Of a DNA stretch of 64,000 bases, positions 1-64,000 are shown piece after piece. Each line of letters starts with the position of its first letter. Within the stretch, counting starts at the first letter, position 1. This stretch comes from a virus. Lineage: Duplodnaviria > Caudoviricetes. The stretch is taken from the IMG/VR virus record IMGVR_UViG_3300044796_000401; one strand, given 5' to 3'. The notes below the pieces were generated by a model. The model did not search any database, was not told where the DNA came from, and saw only the letters and a list, made by a program, of their open reading frames with translations. The position numbers and the translations under genes were made by a program.

Positions 1-1503
1 TCTGACCTTCTCAACCAGATCATGGTTAAAATCAAGTCTGACAAGGAAGAGGACATCACCGTGGTGCTGGACATCGTTCACACCGAGAAAGCGGCCTACT
101 TGGTCAACGACCCCAAGGCAGCGGAGGAATGGAACGCCGCTCTTCTCGCTTGCGCCAAGCCCGAAGGGGCGGAAAAAGTATGCTCCCTGAGCGGGGTTTC
201 GGCGGCAACGAGTTCCGACCCCATCGGTCCGGTCAACCTCCCGGCGCTCGGCAAGACATCCCTTTATTCGCGGTTCGGCGAGGTCCCCTGCCTTGAGCGC
301 TACGGTCGATCCGACCGGGATGGGTTCTTGGTTTCCGACGCTAGCATCGCGGAAGCTCGGGACGCCATCCAGTTTCTTGCTACGGGGGACGAACGCAAGA
401 ATCGGACGTATGCCGCGATCGGCAAAGATTCGCTGCTGATCGCCTATCTCGACGAGCGCCCCGAACTGGTTGCGGATTATGTTTCCCCGTTCCGGGACAT
501 CGACGAAGCCGACATCAGCCAGTACGAAGAGCGCTGCTCCAAACTGTTCCAGATGCTCCACGCAAAGAAGGTCAGCGGCCTCGACCATTTGAGCGTCTTG
601 GTGATCGAGAAGGTGAACAAAGGAACCAAGCGGGTCGTTTTGGACGAGCACCTCACGGTCGATGCCATCCGCAAGGCAGTTCAAGACTGGCGCGACGGCT
701 TGACCAATTGCCCGACCGTCGAAACTTTTATTCCGCAGAAAAAGGGAGAGCCCGCCAAGTGTGTCAAGAACGAGCCGTTTTCCCCGACCTGGTTCAGCCG
801 CAGCTTCGGCAAGCCGTGGATTCGGGGCGGGGACGAGAACACCAAGATTCGCGGGCTGTCGATCCCCGAAGCCTATTCGCTTTTCCTGCATGGCGGAACG
901 CGGGCGGCGGAGCAAGCGCACACCCTGCTCCAGCGGTATGTCGGCTTGGTCAAGTCCCTCCTGTACGGTTTCGGGAAGGGTGAACAGGGCTTCAAGGTAA
1001 TGGCTCGGCAGGAAGCGCTTCGGCAGGAAGCGCTTCGGCAAGAGGCGCTTGTTGCGGTGTCGATTTTGGGGTTGTTGCTCTACAAACAGGGACGGTTGAA
1101 GGAGGAATACATGCGGGACATTTATTTTGCGATTGGGCAGGGCTGCAAGGCAGCCGACGGCTTGCACAAGCGGTATTGCGCAGGAGTTCGGGACGGCGAC
1201 GTGCCGTCGCAACTGCTGGGCAACTCCTCGCTGACGGCCATCATCAGGAACCCGGCCAAGGGCCTGAAGATGCTGCTCGGCGACAGCCGCCTGCGGGTCT
1301 ATATGGGCTGGGTGGAGCAGAACGGCGACGGCCTCGGCATCGGGTTCAAGCGCCAGCTTGAAGCCGTAGCCGAAGCGATTTCCGGGCAGGACCTGCCGAA
1401 GCGCTTGACCCCCGAGCAGGAAGCGGAATTGATGCTGGGCTGGCTTGCCCCCCTTCCGAAGCTGGCGAACAGCGGCTCGGACAAGACAGTTGCACAGCAG
1501 TAG
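1..1503 (+). CDS. cas8c: Cas8c (Csd1)-like large subunit of type I-C Cascade; 5' end probably upstream of the window
   Basis: Frame is open from base 1 (SDLLNQIMVK...). C-terminal YFAIGQGCKAADGLHKRYC...VPSQLLGN resembles the Cas8c/Cas11c region. Lies directly upstream of cas7 and a CRISPR array. Confidence 0.75.
   Translation, partial: SDLLNQIMVKIKSDKEEDITVVLDIVHTEKAAYLVNDPKAAEEWNAALLACAKPEGAEKVCSLSGVSAATSSDPIGPVNLPALGKTSLYSRFGEVPCLERYGRSDRDGFLVSDASIAEARDAIQFLATGDERKNRTYAAIGKDSLLIAYLDERPELVADYVSPFRDIDEADISQYEERCSKLFQMLHAKKVSGLDHLSVLVIEKVNKGTKRVVLDEHLTVDAIRKAVQDWRDGLTNCPTVETFIPQKKGEPAKCVKNEPFSPTWFSRSFGKPWIRGGDENTKIRGLSIPEAYSLFLHGGTRAAEQAHTLLQRYVGLVKSLLYGFGKGEQGFKVMARQEALRQEALRQEALVAVSILGLLLYKQGRLKEEYMRDIYFAIGQGCKAADGLHKRYCAGVRDGDVPSQLLGNSSLTAIIRNPAKGLKMLLGDSRLRVYMGWVEQNGDGLGIGFKRQLEAVAEAISGQDLPKRLTPEQEAELMLGWLAPLPKLANSGSDKTVAQQ
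1006..1050 (+). repeat. 15-bp tandem repeat x3 inside cas8c (RQEAL x3)
   Basis: CGGCAGGAAGCGCTT twice, then CGGCAAGAGGCGCTT; in frame. Confidence 0.9.
1111..1503 (+). CDS. cas11: Putative internally translated Cas11c small subunit (130 aa)
   Basis: GGAGG at 1101-1105 and an in-frame ATG at 1111. Internal Cas11 translation from cas8c is established for type I-C. Confidence 0.55.
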   Translation: MRDIYFAIGQGCKAADGLHKRYCAGVRDGDVPSQLLGNSSLTAIIRNPAKGLKMLLGDSRLRVYMGWVEQNGDGLGIGFKRQLEAVAEAISGQDLPKRLTPEQEAELMLGWLAPLPKLANSGSDKTVAQQ

Positions 1504-1507
1504 CGGT

Positions 1508-1565
1508 GTCGCCCGGTGCAATATGGCAAGTGGAAACACTTCCGGCTTCGGGCGTGAATTGAAGA
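1508..1565 (+). other. Repeat-like hairpin between cas8c and cas7
   Basis: GTCGCCCG...CGGGCG stem (1510-1515/1549-1554) followed by TGAATTGAAG, matching the 3' handle of the array repeat. Inner hairpin AAGTG-GAAA-CACTT. Confidence 0.55.
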
Positions 1566-1614
1566 AGGAAGCAAATTTGGGTGGCGACCTACCGCCGATA
1601 CATGAAAGGCTTTT

Positions 1615-2520
1615 GTGAAGAACGCGAAGGAACTGAAAGAACTGAACCGCGCAACCCTGCTGCTCGTGGTTGAGGCGGTGAACTCCGGGATCAACCAAGA
1701 CCCGGACAACGAGAGCGACCCGCGCACCCAGCCGGATGGGCGCGGGCTGTGCACTCCCGTGTCATTCAAGGCGAAGCTCCGCACGCTGGTGGCCGACAAG
1801 GAATTCAACCTCTGGAAGGAACTGTCCAAGAACCTTTCGTTGGCGGACAAGGAATTCGACGTGCTTGAGCGCCGGGACACGGTGCTGAAAGAAATCTTCG
1901 ATATGACGCCGGAAGCGTTCAAGAGCAAGTATTGGGATGCCCGGTTGTTCGGCAACACCGCGCTTGAAGGCAAGGACTCGGGCGGTGAGAAGGCGGAAAA
2001 GGACCGCTTCGTCCGCACCGGGGTCGTGCAGTTCGGGCTGGGCGTCAGCGTTTGCCCGGTGGACATCATCCGCCTGACGACCACTGGCCAGCGCGCCGTG
2101 CAGGCGGGCAAGAGCCGCGCCATGGCTGCGCTGGGATACAGGGTCGTCAAGCACGGGCTGTACGTGATGCCGGGGTATGTCAACCCCGCCGTAGCCTCGA
2201 AGAGCGGCTGCACCGCGACCGACGTGGAACTCATGAAGCGCGTCATTCCCTACGCCTATTCGCACACTACCTCCTATGTCCGCAGCGAAATCAACATCCT
2301 GCACGCATGGTACGTGGAGCACAAGTCGCCCCTCGGGTCGTGCCCCGACTGGAAGATCATCGAGGCCCTCACCCCGAAGCGGATCGGCGACCCGGAGACG
2401 CCGAGCCAGTCCCGCAAGGACTACGAAATCCCTTCCGCGCTGCCGGAAGAACTCCGCAAGCAGGTCAAGTCGGCCGTGGACCTGATGGAGTACATGGCAC
2501 AAGCGACCGACGCGAAGTAA
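1615..2520 (+). CDS. cas7: Cas7 (Csd2) backbone subunit, type I-C
   Basis: NQDPDNESDPRT, TPVSFKAKLR, YWDARLFG, GVVQFGLGVSV, HGLYVMPGYVNP..A.KSG motifs of Csd2/Cas7c. GTG start. Confidence 0.9.
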   Translation: MKNAKELKELNRATLLLVVEAVNSGINQDPDNESDPRTQPDGRGLCTPVSFKAKLRTLVADKEFNLWKELSKNLSLADKEFDVLERRDTVLKEIFDMTPEAFKSKYWDARLFGNTALEGKDSGGEKAEKDRFVRTGVVQFGLGVSVCPVDIIRLTTTGQRAVQAGKSRAMAALGYRVVKHGLYVMPGYVNPAVASKSGCTATDVELMKRVIPYAYSHTTSYVRSEINILHAWYVEHKSPLGSCPDWKIIEALTPKRIGDPETPSQSRKDYEIPSALPEELRKQVKSAVDLMEYMAQATDAK

Positions 2521-2576
2521 GGATGCTCGCAAACGGCGGGGCAGCACGTTTATTTGCATAGACTTGCTGCCCTGGA

Positions 2577-3308
2577 CTTGTCAGGTACTTGAAACTATCT
2601 GTGAATTGAAACATGCAGACAAGGGGCTTGGAAGCCGCGTGGAATATCTTGTCAGGTACTTGAAACTATCTGTGAATTGAAACCAAGTCACTTGCACGGG
2701 CTGCACAAACGGTTCCACCTTGTCAGGTACTTGAAACTATCTGTGAATTGAAACGTGAAAAACCTGCGCTCCCAGCTTCCGATTCCCGCTTGTCAGGTAC
2801 TTGAAACTATCTGTGAATTGAAACCAAGACACAAGGCACAGTGACCGTTCAGTCTTGCTCTTGTCAGGTACTTGAAACTATCTGTGAATTGAAACTGAGC
2901 CCCCATCGGGCGGCGTACCACGGGAAGGCCTTGTCAGGTACTTGAAACTATCTGTGAATTGAAACACGTTCTGCGCCACGTAGGATGCGGCCTTGTCGGC
3001 CTTGTCAGGTACTTGAAACTATCTGTGAATTGAAACATTTCCGTTCCGGGAATTTGCGACATCATGCCTGGCCTTGTCAGGTACTTGAAACTATCTGTGA
3101 ATTGAAACATTACCCGCAATGGGGCGGTGACCCCCGCATCGACTTGTCAGGTGCTTAAGACACCTGTGAATTGAAACATGTTATGCTGGTCTTACAACAG
3201 TTAGCCGCACTGCAAGGTGCGTGAATTGAAACAATCCCGAGGCGAATGGCAGGAAGCGGATCAAAGCGTAATGTTTGTCAGGTGCTTAAAACACCTGTGA
3301 ATTTTAGG
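2577..3308 (+). CRISPR. CRISPR array, 11 repeats / 10 spacers
   Basis: Eight identical 36-bp repeats CTTGTCAGGTACTTGAAACTATCTGTGAATTGAAAC start at 2577, 2648, 2719, 2789, 2860, 2930, 3001 and 3073, with 34-36 nt spacers. Variant repeats at 3143-3177, 3210-3232 (internal deletion) and 3274-3308. Confidence 0.97.
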
Positions 3309-3392
3309 AGTAGAAATCCTCTGGAAGTTGCAGAGGAACGATTTTATATTTGAATATTCGTAGAAAATTCTAAAGCTTGAGAGTGGGGTTTT

Positions 3393-3878
3393 ATGCCTTT
3401 TACTTCTCGTCATCTTGGCGAATTTTCTTATTGCCCCCGGCTCTTTTTTCTCGAAGAAATCGAAGGCTTCGATGCGGAGTCCTCCGACACCGAAACAGGG
3501 CATTATGTCCACCAACCCCATGAAGCCAAGGTTCGCGCTCGCCACAACGGTGGCTGTAATCAACCCCATGAAGTAAGAGTTAGATGCGGTCTTCAAAAGG
3601 CCGCAAACGGGCTTCTCGATAGAATACGTGCCTTGCCGCAAACCAAAGAGGCACAACGAAGGATGGGTCTCATCTATGGTCGCAAAAACGTCGAGAGCGG
3701 ACAGATCGCAAGTTTGAGAACACCCGAGCACCAAGCAAAAGCTGGTCGCATCGGCGGTTTTATCAGCCGCCACAACTGCTGGCATGTCAGGGGATTTTCT
3801 CGAATCGGCAAGTGGTATCCACCAAAGCCAAACCCCAAATGCCGCCTCTGTGCAGAATCCGCCAGTAAAAGTCTGTAA
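3393..3878 (+). pseudogene. cas4: Chimera: Cas4 N-terminal fragment fused to a mobile-endonuclease C-terminal tail
   Basis: HLGEFSYCPRLFFLEEIEGFDAESSDTETGHYVH is a Cas4-type N-terminus, but no nuclease core follows. The C-terminus matches tails of ORFs 30648 and 39860. Confidence 0.6.
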
Positions 3879-3894
3879 ATCAACAGTTTGGGAG

Positions 3895-3923
3895 TAGCCA
3901 AAACCCCTCGACCCCTGTATACT
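3895..3923 (+). promoter_or_regulatory. Phage promoter motif TAGCCA-17-TATACT, ATG 6 nt downstream
   Basis: TAGCCAAAACCCCTCGACCCCTGTATACT; the motif recurs about 10 times in intergenic positions. Confidence 0.7.
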
Positions 3924-3929
3924 GTAGGC

Positions 3930-4754
3930 ATGGGACGAAAACCATACATTCCGAAATCCGATCAGGACATCCGCGTCGTCAGGCTGTACAACGACGAGGT
4001 CACGATCACGTACAAAAACGGCCGTCACACCTACTCCGTTGAGGACCCGGCGAACGGCGTCAACGGTCTCGTCCTCAGCGTGACCCAAGTCCTGAACGTG
4101 CTAGACAAACCGGCCCTGGTATCGTGGGCTGTTAATTGCGGGGCGGACTATATCCGCTCCCGCTTCAAGGCGGGCGAGGAACTGTGGCTCACGCAGGAAG
4201 AGATCGACAGGATCGCCGATGGTGTCAAGTCGGCGCACCGCAAGGTCAGCAAGGCGGCTCGCGACATCGGCTCCGAGGCCCACGACTGGATCGCTTCCTG
4301 CATAGCCGCGCAGGCGGAGGGCGGGGATGCCCCCGTGCTTCCCGAGAATCCCGCCGTAAAAAATTGCTGCGTCGCCGCCAAGAACTGGCTCGCCGAAGTC
4401 GGGCTGCGCCCCATCGCAATAGAGGAAATCGTCTACAGCCGCAAGCACAAGTACCTCGGCTGCATGGACGCGGCGGGCGGGCTGGTGGAAATCCGCGGGC
4501 GGAAAGCCGTGATCGATTGGAAATCCTCCAAGGGGTTGTACAATGAGTACCGTTTCCAGCTAGCCGCCTATCGCAACGCGTACGAGGAAATGACCGGGCT
4601 GAGCGGATTCGACCGTTATGTCGTCAGGCTGGGCAAGAACGACGGGTCGTTCGAGCCGTTCTTGCTGCCGGACGAAGATTACGAAGGCGACTTGGCTGCG
4701 TTCCTCGGCTTGATCCCCGTGGCGCGGCGATTGAAGGAGTTGGGGTCGCGATGA
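3930..4754 (+). CDS. Phage PD-(D/E)XK exonuclease (Cas4-like superfamily)
   Basis: SVTQVL..LDKPALVSW, G...H, VIDWKSSK, YRFQLAAY motifs. Confidence 0.75.
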   Translation: MGRKPYIPKSDQDIRVVRLYNDEVTITYKNGRHTYSVEDPANGVNGLVLSVTQVLNVLDKPALVSWAVNCGADYIRSRFKAGEELWLTQEEIDRIADGVKSAHRKVSKAARDIGSEAHDWIASCIAAQAEGGDAPVLPENPAVKNCCVAAKNWLAEVGLRPIAIEEIVYSRKHKYLGCMDAAGGLVEIRGRKAVIDWKSSKGLYNEYRFQLAAYRNAYEEMTGLSGFDRYVVRLGKNDGSFEPFLLPDEDYEGDLAAFLGLIPVARRLKELGSR

Positions 4755-5617
4755 ACAAGGACAAGCAGAAGCGAAATCAGAATCGCCCGCAAAAACCGGG
4801 AGCACCATTCCAACCAATACTCGGGGGGGAAACATTCGGCGCTCTAACAGCCACAGGTCACAGCAAGCCCGGCGACAGGTCGGCAATTCCCCGCATTTAT
4901 CCCCAAGATGAAGTTGAGTGCGAGTGCGGCTGGGTAGGATGGATACACCACTCCCGTTTAATGGGCAAGAAGCCCCAGCAATCTTGCAGCAACACTTGCC
5001 TATTTAATTCACGCAAGAAGCCGCCCGTGAAAGGCGAGAAGTTTCATCATTTGACGGCGACGGGCAAGTGGAAAATGGAGACTACACCTAGTGGCTTCCG
5101 CTATATCGCTGCGGAGTTTGTCTGTGACTGCGGCAGACCCCCCTGCTGGAAGTCCTTCAACAATGTAAAGTTTGGTCAAGCCACGTCTTGCGACAAACGG
5201 TGCTCCTGCAACGGACTTCGCATTGGTGACCTTGCAGAGCAAAGAGACGCCTATCGTAACTACAAACGTGCCTGCCTTGTTCGAAACTTTGTCCCCCTTA
5301 CTTTTGAGGATTGGCTGTCTGTAGCAAAGCTGTCCTGCATTTACTGTGGCGCATTGCCAACACTCTACAAGGTAAACATGGGATTCAAAGGATTCGACCG
5401 GAAGCCATTTTTTCGTAATGGCATCGACCACTTTGACCCAAAGATAAAAGCCCCTGTGGGAAACTCCCTCCCGTGCTGCCTCCCCTGTAACCACGAAAAG
5501 AATGTGATGACCCCGCAAGAGTGGAAAGATCGCCTCATCCAGACCCGCGGGAAGACGAAGGCGACTAAGATTTGGCGGCGGGTGAAGGCTTTCCTGCGGA
5601 AGCAGAAGGAACAGTAG
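4751..5617 (+). CDS. HNH homing endonuclease with two N-terminal Cys-rich repeats
   Basis: GETFGALT/GEKFHHLT..CDCG repeats; CIYCG..NGIDHFDP..CCLPCNHEK. Confidence 0.7.
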   Translation: MNKDKQKRNQNRPQKPGAPFQPILGGETFGALTATGHSKPGDRSAIPRIYPQDEVECECGWVGWIHHSRLMGKKPQQSCSNTCLFNSRKKPPVKGEKFHHLTATGKWKMETTPSGFRYIAAEFVCDCGRPPCWKSFNNVKFGQATSCDKRCSCNGLRIGDLAEQRDAYRNYKRACLVRNFVPLTFEDWLSVAKLSCIYCGALPTLYKVNMGFKGFDRKPFFRNGIDHFDPKIKAPVGNSLPCCLPCNHEKNVMTPQEWKDRLIQTRGKTKATKIWRRVKAFLRKQKEQ

Positions 5618-5644
5618 CTATTTCGCTTCTGGATGTGGTACACT
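5615..5644 (+). promoter_or_regulatory. Promoter TAGCTA-18-TACACT
   Basis: Variant of the recurring motif, upstream of ORF 5660. Confidence 0.55.
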
Positions 5645-5659
5645 AGGAGTGGAGGAGTT

Positions 5660-5854
5660 ATGAGCATCAAAAGAGTTGTAGCCGTTCTGATTTTCATTCT
5701 TGTTTTAGCGGCGGGGGCTTGGGCTGGTTGGCCGTGTCCGATGCACCCGGCCTCACAGTGCAATACAGATGGTCAAGTTAAGTATCTCAACGGGCAACGG
5801 TGGGAACACTATCGCTGTGCCCCTTGTGGCGATTCTGGATGGAAACAAAACTGA
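5660..5854 (+). CDS. Small secreted Cys-rich protein (CPMHP motif)
   Basis: GGAGG RBS, hydrophobic signal peptide ending AWA, four Cys. Confidence 0.6.
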   Translation: MSIKRVVAVLIFILVLAAGAWAGWPCPMHPASQCNTDGQVKYLNGQRWEHYRCAPCGDSGWKQN

Positions 5855-5879
5855 AGAGGATCGACCTTTGGGGGGCTCT

Positions 5880-6599
5880 ATGAAACTCGCAATCGCAATG
5901 ATCCTTGGATTGATACTTTGTGCATCGGCTGCGGGACAAACAACCCCGTCGTTGGCGGATACGGCGGCATTTCTCAACACTATGGGTGTCCCCGATGGAC
6001 ATTTTGTAACCGTTGACGCCTGTACTATGAGAGTTGGACAAGTTGATGCTGACGGGTTTCCCCTTGATGGCGGTGGAATGCTGCATTTGTCAGGCAACCG
6101 TGCCCAGCTTGCTGAGTTTGATCCGGTAAAAGGCTACTTGTGGTATGCTTGGAATCCAGAACCTCTTGCGGCAGAATTCAAACTGTCAGATATTGACACC
6201 ACCCACATCGGTTCTTTCGGGGTGGTTACGGTGGACATTTTTTTGGACAAGAAACTCCCTGAACTCCCTAAAGAACCTTCGCTTGATGAAGACCCCAACT
6301 TATTCGCTACACACATCAAGGAGTACCGCGCTGCACTCAAGGTATACCATGAAGCGCACCACCAATTTAACTCTTGGGCCGTAGTAATTGACACTAAGGA
6401 TCGCGTGAAAGCCATAAAAGAAACATACGTTGACGATCACAACCCCAACCCCCAAACTCCTCAGTATTGTAACTCCAGCGGAACGCATTTCTTCTTTTCC
6501 TCCAAAGACAGGGCGGAGAGATTTGTCACAGGATTGAAGCACGCCGCCGAACTTTGCGGGGGAGGACCGAGCCTTTTCCCGCCTACCCCTGCGAAATAG
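5880..6599 (+). CDS. Secreted hypothetical protein
   Basis: Signal peptide MKLAIAMILGLILCASAAG. Confidence 0.6.
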   Translation: MKLAIAMILGLILCASAAGQTTPSLADTAAFLNTMGVPDGHFVTVDACTMRVGQVDADGFPLDGGGMLHLSGNRAQLAEFDPVKGYLWYAWNPEPLAAEFKLSDIDTTHIGSFGVVTVDIFLDKKLPELPKEPSLDEDPNLFATHIKEYRAALKVYHEAHHQFNSWAVVIDTKDRVKAIKETYVDDHNPNPQTPQYCNSSGTHFFFSSKDRAERFVTGLKHAAELCGGGPSLFPPTPAK

Positions 6600-6628
6600 T
6601 TGCCGACGCCCCCGGCGTATGCTATACT
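6600..6628 (+). promoter_or_regulatory. Sigma70-like promoter TTGCCG-17-TATACT with TG extension
   Basis: Directly read; upstream of ORF 6646. Confidence 0.6.
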
Positions 6629-6645
6629 GCTCTGGGAGAAGCAAA

Positions 6646-7299
6646 ATGGAAAAATCGGAGAAAAAAGCCCTTAGATACCTCAGGTTGATGTATCCGCAGT
6701 ATGAGTGGGCCAAGACCGCGGGGGGCGGATTTTTGGATTTTATGGGTTCACCTCCATCCGGCTCCACGTCTCCGACACAGCACGTTGAAAGCAAGTGCGG
6801 CTTGGACAAACTCCGCGATACTCAGATAAAGTGGGCTGCGGGCGACTTTGCTATGCGGGGACGCAGGTGCGTGGCTTACAGTCCCGACGAGAATTCCGGT
6901 CCGGTTTTTCTGTACCCATGGGATGACTATGTTCAAATGGAAAAAGACGGCACCCTTCCCCGTCCCCCAAAGAAAGCCAAGACTGAGCGGACTGTCCCCG
7001 AAAATAAAGAACAACCCGAACCCGCTAGCGAACCCCCCGCATCGGGCAACTACACCGCGGTGTGGACGGCCGAACTGGAGAAGATCGCCAAGGACAATCC
7101 GGGAAGTCTGAAGCGTCTGGTGGGAAAGCCGGGCTTCGGCTTTTTGCATCCAACGCTTGAAGACCTGAAAGAAAAACGGACAACGACATGGAAAAGGCAC
7201 GTTGTCGTGGATGGCGTTTATATCACTACAAACTTGAGCACCGCCGACAAGAAGAGGTACCTCAAGAAGATCGAGGAAGAGATAGCCCGCCCGCGCTGA
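6646..7299 (+). CDS. VRR-NUC-like PD-(D/E)XK nuclease with C-terminal extension
   Basis: GFLDF...VESKCGLDKLRDTQIKW resembles the VRR-NUC D..EVK...L...Q..W pattern. Confidence 0.45.
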   Translation: MEKSEKKALRYLRLMYPQYEWAKTAGGGFLDFMGSPPSGSTSPTQHVESKCGLDKLRDTQIKWAAGDFAMRGRRCVAYSPDENSGPVFLYPWDDYVQMEKDGTLPRPPKKAKTERTVPENKEQPEPASEPPASGNYTAVWTAELEKIAKDNPGSLKRLVGKPGFGFLHPTLEDLKEKRTTTWKRHVVVDGVYITTNLSTADKKRYLKKIEEEIARPR

Positions 7300-7312
7300 T
7301 TTGTGTTATACT
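7283..7312 (+). promoter_or_regulatory. Promoter TAGCCC-18-TATACT
   Basis: Recurring motif, upstream of ORF 7333. Confidence 0.5.
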
Positions 7313-7332
7313 TCTTCCAGAGGAGCCCCACA

Positions 7333-7653
7333 ATGTCTTCTTTCTCTAAGCGGTTTCCCGACCTCCGACCCGGCGAGTACGAAGAGATCGGCGTCCCCGT
7401 TGGCATCCTGAGTCAATTGCCCAAGGGGATTTCCGTCCGCGTGTTCGCGACGCCCTCGCGCACCCACGCCAGCGAGGGATATTTTATCCAAGCCACAAAA
7501 AACGCCAAGGCGGGCTGGTCGAACAGGACGGCCACGATCCAATGCTCCTGTCCCGGCTCCATGCTGAGGTGCGCCCTTGTCCTTCTGGGGCTCGTCAAGA
7601 CCCCGTGCAGTCATGCGCGGGCATTGCGCATGGCGCTCAAGCGGGGATTGTAG
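7333..7653 (+). CDS. SWIM-type zinc finger protein
   Basis: CSCP...PCSH motif; AGGAG RBS. Confidence 0.55.
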   Translation: MSSFSKRFPDLRPGEYEEIGVPVGILSQLPKGISVRVFATPSRTHASEGYFIQATKNAKAGWSNRTATIQCSCPGSMLRCALVLLGLVKTPCSHARALRMALKRGL

Positions 7654-7682
7654 TAGCCGAAATCCCCCGGCCCCTGTATACT
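7654..7682 (+). promoter_or_regulatory. Promoter TAGCCG-17-TATACT; probably drives the operon ending in the pentamer array
   Basis: TAGCCGAAATCCCCCGGCCCCTGTATACT. Confidence 0.7.
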
Positions 7683-7741
7683 AGGGCAGTTAGTGCGACT
7701 GGCAACCCCACCGCACCGCAGAAGATTGGCAGGGGTAAATT

Positions 7742-8587
7742 ATGAAAAATACTTTGGTTCTGAACGATTGGCATGTGGGTAGCCCATTTGGGTTGCAACA
7801 CCCGAACTATGTGAACGTGGACGGCCAGCACATCGACCTGAGCCACGATTCTAAACAAGACTATCTCTATGACAACTTTGAAGACAAGCTGGAAAGCATC
7901 CGGCGCGACCACGAAATCCACTACATCCAATACATGGGCGATATTATCGACGGTCTTCCGGCGAAAGGCGATTTCACGGAATCCGCACTTCCGCGGATAG
8001 AAGATCAAATTCGCTGTGCACGGATGCTGCTTGAAGAGGTCCGCACCCGGTTCCCGAAAGCGATCTGGAATCCGTTTGTTTTTGGCACGAAGAACCACGA
8101 GAAACCCGAGGATACTCGCCGCCTCGCCATGGATTTCATCCGCACCAAATGCCGCATGACTTACAACATGCGGGTAGTTGAAGACGGGGCTGACGATGTT
8201 TTGGTCCGGTTCCACCACGAGGTCGGTTTCAGCGGCGCTGTGGCCGGACGTTCGGGTTCCATGGAACGGGAGATCGTCCAAGGCATGCTCGCCTACGCAG
8301 AAGGCTCCACGGAACGCTTCGATGCCGAGGTGCGGGGCCACGTCCACTACCACGCCCGCGTCTTGCAGCGGAACATTTGGCTGGTGACCGCTCCGAGTTT
8401 TCAAATCCAAAATCTCTACGGCACGAAACCCACGCCCAACCGTTTCCCGTCTCTGGGTTTCTTGGTTGTACATACGGACGGGCGGATGCGGCGGCACGGT
8501 CAAAATCCGGTGGATTTCACCGCCTACACCTTTAATCACCCCAAGACCAAGGCGACCACGCCGGAGGAAGAGAATGGCATTTCCTAA
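7742..8587 (+). CDS. Calcineurin-like metallophosphoesterase
   Basis: DWH, GDIIDG, GTKNHE, GHVH motifs. Confidence 0.8.
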   Translation: MKNTLVLNDWHVGSPFGLQHPNYVNVDGQHIDLSHDSKQDYLYDNFEDKLESIRRDHEIHYIQYMGDIIDGLPAKGDFTESALPRIEDQIRCARMLLEEVRTRFPKAIWNPFVFGTKNHEKPEDTRRLAMDFIRTKCRMTYNMRVVEDGADDVLVRFHHEVGFSGAVAGRSGSMEREIVQGMLAYAEGSTERFDAEVRGHVHYHARVLQRNIWLVTAPSFQIQNLYGTKPTPNRFPSLGFLVVHTDGRMRRHGQNPVDFTAYTFNHPKTKATTPEEENGIS

Positions 8588-8825
8588 AACGCCCGGCAAG
8601 GTCATCCTGATCCCCAAGAACATTTGGGACACAACATTGGCGGAGAAACGCAAGCAGCAGCGCAAGGCGTTTGACAACAACAAGCCGCAAGAGCCGCTCA
8701 AGGTCCCGCCGAGGGCGGAGCCTGAGCAAAAAAAGTTTAGCAAGCCCGTGCCTTACGCAGCGCCGGATGGTCCGCAGTTTAGACAGCCGCCGCCGCGAAA
8801 ACGGTTCGGGCTGCTGAAGAAGTAA
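8574..8825 (+). CDS. Basic Pro/Lys-rich hypothetical protein
   Basis: GGAGGAAG upstream; overlaps the previous stop and fills the gap before the RAMP gene. Confidence 0.5.
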   Translation: MAFPKTPGKVILIPKNIWDTTLAEKRKQQRKAFDNNKPQEPLKVPPRAEPEQKKFSKPVPYAAPDGPQFRQPPPRKRFGLLKK

Positions 8826-8847
8826 ATCTGACACGAAAAGAGGATGT

Positions 8848-9423
8848 ATGAAATACATAGTTGAAGTAAAGGGGATGGAAGGCTCCAGCCTTCTGTTCGG
8901 CAAGCACATCGAGTCCCCGAAACGAGATGGAGAAAACGAAGGAGCCTATGAAGACCGCGTATGGCGGGAACGCCTACACGTCGATTCCGAGGGCTTCGTT
9001 GTTTTCCCGGTCGAGGGTTTCAAGCGCTCGCTTGAAACCGGAGCCAAGGGAAAGAAAACCGGAAACGGCAGGCAGACTCTCACCGACTCGTTCCTCAAGG
9101 CGGTCGTGAGCAACAATGCCTTTGCCCAGATTCTCACCCCTAAGGGCAAGCCGATCAAGGCGGATAGCGTGGAACACCTCTGCTTGTTCGTTCCCAGCAA
9201 GGGCGAACGGAACGGCCCCAAGCGGGTCGCCAAGAACTTCCCGTGCATCCCTGAGTGGAAGGCGGCATTTCCCTTGACCGTGCTTCTCGACGACCTCATC
9301 ACCATGGACGCCATCAAGCGGGTTGTTCCCGATGCTGGGCTGCTTGAGGGCATCGGCTCCATGCGTGCCGGGAACGGCAACAATAACGGACGATACGAAC
9401 TCGTTTCCATCCGCAAGGCGTAA
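8848..9423 (+). CDS. Solo RAMP/Cas7-like RNA-binding protein (Vipr-like effector)
   Basis: VVFPVEGFKRSL resembles the Cas7/Csm3 'IP..SLKG' motif. C-terminal G-rich loop AGLLEGIGSMRAGNGNNNGRY. 191 aa; abuts the repeat array. Confidence 0.75.
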   Translation: MKYIVEVKGMEGSSLLFGKHIESPKRDGENEGAYEDRVWRERLHVDSEGFVVFPVEGFKRSLETGAKGKKTGNGRQTLTDSFLKAVVSNNAFAQILTPKGKPIKADSVEHLCLFVPSKGERNGPKRVAKNFPCIPEWKAAFPLTVLLDDLITMDAIKRVVPDAGLLEGIGSMRAGNGNNNGRYELVSIRKA

Positions 9424-9430
9424 ATCTGAC

Positions 9431-10236
9431 GAGACCAGAAGCAGGGACTTTCGAGCCTCTGCTCCTGCTCTCAAGGCAGGAATCCGATCCGATCTGATGG
9501 GATACGACATGACAAGATGCGACTGGAACCGATATGATGCGACATGCTGAGATTAGAGGCAAGGGGCTTCGGCCCTTTGCTCCTGCTCTCAAAGGCAGGA
9601 CTTAGACCTGACCCGATAAAATACGATGTGATATGACCCGGTGGGACGTGACAAGACCCGACACGTTGAGATTCGAGGCAAGGGGCTTCGGCCTTTTGCT
9701 CCTGCTCTCAAGGCAGGCTGTGATTAGATAAGATATGATGGGACGTGACGGGACGTAACTTGACGCGCCAAGCTGAGATTCGAAGCAAGGGGCTTCGGCC
9801 CTTTGCTCCTGCTCTCAAGGCAGGCTGAGATAAGATGCGACGTAACAGGGTGTGATGTGACGTGATTTGTTAAGACGTGGCGGGACATGGCGAGACCAGA
9901 GGCAAGGGGCTTCGGCCCTTTGCTCCTGCTCTCAAAGCAGGAATCGTTAAGATAAGAATAGATGCGGCGCGATGCGATTCGATTGGATTGGAAGGGATTG
10001 GTTCTGATAGGTTGAGTTCAGAAGCAAGGGGCTTCGGCTCTTTGCTCCTGCTCTCAAAGGCAGGATGCGATTTGATTTGATTCGATTGGATTGGACAGGA
10101 TTGGACACGATGGGACCAGACATGTTGAGACCTGAAGCAAGGGCTTTCGAGCCTTTGCTCCTGCTCTCACGGATGGGATGCGATGTGATGGGACATGACG
10201 TGATGGGACTGGATAAGACGCGCTGAGACGAGACAC
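9431..10236 (+). ncRNA. Array of 7 structured ~50-nt repeats alternating with GAY-NN pentamer tracts (putative gapped guide RNAs)
   Basis: Repeat consensus TGAGA-N3/4-GARGCAAGGGGCTTCGGCCCTTTGCTCCTGCTCTCAA(A)GGCAGG at about 9431, 9548, 9666, 9774, 9892, 10012 and 10125. Intervening tracts parse as 5-mers, e.g. GATCC GATCT GATGG GATAC GACAT GACAA GATGC GACTG. Confidence 0.85.
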
Positions 10237-10243
10237 GAAAAAG

Positions 10244-10267
10244 GAGCCCAGAAATGGGCTCTTTTTT
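10244..10267 (+). terminator. Rho-independent terminator ending the array
   Basis: GAGCCCA-GAAA-TGGGCTC followed by TTTTTT. Confidence 0.85.
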
Positions 10268-10583
10268 GTTTTCCCAGTATTGTATCCCGAAGCGGAGACG
10301 CACAACGACGGATGCAGTGCGTGTCGATCCTCCATCGCCGGGAAGGAAAGATGATAAGCCTGAGATTCAAGTACTTGTTCCTCATCTGCCCCAACGGGTG
10401 CTACGCACGGGAGTTGCGCGCCATCGGCGGTAGGGCGGCATGCGCCAAATGCGGTTATTGGCTGCTCGTGCTCACGATTGACGACCTGCGGAAGAACGGT
10501 CCCCGGAAGGGGAAGATATGGACGAAGGTGAATCCGCTGTGGACCGGGGGAAAGTGCGAATAGCGTTTGCGGGGGACAGGCGC

Positions 10584-10868
10584 ATGTCGCGCCAAAAACG
10601 GTCCATCAAAAACCGCAGAGTAAGCTGGCACGCCATCACCGTGCCGATGGGCGGGCGGACCTCAAAGGTTATCTACGTTACTGACAAGCAGCTTGCCCGG
10701 CTCAACGCCGTCCCGGTCGGCAAGGAAGTGTTCCTGAGCAACGCCTACTGCATGATCGGCAGCGGCTGGGTGATCCGCACCGTGGACGGGTTGCAACACA
10801 TGCCGTTCCCGAGCGGCGCGAGCAGGGACGAGGACGTTTGCCTGCTGGAAAATATGATGAAGGATTAG
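10584..10868 (+). CDS. Hypothetical protein
   Basis: ORF with GGGGA upstream, in a run of + strand genes. Confidence 0.45.
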   Translation: MSRQKRSIKNRRVSWHAITVPMGGRTSKVIYVTDKQLARLNAVPVGKEVFLSNAYCMIGSGWVIRTVDGLQHMPFPSGASRDEDVCLLENMMKD

Positions 10869-10924
10869 CCGTATCCTTTTGACTGCGTTGCAAGCCCTTT
10901 GCTTTTAATACAATACAGTAGAGG

Positions 10925-10953
10925 TAGTTAGAATCGCCCGGCCCCTGTATACT
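10925..10953 (+). promoter_or_regulatory. Promoter TAGTTA-17-TATACT
   Basis: TAGTTAGAATCGCCCGGCCCCTGTATACT. Confidence 0.65.
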
Positions 10954-11000
10954 ATTGTGGAAGTCAACCCACTTTCCCTTCACGGGTACGGAGGCCGTAA

Positions 11001-11552
11001 ATGAAAGACATAGTAGCAGTTCATGAAGCGGGTCATGCGGTCGTTGCCGCTTTATTGCATTTGCCGTTCGAATACGTTGAAATCTATGACGAAGCCGTTC
11101 CCCTTGAAGATGGATATGTAGGCGGACAAGTTTGCTTGAAATTTTCCCATCCGAAGACCGTCAGATGTTTTGTTAGGAGAGGAGAGGAGTATATTCCCAG
11201 AACAGAAGATGATCTTCGCAAGGCATACGCCAAAAAAGCCAAAAAATACATCGTTATGTATTTTGCCGGAATGGCAGCGGTTCGTCACTTCCCGGCGGTA
11301 TCGGAGGCGGAAATTTTGGAGGGGGGAACCAAGGATTTGGAGCAGATCAGGGATTGGAAAGCCGATGCGGGGCTTACGGACTTGGACGTGGAGCAATGCA
11401 AGCGGAAAGCGGAATCCTTGGTCCACAAACACTTTTTGGGCATTGGATGGGTTGCAAAGCTTCTGGCGGAGAAAAAACGGCTTACAAGCCGGGAAGTTCG
11501 GAAGAACATTTTGATGTGTTGGAACACGAGGAATTCGGCACGCTGGAGTTGA
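11001..11552 (+). CDS. Stand-alone M41 (FtsH-like) metallopeptidase domain
   Basis: VAVHEAGHAVVA, ...AGMAA, G..KDL motifs; GGAGG RBS. Confidence 0.75.
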   Translation: MKDIVAVHEAGHAVVAALLHLPFEYVEIYDEAVPLEDGYVGGQVCLKFSHPKTVRCFVRRGEEYIPRTEDDLRKAYAKKAKKYIVMYFAGMAAVRHFPAVSEAEILEGGTKDLEQIRDWKADAGLTDLDVEQCKRKAESLVHKHFLGIGWVAKLLAEKKRLTSREVRKNILMCWNTRNSARWS

Positions 11553-11715
11553 TCAGCAAGCTTTCCGACGCCGTGCGGAACACCGTTCGCTGCGGCCTCA
11601 CGGCGGGCACGTCGGTGGCCGTGATCGGCAAGCAGGGCGCGGCCCTCGACGACGTTTACACGAAGGATTACCCCGCTGTTTTGTTTGTCAACGTGTATCC
11701 CGAGGAAAAGAAGAA

Positions 11716-12159
11716 ATGACAGAGAAGCGCATCTACGTGGTGATCGCCGAGACGGTGGATACGCCGTTGGGCGTCGTGCATCAAGTCCCCGGTCGCATGG
11801 CGGCGCAGGGCGGGCACGCCCTCAGCCGCATGAAGATGCGCCGCCTGATCGAGGATATGCGCAGCAAGAGGCATCCCCGCACTTTCGAGCGCCTGGAAGC
11901 ATTGGCGGACGAGAAGATCACCACGATCTGGAAGTCCTGCCGGGACAGCCGGGAACTTGAGCACATCCACCGCCTGCTCGCCAAGGCGAGGATCAAGCAC
12001 TGCGATTTCGAGGACGAGAACGACGAGGTTTACGGCACTTACGACGACGGTGCGGGCTGCCATCCGCGCACGGCGCTGGCGACGGTGCCTGTTTATCCCG
12101 AGCAGGTGATCGACATCGCTGATTACTTGCCGCTTTGGAAACCAAAAGGAGACGATTGA
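11716..12159 (+). CDS. Peptidyl-tRNA hydrolase PTH2-like protein
   Basis: YVVI..., GRMAAQGGHA, TTI, D..., T.LA..P pattern of the PTH2 family. Confidence 0.65.
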   Translation: MTEKRIYVVIAETVDTPLGVVHQVPGRMAAQGGHALSRMKMRRLIEDMRSKRHPRTFERLEALADEKITTIWKSCRDSRELEHIHRLLAKARIKHCDFEDENDEVYGTYDDGAGCHPRTALATVPVYPEQVIDIADYLPLWKPKGDD

Positions 12160-12181
12160 CAATGAAATTCCTGTTTGCAGG

Positions 12182-12211
12182 TAGCTAAAATCCCCCGGCC
12201 CGATGTATACT
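12182..12211 (+). promoter_or_regulatory. Promoter TAGCTA-18-TATACT, ATG 6 nt downstream
   Basis: TAGCTAAAATCCCCCGGCCCGATGTATACT-AGGGGC-ATG. Confidence 0.7.
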
Positions 12212-12217
12212 AGGGGC

Positions 12218-12478
12218 ATGAACACGAACTCCGCTTTGGTTGTTCGAATCCCGGCAGGGACCATAACCCTGCCCGACAACGACCAGTGGACCAACCGCTT
12301 CGAAATCCACTCCTCGTCCTCAAACCGTGTTTATATCATCGCACAGAATAAGTCTGGTCGGTTCTGGGGGTGTTCATGTTTTGGGTGGGTACGCCACGAG
12401 CATTGCCGCCATCTGGACTCTCTCGGACTCCCCGGCGATCACCAGCCGCGTGAAGCCCGTTTGACGGGGGGCAAGTAA
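12218..12478 (+). CDS. SWIM zinc finger protein, likely leaderless
   Basis: CSC.GW..H.HCRHL. Confidence 0.6.
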   Translation: MNTNSALVVRIPAGTITLPDNDQWTNRFEIHSSSSNRVYIIAQNKSGRFWGCSCFGWVRHEHCRHLDSLGLPGDHQPREARLTGGK

Positions 12479-12879
12479 TGGCTCGCCGCTCCGCCAATCC
12501 GAAGCCGAAGCGCACATTCGCCGACATTGATGCGGCTCGGAAACGTTACAATCCCGAAGCCGAAGGCTACGGCAACCCGTCCGAGTGGCGCGGGGCTTTC
12601 TACCAGCGCATGGGATTCGAGGAAGCGCAGCGGGTAAAGGAAGAAGCACAAGCCGCTGGCAAATGGCGCTCGGAATATCGTATAATCGGTGATATGGCTG
12701 GCGTCGTCCTCGGCGAGAACAGCACATGGGGCGAGATCAAGGCGGCTTTCCGCAAGGCGGCGCTGAACTGCCATCCCGACCGAGCGAAGGGCAACGGGAT
12801 GTCCGAGGAGACCGCCAAAGTGAAATTCCAAGAAGTGCAGGCCGCTTACACCATCCTGGCGGAAAGGTACGGAGAATAA
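12478..12879 (+). CDS. J-domain (DnaJ-like) protein
   Basis: EIKAAFRKAALNCHPDR...KFQEVQAAYTIL. Confidence 0.85.
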   Translation: MARRSANPKPKRTFADIDAARKRYNPEAEGYGNPSEWRGAFYQRMGFEEAQRVKEEAQAAGKWRSEYRIIGDMAGVVLGENSTWGEIKAAFRKAALNCHPDRAKGNGMSEETAKVKFQEVQAAYTILAERYGE

Positions 12880-13147
12880 AGCCATGAGCAAAATTCCCTC
12901 GACGCCATGCTTGCTCTGCAACCAGCCTGTGACGCTGGCGATGCGGCAAAAGTTTACGCCGTGCCCCAAAAGCAAGGATGGCAAAAGCGGACACGCTTTG
13001 GTTCGCTCCCCGGATTCGCTCGGGAAGATCATGCCGAAGAGGGGGCGCTAACATGCACGTTTTACTTTTCTTGGCGCTGCTTTGGATTGCATACAAGATC
13101 GGTCAGAGTAACAGCCAGCACAGATAAATCGCATCGAGGAGAGTGTC

Positions 13148-13669
13148 ATGAGAAAGAGAAACAGGGCAATGTTCGAGGAGCCGACGGTCGAAGTCGTGGA
13201 CACGCGCGTGGTTGCGAATGGGGTGATCGTGCCCAAGAATAGATGCGCCGAGCACGCTTATACGCCGGTGCTGAATGATGCGCCGTGGTTCACGGTGCTG
13301 CTGGTCCACCCGGACCCGGCAAAGCCGACCGACATAAAGGCGACCAGACTCTTCCATACTTCGGATTACAAGCAGGCTTGCAGGGAGGCCACCAAATTCG
13401 CGAGCCAGCATCCGTGCGACAAGTTTGTTCCCGTCTCCCGCATGGGCTGGCCGCCCAGCGCAGCGTGGAGTTCAGAGCACAAGCACATGGCCGTGTATGT
13501 GACCGTGGACGAGGAACGCAGCACGGAGCCATACGTCAAGGCCACGCAAGCCACGCTGCTGCGCAGGTGCCGCGGACTGCACCAGATCGTGTTCCGGCTA
13601 GGCTCAAACGGCCACATGGTTGGCGAACCCAGCGCCGTCTCGGACGAACACAAGTTCAGGCTTATTTGA
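13148..13669 (+). CDS. Hypothetical protein
   Basis: GAGGAG RBS; 173-aa ORF. Confidence 0.5.
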   Translation: MRKRNRAMFEEPTVEVVDTRVVANGVIVPKNRCAEHAYTPVLNDAPWFTVLLVHPDPAKPTDIKATRLFHTSDYKQACREATKFASQHPCDKFVPVSRMGWPPSAAWSSEHKHMAVYVTVDEERSTEPYVKATQATLLRRCRGLHQIVFRLGSNGHMVGEPSAVSDEHKFRLI

Positions 13670-14140
13670 AATCCCCCAGTTCGGGGGCACAAGGAGAAGC
13701 AAATGATCCATCTCGGAACCGACAACGAATCGCAGGACGCCAAGAACTACCCGGTGCTCCATCGCCGGACGGACCACATCGTCACGCTCTCGAACATCGA
13801 GGCGGACGTGAGGAAGAACAGGAACAGCTACGGCGCGGCCGTGGTGCAGACGGTAAGCAGGCGGATGGCGCGGACCGTCTCCGTCATCCGGCGCGACCTG
13901 AATTCCACCAAACGCCAAGAACGCCGCCGCAACTGAGGACCCATGAAAACCGCGCCGGAAAAAGCCATGCTGCGAATCATCTGGCTCATGCTGTGTTCCT
14001 TGGCGCTGGTCTGGGCGTGCGACCGCGCTGCCTGGTTCATCTTCTGGGAACCAGCCCTCCCAGTCTTGCTCATGGCGTATCTCCTGCTGCTCTACGCCGG
14101 GTTCAAGCTGATAAACAAACTCCATTACGGTGGGTGCTAA

Positions 14141-15019
14141 ATGCCGATCAAGGGGGAAAATGCGTGGAAATTCGCCGCGTCGATCCTGCTGTTCCTGTCG
14201 GGTGTCGGCCCCGCTTTCGGGCAAGCGGAAATGAAGAGCTTTCTGTTCCTGCAGAACGATTATCCCGTGTTCATCTCGACCGACGGAAAAAAGCTCAACG
14301 AGCAGATCATGTATCTGTCCGCCGACGACGAGTATGTCCGCTTGCACTACACGTTCTGCGAGACCGCCAAGGAAGCGCCCGCCCTCAACGCATCGAGGGA
14401 ATTGAACAAGGCCGCCGTGTACGGCGGGCATTGCGACTACCAGATTCTTTCGGCTCCCGTAGGCGACCTGACCAATGTGTCGCTGCTATGTTCGGTCAGG
14501 ACCGGGGAGATCATCGCCGCCAGCAGCCCCGAGGGCGTCTCCGGCTTGTCGCAAGCGGTCGATTGGTCCCCGATGAAGAAGACTCCCGCCGAATGCCCCG
14601 TTGTCGGAACCGGCTGGAACGGCTTCTTTGCCATCCGTGCGCCGGAGCCGATCGCCAGGATGCCTTTGGCATTCAACGGTTCCGACCTGATAACCGCCGG
14701 ATGGGTGAACGGCAAGCTGGCATTCCTGAGCTTGGACACCGGCGCTAGCTCCATCGCCCTCAACTTTTCCTCTTTCTCCATCCCCGTTTCCGGCACCAAG
14801 GAAGTGACCCTCGGCGACGGGAGCGCCACGACGCTCTCCACCGGGAGCGCTTCCTTCTGCTATGTCGGCACGCTGTGCTCCACCGTGGCTGTCGATGACA
14901 TACCCGCCAAGGCGGAACCGCTGCTCGGGCTGTCCTTCCTCGGGCTTTTCGACAAGGTGACGATCAACATGACGGACCATACTCTCGACTTGATTGTCAA
15001 GAAAAAAGCGGCAGAGTAG
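14141..15019 (+). CDS. Secreted retropepsin-like (clan AA) aspartyl protease
   Basis: Signal peptide; LDTGASS catalytic motif and LLGLSFL flap-end motif. Confidence 0.75.
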   Translation: MPIKGENAWKFAASILLFLSGVGPAFGQAEMKSFLFLQNDYPVFISTDGKKLNEQIMYLSADDEYVRLHYTFCETAKEAPALNASRELNKAAVYGGHCDYQILSAPVGDLTNVSLLCSVRTGEIIAASSPEGVSGLSQAVDWSPMKKTPAECPVVGTGWNGFFAIRAPEPIARMPLAFNGSDLITAGWVNGKLAFLSLDTGASSIALNFSSFSIPVSGTKEVTLGDGSATTLSTGSASFCYVGTLCSTVAVDDIPAKAEPLLGLSFLGLFDKVTINMTDHTLDLIVKKKAAE

Positions 15020-15056
15020 GGTATAATGTATGGAGAGGCTGCGAACGCCACAAACC

Positions 15057-15182
15057 ATGAAAGGCTCCCGAGGCAATGAGGCGGTAAAGGTTGTCGTGAT
15101 CGAGGCGGTCATTTTCGTCGTCTCGGCATTCGGCATCATCATGTGGTGCCGCCACCTGCTGCGCACGGCGATACGACCGTGA
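15057..15182 (+). CDS. Small single-TM protein (41 aa, not in ORF track)
   Basis: MKGSRGNEAVKVVVIEAVIFVVSAFGIIMWCRHLLRTAIRP; TATAAT at 15022-15027. Confidence 0.4.
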   Translation: MKGSRGNEAVKVVVIEAVIFVVSAFGIIMWCRHLLRTAIRP

Positions 15183-15374
15183 CCCCGGTTAAATGCAAGA
15201 GCCGTGGTAAGAACCACGGTCCTACAGCTACAGGCAAAGTAAAAGACTGCCCCTATCGGACAAAGAAACTTCGGCGCAGGCGAAACCGCAATGCTTAAAC
15301 GAGTTCTAGTCACATCCGAGCCCCTGCCCCAAAGATGGCTGCACACCGTCGTCAGCGGTCTGTGCGGGAGAGAC

Positions 15375-15548
15375 TTAGGGGTTAATCGGAAATTTCAACG
15401 TAATTAAACGCCACGGGCCTTTTCGGATGAGGTTGCCTTCAAGATCGAATTGTCCGCTTGATTTGCCGCACTTGCAGCTTCTTACCCCCCGGCGTCTTAA
15501 CTTCACAACATCATGGCATTTTAGGCAATTCAACAACTTTATCGGCAT
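15375..15548 (-). CDS. Small Zn-finger protein (57 aa, not in ORF track)
   Basis: MPIKLLNCLKCHDVVKL...SCKCGKSSG. Confidence 0.5.
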   Translation of the reverse strand: MPIKLLNCLKCHDVVKLRRRGVRSCKCGKSSGQFDLEGNLIRKGPWRLITLKFPINP

Positions 15549-15557
15549 AGTTGTATC

Positions 15558-16049
15558 TTAACGCGTGCACCGCGATTGTGGAAGATCGCGAACAATTAGA
15601 TGTTTCTTTTTAAGATACGCGATAGCCTTGTATAAAAGCTCCACGTTATCTTGAAACAAGCCAAGGGCTCGATTATGCGCGTCACATAACAAGCCGCGTA
15701 TCTCGTCCGTCTCATGGTCGTGATCTACGGACAGTCTACGATTCTTTTTGGGAGGACGACCGCAAAGGGCGCAACCTCCTCCTTGCTCTTCGGAAAGTCG
15801 TTGATATAGCGTCTCTGAAATTCCGTGTCTCAAGCGAAGATCGGTTTTTCTTTGTGCCTGTTTTACGGCTTCTGGATGTGTTTTACACCATTGTCTATAG
15901 CGATCATTATCGCACGACTTACAATAAGCACGTAAGTATCCGTTTTTTCTGACGCCGAATTCGGCTATAAGTTTTGGGAGTGTACAAATGGGGCACCGTT
16001 TCGTTTCTATCGGTCGTTTATGACATCGTTTTGTTGGTTGTGCAGTCAT
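15558..16049 (-). CDS. Endonuclease VII-type HNH endonuclease
   Basis: CALCG...LSVDHDHETDEIRGLLCDAHNRALG..DN...KAIAYL. Confidence 0.85.
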   Translation of the reverse strand: MTAQPTKRCHKRPIETKRCPICTLPKLIAEFGVRKNGYLRAYCKSCDNDRYRQWCKTHPEAVKQAQRKTDLRLRHGISETLYQRLSEEQGGGCALCGRPPKKNRRLSVDHDHETDEIRGLLCDAHNRALGLFQDNVELLYKAIAYLKKKHLIVRDLPQSRCTR

Positions 16050-16093
16050 ACTAGATAGAGCAAAAGTCGAAACATTGTAACTGACAAACGGGC

Positions 16094-16122
16094 TTGCTAA
16101 GTTCCTGCCAGTTTGCTATTCT
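16094..16122 (+). promoter_or_regulatory. Promoter TTGCTA-17-TATTCT, ATG 6 nt downstream (16129)
   Basis: Directly read. Confidence 0.55.
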
Positions 16123-16941
16123 AGTCCCATGAAAAAGCCCCGGATAGAATTGGCACCGACGCAACAACTGGACGCCCGCCAGCCGACGCTGGACCGCTTC
16201 CTTGAGCAGTTCAAGAAGGCGACGAGGATCAAGCCCCTGCTGGTGACCGACGAGAGCCGCCTCAGCGACTTCGGGCTGGACGAGAAGGACTTGGAGAAGC
16301 TGCAAAAGCGCCTCGGATTCCCCGTTGAGCGCACGGCGCTGATCGTGGACATTGTGATGTTGATGGAAGCGAAGGAAGGAAGGGTCCAATGAGACGGGGG
16401 CAAAGCCCGAAGCTGGTGGCGCTGGATACTGCCATCAATGGAAGCTTCGACTGGTCGAATTTCGGTGTGGTGGCGCTGGTCGCAAAAGTCGAGGAGCGCC
16501 TCCCGAATTTCCAGCGCGAGATTCCCCTAACGGAGGGCGAATAATGACACAGGCCGTGGTCAGCGTCCGGCGGGACGGCAAGGTGGTGATGAAGCTGGTT
16601 TGCGGCTGCTGCGGCACAGAGGCGCGAACTCTGGCGGCGGCACTCAGGGCACTGGGGCGGGTGCCGACCCTCCCAGAAGCGCTGCAAATGGCGGCAAATG
16701 CCCGTTACGGGTGCCCGGCGTGCATCGCCGCAGTCACGCCGGAGTTGACCTGCCTCCCGGACGGGGAGTACCGGGACGAAACCGAGTACCCGTGGCTTAT
16801 GTTCTACCGGACGACATTCGACGATCCGAATTTCAATCCCCGCTGGGCTCTGGGCACAGCCGACTACGTGGAAATCGTTGACTTCTGACCTCAAGTTATT
16901 TTTAAGTCGTTGAAAATCAACAGGTTATAGGAACGGAAAAC

Positions 16942-16970
16942 TAGCGAAAACCCGCTTTCCGATGTATACT
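16942..16970 (+). promoter_or_regulatory. Promoter TAGCGA-17-TATACT, ATG 6 nt downstream (16977)
   Basis: TAGCGAAAACCCGCTTTCCGATGTATACT-ATAGAC-ATG. Confidence 0.65.
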
Positions 16971-17622
16971 ATAGACATGAAAACCACAAAGACAGCCAAG
17001 ACCATCACCGCCGCCGAACTCAAGTCCCGCGGTTATGTCAAGACCGCCAGCGGTACGTGGGAAAACCCCACTGCCGAAAAGAAGATGCTTGCCGACCTGA
17101 ATTTCAAGCGCCAGTTCGCAGCCGACACCAAAAAGCTTGCTGCCATCGAAACTCGCATGCGCAAGTTTCCCAAGACCAGCGCCGAATACAAAGCCGCCGA
17201 GAAAGAATTCTTCGCTTTCTTCAACTAGCCATGCCCCGTTCCCGCACCGATCTCATACCAATCATCATCAACCCCGAACGGTGGCCGACCCACACCCTAG
17301 AACGTGCGAGAAGTCGCAAAGCCCCTCCCGAATTTTGGGCAGCCCTGAAGTCGTGGGGCAGCGGTGTACCACACGTCGGTTACGGCGAGGAGTGGTACAA
17401 AGAATTTGACCTGTACCATCTGGCGCTTCGCGGCTGGCGGCTAGTGGGGCGAGGGGAAATGCCCACATCCGTCCTCGGTCCCGATGAGAACAAGTACACC
17501 CGAGGCCGCCGATTGGCAACGAACATTGAGCTTGTGGACACCGCGGCGGACTGGCTTGCCGGGCACCCCGAATGGAAAAAGTAGAACCCGTAGCTAACTG
17601 CTTACTTAAAGCGAAACCTCGG

Positions 17623-17651
17623 TAGCCAAAACCCCCGGACTCCTGTATACT
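17623..17651 (+). promoter_or_regulatory. Promoter TAGCCA-17-TATACT, ATG 6 nt downstream (17658)
   Basis: TAGCCAAAACCCCCGGACTCCTGTATACT. Confidence 0.7.
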
Positions 17652-20442
17652 TGGGGTATGACCGGAGCGGTTCCAGTTTTGCCCGAGGAGATGACGGATG
17701 ACCAAGCGCGTCGAAGAGAACCTTGAGGAATACGGCGAACGGCTGGGCAGGATGCCCGACACCGGACTTGTGAAGGAAATCCGCAGCTACAAGTTCGTCC
17801 CCCGCCCGCCGATAGTGGACATGGTGGTGCTGGAGTTCTGCATGAAGCATCTCGCGCTGCCCAAGGAACAGCGCCAAGCGGCTCCGCGCACCGTACAAAT
17901 TCTGGAGCCCAAGAAGATGAGCTACGAGGAGGAGTAGTGCGCGGCTGCAAGCCATCGCTGAAGCGGACCATCTGGCGCTGGCTGGACGAAATCCACCAGC
18001 GCAACATGGCGCCGCGGGAGCACACCGACTGGCGGAAGGCTGGCAAGCTGGTTCCTTACGTGAATGCTTTCGTCAAGGAATGCGGCGGCGAGATTCCAGA
18101 GCACCTGTTGCCGAAGAGAAAGGAAAAGACTGATGAAGGAAACGAGACAACTCAAACCGGGGAATAGGTTCAGCTTTCTTCCCCCAGCATGGCACGGTCC
18201 CAGCATCGTCAGGGAATCCCATGCCTCCGGGAACCTGTGGACGCTGAAGTTCGACAACCCGAAGATCGTCAATCCTCCGGGCGTTTGGTACGGGGAGCCG
18301 GGAACAAAAGTCCGGCTGTTGAAGAAAGGAAAGGCATGAAGAAAGAGACGAAAAAGGCCGAGCGTACGCGGCGGCTGCGGCACATGGCGGGGCTGTTCGA
18401 CGACCTGTCGTTCTTCTACAAGGCCACGGGCGACGACGACCGCTCCAAGGGATTGAAGAAAGCGGCACGCAAGCTGCGGAGGAAAAAGTGAATATCGAGG
18501 GCCTATTCGTCGGGCAGAGGGCCTGGAGCGTCACCAAGGGGAAGATGGGGAACACGACCATCGTCACGACCCGCGTGCATCCGGTGGACATCGTCGGGAT
18601 CGACCCCGAGAAGCGTTGGGTCCTCGCATCGTGGAACGGCAACCGGCCAGAGAAATGCTACAGGCTTCGCGTCTCTGGATGGCGCAAGAGCGAACCGATC
18701 TTGATCGAATCGATGACCGGGCGGAGCCGCTTGGCGACGCGGGAGGAACTCAAGGCCATCGCGGACGGGACTTTCACCGGAAGGCACAGCCGGGACACCG
18801 TCCGCTGGCGGGAGGAAGGGCTTTCGCAACTGGCGAAGATCGATCCCGTCAACGAAGTCCTGTGCCCTTACCAGCTTCCCATCGACATCGGGAAGTCGGT
18901 CAACGAAATCCAGAAGGAATGGAACCGTGGAAACTGCTGACCTGACAACGGCGACCGACATGGAACTGACCTACCATGGGTATGAACGTGCGCGATTACT
19001 GCGGATGCTCCATACCGGGCTGGAAACAGTGAAGCGCCAAGCCGAAGTCAAGGAAAGCATCATTTGCGATCTCGAACGGGACTTGGACCTGATCAACGCG
19101 GAGTTGAACAACCGGAATTACCACGACATCGGGCATGCCCGAGAACAGTTCGAATGCAAGGCCGTGGACGGCCACAAGGTCTTGCTGGCGGACGACGAAC
19201 TCGACCCTCGGGTGAGGGCGTTCCGGGACGAGGGGGTACTGTGAAGCCGAAACTTTTCGTGGGGCTGGTCGAGTTCTGGCTGGCGAACTTCGTCAACGAC
19301 GGGCCCATCACGTTCAGGATTCCATTGGATGGATTGGAGAAAAAAGATGTTTGACGACAAGATCACGAAGCACGAGAGCTTCGGCGCGATCACGGTGAAC
19401 CGCGTGAGCGGCCAGTCGTATTTGTTCGGCTCCGAGGCGCTGCACCACGGCTTCATCCGCGTGGAGATCAGCGATGCGGACATGCGCCGGAGCCTGAGCG
19501 ACGACCACGTCTACGCCGACCGCAGGCTGGTCACCGTCGACATGACGTACGAGCAGTGGGCCCGGTTCGTGTCGAGCTTCGGGCTCGGCATGGGCACGCC
19601 CTGCACCCTGCGGCAGGTCGGCACCAAGCGGTACGAGGAGCCGCCCGAGCCCGAGAGCTTCACCAGCAAGTTCCAAGACGACCTGAAAGAGACCGTGAAC
19701 GAAGCCATGGAGAAGCTGGAGGGGCTGATCACGAAGCTCACCGAATCGAACCTGCCAGGCAACAAGCCCCTCGGCAAGAAGGAACAAGCCGTGGTGCTCG
19801 GCGATATCAAGCAAGCCGTCATGCGGATCAAGAGCAACGTCCCCTTCATCGAGCGCCAGTTCGACGAAGCGATGGAGACCAAGGTCGCCGCCGCCATCAT
19901 CGAGGTCGAGGGCACCATCGCCCACGGGCTCCGCGAGGCGGGGCTCGCCTCCCTGCGGCAGAACATGCCGGAGTACGATAGGATGTTCGCGGTGGGCAAG
20001 CCGCAGGAGCAACTGCCGGAAATCGTCGATGCCGAGATCATCATCGAAAATGACGACCGCGGCATCGGAAAGCCGTAAGCATGGTCTACGTCACGAAGGA
20101 AGGCCACGAGGTCGAATACAAGCATCCCCAGCGGCCGTTGATGAAGTCCATCAGCGTCACGCTGCTGGACAAGGCGACGTTTAGCTCGGACCAGCTTCTC
20201 GACGTGATCTGGAAGCACGCCAGGTTCCTGTGCCGCCGTGTCGTGTTCAACCATTCCTACAGGCATGAGAACGGCTCCCTTTCCCACACTTACGACTTGT
20301 ACTTCGATTGGGGGCCGTTCGGCTCCCAGCGCCTTGGCGGCAAGGAGATCAACACGATCGTCGCCGCCATCGAGGAAGACCTGCCGAGCCACATCCCGGT
20401 CAGCCTGCGCGGACGGTCGCATCGGGCCGGACAGGAAGCTAA

Positions 20443-20976
20443 ATGAAGCACATGCTCCTTTCGATTTTGCTTGTTTTGCTTGCTATCCCGGCGAGGGCTG
20501 ACTGCGGCCGCAAGGAGTGGCACACCCGCGTCCGTTCCATCTTGGTCCGGCTTTTTCCGAACGATGAGATGGCCAGCAATGTCCGCCTCGTCTTCATTTG
20601 TGATCCCCGCCCGGACGCCACCTACTCGAACGGCAACATGGTCATCGACTCCGGATTGATGAAGTTCAAAAGGGCCGAGATCGCCGCCGTCCTCGCCCAC
20701 GAGATGGGACACGCGAAACTGGAACAGGACATAGCCTTCGGGCTGTTCGGCGAAAGCCTCGCCGCGCTGGAAAAGGACGAAATAGATGCCGACGACTTCA
20801 GCCTCGTCACCCTGCGCCGGGCGGGATACGGCCCTTGCGATGCCTATCATGCCATGGCGAAGGCGTTGCCGTACTTTCCCAGCATTCTCAAGAATCCTAC
20901 CGGCCCGCACAACCGGATAGTCGTCCATCGCTTCGGCAGGCTCCAAGAGGCATGCAAACAGGGGGGCGTGACATGA
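20443..20976 (+). CDS. Secreted M48-family metallopeptidase
   Basis: Signal peptide; AVLAHEMGH and EIDADDFS...RAGY. Confidence 0.8.
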   Translation: MKHMLLSILLVLLAIPARADCGRKEWHTRVRSILVRLFPNDEMASNVRLVFICDPRPDATYSNGNMVIDSGLMKFKRAEIAAVLAHEMGHAKLEQDIAFGLFGESLAALEKDEIDADDFSLVTLRRAGYGPCDAYHAMAKALPYFPSILKNPTGPHNRIVVHRFGRLQEACKQGGVT

Positions 20977-22380
20977 CATGGATTTTCGAATGCCCGGACT
21001 GCGATGCGAGGGTTACTCTCGACCCCCACGCCCTAGAGTCGCCGCAGACCCGGTGCCAGAGTTGCGGCCGCGCATTCAAGACATCCGGGTTGCGGGCGCA
21101 CGGGTTCATCTATTCGATAGGAACCGAGGAAGAAGAGGAATAAAACATGGCGCACGCGCACAAAGTCACGAAAGCCGACCGCCGCAATAAGGGCCGCCGC
21201 AAGGACCAGGGCGCGGCGACGATGGCCGCCCTCAAGCGGCTCGACGCCCGGAACGCCCTTGAAAAAGCCGTTATCGCCGAGGACAAGCCGCCGCTCGGGC
21301 CGAGGAGTAGCGGATGATTAGCATCAACGTCAACGGTAACGTCCGGGTGAAACTGACGCCGTCAGGCGAGGCGCTGTGGGCCGAGCACTGGAAGAGGACG
21401 AACCCCAAAGGCGTGCCGGACGCCATCCGCAGATCGCAAGTCGAAGCGTGCGGGTGGACGCGGTTCCAGTTGCACGAACTCATGCTCGTTTTCGGCAAGG
21501 CGATGTGGAACGGCAACATGGAGTTGCCGTTTGAAATGAACGAAACCAGGCTGACTCGCAACTGAGGAAACATGCCAAGGTCAATAACAGCAATCTGCGG
21601 CGTGCCGTTTCGCAAGATCGTGAAGCACGCGCGGAAAAACCTCCGGACCTCCACCGAAACCCTGTCATGCGGGCACACGATGCTGCGCCGGGAGGATGCC
21701 AACGGTTTGGGAACTATACGCTTTACACCACAAGGAGATAAACCATGAGAAAGAAAGAAGCTAGACCTAATGAATCGGACAACAGAATCTTCAAAGTCGA
21801 GGCACAAGGAGACACACTCTATATCCAAGCGCCTACGCAGGAAGATGCTCATTTACAACTAACTGAAAAGATTGGCCCTATTCCTGATCGGCTGCTCACA
21901 TGGGGCGAAGTCAAAAAATTACCAAAAGGCGAAGAGTTTTTGTAGGGTATCAAGCGTATAATTCCCAACGGTTTCTGTTGCGCATCCCAGCGGAGGTGCT
22001 ATACTTGCAAGAGGGAAGGCTACGAGAGCCTGAAGAGCCGCAAAATCCGCCTTGCGAACGAACGCTGGGACAAAGAAATGGAGCCGTTCCTTGAGGAAAA
22101 CCAGTCGAAAGCCAAGAAGTAAGTATCCGACCGTCCGCGCTGGCTGCCGCCACTGGTTCGGAATCGTGCCCACCGACAAGCGGATCGATAAATATGCGCA
22201 AGCGCATTGCATCCTCAAGGAGGATATTCCCGAGGACATCTTCGACACCATGGACCGGGACTTGTTCATCAATATCATCGTGGAGGATGCGCTTGGCAAG
22301 GGGTATAATCGGCCCATGAATTGCGACTCCGACGAGTACAAGAACAAGTTCTATCCGCTGTTCTACCAAGTCGCGCCGTA

Positions 22381-22648
22381 GAGCCCCTGCCTTCAGGCAT
22401 GGGGATATAAGGCGCGTTATACAGCTTAAAGATATTTATTGACAAACAGAAAGCGAAGGCGTACACTTTCATTGAAGGTTTGAGAATCCTAGCCGAGGGA
22501 CGCTCGGTATCAGCCTGTGGAGGCACAGTAAGTCTTGAGCGCGAGCCCAAGCATGTGCCTGTGAAGCAGGAAACATCGTTGGAGACGTGCGGCAATGCCG
22601 CATAGTAACTCCAAAGAATCCCCCGCCTTTAGGCGTGGGGAGTCTCAA
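22381..22648 (+). mobile_element. Internally deleted IS200/IS605-family element (non-autonomous)
   Basis: Left hairpin CCCCTGCCTTCAGGCATGGGG (22384-22404) and right hairpin CCCCCGCCTTTAGGCGTGGGG (22620-22640) ending in TCAA. 22474-22605 encodes a TnpB-like C-terminal tail (EGLRILAEGRSVSACG...VKQE). Confidence 0.75.
22439..22467 (+). promoter_or_regulatory. Near-consensus sigma70 promoter TTGACA-17-TACACT inside the IS remnant
   Basis: Directly read. Confidence 0.75.
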
Positions 22649-22668
22649 AGGAAGGCAATCAAGAAGGG
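22474..22668 (+). ncRNA. Putative stand-alone TnpB omega-RNA (scaffold plus flanking guide AGGAAGGCAATCAAGAAGGG)
   Basis: TnpB omega-RNAs overlap the tnpB 3' end and the right end. Here exactly that segment follows a promoter. Confidence 0.5.
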
Positions 22669-22920
22669 CATCAAGGTCACGGCTGCCGCCCGGAGGATCG
22701 CATGTACGACGAACTGATAGCCACAGCCCCGAGCGGGGAAATCGCCATGAGGCTGGTCAAGGCGCTCAGGGAGGTGTTCGGCATCAAGGTCACCGCGAGC
22801 GGCACGCTTGTCACCTCGGCGGGCACGAGCGTGAAAATTTTCGGGGATGTCACTCCCATCTTCCTTCCCATCGTGAAAGCCTACACCAAGGGATTCCTCG
22901 AAGGAGCCAGCAAATAAGCC

Positions 22921-23412
22921 ATGGCTGAAACGCAGAAATCCGTCCATGAATGGTGCAAGACGACCTTTTCCCGGTTTGCGGGATTGCAGGGGCGGGCGAC
23001 CGCCTTGTTGGAAGAAGCTGTTGAATTGGCGTTGACTGCTGGACTGAGCAGTGAAACCATTTACGCCACTGCGAGGGTGCCGATCCTCAAGGAAGCCGCC
23101 AGAGCCAAGAGTGGTTGGCCCACGATTCAATGCCGCAAATGCGCCGCCTTTTTCTGGGTTCCGGACGGATGCGCCTGCGGCGAGCACAAGCCGTTCAATT
23201 CGATGACTGGAAAAAACGGGGACGCGGAGGAGATCGCGGATGTCATGATCTGCGTCTACGCCTGCGCCGAGGAGGCGGGGTACGATGCCCGCAAGGAACT
23301 GGACGAAAAAATGGCATTGAACCGCAGCCGCCCGGCGGAGTATTATGCCGAGAAGACGGCACGCAAGGAAGAGTTGGGCTACGTCCTTCCGGAGAGCGGG
23401 GTGCCGCGATGA
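22921..23412 (+). CDS. MazG-like nucleotide pyrophosphohydrolase with Zn-finger insert
   Basis: LLEEAVEL...EEIADVMI; CRKC...CACGEH insert. Confidence 0.65.
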   Translation: MAETQKSVHEWCKTTFSRFAGLQGRATALLEEAVELALTAGLSSETIYATARVPILKEAARAKSGWPTIQCRKCAAFFWVPDGCACGEHKPFNSMTGKNGDAEEIADVMICVYACAEEAGYDARKELDEKMALNRSRPAEYYAEKTARKEELGYVLPESGVPR

Positions 23413-24296
23413 GCAAAACGGTTCCGCCGCTGCGGACGCGGCTGTGGGAATTGGCGCGGTACATGCGAATGGAATTGCACACGGCGAGTCTCATCACGGA
23501 CGAGGAATACGCCGAACTGGCCCAGGACCACGACGCCGTGCGCCGACTGGAGGAATGGGATGCCATCCGGGCGGCGGAAAAATCCCCGGAAGACGGGAAT
23601 AGCGCGGCAACCGCGATCCCGCAGCAGGTCATCGCCGACGAGATTCTGCGAAGGATCGCAATGCGCTACAAGCATTGCGATGCGAACATCTATCCTGCGT
23701 TTCCGGGATTGACGGCGGTCGAAGCGGAATTGACGGTGGTCGAAGCGGTTTTGCGCTGCGCAGCCAAGGAAGGATTCTGGCTGACAAACATGCCGAGGTG
23801 ACCGATGGCGAAAAACATGGACCTTGAAAAGCTGCGGGAATCCGCCCGCAAGCTTATCATGCTGATCGACACGAAGAACGACTGGGTGGGCCTGATGCCG
23901 GGGCAAATGGCATTCCACGACCTCCTGAACGGCATACGCTGGGAGATCGACGGCGAGGAGAGCGAAGTTCTTCGCACGACGGGGTGCTTGGAAAAGTACC
24001 TGAGGAGAGGATAAATGCGGCCGATCAAGAAGACCTTGCCTTGCGGGGTGGTGCTGCGGCAGATGCCCTCCCCCGAAGACGAGAATTTCGACAGGGATTA
24101 CGTCCAGTTCCACATCGAACCCACGGGGCCGGAGATCAGCAACAATTTCGTCCGCGCCTACAACGGGGACGAAAAACCCAATAAGGACTTCGCCCCCTAC
24201 AAAAGGCAGGCGGATATCATCGTCGCCCGCAGGAACCTGCGGGCGTTGCGGGCCTTGATCGACCGATTGATCAGGCAAAAAGTCTAAGGGGGCAAA

Positions 24297-24890
24297 GTGG
24301 GCATATTGGTTCCGATGGTGGTCGAGCAGACCAGCCGCGGCGAACGCGCCTACGACATCTATTCCCGCCTGCTGAAGGACCACATCATCTTCCTCGCGGC
24401 GGAAATCGACGACGACGTTGCCAACCTCGTGATCGCGCAGATGCTCTTCCTCGAAGCGGAAGACCCGAACCGCAGCATATCCCTCTACATCAACTCGCCG
24501 GGCGGCAGCGTCACGTCGGGGCTGGCGATCTACGACACCATGCAGTTCGTCAAGCCGAGCATCGAGACGATATGCATCGGGCAGGCGGCGAGCATGGCGG
24601 CGGTGCTGCTGGCGGGCGGCGCTCCGGGGAAGCGGCTCACCCTGCCGCACGTCCGGATCATGATCCACCAGCCGATGCTGTTCGGGCTGAGCGGACAGGC
24701 GACGGACATCGAAATCCACGCCAAGGACATCCTGCGCATAAAGAGGCGCTTGAACGAGATCATGTCGAAGCACACCGGGCAGCCGCTCGAAAAGCTGGAG
24801 AAGGACGCCGACCGGGACTTCATCATGGGCGCGGAGGAAGCGAAGGAATACGGGATCGTGGACACCATCGTCGGGAAGAAGGGCAGCTAG
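24297..24890 (+). CDS. clpP: ATP-dependent Clp protease proteolytic subunit
   Basis: [43 protein letters not shown]. Confidence 0.97.
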
Positions 24891-24917
24891 CCGATTCCTC
24901 CCCGGTCGCTGTATACT
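24888..24917 (+). promoter_or_regulatory. Promoter TAGCCG-18-TATACT
   Basis: Recurring motif; upstream of ORF 24928. Confidence 0.6.
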
Positions 24918-25179
24918 AGGAGTGCGTATGATTCTCAAGTGCCAATGCTGCGGGTTCGAGCGGGAGTTCGCCGACGCCGAGGAGGCGTTCGAGGCGGGCT
25001 GGGACGCCCCGCCGCATTTTTTCTATGTTTGCTGCGATTGCTGCCCCGCTTCTTATCTGATACTGGGCACGGATCACAGCGAGGTTCACGAACGGTGGAA
25101 GAGGGATGGGAGACCAACGCCATAAATACCACTAACAAATGAATTAGGATACTTTCAACTCCCTAAATGGGGGTTGAAA

Positions 25180-25791
25180 ATGACTTTAGAACAGAGAAGG
25201 ATTAACGCGGAAAAAGCTCTAAAGCTGTACCATGATAGGCGCTTGTCGGGAATTTGTGTGGCGTGCGGGAAGCGACCACCAATCCAAGGGGTGCTAAGAT
25301 GTGCTAGCTGCCGTAAGATACGAAAAGCCATCTCGCAAAAACAAAAGGAAAACAGACCGGAGGGGAGTTGTAGGCAATGTTTAACTCGCCCGGCAGTACC
25401 CGGATTGACTAGTTGCCAAAAATGCCGTGAACGTGGCTGTAAGAAAATGAACAATCTAACCCGTGAAACTAGACTCAAAGTTCTTGTTTTATATGGGGGA
25501 AAATGCCAGTGTCCCGGCTGTACGGTTTCAAACTTCAAATACCTGCAATTGGATCACAAAAACAACGATGGCGGTATAGAACGAAAAGCGTTGCCGCCAT
25601 CGATTCGGGGAACCAAGTTTTTTAAGCTAGTGTTGAGCCAAGAAAAGCGAAATGATTTGCAATTACTGTGTGCAAACTGCCATAATACTAAGAGGTATGG
25701 TGGTTGCACCGAGGAAGATCATGCCGGGACAAGAACGAATCCGCTACCCGAGAACCCCGCATCTGATGTGGAGCCCCGGAGCCACGTCTGA
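25180..25791 (+). CDS. HNH endonuclease with N-terminal Cys repeats
   Basis: CQCPGC...LQLDHKNNDG...LLCANCHNTK. Confidence 0.75.
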   Translation: MTLEQRRINAEKALKLYHDRRLSGICVACGKRPPIQGVLRCASCRKIRKAISQKQKENRPEGSCRQCLTRPAVPGLTSCQKCRERGCKKMNNLTRETRLKVLVLYGGKCQCPGCTVSNFKYLQLDHKNNDGGIERKALPPSIRGTKFFKLVLSQEKRNDLQLLCANCHNTKRYGGCTEEDHAGTRTNPLPENPASDVEPRSHV

Positions 25792-26383
25792 TGACCGCGT
25801 GCTGAAAACGACCGCTTCGTGGGAGGGAACGGAGGTCGTCATCACGGAAAAAATGGATGGCAGTCAGTGCACGTTATACTGTGACGGCCTGCATGGACGG
25901 TCGTTGGAGTTGGATTCGCATTGGCAATGGGACAAGCTCAAGGCGATGCATGCCGCTATGTCCCACGAAATACCCGTGGGCTGGCGCATATGCTTGGAGA
26001 ATATGACAGCCGTCCATTCCATTGAATATGACAACCTGCCTTCGCTATTTTTAGTTTTTTCCACTTGGGACCGAGACAATATTTGCCTTGGCTGGGTAGA
26101 AACAACCGAATGGTGCGCGTTACTGGACTTAACGCCTGTTCCGGTGCTTTACCAAGGACTGTATACCGATGATGCTTGCAAAGCGCTCTGTGATTCGCTG
26201 GACACAAATCACCAAGAGGGGTTGGTTGTACGCCCTGCAAACCGTTTTCACTTTGACCGATTCAGCGTTCTGACTGGAAAGTGGGTCAGAAAAAACCATG
26301 TGCGGACTTCTGACCATTGGAAAGAACAGCCACCACGGTACAACCGGACCCGGCATATCGAATTCAACGAGGTGCAAGAATGA
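25697..26383 (+). CDS. RNA ligase (Rnl2-like nucleotidyltransferase)
   Basis: YPRTPHL.WSPGATSDD, TEKMDG, EGLVVR, KWVR..HV.T..HW. Confidence 0.8.
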   Translation: MVVAPRKIMPGQERIRYPRTPHLMWSPGATSDDRVLKTTASWEGTEVVITEKMDGSQCTLYCDGLHGRSLELDSHWQWDKLKAMHAAMSHEIPVGWRICLENMTAVHSIEYDNLPSLFLVFSTWDRDNICLGWVETTEWCALLDLTPVPVLYQGLYTDDACKALCDSLDTNHQEGLVVRPANRFHFDRFSVLTGKWVRKNHVRTSDHWKEQPPRYNRTRHIEFNEVQE

Positions 26384-26891
26384 TCCGTATCATTGTCATA
26401 TCCGTCGGTATCCTCAGCCTAGCCTATGTTTTCGGCAGCGCTGTTTTCGTCTACCGCTGGTTCCGCCTGTACGGGAAACTGGTGGACAAGCCGTGGGGAG
26501 AAGCCATAGCTCGGGAAGACTGGGACGAAAGCTACTACTGGCATGAAGTGGCCGCGTCCCACCTCAAGGTAAACCCCCTCAACCCGGTGAACTGGGTGCG
26601 CCGCTGGAACTGGGCCCCTAAGCCAAGGAGCGACCGATGACCAACTGGGAAAAAGCGAAGTGGGCGTGGAACAACTTCTGCGCGCTGATAGTCTGCGCCG
26701 CCTACGCCTCCGTGGCGGCCGTGGCCCTCGGGGACGCCTGCTGGCGGACCTATCACCATGAATGGCTCCAGTGCGGCAAGGATTTGCTGGTCGTCGTCAT
26801 ATGCCTCGGGGGAGGGGCGCTGACCTGGAAGTTCTACCAATGGACGAACGGGCTGTTCAAGAGATGGATTGACAAGGCCCCCAAGACCTGA
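26380..26891 (+). CDS. Two small membrane proteins (26380-26640, 26637-26891)
   Basis: Hydrophobic TM segments; ATGA-coupled starts. Confidence 0.55.
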
Positions 26892-26897
26892 TACCAT
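26869..26897 (+). promoter_or_regulatory. Promoter TTGACA-17-TACCAT, ATG 6 nt downstream (26904)
   Basis: Directly read. Confidence 0.6.
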
Positions 26898-27756
26898 GCG
26901 TCCATGAACTACCAGTACGAGCAGCTTGCAAGCCGACTCTCCGTGGTGGGGGACTGCTTCCCGATGGGGGAGCCCGTCCGGTGCAAGTTCTGCCGCAAGG
27001 TCTACGACCTGACCATCGTCCGGATCGTTGGCGACTACGGCGTCCACGGCGTCACCACCCGCAACATCGCCTTCGAGACCCCGTGCTGCCGCCAGATAGC
27101 GAGCAGCGGGGCGCACTGCGACTTCACGCGTCTGACCAAGGGCAACTCGATCTTCGCACGCTAATCTGTCGGAGGACTGCCCCCGCCTGCTATGTATTGC
27201 ATGCCGTACCGGTCAATCAAATCCGCCAGAACGCAATTCAGGGATGCCCGCCTGCCCACCGTTTCGTCGATCAAAAACGATTTCATGGCATCTTTTCCCC
27301 GTTGGCTGGAAATCACCGAGATACACATAAACGAGCAGTTGTAGGTAAGGCGGGTTTCGGTCGGGGGGCTGTCCGAAGGCACGGTGATCAAGCAAGAGAT
27401 CGCAGCCGCACGGTCCTTAATCCTGACGAACGAGGGCGAATTCCTTGTAGGGTATCCGGCCGAGGCGTATGGGTTTTTTGTCGGGACCGTTGGACACGTA
27501 GAGTTCGCCCGTGTCCGTGCAAAGCATGAGTTGGGAGGGAACCGAATTCACGATTCCTTTTTTCAAGTTCTTTTTCAGTCCCCGGTACGGTTTCAAGTAG
27601 CCGATAAGATGTGCCATAGATTCACCTCTGATTCCTCCTAATATTCGCAGCCGAAGCCGTTCCGTCCCCGCTCGGCGGGAACGCCGAGGCACCAGCCAAC
27701 GCTAGCCGGATATCGGCGGCGATTGGTCTGCGGCGATTTCCGCTTGGCAGTAGGCG

Positions 27757-28266
27757 ATGGCGCAGGTTAGCTGGCAGAACTGCGACGGAATTCCCACCAG
27801 ATTCAACTGGGTGTTGTCCCCGGAGCGCGTCGTATTGTACCCGATTACCCACTTGATGTCCGGGCGGTCGGTGACGCCGTTTGTCACCGTTTCCACCGTG
27901 GGACTCGATGGGTACGGAGAACCCGTCCCGGTGCAGGACAATGCCTTGCTCGGCTTCGGGGCTGCGGACCTGAACAGGGCCATCGACCTCATCCTCAGCA
28001 CCAAGCACGACAGGGAAAAGAACATCGTCACGGATGTCGATCTTGCGGGCCTCGGGTTCAAGCCCGAGATTTACGACGAATGCAGCATCCGCATACGGCT
28101 GGAGTACTCCGACTTTTCCGATGATGAATGGAAAGCCGGAAGATCGGCCTCCCTTGCCCGGCTCCTGGCTTCCGAACGCATCTTCGTCACCCCGGATTTC
28201 CTCCAGTTCGAGGCCCCGGCGAGGGAGAACATGCGCCGGGAACTCAACGATTTGACCCTGAAATAA
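27757..28266 (+). CDS. Hypothetical protein
   Basis: 169-aa ORF with AGG upstream. Confidence 0.5.
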   Translation: MAQVSWQNCDGIPTRFNWVLSPERVVLYPITHLMSGRSVTPFVTVSTVGLDGYGEPVPVQDNALLGFGAADLNRAIDLILSTKHDREKNIVTDVDLAGLGFKPEIYDECSIRIRLEYSDFSDDEWKAGRSASLARLLASERIFVTPDFLQFEAPARENMRRELNDLTLK

Positions 28267-28346
28267 GCCATTTCCACCCCCCGATCCCGACAGTGCGGAG
28301 CGAATCGCCTTTGCGATCCCTTAGGAAGAGGCGTCAGTGCCGCTCC

Positions 28347-29519
28347 ATGCCGACCACAGGGACCAAAAGAATGAAGACCGGGACGAAGCAGCAGCTTGAT
28401 CCGAGCCGCCGCAGCACAGAAGCGAAGGACTTCGAAGCCAATCTCCGCAGCAGGATCGTGGGGCAGGATGCCGCGATCGAAAAAATGGTCGAGGTGTACC
28501 AGGTTTTCCTGGCCGGGTTGAATCCCGTGGGACGCCCTGTCGGCAATCTTCTCTTCCTTGGACCCACCGGCTCCGGCAAAACGCGCATCGTCGAATCCAC
28601 CGCGGAAATCCTGTTCGGCGATTCCCACGCCATGATCAAGATCGACTGCGCGGAATTCCAGCACTCCCACGAGATCGCGAAACTCATCGGCTCGCCCCCC
28701 GGCTACCTCGGGCACCGGGAAACCCACCCGCTCATCACGCAGGAGGAACTGAGCAAATACCACACCGACAAGCTGAAGCTCTCCGTCCTGCTTTTCGACG
28801 AGATCGAAAAAGCGTCCGATGCGCTGTGGCAACTGCTCCTCGGCATCTTGGACAAGGCCACGCTCACCCTCGGCGACAACCGCCGCGTCGATCTCAGCCA
28901 ATGCATCATCGTCATGACATCCAACCTCGGCAGCGGCAGCATGATCCAGATTCAGGAGGGCGGCGGGATGGGCTTCACGATTGGCAAGCCCGTCGTGGAC
29001 GAAAAATTCGATACCCGGATCAACGACTCGGCGATCAACGCCGCCCGCAGGAAGTTCACGCCGGAGTTCATGAACCGGATCGACAAGGTTGTCGTCTTCA
29101 ACACGCTCCGCGACGAGCACCTGCGGCAGATTCTCGACATCGAGCTTGGCATATTGCAGCAGCGGGTGCTCGCCGCGCAGGGGAACAACCACTTCGTCTT
29201 CTCCTGCACGCGGGCGGTCAAGGACAAGATTCTGGCCGAGGGCACGGACGTGAAGTACGGTGCCCGCCACCTGAAGCGGGTGATCGAGCGCAGCCTCACC
29301 TTCCCGCTGGCGAACCTCGTGGCGACCGGGCAGATCAAGCTCGGGGACATAGTCAGGATCGACCTGAACGACCAAATGGAGCTTGTGTTCACTAGGGAGG
29401 CCGAGGGGGCGCTGATCCCGATCCTCCTCGAAAAATGCGGATCGCCGACGGGTTCGCAGAATCCGGCCCCGGTAGCGCCGTCGCCCGTCGCGGCGGTAGC
29501 GCCGAGGCGCAAGAAATAG
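28347..29519 (+). CDS. Single-domain ClpB/ClpA-type AAA+ ATPase (D2 domain only)
   Basis: RIVGQ, LFLGPTGSGKT, IDCAEFQHSHEIAKLIGSPPGYLG, LFDEIEKA, MTSNLG, PEFMNRID, GARHLKR. Confidence 0.9.
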   Translation: MPTTGTKRMKTGTKQQLDPSRRSTEAKDFEANLRSRIVGQDAAIEKMVEVYQVFLAGLNPVGRPVGNLLFLGPTGSGKTRIVESTAEILFGDSHAMIKIDCAEFQHSHEIAKLIGSPPGYLGHRETHPLITQEELSKYHTDKLKLSVLLFDEIEKASDALWQLLLGILDKATLTLGDNRRVDLSQCIIVMTSNLGSGSMIQIQEGGGMGFTIGKPVVDEKFDTRINDSAINAARRKFTPEFMNRIDKVVVFNTLRDEHLRQILDIELGILQQRVLAAQGNNHFVFSCTRAVKDKILAEGTDVKYGARHLKRVIERSLTFPLANLVATGQIKLGDIVRIDLNDQMELVFTREAEGALIPILLEKCGSPTGSQNPAPVAPSPVAAVAPRRKK

Positions 29520-29673
29520 AATCCTGAATAGCGGCCCCGTTTTATAGCGTCTACAGGCTCCCTAAGCGGAGGCGGATATGCGATTCCCATGGTTCGAGAA
29601 AATGCGGCGAATGCCGTTCCGGTTCTACAACGGCGCAAAAACGAGGGCGATTGCAGCTTGGGGCAGCGCCAGC

Positions 29674-29913
29674 ATGATGCCCATCTACGACAAGCTGGGC
29701 GGAAGAAGCTGGATTCTTGTCGGCTTTTTCGCCTTGGCGGCGACGGTATTGGCGTGGTACGGCAAGCTGACGGACTCCTACGCGGCGGTCATCACCGCGC
29801 TTTCCGGCTTCCATATCGGGCGGGCCATAGCCCAAGACTACCACGACCGGAAAATGTCCGAAAACGGGAACGGAAACGGAAACCACTCGGTTTCGCCGCC
29901 AGCCGCAAGCTAA
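29674..29913 (+). CDS. Small 2-TM protein, holin-like
   Basis: Two TM segments and a charged C-terminus. Confidence 0.4.
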   Translation: MMPIYDKLGGRSWILVGFFALAATVLAWYGKLTDSYAAVITALSGFHIGRAIAQDYHDRKMSENGNGNGNHSVSPPAAS

Positions 29914-29919
29914 CCGGAC

Positions 29920-30651
29920 ATGGATTCCATAACCTTTTTGACCCCGAATGACCTTTGTTGGCCCCTCGGCGTGCAAGACACGACGCCGCAGTACACCTTC
30001 GGCTCGGGCACCCACCAGCGCAGCCTCAAGGTCGATCCGTATCCCGCCTACCCGCATGATCTGGAGCTTGTGGAAAGAACCCTCGGCCATTGCATGGATG
30101 TCTTCCCCCTCAAGGCTGCCAAGTTCGGGCTGTGGGTGCTGAGCCACGACCTGATCGACAGGATAAACGGGCTCACCTACGAGGATTACGAGTATTACCG
30201 GGAGGACGGCTCCGACTGGGAGGACATGATCCCCCGCTACGACGGCTCCGGCGAGATGCGCAAGTTCTACGGGCAGGCGATCAGCATCGCGCTGGCGGCC
30301 AAGCGCGTTCCTATTCATCCGGCGATGACCCGCTACCTCGTGTCCCACGAATACGGGCACGCCGCCTTCTATGCCGTCGCACGAGCCATGGGCTACAAGG
30401 ACAGCGAGAGGGACAAGCTGGAAGCGAAGTACATGGAGCTTCGGGGAATCGAGGATTACGCCAAGAAATACCGGGGCGGCGACTGGCACCGCAACCCCGG
30501 AGAGATCATCGCCAACGATTTCCGCATATTATTCACAAAGCAAGAAATGGAGTTCTGGCCCCACGACTGTTGTCCGCTTCCGGCATGGTCCCAGCCCGAG
30601 GGGAAGTGGTGGCGGGAAGCGGCTGAGTTGTGCGGGGTGGCACTTAGATGA
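29920..30651 (+). CDS. Zincin-like metallopeptidase
   Basis: VSHEYGH plus downstream EIIANDF. Confidence 0.5.
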   Translation: MDSITFLTPNDLCWPLGVQDTTPQYTFGSGTHQRSLKVDPYPAYPHDLELVERTLGHCMDVFPLKAAKFGLWVLSHDLIDRINGLTYEDYEYYREDGSDWEDMIPRYDGSGEMRKFYGQAISIALAAKRVPIHPAMTRYLVSHEYGHAAFYAVARAMGYKDSERDKLEAKYMELRGIEDYAKKYRGGDWHRNPGEIIANDFRILFTKQEMEFWPHDCCPLPAWSQPEGKWWREAAELCGVALR

Positions 30652-31337
30652 CATCGGGACGAACATACGAGGTTTTCGTGGACGGCAAGCCTGCGGGGCT
30701 TGTGGGGAGCACCGTGAAGACCTTGGAACAGCGCCGGAAAAACAAGTACCCCAAACGATTCGGTTCCACGGTAGAGCTTCGCCTTATCCGGGAAATCCCT
30801 CGTCCGGAAGGCTATTTGGACTTTGACTACAACTTTTACCTCAAGGCCTGCGAGGCGATGGACATCGCGAGGAAAAAGACCTATGTAGAAGACGGGGGAC
30901 TCAACAGGATATCCCCGTTGATTCAAGCACTAGGACACCCGATGCTTGAAAGAGAAATGGGGCGGATAGGCGGACGTACGGCTGCACGTAAGAATATAGA
31001 AAGCGGACAGGTTGCTAAGATTGCTACCTATGAATCCCGCGCTAAAGGTGGACGTACAGGCAGTCGCAAGCACAACGAGCTTTATGGCAACCCAGCCACT
31101 TCTGAGGGGCGTGCTAAAGCCGGGCGCACAAACATAGAGAGCGGGCAAGTTCTAAAACTTGGATACAAGCAAGGACGCAAAAACGCTGAGAGCGGATATA
31201 TTCAAGCCCTCGGGCACAAGCAGGGATGTAAGAACGCCAAGAATGGGCATCTTGCTCGCATTCGTCATATCCGTTGGCATGTCAACCGGAATCTCAATAA
31301 TCCGAATTGCGAACTGTGCAGAAAACACGAGGGATAA
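30648..31337 (+). CDS. GIY-YIG-like homing endonuclease with GRKN.ESG repeats
   Basis: YEV...VGST...R, ...E..I...T..GGLN pattern; C-terminal repeats and HIRWH...CELC. Confidence 0.5.
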   Translation: MTSGRTYEVFVDGKPAGLVGSTVKTLEQRRKNKYPKRFGSTVELRLIREIPRPEGYLDFDYNFYLKACEAMDIARKKTYVEDGGLNRISPLIQALGHPMLEREMGRIGGRTAARKNIESGQVAKIATYESRAKGGRTGSRKHNELYGNPATSEGRAKAGRTNIESGQVLKLGYKQGRKNAESGYIQALGHKQGCKNAKNGHLARIRHIRWHVNRNLNNPNCELCRKHEG

Positions 31338-31610
31338 AATTTCAAAAACTGCTTTTAGTGCGTCGGCACTCCGTGTTGTTCCATGCACCGGACGCAGATC
31401 GCCGCGATCTTGCGCACGACGGCGAGCTTTGCCCTCGGATCATTGGGCGAGGTGGCCGTCTCATCCAGAACCATGCTGTACTGGCGGATGTGGGTGGCGA
31501 ACGCATCAATCTCGTGCGGGTTGCCCCCGAACTTGAGGTCCTGATAGTCCCGTTCGCTGTCAATGGCGGCGTATACAGCGTCTCTAGTGACTTTGTCCAT
31601 TTGCGGCTCC

Positions 31611-32921
31611 TTATTCTTCGAGGAAAATCGGTGTGGACATCGTTTTCGCGTTCCAACGTTTGTTCACGAGAAAAAACGCTTGGGTGGGTGGCTCAAAGCT
31701 GGCTTTGATGCTCACGGCGAAATCATTGTAGCCGATAAGCGATCCGTTGCATATGAAGTTTCCGGTGTTGATGTACTGGTGGTAGTGCCCGAATACGTCG
31801 AGGTTCACGTCGCGGACGGCTTGGTTCCAGTTGGCGATTGCCCTGTTCGCCGGGATCGTGATGCCGCCTATGCCCCCGCTGTACCTAATGGCGTGCCCGT
31901 GGTGCCAGCGGATGACGTAGCTGTCGTCAAACAAGCGGGTGAATGTGTGGTAGCCTTCGCCGATCTGCCACTGGATGCGCTTCTCGCCGTCGAAGTAGCG
32001 GCGGAGATGGTGGTACATCCAATACTCCAAGGAATTCCCGGCTTCTGTCGTGATCATCCGCTTCTTGGTGGTGCGGGCGTGATTGCCGGAATGACAAGGA
32101 ATGAGGAATCGAGTGTCCGGGTCCGTGTTTTCCAGCATGAACTTAAGGCCGCTGACAAGCTGATCTTCCGCGTGCTGGATGGCCTCCATCGGAAGGAGCA
32201 AGTTGCTGGCCGCTGCATCCTCGTGGATGTTGTTCGTGATGAAGTCGCCCAGCAGCGCGATGATGACCTGCTTGATGGCGGTGTCCCGCTTGAGGATATC
32301 AATCAAGCGAAGAGCCCCCTGCCAGAACCGTGCGACACGCGCAGCGCCGATCTCAAGGTTAAACTCGTTAAGACCCGCTACGTGCGTGTTGATGACCTCT
32401 TCCTCAAGGTGCCAGTCGGAAGCGACAACACACGCCACGGACTCGCTGGTGCTGGACGGCGTACGTGGGGCAAGTATGGTGACTTGGGGCGTGTATTGCC
32501 CGAGGGACACAGCGGCTTCCAGTTCTTTTTCAAGCTTAATGATGCGCGTGGCCGCTACTTTTAGCTGTCCCTTGGCGTCCTCTTGCTTGGCCTTGATCTT
32601 CTCTTTTTCCAGATCAAGCTTCAATTCCGGGGTTAACTTTGGTTCAATCGGCGTGGGTGCCTTCGGTTCTGGGGTCAAATCGGCTGCCTCGCACCCGGCC
32701 TCCTTCACCAGATCGCTGAACTTCGGGAAGTAAAGGGAAATGGCCTTGTCGGCGAATTTGCCCTGCTGGCGGTAGAAATCGCGGGTGATTACGGCGTTTG
32801 GAAAGCTCTTGCGGATACTGCGTATGTCATTCAGGAGTTGCTCACGGGAAGCGGTGGCCCTTTTGTGGCCCTCCGCTGTCCTTGACTGGGGTTTCTTAGA
32901 CAAAGTGGACGTTCCCTCCAA
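31611..32921 (-). CDS. Metallophosphoesterase with N-terminal helical/coiled-coil region
   Basis: SDWH, LGDFI, GNH, HHGH, GHYH. Confidence 0.8.
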   Translation of the reverse strand: MEGTSTLSKKPQSRTAEGHKRATASREQLLNDIRSIRKSFPNAVITRDFYRQQGKFADKAISLYFPKFSDLVKEAGCEAADLTPEPKAPTPIEPKLTPELKLDLEKEKIKAKQEDAKGQLKVAATRIIKLEKELEAAVSLGQYTPQVTILAPRTPSSTSESVACVVASDWHLEEEVINTHVAGLNEFNLEIGAARVARFWQGALRLIDILKRDTAIKQVIIALLGDFITNNIHEDAAASNLLLPMEAIQHAEDQLVSGLKFMLENTDPDTRFLIPCHSGNHARTTKKRMITTEAGNSLEYWMYHHLRRYFDGEKRIQWQIGEGYHTFTRLFDDSYVIRWHHGHAIRYSGGIGGITIPANRAIANWNQAVRDVNLDVFGHYHQYINTGNFICNGSLIGYNDFAVSIKASFEPPTQAFFLVNKRWNAKTMSTPIFLEE

Positions 32922-33119
32922 CGGAACTTTCTACTTAAGAACTCAATAGCTCTGGCACAGCATAATTGGTGTCCCCATCCGTGCGAGCAAGCTGCACGCC
33001 GGGAACAACGCTCAGACCTTCAATACTCGTTATCGCTTGGAAATACCGTATTTGAAATACATTAGATGGGGAGTGCGTGAGCGCTGCCTTTCGGTTTTTC
33101 CAGTGTTGTTGGGGATACA

Positions 33120-33824
33120 ATGGAGCTATCTAGTAGGCGCATCAAAAATCTGGCGGGGCGAACAATGGGCTGCTGGGCCGTGCTGGATTGTGCGGGCAAC
33201 AACAAGCACGGGCAAGCCATGTGGAACTGCCGATGCGGATGCGGGCTTGAACGGGTCGTGCGGGGGGGTCGGCTTTTGGGGGGTCGGAGCATTTCCCGTG
33301 GCTGCGAGAAAATCAGCAGCCTCACCGGACGCAAATTCGGTAAATTGCTGGTTCTACAGCGGCTTCCCGCTTCATCCGCAAGACAGTCTGTTTGGCTCTG
33401 CCGCTGCGATTGTGGCGAAAAAGGCGCTGTTCATGGCACCAATTTATTGAGAAACCTAGTTAAAAGCTGCGGCTGTTTACGCCGTGAAATCACGCAAGCT
33501 CGAATGACTGGGCCTTCCAATCCCGGCTGGAGGGGAGGCATAACCCCTGAAGTCCAACGGATTAGAAACCATCGAAAAACGAGAAACTGGAAACGATCCG
33601 TATTTAAGCGGGACAACTTTACTTGCCAAAAGTGCAATGTCCGTGGCGGACGATTGGAAGCCGACCGCCACCCAAGGCCGTTTCGAAGCTTGGTCGTGGA
33701 AATCACAGGGTTGTACGGCACAGCCAATCTACACGAAAAGGCGCTGGAATACGCCCCGATGTGGGATATCGACAACGGCCGAACACTATGCTATGAATGC
33801 CACGGAGGAAAATCAAATGCTTAA
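33120..33824 (+). CDS. HNH homing endonuclease with Cys-rich N-terminal repeats
   Basis: GRKFGKL..WLCRCDCG..SCGC; WRGG; CQKC...RTLCYECH. Confidence 0.75.
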   Translation: MELSSRRIKNLAGRTMGCWAVLDCAGNNKHGQAMWNCRCGCGLERVVRGGRLLGGRSISRGCEKISSLTGRKFGKLLVLQRLPASSARQSVWLCRCDCGEKGAVHGTNLLRNLVKSCGCLRREITQARMTGPSNPGWRGGITPEVQRIRNHRKTRNWKRSVFKRDNFTCQKCNVRGGRLEADRHPRPFRSLVVEITGLYGTANLHEKALEYAPMWDIDNGRTLCYECHGGKSNA

Positions 33825-35397
33825 ATCGGCCGATAAACTACCAAATATGCACAGCACGGAGGTTCGTGGATTGCCGATAGTCATTCAATGGCCTCGCGGC
33901 AGCATCCGGGTGGGCAAGCGCGAAGACGGCACCGAATTCAAGTCAGAGATGAAGTCAGATTACGGTTATGTGCCCGGAACGACGGACGCCGATAATGATG
34001 GCCGTATTGATGTGTACATCGGGCCGGACGAAAAAGCCGAATATGCCTATGCGGTTGAACAACTCAAGGATGACGGCTCGTTCGACGAATACAAAGTCAT
34101 GTTGAATTTCTCCTCTTTGGAAGACGCCGAGGAAATATACGCCGTCCATGCGGGGGAGGACCGCCTCGGGGAGATTCAGGAAATCCCGTTCGACGAGTTC
34201 GCCGAACAGGTTCAGGCCCACCAAAAAACACGGACACCGGATCGCCAAGAAAAACTGGAAGAAAAGACCGCCGGGGAGCACGCCCTGATCGAGGCTTACG
34301 TAAAAAATTATGCCCATGAAATTGACTTCTATGAAGAGGTCGCCCATCTTGCACAAGACAAGCTCGACTCCGCCTTGCAGGACGGGGGCATCAAGGCGGT
34401 CGTGTCATCCCGTGCAAAACGCCCCAGCCGCCTAGAAAAGAAGCTCCTCAAGCGCGAGTCGGAGAAAGGCTACAAGACCTTCCGCAATATTACCGACGAC
34501 ATCGTGGACCTCGCGGGATGCCGCGTGGCGCTCTATATGCCCAAAGACCGCGAAGAGGTGGGGGCGATCATCCAAGAACTGTTCACCGAGGTCCGCCCGA
34601 CCAAACACTTTCCCGAGGATAGGGGGCCGGGAGACTCCCTCGGCTATGTCGCCGACCACTATTTGGTGAAGCTCAAGCCCGAAGCCCTGCGGAAGAAAGA
34701 ATTCCGGTATGCCGACACGCAGGTCGAGATACAAGTGGCGAGCGTGCTGATGGCCGCTTGGGCTGAAGTTTGTCACGACCTCATCTACAAGCCGGAGAAG
34801 GGCAAGCTGACTCCCGCGGAAATGAGCCTGCTCAAGGACCTGAACGACATCGTGCAAATGGGCGAGCAGCAGCTTGAGAAGCTCCAGAACGCCATCGAGC
34901 ACCGCACGTCGGAAGACCTGAGGTTCGACATCGTGGCGACGCTGGAGAAGCTCGCCAAGATCGGCCGCGGCGACGTGGAAGAGTTCAGGTTGCAGGCGGG
35001 CAAGATCGCAGCCGGATTTAACCCCAAGGACATCTGGCGCTACGGCGGCTGGCTCCTTTCCAATACGAATGTCGTGCCTTCGGTGGGGAACGAGAAGACG
35101 GCTTTGGATAACGGCGCGGCGAAATTCGACCTTGACATGTCCGGGGCGATGGTGATCGAGCGCAAGGGTGGCGACCGCCACGCGGAAGCCCGCCTTATGG
35201 ACTTCATCAAGAAATTCCCCCCGCCCGAAACTCTTCTCCTGAAGTTCAAAAGCGTCGGCGCGGAAGAGGATGCCGCAAAGCTTCTGAAGGACCTCGGCGT
35301 CACTGCTGCGGCTCCGACACAGCCCGCCAAGAGCCAATGGGCATCGTACTTGAAAGCCCGGCTGGCGATGATCAAGTCCGGCAGAAACCCCCAGTAA
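33817..35397 (+). CDS. Polyvalent protein: inorganic-pyrophosphatase-like domain plus RelA/SpoT nucleotidyltransferase
   Basis: DYGYVPGTTDADNDGRIDVYIG..EYKVM; SRAKR...KKL, DLAGCRV, GYVADHYLV, VEIQVASVLMAAWAEVCHDLIYK. Confidence 0.85.
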   Translation: MLKSADKLPNMHSTEVRGLPIVIQWPRGSIRVGKREDGTEFKSEMKSDYGYVPGTTDADNDGRIDVYIGPDEKAEYAYAVEQLKDDGSFDEYKVMLNFSSLEDAEEIYAVHAGEDRLGEIQEIPFDEFAEQVQAHQKTRTPDRQEKLEEKTAGEHALIEAYVKNYAHEIDFYEEVAHLAQDKLDSALQDGGIKAVVSSRAKRPSRLEKKLLKRESEKGYKTFRNITDDIVDLAGCRVALYMPKDREEVGAIIQELFTEVRPTKHFPEDRGPGDSLGYVADHYLVKLKPEALRKKEFRYADTQVEIQVASVLMAAWAEVCHDLIYKPEKGKLTPAEMSLLKDLNDIVQMGEQQLEKLQNAIEHRTSEDLRFDIVATLEKLAKIGRGDVEEFRLQAGKIAAGFNPKDIWRYGGWLLSNTNVVPSVGNEKTALDNGAAKFDLDMSGAMVIERKGGDRHAEARLMDFIKKFPPPETLLLKFKSVGAEEDAAKLLKDLGVTAAAPTQPAKSQWASYLKARLAMIKSGRNPQ

Positions 35398-35460
35398 AAC
35401 AGGCAAAATGACAACTTCGGAGAAACCTCGATTTTCCAGTACCTTAAGATAGAGGGTATC

Positions 35461-38439
35461 GTGGAATCATCATTGCTCAAATCCGCCATCAGTGTCGCAC
35501 CCGAGAACGGAAAAATCGCCAAGACCACGGCCAAGCATGCCAGCACGCAAATCAACCTCCCGGAGGAACTGGCCGAGAAGCTACGGGAAGCCGTGCGGGA
35601 GGTCATCCCGGAGTCCGACCTCATGGCTGACGGCTACGAGGAAAATTTGCACGTGACGACCAAATACGGGGTTAAAGAGTCCGAAGACGACCTCGTCAAA
35701 GCGGTTGCCGGGCAAGCTGCGTTCGTCGTCGAGTTGGGCAAGACGCACGTCTTCGACCCGAGCGAGTCCAGCGACGGCGCGGCCCCGGTAGCGGTCTTGG
35801 TCGATGCTCCCGAGCTTCACGAACTGCATACGGCTATCGACAAGGCCATGGGCGTCAAGGAAGACAGCTTTCCGGACTACTTACCGCACGTTTGTTTGGC
35901 GTACGTCAAGCCCGAGGCCGCGAGCAAGTACGAAGGCTTGGACATCTTCAAAGGCATCGCCTTCGAGGCCGACAGCATCACCATCTCGAAGAAGGACAGG
36001 GTTTGCGTCGCCGTGCCGTTCGGGAAGGCCAAGACGGCGGCGAGCGACAGGGGAAGCTGCGTGACTCTGGCAGCCGATGCGGAGGGATTCCCGCCCGCGG
36101 TGGTCGTCCGCTTTCCGCAGCGCGGCATGCAGTGGCGTCAGGTGCTCAAGATTGTAAAACAAATTGTCGGAGAGGTCGCCGGGAAGCGCGTCCCTTGGAG
36201 AGACATCCGTATCTTCGAAAACCCGTGGGGCGGATACGCCGAACAGCAAGAGAGATTCCCCGAATGGGCGGCCAAGCAGAAACTCGTGATGTACGACATC
36301 ATGCCCGACGGGTCGTTCCAATCGGTCGGGAAGCCCCATGCCCCGCTTGCGATCCAAGGCAGCCACAAGACCCCGCCGCTCTCCGACACCGTGTACGAGA
36401 ACCCGGAAATCGGGCAGGAGACCAATGCCTATGCCGACATCCCGGAGCGCGTGAAGGGCGTCGAAGCCCTTCCGACTCTGGAGGAACTTGCGCCGGAGAT
36501 GTTCGAAAAGAAGGCAGCCGGATTTCCATCCTTGGAAGAAGTGCTCGAATACGGCGGCGGCAGCGTCGAAAGCGTGGTCAACGACCTCGTGGACTGGGAA
36601 CCGCTCCGCAAAAAGGTAAAGAATTTACCTGAAGCCGAGCAGGAAACCGCCCTCAACAAGCTGGGCTTGAAGGAGGTCACCCGGCGTTGGAAACAAGTCA
36701 ATGCGCTCATGCAATCGCACAAATTCCCGCTCACCGTCTACCGCGGCGTTTGCGCGAACAGCGCGAAAGAGGTCGTCACCGATCCCGATTTCGTGTCCAA
36801 GGAAAGCATAACGGGACGTGGGCTGGGGGTCTATTGGGCATACGACGAAGATAGCGCCTACCTGAGCAAGGAGCTTCTCCACAATTGTCCGGCGTGGGGC
36901 AAGAAGGGCATCATCATGTTCCGCGCCGTCATCTCCGATCCCTCCAAGGTGGATTGGCTGCATACGGCTTGGACAAACCTTGCGGCGGAGGACGAGAAAG
37001 AAGTCCATCTGGTCAAGGGCGCTCGAATCCAAGTCACGGGCGTGAAGAAATATGGCGAGACCACATGGCGCAATCCGCCTCCGAGGTTCCGCAGCGTGAC
37101 CGCCGTCTTCGCCGAGGCGCAGAACCAAGTGCAGCACACCGACCACAAGCCGGTCGGCATGTACAAGACCCCCAAGCGCGACCCGTTCCAAGAGGAATGG
37201 GATTTGTTCGCTCCGAAGGACGAGCCCGAGGCGCAGGAGCCGGAGACGAACGCCCCCATGACGCCGGGCGGGGAGATCAAGAGCCTTTTGAACAAGGCTG
37301 CCGCCAAGGCAACCTACGTGACGCTGTGGGATTTGGTGAATATCGCTGGCGGGCCGCTCCGCATCAAGAACCAGTGCAAGACCCCCGAGGAGGCGCTGGC
37401 ATTGCTCAACGACACCCACGCGAAATACCTCAGGAACTTGCGGACGAAATTCATCGGCATGCATGTGGTTCCCGAAGATCCGTCAAGGATCGCCGCTTGG
37501 GTCGAGCAGCTGTATTCCGAAAACAAAAAGACTGCCGCGCCGCTTCACGATGAAGCGAAGCAAAAGACATATTATCATGGCACCGATGAAGAAGCTCGGG
37601 CTCAAGCCATTCTCAAAGAGGGCATCCAGCCCCGCGAAATTATCCTGCCAAACAAAGCCAAGAGCCGGGCGATGCAAGCTCCGGTGCCGGATCGTGTTTA
37701 TCTGACTGACAGCTTTGGTTATGCCGCGATTTACGCCTTGGGCGGTCAAGCGTTCGGAATGGGGCTCAGCGACCGGACGAAAACCAATTATACCGCCGAC
37801 ATGTGGCTCAAGAATCACATCAAGGCGGGAGAATACGGATACATTTTCGAGGTGCGGGGAGCCGACCTCGCCGGGGATGTGGTGCCTGACGAGGATAGCA
37901 TCGGCGAAGCCCTCGCGTGGATGATCGACTACAAAAAGGATACGCGCAGGCTGGAAGAGCTTGAGACCCAGCCCGAACGCTGGAAGGGCGAGAAGGAAGG
38001 CTTGCAGCGCGGCTTGAAGGCCGTCATGGAGCAGCCGATCGCCAAAGCCCCGGAAGACATTCAAAACCGGCTTGCCTGGCTCAAGACTTACCTGACACCG
38101 GCGCAACTGGACCGCATCGACGAAGCGGCCGTGCAGTCGCAGGTCGGCAAAAAGCTCCAGAAGCGGCTGCCGCCCGATGTCGCCGAATGGCTTCTCGACC
38201 ACGGGGCTCACGTTGCGCACCAAGGCCCCGTATTCCCGGATCGCTGCTGGCGCTTCGGCAAGAAAGACGCCCTATATACCACAGACTTGCAAAGCATCCT
38301 GCAAGAAGTCCCCATTCGGAAGATAGCCGCGGCACAGCCAGTCGCCCCCGTGTATTTCTACATAGAAGTGCCGCGCTGGGCTCGGGAACGCTTCTGTCGC
38401 CTTCACCACATTGAAGAGAAGGACAAATACGATGTTTGA
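35461..38439 (+). CDS. Polyvalent protein: 2H phosphoesterase plus two ADP-ribosyltransferase-like domains
   Basis: LHVTTKYG / PHVCLAY (paired HxT/C motifs); VYRGV..GVYW..EKEV; YYHGT..ILKEGI..VYLT...YIFEV. Confidence 0.75.
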   Translation: MESSLLKSAISVAPENGKIAKTTAKHASTQINLPEELAEKLREAVREVIPESDLMADGYEENLHVTTKYGVKESEDDLVKAVAGQAAFVVELGKTHVFDPSESSDGAAPVAVLVDAPELHELHTAIDKAMGVKEDSFPDYLPHVCLAYVKPEAASKYEGLDIFKGIAFEADSITISKKDRVCVAVPFGKAKTAASDRGSCVTLAADAEGFPPAVVVRFPQRGMQWRQVLKIVKQIVGEVAGKRVPWRDIRIFENPWGGYAEQQERFPEWAAKQKLVMYDIMPDGSFQSVGKPHAPLAIQGSHKTPPLSDTVYENPEIGQETNAYADIPERVKGVEALPTLEELAPEMFEKKAAGFPSLEEVLEYGGGSVESVVNDLVDWEPLRKKVKNLPEAEQETALNKLGLKEVTRRWKQVNALMQSHKFPLTVYRGVCANSAKEVVTDPDFVSKESITGRGLGVYWAYDEDSAYLSKELLHNCPAWGKKGIIMFRAVISDPSKVDWLHTAWTNLAAEDEKEVHLVKGARIQVTGVKKYGETTWRNPPPRFRSVTAVFAEAQNQVQHTDHKPVGMYKTPKRDPFQEEWDLFAPKDEPEAQEPETNAPMTPGGEIKSLLNKAAAKATYVTLWDLVNIAGGPLRIKNQCKTPEEALALLNDTHAKYLRNLRTKFIGMHVVPEDPSRIAAWVEQLYSENKKTAAPLHDEAKQKTYYHGTDEEARAQAILKEGIQPREIILPNKAKSRAMQAPVPDRVYLTDSFGYAAIYALGGQAFGMGLSDRTKTNYTADMWLKNHIKAGEYGYIFEVRGADLAGDVVPDEDSIGEALAWMIDYKKDTRRLEELETQPERWKGEKEGLQRGLKAVMEQPIAKAPEDIQNRLAWLKTYLTPAQLDRIDEAAVQSQVGKKLQKRLPPDVAEWLLDHGAHVAHQGPVFPDRCWRFGKKDALYTTDLQSILQEVPIRKIAAAQPVAPVYFYIEVPRWARERFCRLHHIEEKDKYDV

Positions 38440-39316
38440 TGATGCCGTCCTCTGCCAGAAAAACGTTGTTTACTGTTTTCGTAACAAGATAACAGGTAAA
38501 GTGTATATAGGAAAAACTGTTAAGTCCATGCGGACACGCTGGAAAACCCATCATTGGCATGCTTTTTCAAATAATAGCCCCGCCTTCTTCCATCGGGCGC
38601 TGCGTAAATATGGAGAAGAAGCATTTGAACTTAGCATCCTCGCAACCGCCACTACCAATGATGAACTTTGTCGTTTGGAAAAGAAGTACATTCAAGAACT
38701 GCAAGCTGATAACGCGGATACTGGATACAACCTCACGTCTGGAGGAGAAGGAAGCATTGGATACCATCCGAGTAAAGAGACACGTTTGAAGCTCAGCCGA
38801 GCAACGTCTGGGACTAGAAACCCGAATTATGGCAAAGCCAGTGTTTGGAGGGGAAAACCCCTGCCGTTGGCCGCCAAGATAAAATTAAGCATAGCCAATT
38901 CCGGCTCCTCTCATCCGTTGCACGGTCAACAATTCTCAGAGGATAAAATTGGGGCATTTAAGAGCCTCTTGGGGGGAGTAAAGCAAAAACAAAGAAAGGT
39001 GAAATACGCCCCGTCTGAAGAAACTCGCAGAAAAATCAGCCTCGCTAATCGGGGAAAAGTGAAACAAGCACCGTCTGAAGAAACGCGTAGGAAGATCAGC
39101 CTCGCTAACCGAGGCAAAGTTAGGTCGGAAGAATCACGCCAACGCTATCGTGAATCAAAAACTGGGGCAAAGAACCCGCAGTTTGGAAAGCCCGGCACGA
39201 AGCGGGGCACAAAATGGATACACCAAGAATCGGGAAAAGCAAAGATGGTACCCTTAAATGAAGTGCCAGAATCTTTGAATGCGGGCTGGCTGCTTGGTAT
39301 GGGAGCAAGGTCATGA
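38432..39316 (+). CDS. GIY-YIG homing endonuclease with NUMOD3 repeats
   Basis: VVYCFRNKITGKVYIGKT...R, LE..YI, GYNLT.GGEG; SEETRRKIS repeats (60-bp period at 39011/39071). Confidence 0.9.
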   Translation: MFDDAVLCQKNVVYCFRNKITGKVYIGKTVKSMRTRWKTHHWHAFSNNSPAFFHRALRKYGEEAFELSILATATTNDELCRLEKKYIQELQADNADTGYNLTSGGEGSIGYHPSKETRLKLSRATSGTRNPNYGKASVWRGKPLPLAAKIKLSIANSGSSHPLHGQQFSEDKIGAFKSLLGGVKQKQRKVKYAPSEETRRKISLANRGKVKQAPSEETRRKISLANRGKVRSEESRQRYRESKTGAKNPQFGKPGTKRGTKWIHQESGKAKMVPLNEVPESLNAGWLLGMGARS

Positions 39317-39683
39317 CCGACCACAACCTCGAATTCTGGGCGTTCCGCGACCGCCCGCGGTGCTTCTACGACCAGAAGATCGTCTTCACGTTCGACCGCA
39401 AGCCCATCGCGGAAGCGACGGTGCTGAAGATCGAGGAGCCAGGCCAGAGCGTATGCAGCGAAACTCAAGAGTACCTTAACTACTACAAAGTTCTTTGGCG
39501 TCCGGATACCTTCAGGAAATATACCCAAGCAGGTTAAAAGGCATTTGATAAATCGACTTTCGCCTGTGCCGCATCCGAAGGGCGGTGGCACATAAACGGG
39601 AATCTGTCAACGCTATTTAGGGGAATTATACGCTTGATTCCACAGATTTAGACCCTTTGTTTTGAAGGCTATGCGCTTCACCC

Positions 39684-40928
39684 CTCCCAATTGTTGTTAA
39701 TAAGGGTGGTCAACCCATCAAGTTGTGATCGAAGAGTGGAAACTTCATGCTTGTCCTTCAGCCGCCAGAGGGCGGTGCGTGGGAAACACAGGTACACGGG
39801 GGGCGAAGGCCCCCTACGACTAGGGGTTAGACAGACGGAATTTGGGAGTAATTGGGGGGCTAGGCGGCGGCTTTGATCAGACCGGCGGCGATGCAGAGGG
39901 CGCACTTCGCACTGGGCTTGGGGAGATAGAACTTGCCGCTGCGAGAGTAGCCGTTGACATGCCAATGAAGGTGGTTGGACATACGACCAGCTTGGGAAGA
40001 AATCTTCTGAAGATGCCCGTTCTCAACATTATTACGCCCGTTCCGTCGTGCCGCCGCTCTTGTTTGTGGTAAATCTTGAAGGGCTTGTATCTGACCCCTT
40101 TCCGCCGCCTCACACCCGCTCTTAAGACCGCCCCTGCGACTGTCTTCTGTCCTCTGCTTTAATGTACGCCCAAACAATCCTGTTTTGTTTTTGAAGTTCT
40201 TGCGACCTTGAGTGCGGCCGTTTTTTCGTTGCGCTTCTTTTGTTTGCGGCAAGTTGCGGATGCGGTCCCATTCACCACTTTCCACAATTTGACGGCCCCG
40301 AATGGGACCTTGAATGAGCCCAGCTTTACGCCCATCTTCCGACATCTTTTCAGGTGTACGTCCACAAAAACCTGTCTTGTTTTTTGCATTGCTGCGACCA
40401 CCAGCCCGAGGACCTATACCAACCCGAAACTCAAGTTCAAGCAGTTCGACATCGGTGTACGTGTGCGGCCTGCCAACGGCCTTGTCCAGCCCCAGAGAGA
40501 ACCACAGTTTCCGCGACTTTCCAAGTTTTACATGGTTGCACCGGCAGTGCACCGCCTTCAAATTCATCGGCGCGTTGGCTAACGCAATAGCTTCCTCGAT
40601 GGGCAAATCGGACTTTGCGATCCATATGACGGGGATGCTATGATCAAGAGCCGCCAAGATCAAATCCTGAATCCCCTCCCCGCACAGGTCGCACAGCCGC
40701 CGCTGGTTCTTATAGCACGCTTCGAGGAGATCGGGCGTTGCGTTGCGGATAAGCTTGGCGCGTGTTTTGATTTCGGCCTTGGTCATGACGTTGTCCTACC
40801 TATAGGATACGGCCAAAAATGGTAAATCGGCTATCCGTAAGTGGCTGATTATCATAGGTTTGGATAGTGGGCCTAGTTGTCCGAGGTTACTCCCAATTGT
40901 TGTTAATAAGGGTGGTCAACCCATCAAG
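39684..40928. repeat. 39-bp exact direct repeat (39684-39722 and 40890-40928) flanking an HNH gene
   Basis: CTCCCAATTGTTGTTAATAAGGGTGGTCAACCCATCAAG in both places; encodes the LDGLTTLINNNWE end of ORF 40887. Confidence 0.9.
39860..40786 (-). CDS. HNH endonuclease with GRKN/GRNN repeats and C-terminal H-H-C-C finger
   Basis: CDLCG...LDHSIP...NLKAVHCRCNHVK. Confidence 0.75.
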   Translation of the reverse strand: MTKAEIKTRAKLIRNATPDLLEACYKNQRRLCDLCGEGIQDLILAALDHSIPVIWIAKSDLPIEEAIALANAPMNLKAVHCRCNHVKLGKSRKLWFSLGLDKAVGRPHTYTDVELLELEFRVGIGPRAGGRSNAKNKTGFCGRTPEKMSEDGRKAGLIQGPIRGRQIVESGEWDRIRNLPQTKEAQRKNGRTQGRKNFKNKTGLFGRTLKQRTEDSRRGGLKSGCEAAERGQIQALQDLPQTRAAARRNGRNNVENGHLQKISSQAGRMSNHLHWHVNGYSRSGKFYLPKPSAKCALCIAAGLIKAAA

Positions 40929-41339
40929 GTCAGTTACCGAGCGCATTTTAGAACGGGGGGTAATTTGCTCTTGTAGCCAACGGATGGAGCAAGGCTTTTG
41001 ACCCCCGCCACCGTGAACAACATAGGTAGGAATACCCGTCTTTTTTATGTTTTCGTGAAGGAAAACAAACTTTTCGTCCACTGAACCTTTGCTTTTTTGA
41101 TATTTGCATTCGATGCACTTCTTGCTGCCGTCTCGCTCCGTTATCAAAATATCCACGTGCCGCTTAGACCCGTAGACGGTTTCCCCGACATAAACATGCC
41201 GCTGAAAGGTTTTTTCTCCCGCAACGGGGGGCTGTTCCTTATAGCCGTTTTCCTCCAAGAGAGGCACGATTTGCCTTTCGAGAATCCGCCCGTTTTTGTT
41301 GGCTTCCCCTCCTGATGTTCGTTTTTTATTTCTTGGCAT
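40887..41339 (-). CDS. PD-(D/E)XK restriction-endonuclease-like protein
   Basis: G..LE..I, VDILI, IECKYQ...GSVDEK; AGGAGG RBS; overlaps the MTase 3' end. Confidence 0.7.
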   Translation of the reverse strand: MPRNKKRTSGGEANKNGRILERQIVPLLEENGYKEQPPVAGEKTFQRHVYVGETVYGSKRHVDILITERDGSKKCIECKYQKSKGSVDEKFVFLHENIKKTGIPTYVVHGGGGQKPCSIRWLQEQITPRSKMRSVTDLDGLTTLINNNWE

Positions 41340-42000
41340 GGTCAATCCTCCTGAGTTGTTGTTGCGCGAACTTGACGTACACCGGGTCCATCTCAAAACC
41401 CAAGTATTGACGATTGAGATTTTTGGCGGCGAGTAAGACCGTTCCGCTGCCAGCGAAGGGGTCACAAACCAAATCCCCCTCATTCGTGGTTAAAATGATG
41501 ATTCTCCGTGCAAGTTCATACGGGATGGGGCATGGGTGGGGGTTTTCTTTTTTGCTGACATTCTTGACTTGATTGATCTCCCACCAATCATATAGCTTGC
41601 AGGCTTTGCCCTCCGCGATGCGCTTGGCGATGCGTTTGTCCGTGGGGTTTTTGTAGGGCTGTGTGATCCTGCGCATATCGGGCTTGCAGTTAAACCATGT
41701 GATTGAGCGATGCTGCTTTGCGGTGTTCGACGGATAGACCCAAGCAACCGACTGCTCCGCTTGTCCGAGTAAGCCGCCGCCCAAAAGATTGATGGTCTCT
41801 TCCGGGTAGTGTATGACAACAGATTTCCTGTCTTTGAAAGCCGCCGCCAGCAATTGGCGGTATTCCTGTAAGGCCAAAGAGTCTCCATACTCGGCGTAGT
41901 GGTACCCTTGGTTATACGGCGGATCGGAGATAATGTAAGCATCGGGAGGAACGTCAGCCATCAACTTTTGGCAGTCACCGAGTACGATTCTGTTTATCAT
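41326..42000 (-). CDS. DNA N6-adenine/N4-cytosine methyltransferase (beta class)
   Basis: GDC, DPPY, HPCPIP, DPFAGSGT. Confidence 0.9.
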   Translation of the reverse strand: MINRIVLGDCQKLMADVPPDAYIISDPPYNQGYHYAEYGDSLALQEYRQLLAAAFKDRKSVVIHYPEETINLLGGGLLGQAEQSVAWVYPSNTAKQHRSITWFNCKPDMRRITQPYKNPTDKRIAKRIAEGKACKLYDWWEINQVKNVSKKENPHPCPIPYELARRIIILTTNEGDLVCDPFAGSGTVLLAAKNLNRQYLGFEMDPVYVKFAQQQLRRIDHAKK

Positions 42001-42335
42001 CACGAGTTTCCTTCCACGGCGTCAAACCAAGTCTTGCCTTGGGTCAACCGCTCGTAAGTGATTCTGCAACCTGCGACCGCATCCACGAAACTGTCAAGCC
42101 GCTCCCACGTATGCCCGCCAACGTTCCCCGCGTTGAGCCTGAACGCAAACTCGTCCACATATCGCCCGAGATGCTTCTTGCTAGCGTGGTGGTAGACTCC
42201 GTGAAGTCCCCGCTTCATCACGGCCCACACGCTCTCAATACCGTTCGTGTGGACATTCCCACGAACATATTCATCCTTGATGTGCGAGACCGTCTGGACT
42301 TCATAGCCGAGGATCATCGCTTCCCCAACTCGCAC
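42000..42335 (-). pseudogene. IS1595-family (ISXO2-like) transposase, C-terminal fragment
   Basis: TVSH..EYVRGNVHTNGIESVWAVMKRGLHGVYHH.S.KHL.RYVDEFAFRLN; N-terminus absent. Confidence 0.85.
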
Positions 42336-42661
42336 TCGACGATGACCCGCAGGATGTCCTTGGACAGCGGGCTGAGTTCGATGCCGTTCTCGTTCTTCAC
42401 GGCGGCGATCAATTCTTCCAGCTTAGATTCGAGCGTGTTGGCTTGCGCGGGGGTCATCCGCGGTCCTTGATCGCCCGCAGGATTTCGGCATGGCGTTCAT
42501 CCCGTTCTTTTTCCCAAGTCTGCACGATGGAAAACGCCAAGCAGCCGAAGCCGATGCACGCCAGCACTTGACTGTGACTGCCGGTAATCCACGCAATCAG
42601 ACCGCAAAGTAAAAAGACCAGAAAGAATATCGCGGGCATGGCATTTCTCCTTTACACCCCT

Positions 42662-42690
42662 AGTATACAGCGGCGCGGGGATTTTAGCTA
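42662..42690 (-). promoter_or_regulatory. Promoter TAGCTA-17-TATACT on the minus strand
   Basis: Reverse complement TAGCTAAAATCCCCGCGCCGCTGTATACT, upstream of membrane ORF 42454-42639. Confidence 0.7.
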
Positions 42691-43499
42691 CCTATAACCC
42701 CTTGAAAATCAGATATTTGGGGGAAGACTACTCGGATTCCGCAACGGTAAGCCCGCCAAGGCTGCCGGATTTCGGTTTTTTCCATGTTTCGGGATGCTTC
42801 AAGTCGGCGTGGTCTGGACTGGGGCGGAACCGTCCTTTGGACCAAACTATGAAAGGGCACGTTTCCCCGGCTTTTCCTTCGAGCACGAAGTCAGCGAATT
42901 CCCAGTACCAAGGCTGGTTGTCGGGAATTGGGTATTCTCGCCATGAAAGGAGGTTTTCAATTTCGTTAAAGAACGATTCGGCCTTAAGCTGGTCGCCTCC
43001 CGCCAGCCTGAGAAATTCCTCGGCGATATCTAGAAGGCGCTTGGCGTTGCAGTTGTACAGGCTCGGTTCGAGCTTTTTACCGGGCATGCTCGTCTCGCAA
43101 AGCCTTCAAATATTCTTTGAACGCTTGAAGCCTCTGCGTCGAGCCTTGGGGATGGGCAAAAGCCGCGGCGAACAGTTCTTGGGACTTGCGGCGTGCGGGA
43201 ATCTTCATTGCCGCCTCATGGGCGGAAAACACGGTTTGGTTGGCTTCCGCTACGGCTTGTTTTGGCTGTGCGCCCATGCCGTCCATCTTAGTGGAGTTCT
43301 TCTGTTTTGTCAAATGCTTCTTCCATGCCTTTTCGGCAGCTTGCAGCACGGATTCCATTGTTTCAGGAGATGCCATGGTTTGCCCTCTGTTATGGGTTTT
43401 ATAGTCGTCTAATACTGAAAAATCAGCCGCTTGGATGTTGTTTTAGGCTGGCTTTCCAAATCCCGTCTATCCGAGCCCTTTAGGTAGGGAGGCCGACCG

Positions 43500-45590
43500 T
43501 TGTCCAAGCTGCTCCAGATGGATTTCCACAAGGGGTTTGTTGCCTTGGACGAATGTGCCGAGGTGCCATGGGCATCCGACCTCGAACGCTGGGACGAACT
43601 GTGCGAGGCGGAAGAGGAAGAGATGGCTCCGGCTTCCCTCACCTCGGAAGAGGCGGAGGAGAAGTACCGCCTCGGCCCGTCGTCCGAGACCCGCATAGCC
43701 GCCGAGAAGCCCAAAGCCGTCCCGATGCCGCAGGAGATCGACGACGACGGCTGGGTGACGCCACAGGGCAGATGGATTCATGTCGGCGTCGCCGAGACGC
43801 ATGCCGACATCGCCGCGGACTTCGGGTTCCGGGGCAAAGACCCGGTGCGGGAAGCCATCGACGCCGGATATGTGCGGGTGGTCGTGTGGCTGGAGAAGGG
43901 AACGGCTTTCCTCCTGTTCCGGAGCGCAGCCGACGCGCTGCGCCGCGCCGGGGAAATCATGCGCCGCTTCCCCGCGGGGATCGGGACTGTCGGCATGGAA
44001 TACGGCCAAGGCAAGTTCCTCGAAATGCCCTTCGAGATAGCCGAGGAAAAATTTCCCGGCGGCAGCCTCATGTCCGTGACGGCGGCGAAGCGTGAAAAAC
44101 CCGCCAGCAAAACAGCCGGGGAGCACATCCTCGGAGGCATGCCCAATCCCCTGACCCTCGTGGACACGCGACCGGACATCATCGAGGACTGGGTCTACTT
44201 GCCGGAGCGGGACCGCAAGGAGATGCTTTCCGAGGCCAAGGAGATCATGGTCGATCCGAACGACCTGAAGACGGACCAGCTTACCGTGGGCAAGGACGAG
44301 GTGGAGGAGCTTGTAAAGAACATCGGCAGCATCGACGAGCCCACGGAGAGCACGGACGAGGAGCATCTCGCCCACCCGCTGGTCCTCGGAACCGATCAGG
44401 GCATGTTCGTGTTCGACGGCAACCACCGCTGCTCCGCCGCCAAGCTCGCTGGCGTGCCGATCAAGGTGCTGTACATAAACTTGCACCCGATGGAAGACCT
44501 CGTGGGGGACGATGATTGGGGCAAGACCGGGGTGAGCAAACTGGCATCCATCGACACAAACACTCGTGTCCTCTACCATGGAACAAATAAGGATGAGGAT
44601 TTCAATGAGGTTAAACCCGACATGTACGGAATCTTGTGGCTTGCTGAAACAGATGCCGCTCAAGACTACACGATCCGCAGCTATCGCGAAGGTGAGCCCC
44701 GTCTGTTTGAGGTTCGATTGAAGTCAAACACCAAGCTGATAGACATCCGCGACCTATCCGATCCCATCGTGCGGGAGTACAAGGAAGTCGAGTTCCCCGA
44801 TACACTGGACGCCGAATACTTGGAGCGTTGGGCGACATGGCGTCGCGTGGAGGGCAGCCCAAAGCTGGTGAAGTTCATGAAGGATCGGGGCGTCGATGGG
44901 GTCATCGTCAATGACCAACTGAAGCGGGGGCGTCCGCACGACAGCGTGGCCCTTTTCAACCGTGACAAGATCGAGTCACAGAAAGTAGTAAAGACCGCCG
45001 ACAGGTACAATCCCGAGGGCTTCTGGGCGGGCGAAGGCGACGCCGCGTCCGGCATCCTCCCTGTATGCCCCGCCACGGGGCGTGTGGGGCTCGCCATGCG
45101 CTCCGGAGCCGTGGACTATCCCCATACGTATTCCACGGTGGGAGGGGCTGTCAAATCGGGAATGTCGCCCCAGCAGAGCGCCAAGGCGGAACTCAAGGAA
45201 GAGACCGGATACGGCGGCGGAATCAATTTGATCCCCGCATACACCTTTGCGTCCGGGGGCGGATTTAAATACCACAACTTCATCGGCGTGGTTGGCAAGG
45301 AGTTCGGGCTGCATCCCCAAAAGGGCGAGAGCGCGAACCTCGCGTTCGAGGACGAGAACGTCGGCATCGACTGGGTGCCGTTCCAAGAGGTGCTGGACGA
45401 CATCAAGGCGAACAGCGGCAAGTACCACCCGGAATTCGCCAAGTTCCTGGCCAACTCCGAGCAGGCCATCAGGCGGGCGCTGCGCGAGGAGCGGCATGGC
45501 GTCTCGAAGAAAGAGGCCTCCGGCGAGAAGCTCATGCCGGGACGGATCGCCGCCATGCTCGCAACCAAGACTGCCACTATTTCTTCTTGA
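43500..45590 (+). CDS. Polyvalent protein: unknown domain, ParB/Srx-like, ART-like and NUDIX hydrolase
   Basis: FDGNHRCSAA; LYHGT..LWL..LFEV..GVDGVI; GGAVKSGMSPQQSAKAELKEETG Nudix box. GGGAGG RBS, TTG start. Confidence 0.75.
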   Translation: MSKLLQMDFHKGFVALDECAEVPWASDLERWDELCEAEEEEMAPASLTSEEAEEKYRLGPSSETRIAAEKPKAVPMPQEIDDDGWVTPQGRWIHVGVAETHADIAADFGFRGKDPVREAIDAGYVRVVVWLEKGTAFLLFRSAADALRRAGEIMRRFPAGIGTVGMEYGQGKFLEMPFEIAEEKFPGGSLMSVTAAKREKPASKTAGEHILGGMPNPLTLVDTRPDIIEDWVYLPERDRKEMLSEAKEIMVDPNDLKTDQLTVGKDEVEELVKNIGSIDEPTESTDEEHLAHPLVLGTDQGMFVFDGNHRCSAAKLAGVPIKVLYINLHPMEDLVGDDDWGKTGVSKLASIDTNTRVLYHGTNKDEDFNEVKPDMYGILWLAETDAAQDYTIRSYREGEPRLFEVRLKSNTKLIDIRDLSDPIVREYKEVEFPDTLDAEYLERWATWRRVEGSPKLVKFMKDRGVDGVIVNDQLKRGRPHDSVALFNRDKIESQKVVKTADRYNPEGFWAGEGDAASGILPVCPATGRVGLAMRSGAVDYPHTYSTVGGAVKSGMSPQQSAKAELKEETGYGGGINLIPAYTFASGGGFKYHNFIGVVGKEFGLHPQKGESANLAFEDENVGIDWVPFQEVLDDIKANSGKYHPEFAKFLANSEQAIRRALREERHGVSKKEASGEKLMPGRIAAMLATKTATISS

Positions 45591-45673
45591 GCCCGATCTT
45601 CTTCATCGTTGCGCCGATGTCTTCGCAGTCGGCGCACGGAACAACTTTCCCGCATTCCTTGGCGCGTCGGGTT

Positions 45674-47464
45674 TTATCCGCTCTCGTCCTTCCATCCTTC
45701 CGGGGCGCATGCGGGGCAAAGCGTCGAATACCATCCGCCCCGCTGCCCGAGCTTGCCGGGCTTGCCGCACGCCTCGCAGGTGATTCCCGAAAGCCTTTCC
45801 GCTTCCCTGATGAAGGAGCGGATTTTGTCATTGCAAGAGCAGTAGAATCTGAGGCTGTTTCCACTCCATACAGATTTCCCGTTTCGCCGCACGTATAGTA
45901 GTCCGTTTGGAACAGTGGCGCAGTGCACCTTACCTGTGTACCCCAACCACCCCTCCTTGGCGTTCGCTGGCACGGTATGCCGAAAGCTTTTCTTCATCCA
46001 GCTAATACAAAAACAGGGAAAGTTACCTTTAATAACTCGTCCGTTTCTTAAAACAGTAGTGCTTGGCGGACGGGTATCCACGTCAGCGACATCCCCCGCT
46101 TTCAAAATCAACTCAGTCGCATCATCTGACAATTTTGGAGATACAGTATACAAGGTATGCGCGGTGCGGGCTTTGTGCCCATCTCCAGCGAATAAGGCAT
46201 CCAGAAAAATCCGTATCTGGTCCGGGGGCAGTTCCTTGATAAAAGACGGAACATGTTTGTTCTCGGCAAAATGCCCACATTCGTCCAAAAGCCAAGGGGC
46301 TAGCTGCGCATCATAAAAATTATAAACGACCGCCGATTTGTCTTCCATGCTTGGGATCGGATCATAGCCTATGGCTTTGATGGCCGCTTCGACTGTCTGC
46401 CTCTCAATACCCCCATCCGCATTGTTGGCGCTTATGCTGATTTGAGATATGTTGATCTGATCAGAAGAGCAACAGCCCTCAGCCACATACCAGCCAAGAA
46501 AAGTCAACCACGCCCCCATGGGCACGCTTCGCACTTCCCGAATGTACCCGCGGGTCATAAGGGTTCCGTCCGACCGGAAAGGATTTCGAGTTTGATTGGA
46601 TCGACGATATTCGGGCAAAAGGAATTCATCCTGTTGCCGCCCCAGCCACAAAGCGCCCTTTTGCATGTCTTTCTTTTTTCCAAAAAACTCATGGGGAAGA
46701 TGAAAGCCAAGCGGATAAATCCGTTTTACAAGCGGGGGTAGGTACCTTCCAAACCAGAACGGAGCCTTGGCTAAATAAAGGCGATGGTTGGGAGTGACAA
46801 GCAAATCTACCCCACGAGACTCAAGAAAGTACATGGGTCCAGCGTAATCATAGGCGATCAAATCATTTGGCTTTTGATAGACGAGAAATCCGTGTTCATC
46901 CAGCGTAGCCAGATCGTCTTCCATCGTTAATGACGAGAAAAGCTTCCAACCACCCTTTGTAAGGGTTTCCGTTTTTTCATCGTAGCAGCCGAACTTTTCC
47001 TTGACTTGGTCCACCGCCAGCCCCGTGGACGGGAACCAGGCGAGATTTTTCAGCCCGAGGCGCGTGATATTGAAGTTCCCGGCCTTGCGGTGCTTGCCGA
47101 AAACGGCCTGTATGATGCGTTCGTCCCAAGCTGGCTTTCCTTCGTGCACGACAAAGCGGCAGGGATCGTCCTTGGTGCCCGCGCCCAGAGTTTCCCGCGT
47201 GTTCCGCGTTACGGGAGACAGCCGATAAACAAGGCGGTTCCAGCGCACGGAAAGCCGCTTTTTGAAGAGCAGCCAAAGGCCGGGAAAGGCGCTGTCATAC
47301 CCCATCTCGGCATTGATCGCCTCGGAAAGGTTCCAGATTATGCCAAACCAGCCATCGCCGCATGAAAAGCCCCAGCACATGCAGGTCTGGGTCATCGGGC
47401 TGTAGTAGTCTTGGTACAGCACGGGGAAGGCTTCCAGCAAACGCTTGGTGTTTTCCTTGTTCAT
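45674..47464 (-). CDS. Conserved phage protein (QVKEKFG-LRFY, CE.CG finger) interrupted by an intein
   Basis: Extein rejoins as QVKEKFG|SLRFY; GAGG RBS before ATG at 47464. Confidence 0.75.
   Translation of the reverse strand: MNKENTKRLLEAFPVLYQDYYSPMTQTCMCWGFSCGDGWFGIIWNLSEAINAEMGYDSAFPGLWLLFKKRLSVRWNRLVYRLSPVTRNTRETLGAGTKDDPCRFVVHEGKPAWDERIIQAVFGKHRKAGNFNITRLGLKNLAWFPSTGLAVDQVKEKFGCYDEKTETLTKGGWKLFSSLTMEDDLATLDEHGFLVYQKPNDLIAYDYAGPMYFLESRGVDLLVTPNHRLYLAKAPFWFGRYLPPLVKRIYPLGFHLPHEFFGKKKDMQKGALWLGRQQDEFLLPEYRRSNQTRNPFRSDGTLMTRGYIREVRSVPMGAWLTFLGWYVAEGCCSSDQINISQISISANNADGGIERQTVEAAIKAIGYDPIPSMEDKSAVVYNFYDAQLAPWLLDECGHFAENKHVPSFIKELPPDQIRIFLDALFAGDGHKARTAHTLYTVSPKLSDDATELILKAGDVADVDTRPPSTTVLRNGRVIKGNFPCFCISWMKKSFRHTVPANAKEGWLGYTGKVHCATVPNGLLYVRRNGKSVWSGNSLRFYCSCNDKIRSFIREAERLSGITCEACGKPGKLGQRGGWYSTLCPACAPEGWKDESG
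45857..46987 (-). mobile_element. Intein (377 aa) with LAGLIDADG-type endonuclease
   Basis: Starts CYDEKTETLT, ends VHC..VPNG..YVRRNGK..WSGN before Ser; FLGWYVAEG and FLDALFAGDG blocks. Confidence 0.9.
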
Positions 47465-47709
47465 TTCATCCTCAGTTTGCAATTGTCGAAATGGTGCCGC
47501 ATCACCCCCGGCGGTGCTTTGCTGACCCCGCGGTGCGGACAAGTATACAGCTTTCGTTCGACACCCAAAGCCTTGCAGTTCTCAAAATGCCACCGCTTCA
47601 AGTCTAACGGCTTCCTCGGGTGAGACCTCGTTACGTTCCTCCAACATGAGCTTCGGGTGCTCATGCAAAAAATGGTACACATCATAGGCGTTGCTGATCT
47701 TATGCTTTT

Positions 47710-48153
47710 TCATGGCTTGTTCCCCGCCAAATCGAACCCGGTCACCTTGCCATCAACAAAATCGCGAGTTCGTTTCGGACTTTCCTCAGCCTCTCGCTCT
47801 TCCCGCTCTTTCCAGGCGAGTTTGTGCCGTTCAATTTTGGCTTGTGTTTCTGCGTCGCTGGCGGCGCTGAATGCTCTGACAACCGAAGCCCCAAGCCGCT
47901 TCTGCGCTCCGTTGAAGTACTTCGCAGCAAGACGGTCGTCTGTCAATTCGATGATGGGGGTATGCTTGCCTTCCCACGATACTTTGGCCATGGTGAGGGG
48001 CACGTCTTCCGTCTCGCACCGCGGACACACGTCAATGGGACCGAGCTTGTCCGGCGCAGGGCTAAACTCCCGTTCACATTCCCGGCAGGTCTGCTTTCTT
48101 ACCACGGTCCCTCCACCCACAGTATACCGCATCGGGGCGATTTTGACTAGCAT
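47710..48153 (-). CDS. Zn-ribbon hypothetical protein
   Basis: CREC...CPRC. Confidence 0.45.
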   Translation of the reverse strand: MLVKIAPMRYTVGGGTVVRKQTCRECEREFSPAPDKLGPIDVCPRCETEDVPLTMAKVSWEGKHTPIIELTDDRLAAKYFNGAQKRLGASVVRAFSAASDAETQAKIERHKLAWKEREEREAEESPKRTRDFVDGKVTGFDLAGNKP

Positions 48154-48154
48154 G

Positions 48155-48826
48155 CTAATCCCAAAGCGAAAAGAACGATTTCGTAAAACACGCCAGTCCT
48201 TCCTCGAAGATTTTCTGATCCCGTTCCTCAAGAAGGCGGCTGGCCTTGTAGCGGTCGTCGCTGACCTTGCACCATTCTTCCTTAGTTACGCCCTCGGGGC
48301 GATCCATGGGGTATTCGCCAAGCTCCTTCTCGTACAGGCCGTCGTTGATGCGCCACGCGGCCTCGAACCCGGCAATCATCTTGTCCATTGTGGCGTCCCA
48401 GTTGCGAATGGCGATCTCGTGGGCCTCTTCCGTGGGATTACCATCGGATTGAATGTATTCGGCCTCCGTGGGGAACATGGTCATGGGCGTGCCGTGCTTG
48501 TGCGCCTTGAGGCGGCGGAGGAAGGCGGGCATCATCGTGGGCTCGCAGAGGTACCAGTCGATGCTCCAAGCGTCGCGATCAGACCAGCCCCTACGGCCGC
48601 GCTGGATAAAGTACTTGATGTCGTAGTAAATGTCGCGGGGGTGGAAGACCTTGGTGTTGGCAAAGAAGCGATAGACAGCCCAGTAGACGTGGGTGTACCA
48701 CGGGTCTTTGCTGTCGTCCCAAAGACCCTCCCAGTAGTCATCATTGACTTCGATGAGTTCGTCGGGTTTACGGATGGGGGTATTGCGAAGGAAGGAATTG
48801 ACCTTCCGAAGTAGTTTGGGAAACAT
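48155..48826 (-). CDS. Hypothetical phage protein
   Basis: AGGAGAG RBS; aromatic-rich ORF. Confidence 0.6.
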   Translation of the reverse strand: MFPKLLRKVNSFLRNTPIRKPDELIEVNDDYWEGLWDDSKDPWYTHVYWAVYRFFANTKVFHPRDIYYDIKYFIQRGRRGWSDRDAWSIDWYLCEPTMMPAFLRRLKAHKHGTPMTMFPTEAEYIQSDGNPTEEAHEIAIRNWDATMDKMIAGFEAAWRINDGLYEKELGEYPMDRPEGVTKEEWCKVSDDRYKASRLLEERDQKIFEEGLACFTKSFFSLWD

Positions 48827-48980
48827 ATGCGTGCTCTCCTGTAGCACTAATACGGAGCTAATCGCATATGTTCTCCTTTCGGAAGATCAAGGAGAGGAAC
48901 CCCGTAGGGCTTCTGGAAGCCTCGTAAAGCTTCCTCGCCTCTCCTATCATAATACCGCGAAAGCCGGAAAAGTCAAGAGC

Positions 48981-49142
48981 TTAATACGGCAGAAGGAATG
49001 AAAGGCCCCAGCAAGCCAAGCCCCATCCGATGAAACGGAAACGGGCCGGTTCCGGAAGCCCCAGACCTGCGAGTATGAAAAGCACGGTGCCTGCGACTTG
49101 CAGGAACAACGCTATCGAAACGTGTGTATAAGATGGATGCAT
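48981..49142 (-). CDS. Small membrane protein (53 aa, not in ORF track)
   Basis: GAGGAG RBS; MHPSYTHVSIALFLQVAGTVLFILAGLG...IGWGLACWGLSFLLPY. Confidence 0.6.
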   Translation of the reverse strand: MHPSYTHVSIALFLQVAGTVLFILAGLGLPEPARFRFIGWGLACWGLSFLLPY

Positions 49143-49230
49143 AATAGCTCCTCAACGCTCGTTCGGCCCAGAATTCTACCCGATGAATCGAGCACTCTTA
49201 TAGGGTCGCTAAAGTCGGAAAAGTTGAGGT

Positions 49231-49422
49231 TCAACGCCCGAAATGGATATTGGACATAAGCCCCAAAACCCCAAAGACTTCCAAAAGCCACAGCACGAGG
49301 GCGATGAAGACGACGACGTTCAGGATTTTCTTGATCGGGGCTTCCATGGGAACGTAGCGGTTCACCAAGTACAGCAGCAGGCCGATTACCGTCAGGATAA
49401 CTATAAGCTGGATGACAAACAT
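49231..49422 (-). CDS. Thivi_2564-like small membrane protein
   Basis: L.VIGLLLYLVNRYVPM...IKKILNVVV....LWLL.VFG. Confidence 0.65.
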   Translation of the reverse strand: MFVIQLIVILTVIGLLLYLVNRYVPMEAPIKKILNVVVFIALVLWLLEVFGVLGLMSNIHFGR

Positions 49423-49795
49423 AGGTTGCTCCCCAACTATGGCGTTGAAAGTCCGGTTAGGACTTGGGCCGGATGTCCAGATCGTCCAAGCGCTCCGGCT
49501 TGCCGCCGAACTCCCGGACCAAGACGTAGTAGTTGACCGAGCGGGCCTCGGTGTCCACGCTAAGCTGTTCCTTCTTGCCGCCGTAGGACCGCAGGAGGAA
49601 CATCGGATGGGCGCGGCCGCACTCGCTGTCCACCTCCGGTCTTTGCGCCCAGTTGTGGTAGCGCAGGGAGTCCCGGAGGTTCTCGGGCGGCAGGGCCGTA
49701 AGCGGCGGATGGTTCCAGCCAAAGTATCGCTTCAGCCATGCGAGGATTCGGCGCATGCCTCATTATAGGCGGACAGGAAACAAAAAGCAAACAGT

Positions 49796-51691
49796 TTACC
49801 CGGCTACGGTGGCTAGGTCCGCCTTAAGCTGCGCCGTGTTGAAGCCCGCGGGGTCCCAAGCGGCACCCAGCAGCGTGTGGGATTCGTCGCAGTACTTCTC
49901 CCAGAACGCTCGGGTCATCTTCTGGAGCATGCCCCACGTGATGCAGGTGATGGTCGTCGCGCCGCCCGCCATGGTGTCCTTGACGTGGTAGGCGGGGCAA
50001 TTATGGGCGAAAACGCCAGCGGACAAAGCAAAGTTGTGGTAGTCATCTACCGTAAGGTCGTACACGTCCTCATATCCTGCGAACTCTATCGAAACCACTT
50101 TATGGTTGGGGGAGGTCTCAGCCGCGTTTCTGTGGTGATCCAAGTAGGCCTCAAATGTATTGAATTTGCCTTTGTGCCACTTTTCATAGCAAGATTTCAG
50201 GCCGTTCATTCTTCTTGCTTTCCGCTGACAATCTGTGATAAACAAGTTGGAGGCGATACCGCCAAGCTCGCTAATTTTGGTCAAGTGAGCCCGATATTCT
50301 GGATCGTTCTGATATCTCTCTTTGTTTGTTTTCGAGAGAGTTTCAAGGGCCTCAGGAGTACGCGCCAAAGCAAGACTTTTTCGCCAAATCGCTTTTCCTT
50401 GAGCGGAGAGAATACTTTTATCAACCACTTGAAACCCACATCTGCCCTCTGCCTTCAGTAACTCCGTCGCTTTCTTACCGTTTTCAGCGAGTCTCAACAA
50501 GCTGGCGGCTCTCCATTCTGGGTCTGCCCACAATCTGGACATATTTTGTTGGGATATTTCTCGCCGCTCTGGACTCTGAGAATGGTACAGTTGATGGTCC
50601 ATCCACCGCATCCACTCCAGCATTTCCGGGCGATTGTCCCGTTGGTTGAAGTCGCTTGTTTCTGGGTTAAACTTGTGATGCACGACCCAACCACCGTGAT
50701 CCACGCCATCCGCATCGCGCCTGAGAATTTCAGGTTTGGGAAGTTCTGAAGCAATAATTTTGTGGGTAAACTGGGTATCTCTCCATTTTGATATCCGAAT
50801 CCTCTCATATCCTTTGCAGTCCCACCGATACAGCCCAACGAGAGATTCCCCGACTTCTGGAAATTTCCAAGTCCCATCCAGCATTTGAAAGGAGTGGTCT
50901 TTTGTTGCCTTGAAAGATTCTCCAGAATCTAAGGTAACTCTGTACACGGGAGCGTTCTCTTTAGTTTTTCTTACGCTATGTGCCCTACCGGGAACTAGTT
51001 TGTCCTTTTCGTAATCATAGCTATAGACCCAAAAATACTCATCTTTGAACTCTTCTTGTGCCTGCTTTATGGATACCTCCCGTCCGTCCAGCAGGGAAAC
51101 TTCGGTGTCTCCCGAAAGACAATAAACAGCGTGTCCGCCTGCGATCCCGCCGTCGTTCTTGACGACATCCCAAATCTGGCCGTTCTGGTTCTGGGTGATC
51201 GCCGAATTTGGCAATTGTAACCCGATGTAGATGCCGCCGAACTCCGCGATGGAATGCATGACGTGCCCGAAGTTCTGGGGCTGCGGGCTGACGTAAGCCA
51301 CGAGCACGTGCCCGCCGAACGTCTGGTTGTACCAGTCCTTGATGACGGTGCTTTCGACGCCGCCCTCATCGGTATTCGGATTGCCCGGCACATAGCCGTC
51401 CCACTGCTCGTACTTGGCTAGGATGAGGCTGTCCGGAGGGGTGGTCTTGCCCTTCGTCCAGACCTGCTCGGCGTGGCCGCAGGCGGCGACGGTGCAATCG
51501 CCCAATCCTGCCGCGGGAACCTTGCCCCCGTAGGTATTGGGTCCGTTTAGCATCATGCCCCAGTTCGTAATGCCCCAGGTGTTTTGGGCATACGGCGGCG
51601 GGACGTAGGTTGACAGCACATAGTCCTTCATGTGTGGTACGGTGGAATCGAACTTGGCGTCTTTCTTGCCGAACCTGTATTCAAATCGCAT
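49796..51691 (-). CDS. Papain-like cysteine peptidase interrupted by an intein
   Basis: GDCTVAA, GGIYIGLQLP, GGHAVY|CPAY, TWG; AGGAGG RBS. Confidence 0.7.
   Translation of the reverse strand: MRFEYRFGKKDAKFDSTVPHMKDYVLSTYVPPPYAQNTWGITNWGMMLNGPNTYGGKVPAAGLGDCTVAACGHAEQVWTKGKTTPPDSLILAKYEQWDGYVPGNPNTDEGGVESTVIKDWYNQTFGGHVLVAYVSPQPQNFGHVMHSIAEFGGIYIGLQLPNSAITQNQNGQIWDVVKNDGGIAGGHAVYCLSGDTEVSLLDGREVSIKQAQEEFKDEYFWVYSYDYEKDKLVPGRAHSVRKTKENAPVYRVTLDSGESFKATKDHSFQMLDGTWKFPEVGESLVGLYRWDCKGYERIRISKWRDTQFTHKIIASELPKPEILRRDADGVDHGGWVVHHKFNPETSDFNQRDNRPEMLEWMRWMDHQLYHSQSPERREISQQNMSRLWADPEWRAASLLRLAENGKKATELLKAEGRCGFQVVDKSILSAQGKAIWRKSLALARTPEALETLSKTNKERYQNDPEYRAHLTKISELGGIASNLFITDCQRKARRMNGLKSCYEKWHKGKFNTFEAYLDHHRNAAETSPNHKVVSIEFAGYEDVYDLTVDDYHNFALSAGVFAHNCPAYHVKDTMAGGATTITCITWGMLQKMTRAFWEKYCDESHTLLGAAWDPAGFNTAQLKADLATVAG
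50000..51121 (-). mobile_element. Intein (374 aa) carrying an HNH endonuclease
   Basis: Starts CLSGDTEV, ends VYDLTVDDYHNFALSAGVFAHN before Cys; internal VVHHK...DNRPEML. Confidence 0.9.
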
Positions 51692-51722
51692 CTGTGTTTC
51701 TCCTCCTAAAGGGGTTTGAAAG

Positions 51723-53717
51723 TTAGACTGAGGGGCGGTGGTGGTGATGGTGATGGCGGTGGCGGCGCTTATGGTGCTTGGGTTTGGGCGGCTCGTGATG
51801 GTGGTGGTGCTTGGGCTCGTGATGTCCCTCGTCAACCAGCTTGCGCATCATAGGCGGCTTGCCTTGCGCCGCATAGTAGCGGTGCGAAAGCTTGTCGTTC
51901 ACTCCAATCTCAGACTGATGCTCCCACATGCGCTCTTTCCAGTGGACCCATTCTCGCACTCCCTGTGGGCCGATTTGCGGATGCCAAAGATGCAAGACTT
52001 GGTTGGACAGGGTCTTGTGTGTCCAGTAAAGCGTATCCATCGCACGCATCGCAGCATGGTCTTCGCCACCCCAACCGCTATTGCCTGTAAAGTAGGTTTT
52101 GCCCTTACGCCTTGCCAACCATGTTTTATTTTCGGTTGTGGGGCACCAAACGACCCCTTCAAACATTACGGCAGTGTGCTTACCCTTGCATAGTTTGAAA
52201 CGGTCTTGCTGGCGTATTCTTAGGGCCGTCATACCATAGTCGTAGCCTTTTATCGTTTTCTCCGTATGTACGGATGTGCAATGACCGGCTAAGATACAAG
52301 CGAACTGAAAAGTGTCTATCGCAGCCGGATTTTTTTGCCCGAGTGCTGTTTCCCCATTTTTCGGCCTAACGTGACCGTCCCCTAGAATGGAGCATTCGAT
52401 AAACAGGTCAAGTTGGGGTTTTGTTAACGACAGCAAGAAATCATGGGACGGCACACGATTGGGGGCGTACTTTTGCAGGATCGATCCGGCTTCCGCATTC
52501 AAATTGAAAATTACGTTTCTTCGATCCGGACGTTCATTCCAACGAGGAATATCAGGCGCAATAGACGCCCCCCTGCGTGGAAAAGAGCTTGGTTTTCCAA
52601 AAGCCTTGATTAAAACCGTTCGTATACGTTCACATTTATCAGGATTAACAACAATCGACTGAGAAATAGCAACATTGCGACCGTGATGCCCGTTTCGCAG
52701 ACGGCTAATTGAACCTTCAGTCCAAAACCATGCTACACATTCAACAATTGCATCACTATATTTTGCAACAGCGGGAAGAGTGGCGTGCGGAGCCGCCATA
52801 GGAACCATGCTCTCGGAGGTAAAACCGCTGGAAGTCGCCCAGCCTCGGGTTTCTTCTTTTGAGCCCCAACCTGTCTTGGAGCGGTAATCTGGACGACAAA
52901 TAATAGGCCAATTGTGGTTCATGGTAGTCAACGAAGAATGAGTTTTGCTTTCAATTGACAACATTTTATGCTGGCCATAGTACACGTTGACGGCTTTCAC
53001 AGGCTGCCACTCGCTCAGCCCCGTGTTATGATTCAAAGTCAAAACTGCATCACCGACCCTTAATTCTTGGTAGAATTTCCAGCCTTGCTGTGTAAGGATT
53101 TGAGTTGAATCATCAACACAAAAACGTTCGTCCCAGCCTCCCACAAGCTCGAATGCTTCGCGGGGCATGATCTGGATCATCGCCCCGTACCAATGCCCGA
53201 CGTTGGGATCGGTGTCGCCCAAGATGGAGTCCCCGTCCGGAGGCGAGGGAAACACATAAGGCGATGCTGGGTCGGATTCCAGCAGAAAACACGACGCCTC
53301 CTCCGTCAGACGATAAAACTTGCGGTAGGGGACGAACCACAGCCTGCGGCCCCTCTTCCGTGCGCGGCGAATCTCCCTGACACAGTGGAGAACTGCGTTG
53401 GCGGGAACGTATCCGTCTGCATCTACGATCACAAACACGTCGCCGCTTGCCTTGGACGCCGCGTTGTTCACTGCGGCCGACTTGGAGAAAGGTTCACCCG
53501 AGTCATCGCCCAGGATGATCTCGGCACCCGGAAACTGGGCGGCCCAGTACTTCTTAAGCCATTCAACATTTCTTACACGGGAAGAAAATTTATCTGAGCA
53601 GCGGAATGGGATTAGGATGCTGACGCCGTGACCTTTGCGAAAACGCGGGGCGGCTGCATATGCGGCCCCGGCCGCAGCCGACAGGATCGCCACCACGGTG
53701 AGCAAAACGTTTATCAT
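51723..53717 (-). CDS. GT2-family glycosyltransferase with intein and His-rich tail
   Basis: ILIPFR, FSKSAAVN, VIVDAD, GGWDERF|SGWGGED. Confidence 0.8.
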   Translation of the reverse strand: MINVLLTVVAILSAAAGAAYAAAPRFRKGHGVSILIPFRCSDKFSSRVRNVEWLKKYWAAQFPGAEIILGDDSGEPFSKSAAVNNAASKASGDVFVIVDADGYVPANAVLHCVREIRRARKRGRRLWFVPYRKFYRLTEEASCFLLESDPASPYVFPSPPDGDSILGDTDPNVGHWYGAMIQIMPREAFELVGGWDERFCVDDSTQILTQQGWKFYQELRVGDAVLTLNHNTGLSEWQPVKAVNVYYGQHKMLSIESKTHSSLTTMNHNWPIICRPDYRSKTGWGSKEETRGWATSSGFTSESMVPMAAPHATLPAVAKYSDAIVECVAWFWTEGSISRLRNGHHGRNVAISQSIVVNPDKCERIRTVLIKAFGKPSSFPRRGASIAPDIPRWNERPDRRNVIFNLNAEAGSILQKYAPNRVPSHDFLLSLTKPQLDLFIECSILGDGHVRPKNGETALGQKNPAAIDTFQFACILAGHCTSVHTEKTIKGYDYGMTALRIRQQDRFKLCKGKHTAVMFEGVVWCPTTENKTWLARRKGKTYFTGNSGWGGEDHAAMRAMDTLYWTHKTLSNQVLHLWHPQIGPQGVREWVHWKERMWEHQSEIGVNDKLSHRYYAAQGKPPMMRKLVDEGHHEPKHHHHHEPPKPKHHKRRHRHHHHHHRPSV
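52080..53120 (-). mobile_element. Intein (347 aa) with LAGLIDADG-type endonuclease
   Basis: Starts CVDDSTQILT, ends VWCPTTENKTWLARRKGKTYFTGN before Ser. Confidence 0.9.
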
Positions 53718-53718
53718 T

Positions 53719-54450
53719 TTAGTTCCCCCTTAAGAGGCTAAGAAAGTCATCCCCATGCATATCATGTTTATGATAGTTACAGGATATGCAAGCACGAACT
53801 AAGTTCCACCAATGGTCGGTACCTCCTTTAGCTAGGGGGTTATAGTGGTCGTCCTGTTCACCGAGATCACCGCAGTAAAAACAAGGGTCGTTGGCAATGG
53901 CTTTTCGATAGGCTTTTGACAGTTCTATATCAAAAGCGTCCATATTAGCGGCTACACGAGTTCTACGACGGGCACAGTATGCGTGGCTGGTTTCTGGGTG
54001 GGCTTTTTTCCACTTACGGTTCAACTCATTACACCGTGCCAAATTGTTACGTTTCCATCTACGGTGGTTTTCATACGCCCGTTCTGGATTGTTGTGTCTC
54101 CATTGTAAAGACCTATCTTTTATCTTCGCTTGATGGGCTTTGTAGTATTCGGCGAGGGTAGCTGCCACCTTTTCTGGGTTATCTTCACAATATTTCTTTG
54201 ATCTCGCTCGTACTTCATTCCTATGTGTTAAATATCGTTGATGATCCTGTTTTTTGATCTCTTCCAAATGGGCCTTTCGATATCGGGTGTTGATTTCAAC
54301 ATTTTTTCCAGAGGCTATTCGCTTTCTCATTTGTTCCCGTGTGTTGCACAACTTGCATCGAACATTAAGGCGGGACACCGAAGCAGTGCATTCTTTGCCC
54401 GCAGTCCCAACACACACGTGCTTTAACGCGAATTTATAGCCCGTTCTCAT
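53719..54450 (-). CDS. HNH endonuclease
   Basis: CFYCG...DDHYNPLAKGG...NLVRACISCNYHK. Confidence 0.85.
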   Translation of the reverse strand: MRTGYKFALKHVCVGTAGKECTASVSRLNVRCKLCNTREQMRKRIASGKNVEINTRYRKAHLEEIKKQDHQRYLTHRNEVRARSKKYCEDNPEKVAATLAEYYKAHQAKIKDRSLQWRHNNPERAYENHRRWKRNNLARCNELNRKWKKAHPETSHAYCARRRTRVAANMDAFDIELSKAYRKAIANDPCFYCGDLGEQDDHYNPLAKGGTDHWWNLVRACISCNYHKHDMHGDDFLSLLRGN

Positions 54451-55232
54451 TGCCCCTTCCTTATGGCATCCTTCAAAGCTCGGTATGCGTCATATATTTC
54501 GAATTTTCGATCTTCAACCCGAAATCGAGATGGGGCGGTTACTTTGCCGATTTCGAGCGGAGTTTGAATTGACGCACTATAGTCTTTGAATTTATACAAA
54601 CCCCCATCTTTCTCCATTGCCGAGCACATTTCTACCCGGCGCGGGATGGCAAAAGCGTCCGCGGCGATCATTCCGTGCAGCGAAGAGGTCACGATCTTGC
54701 GGCACGCGCCGATCTGGCGCAGCACCTCCAGCGGGTCTCCGCTCGGGTTGATGACCTTGGTGATGTAGGGCTTTTGAATCAGGGGGATAAACCTTGCCGC
54801 CAATTCCTTGTCCTGCCAATGGGGAACGATCCCCAGGTCCCATTGCTTTTCCTGCGGCCCGACAAGCTCGTCGGCCAGTATGCCGGGATCGCCCAAGGCG
54901 AAGCTGCCCGGTATTCCCCTCGCCGACAGCGGCCCGCGTATGGCGAGAATCTTGGCGGTCACGCCGGACCTAAGCTGCTGCAATTGCAGACGGGAGTTTT
55001 CGATCAGCCTGCCGGACCCGAGGATGTAGCCGTCCCAGAGCGGCGGGATGTGCTCAAGGATCGAGCCCACCGAGACTATCGAGGAATGGGAAATCGTGTC
55101 CCACTCGACTTCGATCTCGGCAAAGTGTTCGAGCAGGAGCGGAGCTATGGCGTCGCCGAAATTGGGAACCTGGTTCCACCAATAAGCTTTAACTGGACGC
55201 TTCCTAAAAGGGTTTTTGAATCCAAGCTTCAT
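54447..55232 (-). CDS. Polysaccharide pyruvyl transferase family protein
   Basis: NFGD, VGSIL, AIRGPLS, LGDPGIL, GIVPHW, TSSLHGMIAADAF.IP. Confidence 0.8.
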   Translation of the reverse strand: MKLGFKNPFRKRPVKAYWWNQVPNFGDAIAPLLLEHFAEIEVEWDTISHSSIVSVGSILEHIPPLWDGYILGSGRLIENSRLQLQQLRSGVTAKILAIRGPLSARGIPGSFALGDPGILADELVGPQEKQWDLGIVPHWQDKELAARFIPLIQKPYITKVINPSGDPLEVLRQIGACRKIVTSSLHGMIAADAFAIPRRVEMCSAMEKDGGLYKFKDYSASIQTPLEIGKVTAPSRFRVEDRKFEIYDAYRALKDAIRKGQ

Positions 55233-55358
55233 CGCCCGGCCGCCTCACTCAAAGGGGCAAAAAGTCGGGCGAAAATTATCTCACTGGCAATGCGAAAAAG
55301 CCCAATAAAAAAGCCCCTCCGGAGAGAGAGGCTCAAAATTTCTGCTTGCGGGTTTTTG

Positions 55359-55991
55359 CTAGCTGTGGTCGTCGTCCCCGGCTGCGATTATTTCCTCGGA
55401 GCGTTGGTCGCTAATGGCAGCGATGTGCACGGCTTCTCGGGTTGCCTCGTCGGCCGCTTCTATGGTGGCATCGCATTCTTCGGGCCGGGATATCGACCCC
55501 CCCGTGGTTTCGGCCGCCTCATCAGGGGTATCTGCTAATTCCGGTTCCGGTTCTTGAGGGGATTCGGCTCCCGGCGTCTCGGTCGGGACGACGGTCATGG
55601 GCTGGCCGGGCTGCTGGATCGGCTGGACCGCATAAGTAAAGACGAATGACGCCGCCTCCGCCGCTTCCGTCACGCCCTCGGGAAGCTCCCACTTGATGTT
55701 GATGCGCTGATCCTTGAAGGATTCCGTCTCCTCCTTGGTGAGCACTACCTTGTCGCCCGATTTCTTGAGCAGGCAGGCGCAGAGGACGGAGAGGCGGCTG
55801 TTCTGCGAGGATAGTTCCCGGTACTGGGTGAAGAACTTCCCGATCATGGTGCCGGGATCGAACCGCATCGCCTCATTGTCCTTCTCAAGTTGGTCGATAT
55901 ATTTGACCGCTTGGGTGAGGGTCTGGCGCTTCATCGCGTTTTTCTGCCGCAGGTATCCCGGAGTGCCCTTCTTAGGTTTTCTTTGGGCCAT
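55359..55991 (-). CDS. Hypothetical protein with acidic tail
   Basis: AGGAAG RBS; coiled-coil N-terminus. Confidence 0.6.
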   Translation of the reverse strand: MAQRKPKKGTPGYLRQKNAMKRQTLTQAVKYIDQLEKDNEAMRFDPGTMIGKFFTQYRELSSQNSRLSVLCACLLKKSGDKVVLTKEETESFKDQRINIKWELPEGVTEAAEAASFVFTYAVQPIQQPGQPMTVVPTETPGAESPQEPEPELADTPDEAAETTGGSISRPEECDATIEAADEATREAVHIAAISDQRSEEIIAAGDDDHS

Positions 55992-56131
55992 CTGATCTTC
56001 CTTTCGCCTTGCACACAGCGCAGAAATTGGGAATGACCTGCACCGGGGGCTCCCCCCAGCATCCGCAGCCCCTCACGACAACCCTGCCGCAGGAGCATTT
56101 GATGGTGCCTTGTTTGGGCCTTCCGCCCAAC

Positions 56132-56392
56132 TTACTTCGCCTTTTTGGATTTCTTCGCCTTCTTGGGCTTGGCCGTGGTCTCGTCGCTCTTCACCACGCG
56201 GGCGCTGGTGTCCACGCCCGGCTTCGGCGGGGCGTCCGGGGCGTTGATCTTCTCGTCGAAGCCCAGTTCGCTGCCGATGTAGTGCTCCAGCCCTATCGAA
56301 TCGTCATAGGTCAATTCGCTGGTTTTCTTGAACCTCATGCCGTCCGCAGTGAAGTACGTACCGGCCTTGATCGCAGAGAAATTTTTTCCCAT
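56132..56392 (-). CDS. Hypothetical protein with Lys-rich tail
   Basis: AAAGGA RBS. Confidence 0.55.
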   Translation of the reverse strand: MGKNFSAIKAGTYFTADGMRFKKTSELTYDDSIGLEHYIGSELGFDEKINAPDAPPKPGVDTSARVVKSDETTAKPKKAKKSKKAK

Positions 56393-56494
56393 AGTTTGTC
56401 CTTTAGCCCGTGGGGCCATCGCTGGTTAATACTGCTTTTCCCATAGTTTGTCCTTTAGCCCGTGGGGCCATCGCTGGTTAATACTGCTTTTCCC
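56384..56494. repeat. 52-bp exact tandem duplication
   Basis: TTTTCCCATAGTTTGTCCTTTAGCCCGTGGGGCCATCGCTGGTTAATACTGC x2, then TTTTCCC. Confidence 0.92.
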
Positions 56495-56871
56495 CGTTTC
56501 TCCACCTTTTTCTTCTCGGCCCTCGCCCGGCGCATCAAGAGGGTCTTTGCCAGATGGTGCTCATAGCATAGGGCCCTCAAATTTGATAGCTCAAAGAAGC
56601 TGCCGCCATCCGCCAACTCGACGATGTGATCGACATCGGAGGCCCAATTCCCGCAAATCTGGCACTTGCGGCGGTCGCGGCGGAGGACGCTCGCCCGGAT
56701 ATACCGCCACTCGACCCGGCGAAGGACTTCCCTGAGGCATTTCTTGTCGCACCAGGCGGTCCTGCGGCCCGTGAGCGCCTTTCCGCAATAGCGGCAGTGC
56801 CAGCCATCGGCCTCTTTCCGCGCGGGGAAATCGTCCCATGCAAGCTGATTCGCAGACCTTTTTACGCCCAT
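56455..56871 (-). CDS. HNH endonuclease
   Basis: CQICG...DVDHIVELADGG...NLRALCYEHH. Confidence 0.85.
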   Translation of the reverse strand: MGVKRSANQLAWDDFPARKEADGWHCRYCGKALTGRRTAWCDKKCLREVLRRVEWRYIRASVLRRDRRKCQICGNWASDVDHIVELADGGSFFELSNLRALCYEHHLAKTLLMRRARAEKKKVEKRGKAVLTSDGPTG

Positions 56872-57244
56872 GCTAATGGGCTTTGAAGCGGAGACTCCCA
56901 AGACGACATGGGCCGGTCGGAGGACGAGCAATAGCCCTCTTCCGGCCAAGCGACCGAGGATTCCGTTGGCTCGTCCTTTTCTTCTAGTCGATCTTCCGCC
57001 ATTTCCAGCAACTCCCCGTAATTATAAACTCATGCTTGCATATCCAGCACTGGGCCCGGTTTCCCAATTCGATGCCTGTGCCATCCGGACAGATGATTTC
57101 CTGAGCGCCGCATTTGGGACATGTCAGGTCTTCCGCTTCTTTGGGCCAGCTACCGTCGTTTTGGCGAGGGTAGCGAGTGTAGAATGCGTACAGATGCTCC
57201 CCCGCCGCCGAGTAGTTGTAATCCACGAGACTCAATACCGCGGA

Positions 57245-57708
57245 TTAGGCTGTTTCTCCCTTTGCTTCCGAAGTTGAGACTTCCCCGGCTTCCGCGGGCG
57301 CGCCCGTGCTCAGATCGACCACGAAAGAGGCGACGGCGGAATTGCGGGCCGGTGCGCTCGCGAAAGTGACGTTGCCCGTCAGGGCGTTCACGCTCGCCCC
57401 GCTGATGGCGGCGTCCGGCAAGCCGCTGCCGCAAGCGGTGCTGGCGAAGGTAAGGCCCGCATCGTTCACGAAATTCGACGTGCCGATGGTCGGGTTGGAA
57501 GCGTTGACGCTCCCGGCATTGCCAGTGCGGACGACGTTCCTGGCCGTGTTCAAGTTTTGGGTGGTAGTGGTTGGCTGCTGGTACGGAGTAGTCGTCCAGT
57601 TCCCGTTCTGCCAGTAGCCGTTTTGGGGCTGGGGCCACGTGTAGTACTCCCCACGAGCCTTATAGGCTCGCCGTCCACAAAGACCTCATACGTGCGTCCG
57701 TGATTCAT
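57245..57708 (-). pseudogene. Chimeric remnant: 22 codons of a GIY-like endonuclease N-terminus joined out of frame to a Thr/Ala/Asn-rich ORF
   Basis: MNHGRTYEVFVDGEPIRLVGST (ATG 57708) matches MTSGRTYEVFVDGKPAGLVGST of ORF 30648. Confidence 0.5.
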
Positions 57709-58241
57709 AAACTATTTACGCTTACTTGCACCAGATTGCTGCTGGCGAAGAACTGCACGCTGCCGTCCGTCTGCGTGAAGACCGAGGACGGGAGAACCTG
57801 AAACTGGATCGCTCCTCCGGGAATGCTGGGGCTGCTGGGAGCGACCGTGATATCCGGAACGGGATAGCTCACGACATCGGACTTGCGTCCCGTGCAGGCG
57901 TCCGGAGCCGAGTACAAGGTGATCGTAGAGCTCGTGTACACCGCCCAGTACGATGCGTTCGGAGGAGCCTGACCGAAGCTGGGAGCGGTCGCGATGTAAG
58001 TATTCGGCGGGCTGCCAGCAACGTTGACGACCTGCCCCACGGTGTAGTTGACAGTAGCGCTCCATGCCGGGGCGGAGGCGGCTGGCAGGCTGTAGAACGT
58101 CACCAAGTCGCGCCCAGTGGCGGTGAAATAATTCCCGTTGAGAGGGTCGCAGGCGACGAAGACCGGGTTCAGCGCGGGAGATGACGCCCCCGTGGGCTGA
58201 AGCGTGAGCAATGCTCTATTGGATACGGCTGTTTTTGGCAT
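57705..58241 (-). CDS. Probable virion protein with CBM5/12-like module
   Basis: PAWSATVNYTVGQVV....NTYIA......PP...YW. Confidence 0.5.
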   Translation of the reverse strand: MPKTAVSNRALLTLQPTGASSPALNPVFVACDPLNGNYFTATGRDLVTFYSLPAASAPAWSATVNYTVGQVVNVAGSPPNTYIATAPSFGQAPPNASYWAVYTSSTITLYSAPDACTGRKSDVVSYPVPDITVAPSSPSIPGGAIQFQVLPSSVFTQTDGSVQFFASSNLVQVSVNSL

Positions 58242-58290
58242 GTTAACCCCCTAACCTCTATGTCGTACAAATCTATGGGCGGAACGGGCA

Positions 58291-58848
58291 TTAAGAGACC
58301 CCCACTACTTTGAATTTCGTAGTTCTAAGTTTAAGCTGCTGCAAAGCTTGAGCCATACACAGCCATTCGTCATGAGTATAGCGGTTAGTTTTTGAGAGGT
58401 TGCAACGGGCGCAGCAGACGACCAAATTTTCTTCCAGATACCCAACTTTGGGGTCTTTACGATCAAGTCGATAAGCCTGAATTCCCTGGGGCTTCCACGT
58501 TATGACTTCTCCGCAATAGTGGCAAACAGTGACTTTGGTGTACCCTAGAAATTTTTCGTACGAAATTTGAACGTCGGCATTCATTAATTTTGCCATGCGT
58601 TTCAGGTTGTTGTAGGCCGCTTCGAAAGGACGAAGTTTGTTCGCCTCGCTGCGTTCATGTTGGATTTCCCGCTGCAAGCAGCCACAGCTTTTGCTATTTC
58701 CGCTCGTGAGGTTGCCGCCTTGAACTGTGACTTCTTTGCCGCATCTACACCTGCAATCCCAATGGATAAAGCGAGTCGCCGATACACCCCGCCGAAGGAC
58801 AGTCAATCTGCCAAACTTTCTTCCCGTAAGATCAACAAATTTAGGCAC
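58291..58848 (-). CDS. HNH homing endonuclease
   Basis: DLTGRKFGRLTV..WDCRCRCG..SCGC; CHYCG..LDRKDP..GY...N.V.CC.RCN..K. Confidence 0.85.
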   Translation of the reverse strand: MPKFVDLTGRKFGRLTVLRRGVSATRFIHWDCRCRCGKEVTVQGGNLTSGNSKSCGCLQREIQHERSEANKLRPFEAAYNNLKRMAKLMNADVQISYEKFLGYTKVTVCHYCGEVITWKPQGIQAYRLDRKDPKVGYLEENLVVCCARCNLSKTNRYTHDEWLCMAQALQQLKLRTTKFKVVGVS

Positions 58849-59015
58849 TTTTGCTAAATAACGCCTCTACCGCCGAGACAATGCGACCCGCAATGCCGGG
58901 GTATTTGATGGCAAAGAACATGCCACCGAAAAAGACAACAACTGCAAGGACAAACTCAAGTACAATTTTAAATAACTCAAACATATAAAATCACCCCTAT
59001 GAAAGAGGGTGGTAG

Positions 59016-59747
59016 TCAGACGTTTCTTGGGGTGTGGACGATTTCGAACCTGCCGTCCGGGTGCTCTACAACAGCCGAACAGTGCTCCAGCCAATCACCC
59101 GCATTGACATAAATCAATCCGTTTATTTCCTTGATGACGGGAGAGTGTATGTGCCCGCAGATCACCCCATCGCAGCCCTTGGTCCGGGCGTACTCGACGG
59201 CGATCTCCTCGAATTCCCGCATATAGGTCACCGCTTCCTTGACCCGCTTTTTCAGGTAGGCGCTGAGGCTCCAATGGGGCATATGCAGCCAGCCCCGGAC
59301 TTTGTGGACGATATGATTGAAGACAATGGTCATGTCGTAGGCCCAGCTTCCGACCTTCATCATCCAGATCGGAACATGCGTATCGAACTGGTGCCCGTGG
59401 ATGACAAGGTACCGTTTGCCGTCCGCCGCGGTATAAATGTACTCGTGCTGCACGGTGACCTGCCCGAGCGCCGTGCCGAGAAGGAATTCGAAGAACTCGT
59501 CGTGGTTGCCGGGTATCAGCAGGATTTGCGCCCCTTTGCGTCCCTTGCGGAGAATTTTCTGTATCACGTCATTGTGGGATTGCGGCCAATAGAACCGACG
59601 CCTGAAGGACCAGCCGTCGATGAAATCGCCGACGAGCCCGAATACATCGGCGTCGGTGTCACGAAGAAAACGAAGGAACGCCCTGTCCTGCGAAAGCGGG
59701 TTGCCTAAGTGGTGGTCGGAGGTCCAAACGCTACGGTATCGGTTCAT
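59016..59747 (-). CDS. LpxH-like UDP-2,3-diacylglucosamine hydrolase / metallophosphoesterase
   Basis: SDHHLG, LVGDFIDGW, PGNHDE, IHGHQFD, CGHIH, N.GDWLEH.SA.VE..DG. Confidence 0.85.
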   Translation of the reverse strand: MNRYRSVWTSDHHLGNPLSQDRAFLRFLRDTDADVFGLVGDFIDGWSFRRRFYWPQSHNDVIQKILRKGRKGAQILLIPGNHDEFFEFLLGTALGQVTVQHEYIYTAADGKRYLVIHGHQFDTHVPIWMMKVGSWAYDMTIVFNHIVHKVRGWLHMPHWSLSAYLKKRVKEAVTYMREFEEIAVEYARTKGCDGVICGHIHSPVIKEINGLIYVNAGDWLEHCSAVVEHPDGRFEIVHTPRNV

Positions 59748-59779
59748 TTTGCCTCTCACCAATTAGGCGGGAAGCTGGG

Positions 59780-60550
59780 TTATTGGCGCGTGACTGGAAG
59801 GTTGATGCCCGGCGAGTACTTGTCGATCAGCGTTTGGACAAAATCGTTCAACAGGCGCTTTTTCCTGCCTCCGCTCACCCGCACATAGGCTGTGTCTTCA
59901 TCGTCGTAGGAGAAATATTCGACCAAACACGCATCGATGTTCAACTGGTCGGAAAGGCCCTCGATGAGGTAGGTTGGCTTATCATCCTGCGGGCGGCAGG
60001 TTTCCATAAGCAGTGCGAAACGTCCCCCGGAAAGCAGGGTGGTGTCGATGCCGATTCCCTTGAACCTGCGCGAGTCCACCTTGCGCTGCCAAAGCCCAAA
60101 TGGCCAGCGGTTAGGGTCGCCCGGACCAGCGCCGCGGCCCGGTCCACCAAACGGATCGGAAACATATCCTCGGTCGGTTCCCGATTCGTGAATCCATCCG
60201 CATCCGGTGTTATGCCCGTGGCAAATGTCGTGGTGCTTCTCGATTACCCGCATGAACCTTGTCTGCGACTCAAACGTGTCAAACCTCTTGCCATCGATGG
60301 TGATCGCCTTCCGTAGGGACAGTTCTTGCCATTTCGGGCTCTTAATTAGCTCTTCCACGCTCAAAAGCTCCGGGAGTTCCGGAGCCAGCAACTTGCGCTT
60401 GACCTCCTCGTCGCAGTCGAATGTCCACGCTTCGATGCCGAGGGACTCCAATGTCTTCCGGATGATAGGAAGATGCGGAGTATCGGGACGCACGATGCCC
60501 AGCAAAAAGACCGCTTTCTTGAAGGCCTCCCAGCAGCGCGGGCAGTACAT
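59780..60550 (-). CDS. Hypothetical protein
   Basis: Long ORF beginning MYCPRC. Confidence 0.5.
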   Translation of the reverse strand: MYCPRCWEAFKKAVFLLGIVRPDTPHLPIIRKTLESLGIEAWTFDCDEEVKRKLLAPELPELLSVEELIKSPKWQELSLRKAITIDGKRFDTFESQTRFMRVIEKHHDICHGHNTGCGWIHESGTDRGYVSDPFGGPGRGAGPGDPNRWPFGLWQRKVDSRRFKGIGIDTTLLSGGRFALLMETCRPQDDKPTYLIEGLSDQLNIDACLVEYFSYDDEDTAYVRVSGGRKKRLLNDFVQTLIDKYSPGINLPVTRQ

Positions 60551-60645
60551 CAGATAGTAATGATCCGGCCCAATGAAAGAAAGTCCCCGTTGAGCCAAGG
60601 CTGGTTCTACGGGACTGGTGCGCGCAAAACCCTGATCCCGTCTTC

Positions 60646-61668
60646 TCATACAGCTTCCGGCGCAGCCGCCGCGGCTTTCTTTTTCGCCGACCGCTCCTTG
60701 GCTTCTTTCGTCCGCGCCTCAACATCGGCGTGCCACTTGACCAATTCAGACTCAAAAGCTTCCGTGTTGATCTCCGGGGAGCAGATCAGGTACTCCTGCT
60801 GGTGGTTCCAGGCATCCTTCGAGCCGTTGATCGAATACCGAAAGGGAATTTCCAGCATTTTCTGGTTCTCATAAAGCTTCTCGATTGGTTTGCAGATGTC
60901 GTACGATATGATCCAGTTGGTTCGAGCGCCAAGCACAGCCGCTAAACGTTCGTGCTCAAAATCCTTCATCGCTACGGGGTACAAAGCTTTTCCCTTAACA
61001 TAGTAAGGGGCATCTAGATACATCGGGGCGTTTTTCGGTATGCCGGGCAGCCAATCCCAGATGTCGGCATCGCTGACAGTCATCCGTCCGCGGAGGAGGG
61101 TGCGGAGGTTGCGCACCTTCTCGACCAGGAGCGGCGCGTTGAAGCGGCAGTCGATAACCCACTTCGACCGTTGGAAGTACCCGCCGATGGGCTGGGACAT
61201 AGCGATACCGGAAAAACAAGTACGGTTGAAAAAGATGGCGTAGAACGCACGTTCTACCAGTGTCGCCGGGGGATTGGTGCGAAGCTGGCGAAAGTACCGT
61301 ACTTTCGCGCAGTACTGGTCCTCCCCCTCGGTGTCCAATGGGCCTCCTTGGATCATCGGGAAATTCAGTATTAGGTTTTCGAGTTCGGCGGCTTCCTCGT
61401 CCGTGCCGTTGGCGATCAGTTCCCAGAACCCGCTGATGGTTGGGTCCTTATCGGTGACGAATATTCTCTTTTCGGGGAACTGGATGGCGACGGCGAGGGA
61501 GACCGCGGCGGAGCCAACGAATCCCTCGTAGAAAACCTCCCCACTCTGGGCGAGCGGGTACAGCAACGCCAAAAAGGCTGGGTTGATTATGAGCTTGCTT
61601 TTGCCACCCGGATAACGGAACGGCTGGTAGTTTTTAACGGTAGCGATAGACGCAGATTTCTTCGCCAA
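60646..61668 (-). CDS. Dam-like (D12 class) DNA adenine methyltransferase
   Basis: FRYPGGKSK, EGFVGSAAV, FFNRTCFSG, YLDAPYY. Confidence 0.9.
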   Translation of the reverse strand: MAKKSASIATVKNYQPFRYPGGKSKLIINPAFLALLYPLAQSGEVFYEGFVGSAAVSLAVAIQFPEKRIFVTDKDPTISGFWELIANGTDEEAAELENLILNFPMIQGGPLDTEGEDQYCAKVRYFRQLRTNPPATLVERAFYAIFFNRTCFSGIAMSQPIGGYFQRSKWVIDCRFNAPLLVEKVRNLRTLLRGRMTVSDADIWDWLPGIPKNAPMYLDAPYYVKGKALYPVAMKDFEHERLAAVLGARTNWIISYDICKPIEKLYENQKMLEIPFRYSINGSKDAWNHQQEYLICSPEINTEAFESELVKWHADVEARTKEAKERSAKKKAAAAAPEAV

Positions 61669-61698
61669 GCGGGGCTCCCTCCAACAGGACTCGCCTGA

Positions 61699-62094
61699 CT
61701 AATACTGCGCCGCAACGCCTTTGGCCCGTTTGGAACGGGCCTTCAGGGAATGTTCCCACAGCACCATAGCGTTCCAGCCCATCCTGCGGTATTCCTCCAA
61801 AACCTCGGCGTCCCGGGCCTTGTTGCGGGCAAGCTTGGCGGACCAGAATCCCGCGTTGGATTCCGGCACGGTGCCGTGCTCGGGGCAGGCATGCCAGAAG
61901 CACCCGTGGACGAACACGGCGGTCCTGCGGCGCTTGTTGAAGTAGTCCGGTCGGCCGGGGAGCCCGGACTCGCCCCTGCGGAGCCTGCATCCGGCGATCC
62001 GCTCCGCCTCGGCCTTGGCGGAAAGCTCCAGCTTGGACACGGAGCGTATCCTCGCCATGAGGCGGCTGCGCTGCTTTTTCGTGAGGAAGTCCAT
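61699..62094 (-). CDS. vsr: Very short patch repair endonuclease
   Basis: MDFLTKKQRSRLMARIRS, LPGRPD, FVHGCFWHAC, FWSAKL.RN..RD, VLWE. Confidence 0.92.
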   Translation of the reverse strand: MDFLTKKQRSRLMARIRSVSKLELSAKAEAERIAGCRLRRGESGLPGRPDYFNKRRRTAVFVHGCFWHACPEHGTVPESNAGFWSAKLARNKARDAEVLEEYRRMGWNAMVLWEHSLKARSKRAKGVAAQY

Positions 62095-62168
62095 TATGCT
62101 TCTAGGAATCTCCCCGATAGTGTACTCCGAAAACCGCTAAATGGCAAGGCGACAAGTATTAATACCCG

Positions 62169-62462
62169 ATGATGGTCTACGGAAGCGTATGCAGCGGGAT
62201 AGAGGCGGCCACGGTCGCTTGGGAGCCCCTCGGCTGGAAGGCCGCGTGGCTCAGCGAGATCGAGCCGTTCCCGAACGCGGTGCTGGCATATCGATTCCCG
62301 AACATTCCCAATCTGGGAGGAAACGACAATCGGGGGGAAAATAGCGTCCGCGCATCGCTTTTTCATGCGTTCCGCAACATCCGGATAGAGGTCGATCCCG
62401 ATGAATCGCCTACCGAGCTTGATGCTCAGCCTTCATGTGACAAGGCTGACAAAGTCCGATAA
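62169..62462 (+). pseudogene. dcm: Truncated DNA (cytosine-5) methyltransferase
   Basis: SVCSGIEAATVAWEPLGW....SEIEPFPNAVL..RFPNIPNLG (motif I region) stops after about 50 aa; no PCQ catalytic motif. Confidence 0.8.
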
Positions 62463-62775
62463 GGTTGTCTCTGCTATTTGCTTCAGCCGCAGTCTCAAAT
62501 AAGCGAAACGGCTTAATGCGGTGAACGGGTAAGCTGCTCCCAAGGTAGGCGGGACAGTGGCTACACTTTCCTCCCTGTTCAGTCACCACAACACGACGAA
62601 TGGCCTTCCAGCCCCTTCCGCGATACGTTTTAGGGCCGCCAACCCAGTCGGGAGAGTTTTCTCCGCTACAGTACTCCCGCCAATGAGCGGTCTTACATTC
62701 AAAAGAGCAGAATTCTCCGCTGTGTCCGTTGTGTAATCTCCATTCCTTTTTCTCAAAGACCGCCTTACAGTATTT
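62410..62775 (-). pseudogene. HNH endonuclease lacking a start codon (not in ORF track)
   Basis: EFCSFECK..W.GG...GWKAIRR..CSHC...VHRIKPF..NLIGLCQPCHMKAE; in-frame TGA directly upstream. Confidence 0.7.
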
Positions 62776-62779
62776 TCAA

Positions 62780-63958
62780 TTACTTATAGGTTGGCCATGC
62801 AGTCGGTGTTGCCGCTGCTGCCTTGGTGCGTTTCTTGTATGGGCGGCGCTGCTTTGGCACAGGCAGACCCTTCTCGAAGCATTCGCCAAGTTGCTTCAGG
62901 CGGTTGCGGAACCTCGAAAATTCGCCGCCGCTGACTTCCATGAATTTGGCCGCATCGCCGATGGTGCCCGTGGATTCCAGTGCTTCAAGAGCCGGATAAA
63001 CGGACGGGTCAACATTCTCCACGAACTGCTTGAACTCGTTCGTGTACAGGCGGTCGTCGTGCTGCTTGGCGAGCCGGGTGGTCTGGCTTGCCAGATAGTT
63101 GCTGCTGGCGTGTATGAACTCGTCGCTGGTTCCCCCGCGGCGCTCCTTCGACTCGTCGGGGTCGGAGCCGAACGAGATGTTGCCGGGGCGGAGCACGGGG
63201 TTCTTGCTGCGCTTGCTCTGCACCGTCAAGAATTTGTTGCCGAGGATGTTGTTCACGTAGTTGCGGAAGCGGCGCTCGCTCGCTCCGTACTGCTGGAGCG
63301 GATCGAACGTCTCGATAATGTCGGTGCATCCCCGCGGGCGGCCGTTAGCGCCGGGACGGCGGTGCTTCGAGCTTTGCGGCAGGTAGCGGAGGTGGATGAG
63401 CAGGTCTTGCGTCCAGTCCTCGACCTCGTCGTCGACCTGGAACCGGTTCAGGCGCTTCTTCACCCATGTCAGGACGTACTCCGGCCTCCATGCGTAGAAC
63501 TCGTCGAAGTTGTTGGGGACGATGAACCGCTTCCCCGCGGGCTTTTTCAGTTCGTCCTCGTCCATGAAATGCCCGGACTCCGTCACGATGAACGGGTCGC
63601 CGGTGTAGGGAACGTCCGGAGCCGCTGGCGCTACAGGAATGCCGTCCTCCGGCGTCTCGGCGGCGGGTTCCTCGGCCTGCGCACTGATGGCCGCTTGGGC
63701 GGTCTTCAGGCACCACGACCCCTCGTGGTTGGCGGCGATCCGGGATAGCTGGCGCTGGATTTCGTGCTGCCACTCGTAGCTCTTGCTCGTCTTTTTGCGG
63801 TGCGGGCAAAAAATATCCGGGCAGTCCTGGGGCTGGCGCTCCAGTGCGATCTGGTAGATTTCCTTGACCCGTTTCGGACCTTCGGTCAAGGCTTCTGTGA
63901 TAAGACGATTGAATTTTGCAATTGATGCTGGCGGCTGTGCGACTGTATCTTCTGCCAT
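62780..63958 (-). CDS. Sigma70/ECF-like phage transcription factor with N-terminal extension
   Basis: DEVEDWTQDLLIHL and FRNYVNNILGN resemble region 2; TIGDAAKFMEVSGGEFSRFRNRL resembles the region 4 HTH. Confidence 0.55.
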   Translation of the reverse strand: MAEDTVAQPPASIAKFNRLITEALTEGPKRVKEIYQIALERQPQDCPDIFCPHRKKTSKSYEWQHEIQRQLSRIAANHEGSWCLKTAQAAISAQAEEPAAETPEDGIPVAPAAPDVPYTGDPFIVTESGHFMDEDELKKPAGKRFIVPNNFDEFYAWRPEYVLTWVKKRLNRFQVDDEVEDWTQDLLIHLRYLPQSSKHRRPGANGRPRGCTDIIETFDPLQQYGASERRFRNYVNNILGNKFLTVQSKRSKNPVLRPGNISFGSDPDESKERRGGTSDEFIHASSNYLASQTTRLAKQHDDRLYTNEFKQFVENVDPSVYPALEALESTGTIGDAAKFMEVSGGEFSRFRNRLKQLGECFEKGLPVPKQRRPYKKRTKAAAATPTAWPTYK

Positions 63959-64000
63959 GGGCCTCCGACAACCACGAGGTAATTAGGGATGCTGTGGCCC

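Follow-up and report, generated by a model that had tools for sequence, protein, structure and literature searches.

Introduction

Phages that carry CRISPR-Cas systems are presumed to turn them against competing elements or the host, and such systems also provide editing tools. To our knowledge, the Acidobacteriota are a phylum with almost no phage genetics. The kind of locus reported here is already known from the adaptation-less CRISPR systems of huge phages (Al-Shayeb 2020) and from CreR (Liu 2023). Those huge-phage loci, which include a "type I-C variant" (Al-Shayeb 2020; PMC7162821), resemble the present one in their huge-phage carrier, their Cas5d-type processing without Cas6, their small array, and the absence of Cas1 and Cas2. 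Vibrio phage ICP1 likewise carries a class 1 system, of type I-F, which is used against a competing element (Seed 2013). In CreR and CreA (Li 2021; Liu et al., 10.1101/2023.03.10.532045; Shmakov et al., 10.1101/2023.03.03.530964), degenerate repeats flank a guide that matches an effector cas promoter through its seed alone and beside a PAM, as is proposed here; for type I-C, creA-like elements beside effector promoters have been reported (Liu et al., 10.1101/2023.03.10.532045). Finally, phage Cracr, viral crRNA-like RNAs, and RNA anti-CRISPRs (10.1101/2024.10.29.618823; PMC10651486) are crRNA-like units or solitary repeats, encoded by phages, that load Cas proteins for purposes other than cutting, a use proposed for the present locus as well.

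Here, we analyzed a stretch of 64,000 nucleotides of viral DNA (the window; IMG/VR record IMGVR_UViG_3300044796_000401), and a public 208-kb contig, L001, was the source of the DNA upstream of it. Judged from its sequence, the locus is very likely the effector half of a type I-C CRISPR-Cas system on a huge phage, with fixed guides and without adaptation genes. The fuller explanation, in which this effector half is joined by a CreR-type guide at the array tail, we consider likely as well.

Carrier of the locus

The window contains phage-type genes for homing endonucleases, an intein, an RNA ligase, recombination exonucleases, an InPase-RelA/SpoT protein, and an Acb1-like protein. The stretch is carried by contigs of 208, 241, and 270 kb and was present in 20 runs from 12 studies, which sampled peat in 2025, ponds in 2019-2020, and viral metagenomes in 2023. 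Based on this gene content, its presence in the viral fraction, and contigs of up to 270 kb, the carrier fits an uncultured huge phage that lives in peat and pond water. The same three lines of evidence support the preliminary description, which had proposed a phage-encoded type I-C Cascade with an array and without adaptation; a chromosomal flank or cas1/cas2 upstream, which it had named as grounds against this reading, were both absent from the 8.4 kb of upstream DNA read on L001. One run assembles the phage at a contig depth of about 4,000-fold.

We consider it extremely unlikely that the carrier is instead a megaplasmid or a defense island of a bacterial chromosome. Such a carrier would account for the lack of any capsid or terminase gene within the 72 kb read and for the neighborhood of the locus, since cas3 and cas5c on L001 are accompanied by a DUF2779 nuclease and a type II restriction-modification pair that adjoins the locus, as in bacterial defense islands. 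However, four viral-fraction runs contain the stretch, the exonuclease finds its best database match in an uncultured huge phage of 485 kb, and the abundant phage-type genes are accompanied by no chromosomal housekeeping gene in either the upstream DNA (L001) or the window.

Effector genes

The effector genes within the window are the following.

1 to 1503, plus strand: cas8c, C-terminal 500 of 628 codons (PADLOC Cas8c PDLC01562, E 2e-94, profile positions 188-652 of 658)
1111 to 1503, plus strand: internal cas11c (small subunit), predicted in the reading frame of cas8c with 130 codons, an in-frame ATG, and AAGGAGG 5 nt upstream
1615 to 2520, plus strand: cas7 (Csd2-like), 301 amino acids, GTG start (PF05107, E 5e-42)

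The preliminary description had called cas8c and cas7 from the letters, and the PADLOC Cas8c profile and PF05107 confirmed both. The cas8c gene starts at position 8003 of L001, 384 nt upstream of the window, and the full-length protein of 628 amino acids matched PDLC01562 with an E value of 1e-109. It scored 15 bits against Pfam Cas_Csd1, under the cut-off of 27, and is thus, by its sequence, a divergent Cas8c. In type I-C, Cas11c is reportedly made by internal translation (McBride 2020), and we infer an internal cas11c start within cas8c here. Cas7 reached 145 bits against PF05107 (cut-off 33) and 89 bits against NCBIfam TIGR02589, under the cut-off of 182; on these profiles it is a member of a variant clade of the I-B/I-C Cas7 family. 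Its closest relatives in the collections searched are 57% identical.

Upstream, where the preliminary description had suggested looking for cas5 and cas3, L001 encodes both, each preceded by a predicted sigma-70-like promoter. Cas3 (PADLOC Cas3c, E 6e-98) is of the HD nuclease plus SF2 helicase type and shares 40% identity over its full length with the Cas3 of one relative. Cas3-HD profiles cover residues 20-191, and the HD motifs can be read in the sequence (H11, HD62-63, H87, HH110-111, and DAD181-183). Cas5c matched Cas5c profiles with an E value of 2e-18, and its top match in the PDB is the type I-C Cas5 of Neisseria lactamica, annotated as "pre-crRNA processing endonuclease"; the N. lactamica Cas5 and Cas3 (8G9S and 8G9U) are the best solved relatives. 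No locus gene matched a Cas6 profile. The phage proteins retain most of the columns that are at least 95% conserved in relatives, namely, 37 of 42 in Cas5 (five positions altered), 77 of 88 in Cas7, 110 of 117 in Cas3, and 26 of 28 in Cas8. The full-size set of Cas3, Cas5c, Cas8c (with a predicted internal Cas11c), and Cas7 thus appears to form a complete DNA-cutting type I-C effector, and the word "compact," applied to the system earlier, does not fit it.

In the Cas3 tree, the phage protein is sister to four Acidobacteriota sequences (SH-aLRT 99). This position backs an earlier hint at Acidobacteriota, which are probably the hosts of the phage.

CRISPR array and leader

The array lies 56 bp past the cas7 stop codon (2518-2520), exactly as previously noted.

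2521 to 2576, plus strand: leader of 56 nt from the cas7 stop to repeat 1, with a 7-bp inverted repeat inside
2577 to 3142, plus strand: array proper, 8 identical repeats of 36 nt and spacers S1 to S8 of 34-36 nt (repeat search, cross-assembly comparison, and folding)

No promoter was called in the 56-nt leader, so the array would be transcribed by read-through from the cas5 promoter, P_cas5. The eight exact repeat copies at 2577-3108 have a chance expectation of 0. The repeat length of the preliminary description was corrected to 36 nt because the C before TTGTC is conserved in all copies. Its hairpin stem followed by an 11-nt handle was verified by folding, which gave a 6-bp stem, an 8-nt loop, and then exactly 11 nt, TGAATTGAAAC; the hairpin is weak (-3.8 kcal/mol, z -0.3). 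The handle ends in AUUGAAAC, as type I-C requires, and is one position off all relatives (GAAUUGAAAC versus GGAUUGAAAC).

The GC content of S1 to S8 ranges from 51 to 74%. Protospacer searches returned no target for any of these spacers in any collection searched, and TTC was seen only beside the S9 self-match described below and beside the self-matches of relatives. The suggestion that the spacers target virion genes is therefore unsupported, and an open frame of 11 codons, such as the Thr/Val/Gly-rich frames on which it was built, is expected by chance.

Loss of the adaptation module

No Cas1 or Cas2 homologue was found by tblastn with the proteins of three relatives in 72.4 kb (8.4 kb upstream plus the entire window) of a genome of at least 270 kb, in agreement with the earlier observation that cas1 and cas2 are missing. 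In 84 of 84 bacterial relatives, the order is cas5-cas8-cas7-cas3-cas4-cas1-cas2 where the contig permits. The phage has retained only a remnant of cas4.

3393 to 3878, plus strand: degenerate cas4-like open reading frame of 161 amino acids, in frame but deleted internally and truncated at the C terminus (profiles and alignment)

Cas4 profiles match only residues 5-72 of this protein. It aligns with the two ends of the Cas4 of three relatives, and the GKADVVEF block (nuclease motif I) and the last Fe-S cysteine are missing; cas4 is thus indeed broken, as first described. A 13-nt direct repeat, CAACCCCATGAAG, at 3513 and 3561 marks the deletion junction. With cas1 and cas2 absent and cas4 reduced to a stump, the phage would be unable to add spacers itself.

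Adaptation could nevertheless be provided in trans, by a phage cas1-cas2 pair elsewhere or by the Cas1-Cas2(-Cas4) of a host type I-C system, as host machinery has been proposed for huge-phage arrays (Al-Shayeb 2020; PMC7162821). Eight identical repeats behind older variants (R9 and R11) would fit acquisitions that copy the leader-proximal repeat, and the Acidobacteriota I-C systems that are the nearest Cas relatives possess complete adaptation modules. Against this stands the array itself, which is identical in L001, L002, L003, and, as far as it extends, L005 (four assemblies). Furthermore, no contig with a different sequence at the array edges was found in four runs (peat, pond, viral fraction, and metatranscriptome), although this evidence is weak because k=31 contigs break at repeats. 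The phage repeat, with its stem and GAATTGAAAC handle, was not found in 185,579 species genomes, IMG/VR, or JGI contigs and differs from approximately 1,000 repeats of relatives, so no compatible host array is known. Taken together, we regard acquisition in trans as unlikely and favor fixed guides.

Loss of the adaptation genes, decay of cas4, spacers without targets, a gene order rearranged relative to all 84 relatives, and a long branch in the Cas3 tree (0.99) might also be read as signs of a dead, host-derived relic. This is very improbable, as all four effector open reading frames are intact and retain 88-94% of the conserved columns, the Cas3 HD motifs are present, the eight repeats are perfectly identical, and consensus promoters and a terminator frame the unit. 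Contigs of the locus also occur in a metatranscriptome run; this run contains 37% of the sampled words in low-depth contigs, may include contaminating DNA, and is weak evidence of expression.

Array tail and a candidate self-repressing guide

The array runs beyond 3108, through a variant repeat, a compact repeat-like hairpin with a handle, and a terminal degenerate repeat, and ends at 3309.

3143 to 3177, plus strand: variant repeat R9 of 35 nt, in which the CAGGTG/CACCTG stem is perfect and the handle intact (folding, -7.6 kcal/mol versus -3.8 for the main repeat)
3178 to 3205, plus strand: pseudo-spacer S9, a proposed CreR-like guide of 28 nt with 39% GC (seed match at the cas5 promoter)
3206 to 3232, plus strand: compact repeat-like unit whose 5-bp stem (CGCAC/GTGCG) encloses a 6-nt loop and precedes the exact 11-nt handle (sequence reading and handle search)
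3233 to 3273, plus strand: pseudo-spacer S10, 41 nt (self-match search)
3274 to 3309, plus strand: terminal degenerate repeat with an intact stem and a handle decayed to TGAATTTTAGG (repeat search and folding)
3317 to 3352, plus strand: intrinsic-terminator-like hairpin with a T-rich tail, closing the cas5-to-array unit (terminator prediction)

The terminator hairpin (3317-3337, equivalent to L001 11703-11723) has 7 pairs and the tail ACGATTTTAT.

The first 11 nt of S9 are identical (11/11) to L001 7376-7386, directly 3' of a TTC at 7373-7375. The match lies in a 54-nt cas intergenic region and covers the extended -10 element (TGT TATGCT, L001 7377-7385) of TTGACA-17-TATGCT. This promoter, P_cas5, was predicted by consensus, ranks first among the sigma-70-like promoters of the locus, and precedes the cas5 ATG (L001 7408). 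With a 1-nt bulge allowed, the match grows to 16/17 nt. For all 11 guides in 72 kb, a TTC plus an 11-nt match has a chance expectation of 0.006. S9 is also poorer in GC (39%) than any of S1 to S8 (51-74%). Of 67 relatives, 5 have a unit of repeat plus guide upstream of cas5 whose guide matches a TTC-flanked site of their own, as compared to 0 in cas8-internal controls, and across all loci approximately 7 such matches were seen versus 0.4 expected. In three Acidobacteriota relatives, the guide spans the -35 TTGACA of P_cas5. These analogous units are not homologous to that of S9, which is located at the array tail, whereas the usual place of CreR is upstream of the effector genes.

We lean toward the view that the tail is not plain decay and that its last units make a CreR-type regulatory guide on P_cas5. 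Cascade loaded with S9 would pair through the 11-nt seed at the -10 box without triggering Cas3, resulting in negative feedback on the operon, array included. It is possible, if rather doubtful, that the match has no regulatory role and reflects chance or a mutated old self-targeting spacer in a tail undergoing leader-distal decay. Degeneration is common in leader-distal repeats, and the identity of S9 beyond position 11 is at the random level (7/24). The bulged match of 16/17 nt suggests a longer ancestral self-match. For S10, no TTC-flanked seed of at least 8 nt was found in 72 kb, and the match stands in a single locus, the next Cas7 in the collections being only 57% identical, too distant for covariation between S9 and its target to be read. 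However, a match over a -10 box in a 54-nt intergenic region is far rarer still than the 0.006 expected in 72 kb, CreA and CreR use exactly such seed-only matches, and the same arrangement exists in bacterial relatives. Moreover, R9 and the compact unit retain exact 11-nt handles and good stems, so processing is still possible, and a decayed self-spacer with PAM and seed would still bind the site. On balance, we retain the regulatory guide as the favored reading of the tail.

Solitary repeat between cas8c and cas7

1508 to 1565, plus strand: solitary canonical I-C-like repeat consisting of GTCGCCCG, a 31-nt loop insertion, CGGGCG, and the handle-like TGAATTGAAGA (sequence search)

The 31-nt insertion folds as a GAAA-capped hairpin of its own. 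The sequence GTGAATTGAA occurs in 11 copies in the window (10 in the array and 1 in the solitary repeat), as compared to 0.19 expected. The repeats of relatives have the form GTCGCCCG...CGGGCGTGGATTGAAAC, and the handle in approximately 1,000 of them is GGATTGAAAC; the phage variant GAATTGAA was seen only in the solitary repeat and the phage array.

Cas5c would cleave the operon mRNA at this repeat, so that the cas7 message would begin with a crRNA-type handle 38 nt before its ribosome-binding site, which could uncouple the dosage of Cas7 from that of Cas8c. Alternatively, Cas5c and Cas7 could assemble on the leader of the cas7 message, hiding the ribosome-binding site there. That the phage possesses two RNA control devices of its own, the S9 guide parking Cascade on the cas5 promoter and the solitary repeat as a Cas5c cut site, is a tentative proposal with a low probability of holding in full.

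Proposed mode of action and significance

A sigma-70-like promoter of its own would drive cas3 (HD nuclease plus helicase), and P_cas5 would drive cas5c, cas8c with its internal cas11c start, cas7, and the array as a single unit up to the terminator at 3317-3337. Cas5c would then cleave the transcript where each repeat hairpin ends on its 3' side, releasing crRNAs with the 11-nt handle UGAAUUGAAAC. Cascade carrying S1 to S8 would find TTC-flanked DNA and recruit Cas3 for its destruction, with competing mobile elements or host DNA as the most likely targets.

The locus would equip an abundant peat and pond phage with a full type I-C set, Cas3 included, and indicates that a virus can retain an intact interference half after the loss of adaptation. 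In CreR logic, expression rises when crRNAs titrate Cascade or when anti-CRISPRs block it. If S9 represses P_cas5, this logic would extend to viral CRISPR-Cas, where a phage in competition with rivals that carry Acrs would profit from it; the circuit would be the first CRISPR self-regulation described for a virus-encoded system. Whether a CRISPR repeat can serve as an mRNA processing signal could be tested on the solitary repeat.

Comparison with known systems

The closest type I-C systems are those of Acidobacteriota/Terriglobia metagenome-assembled genomes (L020, L035, L043, and L059), with identities of 45-47% for Cas3, 51-53% for Cas5, 52-53% for Cas7, and 29-30% for Cas8. These bacterial relatives share the 11-nt handle of the I-C type. 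The phage differs in having cas3 upstream of cas5 under its own promoter, no adaptation module, an array directly after cas7, and a 36-nt repeat with a different, AT-richer stem and the handle GAATTGAAAC instead of GGATTGAAAC. In the huge-phage I-C variant (Al-Shayeb 2020; PMC7162821), an unrelated helicase replaces Cas3, whereas a genuine Cas3 with HD motifs is present here, along with a Cas4 stump and a proposed self-targeting regulatory guide. ICP1, in contrast, keeps cas1 and cas2-3, acquires spacers, and is of another subtype with Cas6f processing. Cracr and RNA anti-CRISPRs hijack host Cas proteins, whereas the unit described here would act on the Cas proteins and promoter of the phage itself. 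As compared to CreR and CreA, which stand alone upstream of the effectors, the phage unit is virus borne, predicted from sequence, and embedded at the distal end of a real array. Its S9 would bind on the non-template side of the -10 box; in the Acidobacteriota relatives, the guides are directed at the -35 box.

Effector and adaptation genes of the phage type I-C locus

The exact Cas7 protein was present on 25 public contigs, and contigs with the gene reached up to 241 and 270 kb. The longest of those fetched, the phage assembly L001 (ENA scaffold, 208,088 bp), supplied the DNA upstream of the window, with its position 8387 corresponding to window position 1 and with 4 differences over 12,520 shared positions. 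The preliminary description had reported cas8c, cas7 and an array following cas7, which was correct, as shown by profile matches and by repeats that start 56 nt past the cas7 stop; it had also proposed that cas5 and cas3 be sought upstream, and both were located there on L001.

Effector genes of the locus
L001, upstream of cas5c: cas3, 735 aa; Cas3c profile, E 6e-98; Cas3-HD profiles separately match residues 20-191
L001, upstream of cas8c: cas5c, 200 aa; Cas5c profiles, E 2e-18
Window 1-1503: cas8c, C-terminal 500 residues, frame running off the left edge; PADLOC PDLC01562, E 2e-94, profile positions 188-652 of 658
Window 1615-2520: cas7; PF05107, E 5e-42

The Cas3 N terminus contains the HD-domain motifs H11, HD62-63, H87, HH110-111 and DAD181-183, and the nearest solved structures are those of Cas5 and Cas3 from the type I-C complex of Neisseria lactamica. 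The Cas8c fragment was not recognized in Pfam and NCBIfam profile searches, and Cas7 scored below the cut-off of the I-C-specific NCBIfam model. Within cas8c, an in-frame ATG at 1111, preceded by AAGGAGG, is located 130 codons ahead of the stop. An internal start within cas8c reportedly yields the Cas11c small subunit in type I-C systems; the arrangement at 1111 is that of such a start, from which we infer a predicted Cas11c. Furthermore, the phage proteins retained 88-94% of the columns conserved at at least 95% in alignments with 35-82 relatives, and the interference module seems to be complete and under selection. No relatives of Cas7 were found in IMG/VR, and a look-up of the JGI form of this protein (V-start) returned no record.

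A tblastn search with Cas1, Cas2 and Cas4 queries from three relatives detected no Cas1 or Cas2 homologues in 72.4 kb (L001 1-8386 plus the window), so that within this span the reported lack of cas1 and cas2 is borne out, and no complete cas1/2 locus was found upstream. The gene cas4, which had been described as broken, is indeed so: the ORF at 3393-3878 aligns to Cas4 at both its ends, and is devoid of the RecB motif I block (GKADVVEF in relatives) and of the last cluster cysteine, with a 13-nt direct repeat at the deletion junction. Two other assignments were rejected. Rather than the second half of cas4, the ORF at 3888/3930-4754 encodes an intact phrog_298 recombination exonuclease (E 2e-31), whose weak matches to Cas4 stem from the common PD-(D/E)xK fold. 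Nor does the cas4 ORF carry a homing-endonuclease tail, as its tail matches no family and aligns with the Cas4 C terminus. All 84 bacterial relatives fetched have, within contig limits, the order cas5-cas8-cas7-cas3-cas4-cas1-cas2 (53 of them complete); therefore, the phage appears to have lost the adaptation module and to have shifted cas3 ahead of cas5.

Repeats and spacers of the array

The array opens with eight identical repeats (0 copies expected by chance) and has spacers of 34-36 nt. The repeat unit was counted as 36 nt because the C ahead of TTGTC is invariant. It folds into a hairpin (6-bp stem, 8-nt loop) that leaves exactly 11 nt, TGAATTGAAAC, on its 3' side, in agreement with the stem and 11-nt handle described initially. 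The repeat is absent from the GTDB species genomes (185,579), IMG/VR and the JGI contigs, and none of the Rfam CRISPR-DR families matches it. The identical copies precede the variant repeats R9 and R11, which have the stem CAGGTG/CACCTG. R9 and R11 are older variants, and such an order would result from successive acquisitions in which the leader-proximal repeat was copied; the array was thus once extended, either by a since-lost module or in trans. The spacers of the array proper, S1-S8, have the same sequence and order in the phage assemblies L001, L002 and L003, and L005 is concordant over its reach; across these assemblies, the array is static.

The comparison of the spacers with viral databases suggested in the preliminary description did not yield a protospacer. 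A blastn search of the array against 50,697 GenBank phages gave chance matches to the repeat only (E ~3; none at E ≤0.5), and there was no match in the PLSDB plasmids, in IMG/VR pattern scans with S1, S2, S3, S4, S6 and S8 (positions 6, 12, 18 and 24 free) or in a JGI metagenome scan for S1. Similarly, S1-S8 matched nothing beyond chance within 72 kb of the phage itself, and nothing in the loci of the 84 relatives. The contigs from sequencing runs (k=31), being broken at repeats, are unable to show crRNA ends or array variants; parts of cas8c, of cas7 and of 3189-3554 are represented by RNA contigs of low depth, a weak sign of expression.

A putative self-repressing guide in the array tail

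Beyond the array proper, the tail contains two pseudo-spacers, S9 and S10, and variant repeat structures.

Elements of the array tail (window positions)
3143-3177: R9, perfect stem and exact handle
3178-3205: S9, 28-nt segment
3206-3232: compact hairpin CGCAC/GTGCG with the exact 11-nt handle
3233-3273: S10, 41-nt segment
3274-3309: last repeat, handle decayed, with a terminator after it

Every guide was scanned against 72 kb. Nucleotides 1-11 of S9 are identical to L001 7376-7386, directly 3' of TTC, which is the type I-C PAM. The matched site is within the 54-nt gap between cas3 and cas5 and lies over the extended -10 (TGT TATGCT) of TTGACA-17-TATGCT, the predicted cas5 promoter; among the sigma-70-type promoters of the locus, this one and that of cas3 ranked joint first. 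Over all 11 guides and both strands of the 72 kb, TTC plus 11 nt would be expected 0.006 times by chance, and a match at a cas promoter specifically far less often. If a 1-nt bulge is allowed, 16 of 17 nt match; identity is random beyond. S9 is AT-rich (39% GC), unlike S1-S8; S10 produced chance-level seeds only.

What defines the CreA and CreR RNAs is a match to the effector promoter that is PAM-flanked and limited to the seed; with these RNAs, Cascade binds without recruiting Cas3 and transcription is repressed; creA-like elements in type I-C systems were noted by Liu et al. (10.1101/2023.03.10.532045). On the evidence of this one locus, we lean toward the reading that the array tail encodes a CreR-type guide that would act on the predicted cas5 promoter and repress its own system.

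CreR-like units in bacterial relatives

In the 84 loci of bacterial relatives, approximately 7 TTC-flanked seed matches of at least 11 nt were seen, as compared with 0.4 expected. A unit was located at most 600 nt upstream of cas5 in 5 of 67 loci, against 0 in control regions inside cas8. Three Acidobacteriota MAGs (L016, L018 and L062) contain mini-CRISPR units ~60-130 nt upstream of cas5 with a guide that starts with TGTCA; in the two sequences read (L018 and L062), the guide has complementarity to the cas5 promoter at its -35 TTGACA and at GAA. We regard the three units as clear candidates for CreR-like elements of bacterial type I-C systems. Whereas these guides are located upstream of cas5 and, in L018 and L062, are directed at the -35, that of the phage is at the array tail and directed at the -10 box, and would therefore be an independent solution to the same problem.

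A solitary repeat between cas8c and cas7

An additional repeat element is found at 1508-1565, between cas8c and cas7, and consists of GTCGCCCG, a 31-nt insertion, CGGGCG and TGAATTGAAGA. Both its ends correspond to those of the canonical I-C repeat in relatives, which reads GTCGCCCG...CGGGCGTGGATTGAAAC, and the insertion folds as a separate GAAA-capped hairpin. The window has 11 copies of the motif GTGAATTGAA (ten in the array and one in this element) versus 0.19 expected, and the element shares with the array a G-to-A handle variant present in virtually none of ~1000 repeats of relatives, in which the cas8-cas7 gap measures only 0-60 nt. No target was found for the element or for the 35 nt that follow it, with seeds at chance level only. 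The element is possibly a Cas5c processing site that would separate the cas7 message, or it may prime assembly on the leader of cas7.

Carrier, origin of the cas genes and host

The stretch was detected in 20 runs from 12 studies: peat (2025), pond (2019-2020) and, from 2023, four viral-fraction metagenomes; the contig depth reached ~4000 in one peat run. The flanks of the locus do not look chromosomal: the window contains phage-type genes, namely GIY-YIG and HNH homing endonucleases, an intein, an RNA ligase, exonucleases and a ClpB-like ATPase, and no housekeeping genes. The best GenBank phage match of the exonuclease was a 485-kb uncultured phage. When the four Cas proteins were summed, the closest relatives were Terriglobia/Acidobacteriota MAGs. 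In a Cas3 tree (quick method, midpoint root, relatives picked by Cas7 similarity), the phage is sister to four Terriglobia/Acidobacteriota MAGs (SH-aLRT 99), on a long branch. These data support, without proving, an Acidobacteriota origin of the cas genes, and Acidobacteriota is the likeliest host phylum, again short of proof.

The window also encodes, at 33637-38439, a 586-aa protein with InPase and RelA/SpoT nucleotidyltransferase domains and, beside it, a 992-aa protein with an Acb1-like/2H phosphoesterase domain; the two are candidate enzymes of anti-defence or nucleotide signalling, and possibly virion cargo. The GIY-YIG homing endonuclease (38411-39316) has a 60-nt in-frame tandem repeat at 38994-39113, and the intein, with an HNH insert, is inside a 679-aa protein (49796-51835). 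Seven copies of a ~118-nt unit, each with a conserved 44-nt hairpin-like core, are at 9431-10170, downstream of the ORF at 8848-9423, and a 52-nt unit is perfectly duplicated in tandem at 56384-56487.

Genes and promoter motifs next to the locus

Genes within L001 704-4616, directly upstream of cas3
Type II methyltransferase, E 1e-112
GmrSD_N+HNH restriction endonuclease (REase_II), E 7e-142
DUF2779/Cas4-like nuclease, 575 aa

These genes and the CRISPR locus make up a phage-borne island for defence or competition. Two small ORFs of 49 and 56 aa (L001 4804-5107), which separate the DUF2779 gene from cas3, belong to no family and could encode regulators or anti-defence proteins. They are preceded by TAGCCA-17-TATACT (L001 4706-4734), a copy of the promoter-like motif GTAGCC...CCCC...TGTATACT that is dispersed before phage genes, with further copies at window 3893-3923 and 7652-7682. 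The promoters of cas3 and cas5 are instead of the TTGACA/TATNNT type; the difference suggests that unmodified host RNA polymerase transcribes the cas genes. In one bacterial relative (L007), cas4 is separated from cas1 by an insertion (10108-12657) comprising a Bro-N protein, a YoeB/YefM toxin-antitoxin pair and a RhuM-like gene, and a solitary CRISPR repeat is found just ahead of cas1 (12545-12581).

Comparison with known phage CRISPR systems

Taken together, the data support the initial interpretation of a phage type I-C Cascade with an array and no adaptation module. The viral crRNA-like RNAs published so far hijack host Cas proteins (10.1101/2024.10.29.618823; PMC10651486), and we found no description of self-regulation of a virus-borne CRISPR-Cas system in the literature searched. 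Almost all CRISPR systems of huge phages are devoid of Cas1, Cas2 and Cas4, and an I-C variant has been described among them (Al-Shayeb 2020; PMC7162821). The present locus belongs to this kind and features a genuine Cas3, an Acidobacteriota affinity and, probably, a CreR-type self-repressing guide.

What the first reader, a model, noticed from the sequence alone, without database searches (positions are those of the whole stretch)
1508..1612. Split CRISPR-like repeat inside the cas operon mRNA
Seen: GTCGCCCG-[33 nt]-CGGGCG-TGAATTGAAG between cas8c and cas7. This looks like a canonical I-C repeat (GTCGC...GCG-TGGATTGAAAC) with an enlarged loop. It is followed by about 45 nt with another small hairpin before the cas7 RBS. 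Inference: a Cas5c cleavage site that decouples cas8c from cas7, or the start of a mini regulatory crRNA (Cre/SRU-like).
Basis: partly seen in the sequence, partly recalled or inferred. Interest (0 to 1): 0.6.

Follow-up and report, generated by a model that had tools for sequence, protein, structure and literature searches.

The report
CRISPR pseudo-repeat ahead of phage cas7
A large phage's type I-C CRISPR operon carries one disguised copy of a CRISPR repeat between cas8c and cas7, most likely a cutting site for the Cas5c enzyme that separates the cas7 message; three other distant phage operons have repeat material in the same gap, and about 85 other operons examined do not.

Summary
At 1508-1565 a 7-bp GC-rich stem (1510-1516/1548-1554) closes exactly in front of TGAATTGAAGA. 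This matches 9 of 11 bases of the crRNA 5' handle of the array that follows cas7. The "33-nt loop" is itself paired, so the whole is a -22.7 kcal/mol hairpin.

The window is a huge-phage type I-C locus (cas8c, cas7, then the array; no cas1/cas2). Its 111-nt cas8c-cas7 gap is the longest among about 85 operons with a measurable gap.

Repeat material fills this gap in three other, very divergent phage I-C operons:
- L339 and L097/L098 each hold one pseudo-repeat with a longer hairpin.
- L088 holds a 9-repeat array.

In all three pseudo-repeats the conserved part is the stem base plus the first 6-9 handle bases, which is what Cas5c reads. The 3' end of the handle is degenerate. No guide target was found in the window, or in the complete L097 and L339 loci.

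Best reading (about 0.5): a Cas5c processing site that cuts the cas-CRISPR co-transcript just ahead of cas7. Rivals are a crRNA-like regulator, an inert relic and a decoy.

Close relatives and the upstream cas3/cas5 region could not be fetched. Earlier scan notes report type I-C solitary repeats on other DNA, but none in this position.

The parts
1..1503 (+). 3' 500 codons of cas8c (5' end lies outside the window)
   Evidence: No Pfam or NCBIfam hit. tblastn aligns residues ~3-487 of 500 to the Cas8c ORFs of 50 type I-C loci at 22-36% identity. The C-terminus is complete.
1510..1554 (+). Pseudo-repeat hairpin. Outer stem CGCCCGG/UCGGGCG, then inner 2-bp, 3-bp and 5-bp helices with a GAAA loop. 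GTCGC, the usual type I-C repeat 5' end, starts at 1508.
   Evidence: dG -22.1 to -22.7 kcal/mol; 3 of 200 and 7 of 1000 shuffles fold as well.
1554..1555 (+). Predicted Cas5c cut, directly 3' of the stem (inferred, not shown)
   Evidence: Same register as in all array repeats, where the stem ends one base before TGAATTGAA. Cleavage rule taken from PMC8524198.
1555..1565 (+). crRNA 5'-handle look-alike TGAATTGAAGA (9 of 11 bases match the array handle)
1566..1614 (+). cas7 leader: 16 unpaired bases (AGGAAGCAAATTTGGG), a weak hairpin at 1582-1597, a Shine-Dalgarno AAAGG at 1605-1609
   Evidence: No target for the 16-35 nt after the handle anywhere in the window.
1615..2520 (+). cas7 (GTG start; an in-frame stop at 1603-1605 blocks any longer reading)
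   Evidence: PF05107 E 5e-42. TIGR02589 scores below its cut-off. Nearest other Cas7 proteins are 57% identical.
2537..2574 (+). Strong hairpin between the cas7 stop and the first repeat
   Evidence: dG -24.4 kcal/mol; z -3.6 to -5.4.
2577..3303 (+). CRISPR array. Eight 36-nt repeats (stem CAGGTA/TATCTG), one CAGGTG/CACCTG variant (3143-3178), one canonical-type repeat GCCGCACTGCAAGGTGCGTGAATTGAAAC (3204-3232) and a degenerate terminal repeat that doubles as a terminator-like site (3273-3303).

Best explanation
The element is a solitary pseudo-repeat derived from a canonical type I-C CRISPR repeat and kept as a substrate for the phage's Cas5c ribonuclease.

Proposed mechanism:
1. cas8c, cas7 and the array lie head to tail with only a 56-nt leader, so they are probably made as one transcript.
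2. Cas5c would cut directly 3' of the long hairpin (after G1554), just as it cuts every array repeat.
3. The cas8c message would then end in a stable hairpin. The cas7 message would begin with a crRNA-type 5' end (5'-OH, UGAAUUGAAGA), 49 nt ahead of its start codon.
4. cas7 would become a discrete RNA, bracketed by this site and the first array repeat.
5. The likely purpose is to free Cas7, which is needed in about seven copies per complex, from the translational coupling to Cas8c seen in ordinary I-C operons, and so tune its dosage.

Shown: the sequence anatomy, its non-random nature, the unusual gap, and recurrence of repeat material in this gap in other phage operons.
Inferred: co-transcription, cleavage, and the effect on expression.
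For: 1. Four different stems in this locus (CAGGTA/TATCTG, CAGGTG/CACCTG, CGCAC/GTGCG, CGCCCGG/TCGGGCG) all end one base before TGAATTGAA. The motif occurs nowhere else in 64 kb.

2. By the published account, Cas5c reads the stem base and the bases just 3' of the cut and tolerates loop changes (PMC8524198). Those are the parts conserved here.

3. The gap is exceptional. In 58 type I-C operons from metagenomes it is -55 to +74 nt, mostly an overlap; here it is +111. Most IMG/VR loci and two GenBank phage scaffolds also have gaps of 40 nt or less.

4. The loci with long gaps hold repeat material.
- L339: 85-nt gap with CTCTGA-[17 nt]-TCAGAG|CGAATGAAAG, against its repeat CTCTGT-TTTTT-ACAGAG|CTAATTGAAAC, including a compensatory pair change. 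The pattern occurs 22 times in the array and once in the gap, and 0 times in 200 shuffles.
- L097/L098: 60-nt gap with a 12-bp hairpin plus U plus TGGATT. This is the only TGGATT on that strand outside the array. The operon has Cas3, Cas5d, Csd1 and Cas7.
- L088: 9 repeats fill the gap and are the only copies in the 123.8-kb record.
- L065: repeats end 27 nt before cas5 and 18 nt before cas3.

5. These operons are very distant from the window (Cas7 25-35% identical, L339 Cas8c 23%), so the shared layout is not simple inheritance of sequence.

6. In L097 the 'guide' position is the cas7 ribosome-binding site and start codon. That fits an mRNA role better than a guide role.
Against: - No RNA data exist; cleavage and co-transcription are inferred.
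- The phage's cas5 lies upstream of the window, so its catalytic residues could not be checked. Al-Shayeb et al. (PMC7162821) note altered Cas5d active-site residues in one phage I-C variant.
- Close relatives (Cas7 at least 90% identical, cluster member P0121 on 24 contigs) could not be fetched. Sequence conservation of this very element is therefore untested.
- The comparative support rests on three or four loci. The L097 handle match is short (6 of 11).
- L339's pseudo-repeat hairpin is weak (-5 kcal/mol, z -0.6).
- A relic of an array that once sat between cas8c and cas7, as in L088, would look similar.
Confidence: 0.5

Rival explanations
1. It is the gene for a crRNA-like regulatory RNA (crlRNA/CreR type). 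Cas5c would release an RNA made of the handle, a roughly 16-nt guide and a 3' hairpin. This RNA would load into Cascade and repress a promoter by partial pairing, for example the phage's own cas3 or cas5 promoter, or a host gene.
For: The anatomy matches the type I-C SRUs described inside cas operons. Those have a pseudo-repeat hairpin cut 3' of the stem, an 11-nt handle, a 16-bp target match and a 3' end in a non-repeat hairpin (bioRxiv 10.1101/2024.12.27.630466). Here the handle is followed by 16 unpaired bases and then a hairpin at 1582-1597. The usual target region, the promoters upstream of cas5/cas3, lies outside the window.
Against: - No target lies in the 64 kb above the shuffled null: best 11 of 14 against null maxima of 10-12; with a TTC PAM, 10 against 8-12.
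- Nothing turned up in GenBank phages.
- The analogous elements of L097 and L339 have no target in their complete loci, upstream regions included.
- The last handle bases, used to define crlRNA SRUs, are the degenerate part: 5 of 7 here, fewer in L339 and L097.
- The RNA would be about 33-38 nt, against the reported 48-50 nt.
- The 3' hairpin is no better than shuffles.
Confidence: 0.17
2. It is an inert relic: the last, decaying repeat of an array that once lay between cas8c and cas7 (the L088 layout), or a scar of recombination between repeats. It would have no present function.
For: L088 shows that an array can occupy this gap. The array in the window is a mosaic of three repeat types, one of them canonical-type (3204-3232), which points to past rearrangement. 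The handle is not perfect and the loop carries an insertion.
Against: Decay should break the stem or its register. Instead the stem is perfect, sits exactly one base before the handle, and the inserted 33 nt add pairs (full hairpin -22.1 kcal/mol against -16.7 when the insert is shuffled, P about 0.05). Three divergent operons each keep exactly one sense-strand unit, with an intact stem base and the start of the handle, just ahead of the cas7 ribosome-binding site.
Confidence: 0.2
3. It is an RNA decoy (a Racr-type solitary repeat unit) aimed at the host's type I-C Cas5c/Cascade, carried along on the phage's cas transcript.
For: Its stem and 5' end (GTCGCCCG...CGGGCG) are closer to bacterial canonical type I-C repeats than to the phage's own array repeats. 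Phage solitary repeats that inhibit type I-C are known (RacrIC1, PMC10651486). Earlier scan notes report I-C repeat mimics ahead of phage genes.
Against: It sits inside the phage's own Cascade operon, whose Cas5c would bind it first. No acr gene lies next to it. The host and its repeat are unknown. The analogues in L339 and L097 mimic their own locus's repeat, not a foreign one.
Confidence: 0.08
4. It is a chance resemblance in a GC-rich spacer.
For: A single 9-mer match on its own is not rare (0.88 expected per window).
Against: The match combines several features: position in a 111-nt cas gap, the sense strand, an exact stem register, a 12-mer shared with the repeat at 3219-3230, and a GTCGC 5' end. 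The layout also recurs elsewhere.
Confidence: 0.03

Closest known systems
Type I-C solitary repeat units (SRUs) that give crRNA-like RNAs inside cas operons (Neisseria Nezha/Gabija/'CRISIS' regulation; bioRxiv 10.1101/2024.12.27.630466)
   Same: A lone repeat-derived hairpin plus 11-nt handle on the sense strand of a type I-C cas operon, expected to be cut by Cas5c 3' of the stem and followed by a non-repeat hairpin.
   Different: Those SRUs lie between cargo genes or cas3 and cas5c, keep the last 7 handle bases, and have a TTC/TTA-flanked 16-bp target in a nearby promoter. This element lies between cas8c and cas7, has a degenerate handle end and a much longer hairpin, and shows no detectable target.
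CreR/CreA mini-arrays and the standalone repeats surveyed by Shmakov et al. (bioRxiv 10.1101/2023.03.03.530964)
   Same: Repeat-like sequence in an unusually long intergenic region of a type I cas locus.
   Different: That survey reports enrichment next to cas3 (I-E, I-D, I-F1) and cas6 (I-B), usually as two-repeat mini-arrays with cas8-promoter targets. In the text held here it does not mention I-C or a cas8-cas7 position.
RNA anti-CRISPRs (Racr; RacrIC1) and viral solitary repeat units (PMC10651486)
   Same: A phage-borne single copy of a type I-C-type repeat embedded in an mRNA.
   Different: Racrs mimic host repeats and sit near acr genes in phages that lack cas genes. This one lies inside the phage's own Cascade operon.
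Ordinary pre-crRNA processing by Cas5c/Cas5d (PMC8524198 and the work it cites)
   Same: Hairpin with the cut at its 3' base; recognition of the stem base and the first bases of the 11-nt handle; loop changes tolerated.
   Different: The 'spacer' that follows is a 0.9-kb protein-coding gene, and the hairpin is 45 nt instead of about 19.

Membership tests
Type I-C CRISPR repeat (Cas5c substrate) | Hairpin whose 3' base directly abuts an 11-nt handle of the ...ATTGAAAC type, on the transcribed strand | tested here: met
   The stem 1510-1516/1548-1554 ends at 1554 and TGAATTGAAGA starts at 1555, in the same register as all array repeats. Bacterial repeats GTCGCCCC..GGGGCGTGAATTGAAAC exist for comparison.
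Type I-C CRISPR repeat (Cas5c substrate) | Cleavage by the cognate Cas5c | not testable with these tools
   This needs an in vitro assay or 5' RACE. The phage cas5 is outside the window and could not be fetched.
Type I-C crlRNA-type SRU (bioRxiv 2024.12.27.630466) | Palindromic pseudo-repeat with the conserved 7 nt at its 3' end | tested here: inconclusive
   The palindrome is present. The last 7 nt are TTGAAGA against TTGAAAC (5 of 7).
Type I-C crlRNA-type SRU (bioRxiv 2024.12.27.630466) | Guide partly complementary (about 16 bp, with 6th positions free) to a promoter, with a TTC/TTA PAM | tested here: not met
   Nothing in the 64-kb window exceeds the shuffled null. The region upstream of cas8c is not visible, so the test is incomplete.
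Type I-C crlRNA-type SRU (bioRxiv 2024.12.27.630466) | Position between cas3 or cargo genes and cas5c | tested here: not met
   The element lies between cas8c and cas7.
Racr / viral SRU decoy (PMC10651486) | Mimics the host's repeat; often lies next to acr genes; the phage lacks the cognate cas genes | tested here: not met
   The phage carries its own cognate Cascade genes and array. The flanking genes are cas8c and cas7. The host is unknown.
CRISPR array proper | Two or more regularly spaced repeats with spacers | tested here: not met
   There is a single unit. The next repeat is 1,022 nt away, beyond cas7.

The most novel reading that the evidence does not exclude
Phage-borne type I-C systems use pseudo-repeats as punctuation in cas mRNAs. 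Cas5c cuts just ahead of cas7 (in L065, ahead of cas5 and cas3). Because the new 5' end mimics a crRNA handle, surplus Cas5c and Cas7 assemble on the cas7 leader and cover its ribosome-binding site. Cas7 synthesis would then be throttled when crRNA is limiting. This would be a translational feedback by crRNA mimicry, distinct from the known promoter-targeting crlRNA circuits. The divergence of the pseudo-repeat from the array repeats would be selected, to prevent repeat-repeat recombination that would delete cas7.
Probability: 0.15. Interest if true: 0.8.

Novelty: new variant of a known kind. Interest (0 to 1): 0.55.

Why it matters
Solitary CRISPR repeats are known as genes for regulatory guides and as phage decoys. 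A repeat kept inside a cas operon to let the crRNA-processing enzyme also mature a cas mRNA would be a third use. It would also explain how compact phage systems set the 7:1 Cas7:Cas8 ratio without separate promoters. Repeat material recurs in the same gap in several unrelated phage type I-C operons, which gives a concrete hypothesis that is cheap to test. It also provides a rule for finding more such sites: a long cas8c-cas7 gap.

Tried and rejected
Routes that failed or were unavailable:
- No whole genome is held for this window.
The contigs that carry the identical Cas7 (7 contigs, longest 241 kb) or its 90%-identity cluster mate P0121 (24 contigs) could not be fetched.
- The metagenome scan returned only relatives at about 50% identity, not the window's own contig.
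- IMG/VR scans with Cas7, with Cas8c and with the repeat pattern found no close relative.
- The GTDB scan for the array repeat found nothing.
- Two 14-mer scans (GGGCGTGAATTGAA in genomes, CTGTGAATTGAAAC in viral contigs) gave mostly single chance hits. The first did supply canonical repeats for comparison.
- blastn against GenBank phages and plasmids found no relative of the locus, and no match for the spacers or the gap above chance.

Negative tests:
- Rfam: no family matched.
- No sigma-70-like promoter or intrinsic terminator lies in the gap.
- Guide-target searches for the pseudo-spacer, for all ten array spacers and for the analogous elements in L097, L339 and L088 stayed at null level.
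- Searches for close relatives of L065 Cas5, L339 Cas7 and L097 Cas7 returned only the same contigs, plus L339 itself.
- No paper describing a repeat between cas8 and cas7, or Cas5c/Cas6 processing of cas mRNA, was found in the held library. That library omits most subscription journals.

Ideas considered and dropped:
- A self-targeting palindromic guide (the CAAATTTG core). The seed positions do not match on the opposite strand.
- A small ORF from ATG 1602 (23 codons). It has no ribosome-binding site.
- A second repeat hidden in the first cas7 codons. The similarity is not convincing.

Full report
**What is there**

The window opens inside a cas8c-like ORF (1-1503). This ORF has no Pfam or NCBIfam hit. 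It aligns over residues ~3-487 of 500 to the Cas8c ORFs of 50 type I-C loci at 22-36% identity.

After a 111-nt non-coding gap comes cas7 (GTG 1615-2520; PF05107, E 5e-42). An in-frame stop at 1603-1605 blocks any longer reading. A CRISPR array begins 56 nt after the cas7 stop (2577-3303).

No cas1 or cas2 follows. Two ORFs downstream carry weak Cas4 fragments. The rest of the window looks like a huge phage: an Acb1/2H-type domain, an intein, a ClpX-like ATPase, a RelA-SpoT/pyrophosphatase protein and a NUDIX protein. The identical Cas7 is on record on contigs up to 241 kb.

Adaptation-less type I-C variants in huge phages are known (PMC7162821). Earlier scan notes say that cas3 and cas5 lie just upstream of the window. 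I could not see them.

**The element**

| Part | Coordinates | Note |
|---|---|---|
| GTCGCCCG | 1508-1515 | usual I-C repeat 5' end |
| CGGGCG | 1549-1554 | 3' arm of the outer stem |
| TGAATTGAAGA | 1555-1565 | handle look-alike |

The array's repeats all end in the 11-nt handle TGAATTGAAAC directly after their stem. The element matches 9 of these 11 bases in the same register. It shares the 12-mer GCGTGAATTGAA with the variant repeat at 3219-3230.

The 33 intervening bases are not a loop. They add 2-bp, 3-bp and 5-bp helices capped by GAAA. This gives a 45-nt hairpin of -22.7 kcal/mol; 3 of 200 shuffles fold as well. Shuffling only the insert gives -16.7 on average, P about 0.05.

TGAATTGAA occurs 11 times in 64 kb, all on the + strand: ten in the array and this one. 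Shuffles give 0.88 per window. Bacterial type I-C repeats such as GTCGCCCC-GCAT-GGGGCGTGAATTGAAAC exist (L175, L130, L171). The element is therefore best described as a canonical I-C repeat with an insertion in its loop. It differs from the phage's own array repeats, whose 5' half is non-canonical.

Within this one locus four different stems close exactly one base before TGAATTGAA: CAGGTA/TATCTG, CAGGTG/CACCTG, CGCAC/GTGCG and CGCCCGG/TCGGGCG. This is the signature expected of substrates of one Cas5c. By the published account, Cas5c reads the stem base and the bases just 3' of the cut and tolerates changes in the loop and the 5' tail (PMC8524198).

**Is the gap unusual?**

Yes.

- In 58 type I-C operons from metagenomes (Cas7 38-54% identical) the cas8c-cas7 distance runs from -55 to +74 nt. 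Most overlap by 4-23 nt. The window's +111 is the longest.
- Most IMG/VR loci have gaps of 40 nt or less.
- Two GenBank phage scaffolds have gaps of 6 and 0 nt.

**The exceptions**

All four long-gap exceptions below hold repeat material. All are on viral contigs, and all are true type I-C by Pfam except the divergent L339.

| Locus | Gap | Content |
|---|---|---|
| L339 (62.5-kb viral contig; Cas7 30%, Cas8c 23% identical to the window's) | 85 nt | AATCTCTGA-[17 nt]-TCAGAG\|CGAATGAAAG, against its repeat AACCTCTGT-TTTTT-ACAGAG\|CTAATTGAAAC. The innermost pair changed T-A to A-T. Pattern CAGAGC-N-AAT-N(0,1)-GAAA: 22 array copies plus this one, none in 200 shuffles. |
| L097/L098 (one phage, two samples with different spacers; Cas3, Cas5d, Csd1, Cas7) | 60 nt | A 12-bp bulged hairpin, one U, then TGGATTaggca. 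This is the only TGGATT on that strand outside the array. It ends 19 nt before the cas7 ATG, so the ribosome-binding site sits where a spacer would. |
| L088 (123.8-kb record) | 522 nt | Nine repeats with periods of 35-66 nt. These are the only copies in the record. |
| L065 (527-kb phage) | none (cas8c and cas7 abut) | A four-repeat mini-array ends 27 nt before cas5, and the main array's last repeat ends 18 nt before cas3. |

One further long gap (L060, 74 nt) is on a 1.8-kb contig with no array and shows no obvious pseudo-repeat.

**What the comparison says**

In the three single pseudo-repeats the conserved part is the stem base plus the first 6-9 handle bases. The 3' end of the handle is degenerate, and each hairpin is longer than the cognate repeat's. 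That is the pattern expected if selection acts on cleavage, not on loading of a guide into Cascade.

Such divergence would also lower the risk that recombination between direct repeats deletes cas7. This last point is my inference.

**Test of the guide reading**

Known type I-C SRUs inside cas operons give 48-50-nt crlRNAs. These have an 11-nt handle, a 16-bp TTC/TTA-flanked match to a nearby promoter and a 3' end in a non-repeat hairpin. The SRUs are recognised by a palindrome plus the conserved last 7 nt (bioRxiv 10.1101/2024.12.27.630466).

The window's element has 16 unpaired bases after the handle and then a weak hairpin at 1582-1597 (z -1.2). However:

- The 16-35 nt after the handle have no match in the window above the shuffled null, with or without a TTC PAM.
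- GenBank phages give nothing.
- The corresponding segments of L097, L339 and L088 have no target in their own loci, although those loci include the whole operon and its upstream region.
- The window's cas3/cas5 promoters are out of reach, so the guide reading is weakened, not excluded.

**Verdict**

Most likely (about 0.5) this is a Cas5c processing site. It would split the cas-CRISPR co-transcript just ahead of cas7, leave a stable hairpin on the cas8c message and give the cas7 message a crRNA-type 5' end. That would uncouple Cas7 dosage from Cas8c.

| Reading | Confidence |
|---|---|
| Cas5c processing site ahead of cas7 | about 0.5 |
| Inert relic of an inter-cas array | about 0.2 |
| crlRNA-type regulator | about 0.17 |
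| Decoy for host type I-C | about 0.08 |
| Chance | about 0.03 |

A more novel version, in which Cascade proteins assemble on this handle-bearing leader to repress cas7 translation, is not excluded.

In the held literature I found repeats between cas3 and cas5c/cas8, and around cas6, but none between cas8 and cas7. I also found no report of Cas5c maturing a cas mRNA. That library is incomplete.

**Limits**

- There are no RNA data.
- The phage Cas5 was not examined.
- The comparative argument rests on few loci.

Noticed in passing
window 3143-3303: The distal end of the array is a mosaic. It holds a CAGGTG/CACCTG repeat variant, a 26-nt spacer, a canonical-type I-C repeat (GCCGCACTGCAAGGTGCGTGAATTGAAAC, 3204-3232), a 40-nt spacer, and a degenerate terminal repeat whose hairpin plus TGAATTTTAG scores as a terminator-like site.
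   Followed up: partly
window 3249-3260 versus 1416-1427 and 1007-1032: The last spacer shares GCAGGAAGCGGA (12 nt) with the 3' end of cas8c, and 11 nt with each copy of a 15-nt tandem repeat in cas8c (1005-1050, encoding RQEAL three times). The blastn-short E-value is about 0.1. The match lies mid-spacer, not in the seed, so it is probably chance.
   Followed up: partly
window 2537-2574: A very stable hairpin (-24.4 kcal/mol, z -3.6 to -5.4) lies between the cas7 stop and the first repeat, inside a leader of only 56 nt. L097 has a comparable long-range stem just before its first repeat. Its role is unknown.
   Followed up: no
window 3393-4754: Two ORFs after the array carry weak, partial Cas4 similarity (NCBIfam TIGR00372 E 5e-5 and 2.5e-3; NF049935 E 7.5e-9). 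This looks like a split or eroded cas4.
   Followed up: partly
L088 5433-5917: A viral type I-C operon (cas5d-csd1-[array]-cas7) has its only array inside the operon. The spacers are irregular and short (about 3-34 nt), unlike spacers acquired by adaptation. This may be a processing or regulatory array.
   Followed up: partly
L065 3230-3471, 8212-8246, 10475-10488: In a 527-kb phage, a 4-repeat mini-array with variant repeats lies directly upstream of cas5. The last repeat of the main array lies 18 nt before cas3. A repeat-like 14-mer follows directly after the cas3 stop.
   Followed up: partly
window 15511-15542, minus strand: A 6-bp hairpin (ACAACT/AGTTGT) is directly followed by TGAATTG, just after the stop of the ORF at 15558-16049 (minus strand). 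With only 7 handle bases matching, it is within the chance rate seen elsewhere.
   Followed up: no
window 8848-10272: A small Cas7-like gene is followed by long tandem units (107-113 nt). Earlier scan notes call this a VIPR system. I did not examine it.
   Followed up: no

Follow-up and report, generated by a model that had tools for sequence, protein, structure and literature searches.

A predicted VIPR system with a GAY guide scaffold and a seven-guide array in phage DNA

[quoted passage not shown] The NN bases pair with double-stranded DNA, one target base is skipped per unit, and transcription is silenced. Natural targets are competing phages and satellites, and self-targets are absent. 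The tracts of the system of Escherichia phage SUSP1 were proven to be RNAs; furthermore, scaffold substitutions including GGY to GAY were tested in this system, and perturbation of GGY abolished silencing (bioRxiv 10.64898/2026.04.26.720920). The SUSP1 structure revealed one protomer per pentamer; H17 and D177 contact G1, R138 and W178 contact G2, and R179 is part of the pocket for Y3 (bioRxiv 10.64898/2026.04.26.720927). Moreover, a survey based on entropy periodicity grouped Vipr-associated arrays with triplets other than GGY into 21 clusters and treated GAC/NN, CAC/NN, WGT/NN and TGH/NN scaffolds beside a Vipr-like fold as divergent VIPR (bioRxiv 10.64898/2026.10.21.760802).

In this study, a stretch of viral DNA of 64,000 nt (IMGVR_UViG_3300044796_000401), referred to as the window, was analyzed, which holds a vipr gene and an adjoining array of seven pentamer tracts. 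With a probability of roughly 0.8, this locus represents a VIPR system, i.e., an RNA-guided Vipr-vrRNA effector with a GAY scaffold that is read by an altered pocket. The VIPR kind and a scaffold of the GAC/GAY type are already known from the 2026 preprints. What is new is the locus itself, its missing vap gene, the apparent combination of a GGY VIPR, a GAY VIPR and CRISPR-Cas in one giant phage, a one-sided link between a G-loop arginine and the scaffold base, and changes of NN bases at strain level. The first-pass annotation of the window had proposed GAY as a distinct variant of the published scaffold; GAY is a real natural variant and not the first of its kind, since GAC/NN had already been reported (bioRxiv 10.64898/2026.10.21.760802).

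For the 191-aa protein encoded by vipr, an exhaustive HMMER search yielded 669 representative relatives of ~190 aa, 106 of which made up the input alignment for AlphaFold2. The resulting model (pLDDT 94, pTM 0.87) has a confident Cas7-type RAMP fold. Every top match obtained by Foldseek against the PDB was a Cas7-type subunit (Csm3, Cmr4, type VII Cas7), with E-values of ~5e-5 and TM-scores of ~0.5, in agreement with the Cas7/RAMP-like gene that had been proposed for this position. [quoted passage not shown] Based on this match, the gene is assigned to the VIPR family. The single window sequence reached only E=0.2 against SUSP1 Vipr, so that membership of the protein in the family rests on the profile. 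Viral systems with GGY/NN guides and a 1-nt skip, which the first-pass annotation had mentioned, exist (bioRxiv 10.64898/2026.04.26.720920), and their gene family is homologous to the one studied here.

A Pfam search with the window protein returned no match, including none to a Cas7 family, a PHROGs search returned the unnamed family phrog_4652 only, and tblastn against GenBank phages returned no match. Likewise, no close relatives of the window Vipr subclade were found in bacterial species genomes. Identity as a Class 1 CRISPR-Cas effector was considered and rejected, given the missing Pfam Cas7 match and an adjoining array that is 5-nt periodic and devoid of repeat-spacer units. The G-loop of the window protein reads GIGSMRAGNG (residues 168-177). 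Its residues S171-M172 align with D177-W178 of SUSP1, and F131 aligns with R138; three of the four SUSP1 residues contacting G1 and G2 are replaced in this way. R173, corresponding to the Y3 contact R179 of SUSP1, is conserved.

The array (window positions 9425-10275) is composed of seven conserved hairpin elements of ~42 nt, each preceding a tract of 10-14 pentamers (Table 1). All seven elements share the exact 14-mer TGCTCCTGCTCTCA, which begins at 9460, 9578, 9697, 9804, 9921, 10043 and 10156, corresponding to start-to-start spacings of 118, 119, 107, 117, 122 and 113 nt. Among the 86 pentamer units, position 1 is G in 81 (94%), position 2 is A in 75 (87%) and G in four, and position 3 is a pyrimidine in 82 (95%; T 58%, C 37%). 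An exact GAY occurs in 67/86 units, where base composition predicts 3% (binomial tail 1e-82). GAY is hence the fixed triplet, and the canonical GGY scaffold is absent from this array as a rule. Positions 4 and 5 are hypervariable, their entropies of 1.88 and 1.97 bits over the same 86 units being near-maximal. The seven repeats, the 5-nt-periodic tracts of GAY plus NN and the closing terminator listed in the first-pass annotation were all recovered where it had placed them, and its NN strings for guides V1 to V7 were reproduced exactly from the seven tracts. The idea that guides arose by duplication was rejected, as pairwise NN similarity among the seven guides is not significant.

Table 1. 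Features of the vipr locus and of its genomic surroundings. Positions refer to the window except for the last row, which refers to a segment of the 208-kb scaffold.
Feature	Position	Strand	Remarks
vipr, 191-aa Cas7-like RAMP	8848..9423	+	ATG 8848, TAA 9423; AF2, Foldseek, family profile
Tail-type hairpin R1	9431..9472	+	directly 3' of vipr stop codon, no tract upstream
Guide tract 1	9481..9545	+	13 GAY-NN units
Hairpin tail R2	9549..9590	+	GAGA..9-bp stem, UUCG loop..UCUC; putative 3' tail of guide 1
Guide tract 2	9600..9664	+	13 units; strain SNPs 9623, 9624, 9633, all at NN
Hairpin tail R3	9668..9709	+	consensus structure
Guide tract 3	9717..9771	+	11 units
Hairpin tail R4	9775..9816	+	consensus structure
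Guide tract 4	9824..9888	+	13 units
Hairpin tail R5	9892..9933	+	consensus structure
Guide tract 5	9941..10010	+	14 units; most degenerate scaffold
Hairpin tail R6	10014..10055	+	consensus structure
Guide tract 6	10064..10123	+	12 units
Hairpin tail R7	10127..10168	+	consensus structure
Guide tract 7	10172..10221	+	10 units; then tail-start motif GCTGAGA, then terminator, no tail hairpin
Intrinsic terminator	10243..10272	+	GC hairpin 10243-10261, then T6-G-T4; closes vipr-array unit
Cas7 of type I-C locus	1615-2520		PF05107 match at 5e-42
CRISPR array	2577-3303		at least nine 36-nt repeats
Second Vipr gene, 219 aa	L092:1278-1937		upstream on 208-kb scaffold, ~43 kb from window start by coordinate mapping

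One long interrupted hairpin, consisting of GAGA, an internal bulge, a 9-bp stem, a UUCG-type loop and UCUC, is common to 11 tail elements from three loci. Nine of its 18 consensus pairs show compensatory changes among these elements, and in the tail of one of the closest relatives (L001) both C's of UCUC are changed to U with the pairing kept. An alternative small 3' hairpin (CCUGC/GCAGG) is disrupted in R7 and in L001. Concerning the composition of a unit, the first-pass annotation had described an element followed by its tract; both parts are present, and the pentamer phase favors the reverse order. In all seven units, the pentamer register continues from the tract into the downstream element (..GNTGA GAYYN GARGC..), and it is out of step with the upstream element by 1 nt. 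Since the phase is fixed to the downstream element, tract plus 3' element would form the natural unit. Most likely, the tract thus precedes its handle, an order that would fit the published design of a tract with a 3' tail. The last tract keeps the tail start GCUGAGA, and the terminator hairpin replaces the tail. What counts against the tract-then-tail order is that the array opens with a hairpin lacking a preceding tract and closes with a tract. This opening hairpin, R1, could either be an orphan tail or serve as a processing or insulating element. Rfam searches at permissive thresholds detected no family among the array units and no hammerhead or other ribozyme between them.

The window represents phage DNA, encoding an exonuclease, HNH endonucleases, a minor head protein and an RNA ligase, and its sequence was recovered from peat, pond and viral metagenomes of 13 studies. 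An 84-kb JGI contig matches the window perfectly over 15.6 kb, and five differences separate the window from a 208,088-bp ENA scaffold. Judged from these assemblies, the element hosting the locus is a giant phage of ~208 kb. A type I-C-like cas3-cas5-cas8-cas7 cluster and its CRISPR array end ~5.5 kb upstream of vipr, and the genes in between include those for an exonuclease and an HNH endonuclease as well as hypothetical ones. The description of the RAMP as 'solo' accordingly holds locally and not for the wider region. Comparison of the CRISPR array with GenBank phages by blastn gave no match, and spacers 1 and 2, which were sought as a route to a competitor, had no exact matches.

Furthermore, a second Vipr gene was identified on the 208-kb scaffold (Table 1). 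Its product aligns with the family profile (hhalign 98.7%), matches SUSP1 Vipr directly (E=1.6e-6) and retains the GGY-contact residues of SUSP1, namely the R in CRPAF and the G-loop GVGDYRP. A single GGY-NN vrRNA with a 3' hairpin is predicted upstream of this gene (~L092:1170-1225). Another candidate on the same segment (L092:11837-12412), which encodes 191 aa and is followed by a long gap, is no Vipr, and the gap holds tRNA-like sequence. According to the assembled sequence, one phage of ~208 kb combines two VIPR systems, of the GGY and the GAY type, with type I-C CRISPR-Cas.

Of the five positions at which the 208-kb scaffold departs from the window, three are NN bases in guide 2 (Table 1), where they affect two units and change AC to GT and AT to GT. 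The probability of placing at least three of five differences on NN is P=1.3e-5 (172 NN positions in 15,617 bases), and the variant alleles of guide 2 recur in runs of pond samples and of viral fractions. That strain differences cluster on the NN bases of one guide indicates ongoing evolution of the guides. Regarding expression, contigs of one peat metatranscriptome cover positions 8822-8982 and 9202-9811, the latter reaching from the 3' portion of vipr halfway into the fourth unit. The same metatranscriptome covers 29 of the 30 bins of the first 20 kb, and evenly so; the contigs over the array are therefore no specific evidence of its expression.

The pairing of gene and array is conserved among relatives. 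In the two closest homologues (P0002 and P0003), which originate from metagenomes (L001 and L004) and share 43-47% identity with the window protein, GAY/GAC-NN tracts adjoin the gene and the hairpin tail is related; the core CTCCTGCTCTCAAGGCAGG is shared by the L004 and window elements. Moreover, GRY-NN tracts flank vipr in 63 of 80 IMG/VR relatives, almost always on the strand of the gene. Arrays beside homologous genes, whose absence would have refuted the reading of the first-pass annotation, are thus present in this collection as well as in L001 and L004. A conserved gene encoding ~165 aa lies 3' of vipr in 69 of the 80 relatives and has no Pfam match. This vap gene is absent from the window locus, L001 and L004, and no cas genes were seen among the conserved neighbors of vipr in the 80 IMG/VR relatives, L001 and L004.

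Sorting the IMG/VR loci with enough units by the share of A at position 2 gave 24 GAY loci (75% A or more) and 25 GGY loci (33% A or less), the others being mixed. At the G-loop position aligned to S171 (D177 in SUSP1), the GGY loci have arginine without exception (25/25), and 22/24 GAY loci have S, F, Y or V (Fisher P=6e-12, a value that ignores relatedness). A tree that omits the G-loop columns requires at least nine changes of scaffold state and at least seven of G-loop state; the independent contrasts on well-supported branches, three of three, point in the same direction and are too few for a formal test. The link is one-sided, as the non-arginine proteins all occur with GAY. A role of this residue as strict determinant of scaffold base 2 was rejected, because several relatives with arginine mix GGC and GAC or contain GAC only (L029, L074). 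The GAC/NN scaffold was also observed in the relatives L018 and L079. Given the one-sided arginine link and the presence of GAC in arginine relatives, GAY is no singular invention of the window locus; it is a common natural state within a G-R-Y family.

In order to find natural targets, all guides, including both alleles of guide 2, were scanned locally at skips of 0-3 against shuffled-guide nulls. Nothing exceeded these nulls in 108 kb of the phage or in ~0.5 Mb of vipr loci. No self-target was detected in the 108 kb under any skip rule, in agreement with published VIPR systems, and skips of 0, 2 and 3 performed no better than the 1-nt skip on local sequence. IMG/VR was screened under the 1-nt-skip rule with exact cores of nine NN from five guides (V1, V2, V4, V6, V7). 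Cores of V2 and V1 had six and three matches, respectively, with random extension, and V4 and V6 had no exact 9-NN core match in this database. V7 had a single match, comprising all 10 dinucleotides (20/20), in L099. As derived from the match counts of 18-base patterns, ~0.06-0.2 full matches are expected by chance, which places this one at about chance level. The site is antisense within a lambda-type portal gene, and the skipped base coincides with codon position 1, not with the wobble base. Screening of 80 relatives of the L099 phage (2.2 Mb, both strands counted) with the other guides gave results no better than the null. With the skip off the wobble base and no other guide converging on this phage family, the match is unproven as a target.

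Taken together, no natural target beats chance in the exact-pattern scans of IMG/VR or in the local scans. The gapped target search that had been suggested for this array hence yielded no match clearly above chance in the 108 kb of phage, the ~0.5 Mb of vipr loci or IMG/VR, and the reading rule of the GAY variant is accordingly one that we infer. Since the large collections were scanned with exact sub-patterns only, the failure to find targets says little.

Based on these results, the following mode of action is proposed. Vipr and its array would be co-transcribed from the plus strand up to the terminator (Table 1), and the transcript would be processed into seven vrRNAs of ~100-120 nt, each composed of 10-14 GAY-NN pentamers and a conserved hairpin cap at the 3' end; the last vrRNA would be capped by the terminator hairpin. 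After loading, Vipr protomers are predicted to polymerise along the tract, one per pentamer, burying G-A-Y and displaying the two variable bases. By analogy with the SUSP1 complex, the dinucleotides would pair with double-stranded DNA, every third target base being skipped, and the filament may silence a competing mobile element by blocking its transcription. The GAY triplet appears to be matched by the changed G-loop, with S171-M172 in place of D177-W178, together with F131 in place of R138. Since the change from GGY to GAY abolished silencing in SUSP1, reading of GAY by the window system presumably needs a different pocket.

The main rival to this mechanism accepts a Vipr-vrRNA ribonucleoprotein and assigns it, as a member of a vap-less GAY clade, another target rule or substrate (RNA, or a skip other than one), so that the SUSP1 mechanism would not transfer. 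In its favor, three of the four residues holding G1 and G2 in SUSP1 are replaced, the window locus lacks a vap gene, the IMG/VR scans gave no 1-nt-skip target clearly above chance, and the nearest solved folds include the RNA-targeting Csm3. However, the tracts keep their 5-nt period and a strict pyrimidine at the third position, the protein keeps R173, missing targets weigh little when scans are confined to exact sub-patterns, and none of the other skips fared better on local sequence. A different rule is considered unlikely.

Two further explanations fit the data poorly. The tracts could act as DNA, either as protein-binding iterons or as structural repeats, or be decaying remnants instead of guide RNAs, and the metatranscriptome contigs indeed give no specific sign of array transcription. 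This is very improbable, however, in view of a strand relation to vipr that is consistent across dozens of loci, interspersed hairpins with compensatory base changes, a terminator that closes the vipr-array unit, pentamer changes between strains that hit the two variable bases only, and homologous SUSP1 tracts that are proven RNAs. The proximity of the cas3-cas5-cas8-cas7 genes and their 36-nt-repeat array could suggest that the RAMP and its array form an accessory module of the type I-C CRISPR-Cas system and are not independent of it. Yet unrelated genes separate the two loci, and the 80 IMG/VR relatives, L001 and L004 pair vipr with pentamer arrays among conserved neighbors that lack cas genes, and such a dependence is likewise very improbable. 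A VIPR system with a GAY scaffold is thus the preferred interpretation of the locus.

VIPR was discovered only months ago, and bench tests have so far covered systems of the GGY type alone. The window locus offers a compact natural system of the GAY type with one gene, seven guides and no helper gene. As the phage genome also contains a GGY VIPR of the SUSP1 type and type I-C CRISPR-Cas, the locus is convenient for addressing scaffold specificity, orthogonality and the dispensability of vap. It is conceivable, albeit tentative, that GAY and GGY are mutually exclusive scaffold codes set by a few G-loop and thumb residues (S171-M172-F131 versus D-aromatic-R). If so, the phage could run two VIPR systems without cross-loading of guides, and its GAY guides would be invisible to the GGY-type Vipr proteins of rivals and safe from hijack by orphan GGY vrRNAs, as used by satellites against SUSP1. 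Moreover, the two systems would then constitute an orthogonal pair from nature, with individual residues as the switch by which the scaffold could be re-coded, and orthogonal scaffold codes would serve multiplexed programmable repression. A testable lead is the loss of the G-loop arginine at the position of SUSP1 D177, which always occurs with strict GAY in the family.

Among known systems, the nearest solved folds are those of Csm3/Cmr4 and type VII Cas7, which share the RRM core, the G-loop and the thumb with the window Vipr and polymerise along a guide RNA, at a sequence identity of only 11-17%. Class 1 CRISPR backbones have a 6-nt period and a contiguous spacer, whereas the window array has a 5-nt period with two read bases, and the window vipr locus possesses neither CRISPR repeats of its own nor adaptation genes. 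The second VIPR of the same phage resembles the window locus in its Vipr homologue, pentamer guide and 3' hairpin, but differs in its 219-aa protein, single upstream guide, GGY scaffold and SUSP1 contact residues. The GAC/NN arrays of bioRxiv 10.64898/2026.10.21.760802 represent the C form of the window GAY and likewise combine a fixed non-GGY triplet with a Vipr-like fold; that study is a survey without locus-level analysis, and position 3 of the window array carries T (58%) as well as C (37%).

The closest described counterpart is the Type II VIPR of Escherichia phage SUSP1 (Vipr, vap1 and vrRNAs; PDB 36pp). Unlike SUSP1 with its GGY scaffold, the window locus has a GAY scaffold, F131, S171 and M172 in place of R138, D177 and W178, a tail that forms a long hairpin without an evident pseudoknot, no vap gene and seven guides in one array, and its function is predicted from sequence. 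Both loci are phage-borne and encode a small single-RRM RAMP with thumb and G-loop, and in both the array is located downstream of the gene and has no self-targets. Furthermore, the two systems share tracts of 10-14 units of 5 nt, each unit comprising three constant and two variable bases, and a structured tail, which in the window locus is predicted to lie 3' of the tract.

Applying the NN-x-NN target rule, in which one target nucleotide is skipped between pairs of guide bases, to guide 7 yielded a perfect match (20/20) at L099:3343-3371 on the minus strand of another phage (IMGVR_UViG_3300000292_000073). The matching site is located inside a lambda-type portal gene, and related phages match guide 7 at 19/20 and 18/20. 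The skipped base falls off the wobble position. The 20/20 match is at about chance level.

Comparison of the window with a 99.97%-identical scaffold revealed five differences, three of which affect NN bases of guide 2. The vipr gene is bracketed by the 11-mer GTAAATCTGAC, which is present in only two copies in the entire 64 kb (window 8822-8832 and 9420-9430), each overlapping a stop codon. A metatranscriptome contig starts exactly at window 8822, with adaptor attached. The array's 3'-terminal stretch (10229-10247) and the 5' leader of vipr (8830-8846) resemble each other. The GTAAATCTGAC pair and the likeness between leader and array end could serve as a signal for processing or for a start, or be a remnant of how the array was assembled.

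Among the vipr relatives from IMG/VR, a conserved gene of ~165 aa follows vipr in 69 of 80 loci and is often followed by a further pentamer tract. It has no Pfam match and is absent from the window's subclade; it probably corresponds to vap in the Vipr clade to which the window belongs. In some relatives (L057, L011, L024 and L008), GGC units occur alongside GAC units in the same tract, which indicates that, in part of the family, scaffold position 2 is constrained only to a purine.

The phage also encodes a type I-C-like CRISPR-Cas locus comprising cas3, cas5d, a cas8-like gene (628 aa) and cas7. The associated CRISPR array contains at least nine 36-nt repeats with the 3' end GAAAC, separated by spacers of ~35 nt, and its terminal repeats are degenerate. 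No adaptation genes were seen within the stretch of the locus that was read.

Coordinates of features in the window and in further loci
Feature	Sequence	Position	Remark
cas8 fragment	window	22-1503	
cas7	window	1615-2520	
CRISPR array	window	2577-3303	
cas3 and cas5	L086	2010-4874	upstream of cas8 and cas7
Strain differences, guide 2	window	9623, 9624, 9633	all NN bases
Remaining strain differences	window	12206, 13578	
~165-aa gene, example	L007	3786-4295	
~165-aa gene, example	L009	4188-4685	
Second VIPR system	L092	1170-1937	Vipr gene and vrRNA

On L092, the upstream stretch of the same phage, a run of tRNA-like sequences (12600-13000) lies behind an unrelated 191-aa gene. L092 belongs to a 208,088-bp ENA scaffold, on which the phage possesses a second VIPR system; it lies upstream of the window, ~43 kb from its start. 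Here, one GGY-NN vrRNA (~11 units) and a GC hairpin precede the Vipr gene, whose 219-aa product, featuring the G-loop GVGDYRP, is SUSP1-like.

What the first reader, a model, noticed from the sequence alone, without database searches (positions are those of the whole stretch)
9548..9599. Array repeat folds into a cUUCGg hairpin plus a probable pseudoknot
Seen: GCAAGGGGC-TTCG-GCCCTTTGC forms a 9-bp stem with the stable C(UUCG)G loop. A second hairpin CCTGC-TCTCAA(A)G-GCAGG has a loop (TCTCA) complementary to the (T)TGAGA that opens each repeat. Copies 1 and 7 alter hairpin 1 but can still pair. Inference: this is a processing or capping handle that delimits individual guide RNAs.
Basis: partly seen in the sequence, partly recalled or inferred. 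Interest (0 to 1): 0.6.

Follow-up and report, generated by a model that had tools for sequence, protein, structure and literature searches.

The report
Structured tail of phage VIPR guides

Summary
Window 9430-10171 carries seven copies of a ~52-nt block. Each has a 9-bp hairpin with a UUCG loop, which is well supported: three pairs show compensatory changes and G.U pairs fit only the + strand. A second 5-bp hairpin (CCUGC/GCAGG) is exact in copies 1-6 and lost in copy 7. UGAGA:UCUCA complementarity of 4-6 bp is present in all seven copies.

The blocks alternate with tracts of 9-13 GAY-NN pentamers in strict 5-nt phase. The 191-aa gene just upstream (8848-9423) is a Vipr protein. Its family profile hits the solved SUSP1 Vipr structure (E 5.9e-12), and its model has a Cas7/Csm3 RAMP fold.

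The locus is therefore a VIPR system (bioRxiv 10.64898/2026.04.26.720920, .720927) with seven vrRNAs. All seven tracts are in register with the block that follows them, not the one before. This makes the block the 3' tail, as in phage SUSP1, where a pseudoknot tail caps the filament.

The pseudoknot itself remains plausible but unproven. It shows no covariation, and RNAfold often prefers a nested alternative.

This tail sequence was found nowhere else. Non-canonical GAC/NN repeats are already in print. This scan has found VIPR loci before on other DNA.

The parts
8848..9423 (+). vipr gene (191 aa, P0001): a small single-RRM RAMP protein expected to polymerise on the pentamer tracts, one protomer per GAYNN unit
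   Evidence: The family profile hits PDB 36pp 'SUSP1 Vipr protein' at E 5.9e-12. The AF2 model has pLDDT 93 and its top Foldseek hits are Csm3/Cas7. HMMER finds 669 representatives at E<=1e-3. All 10 viral loci with homologues carry period-5 tracts beside the gene.
9430..9480 (+). Tail copy 1, an orphan: it starts 7 nt after the vipr stop codon and has no pentamer tract before it
   Evidence: Only about three GAY-like units precede it, read directly.
9486..9545 (+). Guide tract 1 (12 GAY-NN units)
9548..9599 (+). Tail copy 2 (the reported element): UGAGA 9548-9552, hairpin 1 at 9559-9580 (UUCG loop), hairpin 2 at 9582-9599 with UCUCA at 9587-9591
9605..9664 (+). Guide tract 2 (12 units)
9667..9717 (+). 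Tail copy 3 (G.U pair in hairpin 1)
9722..9766 (+). Guide tract 3 (9 units)
9774..9824 (+). Tail copy 4; the two-hairpin fold is the RNAfold optimum both with and without flanks
9829..9888 (+). Guide tract 4 (12 units, several with degenerate triplets)
9891..9941 (+). Tail copy 5
9946..10010 (+). Guide tract 5 (13 units)
10013..10064 (+). Tail copy 6 (G.U pair in hairpin 1)
10064..10123 (+). Guide tract 6 (12 units)
10126..10171 (+). Tail copy 7: hairpin 1 carries two compensatory pair changes, UCUCA is kept, and the 3' arm of hairpin 2 is lost
10172..10221 (+). Guide tract 7 (10 units)
10222..10268 (+). End of the array: GCUGAGAC opens like a tail, but a terminator hairpin (GGAGCCC-AGAAA-UGGGCUC plus a U run) takes the place of hairpins 1 and 2
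   Evidence: (z -4.0)

Best explanation
The block is the conserved 3' tail of the guide RNAs (vrRNAs) of a phage VIPR system.

The vipr gene and the array are most likely transcribed together on the + strand, up to the terminator at 10243-10268. Each vrRNA is one GAY-NN tract of 9-13 units followed by one 52-nt tail, giving units of 107-122 nt.

By homology with SUSP1 Vipr, protomers bind one per pentamer. They sequester the GAY triplet and present the NN dinucleotides, which read double-stranded DNA with one skipped base between pairs.

The tail stops and caps the filament at its 3' end and marks the boundary to the next guide. Its core is a very stable cUUCGg hairpin. This is flanked by a 5' UGAGA, which overlaps the last degenerate pentamers, and by a second hairpin whose loop carries UCUCA. 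Together these can form an H-type pseudoknot with hairpin 1 sitting in loop 1.

Shown here: the repeat anatomy, hairpin 1, the register with the upstream tract, and Vipr homology and fold.

Inferred: filament capping, the pseudoknot, the positions of the RNA ends, and DNA silencing.

The confidence of 0.8 is for the tail-of-a-VIPR-guide reading; the pseudoknot alone I put at about 0.5.
For: Vipr identity:
- The profile hits PDB 36pp 'SUSP1 Vipr' at E 5.9e-12.
- The model is confident (pLDDT 93) and has a Csm3/Cas7-like fold.
- R179 and K82 of SUSP1 are conserved in the alignment.

Pentamer tracts:
- GAY spacings are 5 nt (51 times) and 10 nt (15 times).
- Column composition is G 97%, A 90%, Y 96%.
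- All 10 viral loci with Vipr homologues have period-5 tracts next to the gene on its sense strand.

Tail belongs to the upstream tract:
- All 7 tracts are in 5-nt register with the following block. The offset to the preceding block varies: 0, 1, 4, 4, 4, 0, 0.
- In GAC-type loci L036 and L040 the arrays start with a tract right after vipr and end in a terminator.

Hairpin 1 shows compensatory changes and strand-specific G.U pairs.

Published precedent: vrRNAs are a tract plus an invariable 3' tail with a pseudoknot that caps the RNA in cryo-EM (10.64898/2026.04.26.720920 section 6; 10.64898/2026.04.26.720927 section 6).

Read directly from the SUSP1 sequence, two of its tails pair GUAG/CUAC and AGUCUCA/UGAGACU. 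That uses the same UCUCA/UGAGA letters in a hairpin loop.
Against: - No RNA data exist for this locus.
- Hairpin 2 and the UGAGA:UCUCA helix show no covariation. Their only deviations are mismatches.
- RNAfold's optimum is a nested fold (UGAGA:UCUCA closing hairpin 1, without hairpin 2) in most copies: 6 of 7 when folded with flanks and 4 of 7 without. It differs from the two-hairpin fold by only 0.4-4 kcal/mol.
- Loop 3 of the pseudoknot would be only 2-3 nt, which is tight.
- The array begins with a tail that has no tract and ends with a tract that has no canonical tail. Read naively, this fits a 5' handle.
- Copy 7 lacks hairpin 2.
- No vap partner gene was recognised.
- No convincing target was found.
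- This tail was found in no other sequence, so no outside covariation test was possible.
Confidence: 0.8

Rival explanations
1. The same UGAGA:UCUCA pairing forms, but as a nested, extended hairpin (UGAGA:UCUCA, a 3-bp CAG:CUG, then hairpin 1). It does not form a pseudoknot, and hairpin 2 does not form or forms only as an alternative state.
For: RNAfold's minimum-energy and centroid structures are this fold in 6 of 7 copies when folded with flanks and in 4 of 7 without. It is 0.4-4 kcal/mol better than hairpin 1 plus hairpin 2 where both can form. Copy 7, which lacks hairpin 2, keeps UGAGA and UCUCA.
Against: The inner CAG:CUG helix cannot form in copies 3, 4 and 7 (UCG, UCG, CUG) with no compensation, read from the alignment. 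GCAGG is kept letter-perfect in six copies although this fold leaves it unpaired. Published VIPR tails of the SUSP1 clade are pseudoknots.
Confidence: 0.3
2. The block is a 5' handle or leader of the guide that follows it (CRISPR-like repeat then spacer), not a 3' tail.
For: There are seven blocks and seven tracts, with a block first, directly after the vipr stop. The last tract runs into a terminator without a block.
Against: The 5-nt register is locked to the downstream block in 7 of 7 tracts and is not locked to the upstream block. The pentamer pattern runs on into the first 15 nt of the block (GYUGA, GAYYN, GARGC). After tract 7 the tail opening GCUGAGAC is present. SUSP1 and the GAC-type loci L036 and L040 have the tract first and the tail after it.
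Confidence: 0.1
3. The block is a self-cleaving ribozyme or a dedicated nuclease site that cuts the array, as in the published hammerhead-interspersed VIPR arrays. In this reading the structure serves cleavage, not capping.
For: Hammerhead-interspersed vrRNA arrays exist (10.64898/2026.04.26.720920 section 9). The compact fold with a possible pseudoknot is about the size of small ribozymes.
Against: No Rfam family matches at gathering score in the window. No ribozyme appears even at E up to 10 in 9380-10300. The sequence CUGAGAU does not fit the hammerhead core CUGANGA, and C is replaced by U in three copies (direct reading).
Confidence: 0.05

Closest known systems
Type II VIPR system of Escherichia phage SUSP1: Vipr, Vap1 and four vrRNAs (bioRxiv 10.64898/2026.04.26.720920; structures in 10.64898/2026.04.26.720927; PDB 36pp)
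   Same: - A small single-RRM RAMP protein homologous at profile level.
- Guide RNAs built from about 9-16 pentamers, each a fixed triplet plus a variable NN.
- A conserved structured 3' tail directly after the last, degenerate pentamers.
- A tail that can form an H-type pseudoknot using a UCUCA-containing hairpin loop and a UGAGA strand.
- Phage-encoded, with an array of about 100-nt units downstream of vipr.
   Different: - The fixed triplet is GAY, not GGY. GGY>GAY was among the motif substitutions tested in SUSP1; perturbing the motifs abolished silencing (fig. S12 legend).
- The tail is 52 nt, not about 40.
- The tail has an extra 9-bp cUUCGg hairpin inserted in loop 1.
- The UGAGA arm lies 5' of the loop-bearing hairpin, not 3'.
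- There are seven vrRNAs in one array.
- An orphan tail sits on the vipr message.
- No vap1 homologue was found.
- Protein identity is too low for pairwise detection.
Non-canonical VIPR arrays with GAC/NN, CAC/NN or WGT/NN repeats (bioRxiv 10.64898/2026.10.21.760802, section 2.3)
   Same: Period-5 arrays with a fixed triplet other than GGY next to a Vipr-like fold. A GAYx8 pattern finds at least 120 stretches in IMG/VR, and 20 of the 120 fetched have a Vipr homologue in the flanks.
   Different: That paper describes motifs and proteins, not tails. The GAC-type loci inspected here (L008, L036, L040) have unrelated short tails and a vap-like gene between two arrays.
CRISPR crRNA repeat handles in type I/III systems (Cas6-processed repeat hairpin; Cas7 backbone)
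   Same: A conserved structured element separates variable guides. A RAMP backbone polymerises on the guide. The element marks the end of the filament.
   Different: - The guide is a gapped 5-nt code, not a contiguous spacer.
- No Cas6, Cas5 or large subunit is present.
- There is no adaptation module.
- The tail is not palindromic-repeat-like.
- A genuine type I-C array with its own 36-nt repeat lies at 2570-3300 in the same window and is unrelated.

Membership tests
VIPR system (Vipr protein + vrRNA) | Vipr protein: a small RAMP with an RRM core, G-loop and thumb, homologous to described Vipr proteins | tested here: met
   The profile of 86 family members hits PDB 36pp 'SUSP1 Vipr' at E 5.9e-12. 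The AF2 model has pLDDT 93 and its top Foldseek hits are Csm3/Cas7 at probability 1.0. The G-loop GIGSMRAGNG...GRY aligns to the SUSP1 G-loop with R179 conserved.
VIPR system (Vipr protein + vrRNA) | vrRNA tract: about 9-16 tandem pentamers with a fixed triplet and a hypervariable NN, beside vipr on its sense strand | tested here: met
   There are seven tracts of 9-13 canonical units. Column composition is G 97%, A 90%, Y 96% with a variable NN. The triplet is GAY rather than the canonical GGY. GAC/NN variants are reported in 10.64898/2026.10.21.760802.
VIPR system (Vipr protein + vrRNA) | An invariable structured 3' tail after each tract | tested here: met
   A 52-nt block is conserved at 84% mean column identity. 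It is in register with the upstream tract in 7 of 7 cases. Hairpin 1 shows covariation.
VIPR system (Vipr protein + vrRNA) | A vipr-accessory (vap) gene in the locus (typical, not universal) | tested here: not met
   No window ORF between 3300 and 13500 other than vipr matches any ORF of loci L001-L013 by BLASTP at E 1e-3. The neighbouring ORFs have no Pfam or NCBIfam hit. A non-homologous accessory gene is not excluded.
VIPR system (Vipr protein + vrRNA) | vrRNAs are expressed, bind Vipr and silence DNA that matches the NN code under the 1-nt skip rule | not testable with these tools
   This needs RNA-seq, pull-down and reporter assays. In silico there is no self-target in the window. Three IMG/VR scans gave 0, 0 and 1 exact hits, and the one hit is probably chance.
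SUSP1-clade pseudoknot tail | Sequence or covariance-model similarity to the SUSP1 vrRNA tail | tested here: not met
   The covariance model of the window's tails finds nothing at the SUSP1 VIPR locus (27490-29520 of L014). Its only L014 hit is a weak one inside a coding region at 13832-13886. Only the UCUCA/UGAGA letters are shared.
SUSP1-clade pseudoknot tail | H-type pseudoknot topology | tested here: inconclusive
   The complementarity exists in all 7 copies. There is no covariation, a nested alternative has similar energy, and loop 3 would be only 2-3 nt.
Self-cleaving ribozyme spacer (hammerhead-interspersed VIPR arrays) | Match to a ribozyme family model | tested here: not met
   Rfam gathering search of the whole window gave 0 matches. 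A permissive search of 9380-10300 returned only chance-level miRNA and sRNA hits.

The most novel reading that the evidence does not exclude
This tail is a distinct architectural class of VIPR cap: an H-type pseudoknot of reversed strand order relative to SUSP1, with a cUUCGg hairpin inserted in loop 1. It would be used by a GAY-reading Vipr whose G-loop (G-S-M-R) has lost the Arg/Asp found at SUSP1 position 177. In addition, the orphan copy on the 3' end of the vipr message would let Vipr nucleate on, or protect, its own mRNA, giving autoregulation of a guide-RNA system.
Probability: 0.2. Interest if true: 0.5.

Novelty: new member of a known kind. Interest (0 to 1): 0.33.

Why it matters
VIPR is a months-old discovery, and only the SUSP1 and P. 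fulva clade has been studied in depth. This locus adds four things:

- a GAY-reading Vipr;
- a new tail design, with a UUCG hairpin plus a possible pseudoknot that reuses the UCUCA/UGAGA pairing;
- a seven-guide array;
- co-residence with a complete type I-C CRISPR-Cas locus only 6 kb away in the same large phage.

Comparing tails across clades could show what a Vipr filament cap really needs. The GAY/GGY pair of systems could reveal how triplet specificity is set, which is useful if orthogonal VIPR tools are wanted. It does not change the picture of what VIPR is.

Tried and rejected
**First working idea.** I first thought of a TRAP-like ring protein or CsrA-type sponge RNA, because of the GAY triplets at period 5 and the many GGA motifs. 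I dropped this once the upstream protein proved to be a Vipr RAMP.

**Known RNA families.** The Rfam gathering search of the window and the permissive search of the array found nothing relevant and no ribozyme.

**Tail relatives.**
- Two IMG/VR pattern scans gave 0 hits: a 30-mer, and a 25-nt pattern restricted to invariant letters.
- blastn-short against the 120 GAY-type loci gave nothing.
- Covariance model R1 over the window plus 32 loci found only the seven copies.

**Closest protein relatives.** No whole genome is held for this window. tblastn of P0001 against the GenBank phage collection gave no match.

**Structure.** The first structure job, with a 3-sequence alignment, was poor (pLDDT 57). 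The 86-sequence alignment fixed it.

**Targets.** There is no self-target in the window above shuffled guides. Guides 1 and 2 have no exact 10-unit match in IMG/VR. Guide 7 has one exact match, judged to be chance (see the full report).

**G-loop residue 178.** The idea that the residue equivalent to SUSP1 W178 switches from aromatic to aliphatic in GA-type systems held for 2 loci. It failed when 19 more were added.

**Alignment caveat.** The MAFFT alignment A3 misplaces the 3' arm of hairpin 2 in copies with a longer loop. The helix-3 numbers are therefore not usable, and I counted hairpin 2 by string search instead.

Full report
**What is in the sequence.** Between 9430 and 10268 the + strand carries seven copies of a ~52-nt conserved block. 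The blocks start at 9431, 9549, 9668, 9775, 9892, 10014 and 10127, with spacing of 107-122 nt. They alternate with 55-70-nt stretches made of GAY-NN pentamers.

Successive GAY triplets lie 5 nt apart 51 times, 10 nt apart 15 times and 15 nt apart twice. Pooled column composition is G 97%, A 90%, T/C 96%, followed by two variable positions. No other stretch of the 64-kb window has such a period-5 signal. The array ends in a strong + strand terminator hairpin with a U run at 10243-10268.

**The reported structure.**
- *Hairpin 1* (9559-9580 in copy 2) is a 9-bp stem with a UUCG loop, and it folds in every copy. Over the seven copies 98% of cells pair and three pairs carry changes on both sides. 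Copy 1 turns A-U into G-C. Copies 1 and 7 turn G-C into C-G and the loop-closing C-G into U-A. Copies 3 and 6 each have a G.U pair. G.U pairs would be A.C mismatches on the other strand, so this is an RNA structure on the + strand.
- *Hairpin 2* (CCUGC / GCAGG) is exact in copies 1-6 with loops UCUCAAG, UCUCAAAG or UCUCAAA. Its 3' arm is absent from copy 7. Because it never varies, covariation says nothing about it.
- *UGAGA:UCUCA.* The UGAGA that opens each block is complementary to UCUCA in the loop of hairpin 2. The match is 5 bp in four copies (6 bp as UUGAGA:UCUCAA in copies 3 and 7), 5 bp in a shifted register in copy 6, and 4 bp in copies 1 and 5. Such a match arises by chance about 2.7% of the time in one sequence.
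- *Competing fold.* RNAfold, which cannot predict pseudoknots, uses the same UGAGA:UCUCA pairing as the closing helix of a nested extended hairpin. This is its optimum in 6 of 7 copies when folded with flanks and in 4 of 7 without. The fold excludes hairpin 2 and is 0.4-4 kcal/mol better than the two-hairpin fold. Its inner 3-bp helix cannot form in copies 3, 4 and 7.

Hairpin 1 is solid, hairpin 2 is likely, and the pseudoknot is plausible but not demonstrated.

**What the locus is.** The 191-aa ORF at 8848-9423 has no Pfam or NCBIfam match and only a weak PHROG hit of unknown function. An exhaustive HMMER search found 669 representative relatives of ~190 aa. A profile of 86 of them hits one solved structure, PDB 36pp, 'SUSP1 Vipr protein', at E 5.9e-12. 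With that alignment AlphaFold2 gives a confident model (pLDDT 93.2). Its best structural matches are Csm3/Cas7 backbone subunits of type III and type VII CRISPR complexes.

Ten IMG/VR loci encode 31-37% identical homologues. All of them have period-5 tracts flanking the gene on its sense strand. Each has its own fixed triplet: GAC in L008, GGC/GGY in L001 and L010, G-K-T in L004, and A-G-T in L005. Each also has its own conserved linker.

The literature search then identified the system. VIPR (Viral Interference Programmable Repeat) systems consist of a Vipr RAMP protein and vrRNAs made of 9-16 pentamers (GGY/NN) followed by an invariable structured 3' tail. The NN dinucleotides read double-stranded DNA with one skipped base (10.64898/2026.04.26.720920). 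One Vipr protomer binds per repeat in a helical filament, and a terminal pseudoknot caps the 3' end (10.64898/2026.04.26.720927).

**Tail or handle?** Each of the seven tracts is in 5-nt register with the block that follows it. The GAY phase always equals the downstream block start plus 2. The offset to the preceding block varies: 0, 1, 4, 4, 4, 0, 0. The pentamer pattern in fact continues into the first 15 nt of the block as GYUGA, GAYYN and GARGC before hairpin 1 begins.

In two GAC-type loci whose Vipr shares the window's G-S-M-R G-loop (L036, L040), the arrays start with a tract right after the vipr stop. Every tract there is followed by a short conserved tail, and the last tract runs into a terminator. 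SUSP1 shows the same order. The block is thus the 3' tail of the upstream guide.

Two oddities follow. Copy 1 (9430-9480) is an orphan tail that begins 7 nt after the vipr stop codon with no tract before it. Guide 7 ends with the tail opening GCUGAGAC followed by the terminator hairpin instead of hairpins 1 and 2.

**Comparison with the SUSP1 tail.** I fetched the SUSP1 locus. Read directly, two of its tails pair GUAG with CUAC. They also pair a loop segment AGUCUCA with a downstream UGAGACU, across an A-rich loop 3. The other two pair a segment of the last pentamers (GUGG or AAGG) with CCAC or CCUU in the loop of a GGUAG/CUACC or GGCAG/CUGCC hairpin. This assignment of pairs is my own reading; the paper's figure is not held.

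The window's tail has the same logic. A strand that overlaps the last degenerate pentamers pairs with the loop of a hairpin, and it even uses the same UCUCA/UGAGA letters. It differs in having a 22-nt cUUCGg hairpin inserted in loop 1 and only 2-3 nt (AG, AAG, AA) in loop 3, which is tight for crossing a 4-5-bp helix.

There is no sequence-level relationship. A covariance model of the seven copies finds nothing at the SUSP1 VIPR locus or in 31 other loci. The tail was also absent from IMG/VR in two pattern scans and from 120 GAY-type loci by blastn.

**How unusual is GAY?** GGY>GAY was among the motif substitutions tested in SUSP1, and perturbing the GGY motifs abolished silencing (fig. S12 legend). 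This Vipr must therefore read a different triplet. Non-canonical motifs including GAC/NN are already reported (10.64898/2026.10.21.760802). GAY-type VIPR is thus widespread and not new.

**Targets.** Under the 1-nt skip rule no guide matches the window itself better than shuffled guides do. This agrees with the published lack of self-targets. Exact 10-unit patterns for guides 1 and 2 have no IMG/VR match.

Guide 7 has one 20/20 match, in a 540-aa ORF of a 5.4-kb viral contig (L135 3343-3371, minus strand). I regard this as probably chance, for four reasons:
- the guide is G-rich;
- the match does not extend into flanking units;
- no other guide converges on that contig;
- the skipped bases fall on codon position 1 of the real ORF, not on the wobble position.

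**Context.** The same window holds the end of a type I-C cas operon (cas7 at 1615-2520) and a canonical CRISPR array with an unrelated 36-nt repeat (2570-3300). Phage-type exonuclease and HNH genes lie between them and the VIPR locus. No vap homologue was recognised.

**Limits on tools.** The contigs of the two closest relatives (P0005, P0006), which might carry the same tail, could therefore not be examined.

**Verdict.** The system, however, was published in 2026, and this scan has met it repeatedly on other DNA. This locus is a new member of a known kind. It has a distinctive tail whose pseudoknot still needs outside covariation or probing.

Noticed in passing
window 9430-9480: The first tail copy is an orphan. 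It starts 7 nt after the vipr stop codon and has no pentamer tract before it, so the vipr message itself would end in a vrRNA tail. It may be a processing or stabilising element, or a site where Vipr acts on its own mRNA.
   Followed up: partly
window 10222-10268: The last guide has no canonical tail. The opening GCUGAGAC is kept, but a terminator hairpin replaces hairpins 1 and 2. GAC-type loci L036 and L040 end their arrays the same way.
   Followed up: partly
window 8817-8841 and 9415-9439: The motif GTAAATCTGAC spans the stop codon of both the ORF before vipr and vipr itself (repeat family D4). It could be a junction left by cassette duplication or a shared processing signal.
   Followed up: no
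window ~3903-3925, 7661-7683, 10932-10954: A motif CCCCTGTATACT(A/G) recurs in intergenic positions ahead of + strand genes. It may be a phage-specific promoter with a TATACT -10 element.
   Followed up: no
L135 3343-3371 (-): [quoted passage not shown]
   Followed up: partly
L036 (reverse strand) 3457-4514; L040 (reverse strand) 4784-6037: These GAC/NN VIPR loci have a Vipr with the same G-S-M-R G-loop as the window's protein. Their layout is vipr, array, a ~160-aa gene, a second array, then a terminator. They carry a different short tail (GACUUUUGGUGGCAUGCGGAAUAYC).
   Followed up: partly
Vipr alignment, SUSP1 positions 177-178 (P0001 S171, M172): In 16 of 18 GA-type loci the residue aligned to SUSP1 D177 is not Arg or Asp (S, A, F, V, Y or T). 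In all 13 loci whose triplet has G or T at position 2 it is Arg or Asp. The loci are related and the motif calls were automatic, so this is only a lead on how the second base is read.
   Followed up: partly
window 1615-3300: A type I-C cas7 gene and a CRISPR array with a 36-nt repeat lie about 6 kb upstream of the VIPR locus. One phage therefore carries both a CRISPR-Cas system and a VIPR system.
   Followed up: partly
L012 / L013 (metagenome contigs WNFL01303460.1, WNFM01334002.1): A Vipr homologue sits next to tracts whose fixed triplet is C-A-C. This matches the CAC/NN class mentioned in 10.64898/2026.10.21.760802.
   Followed up: no
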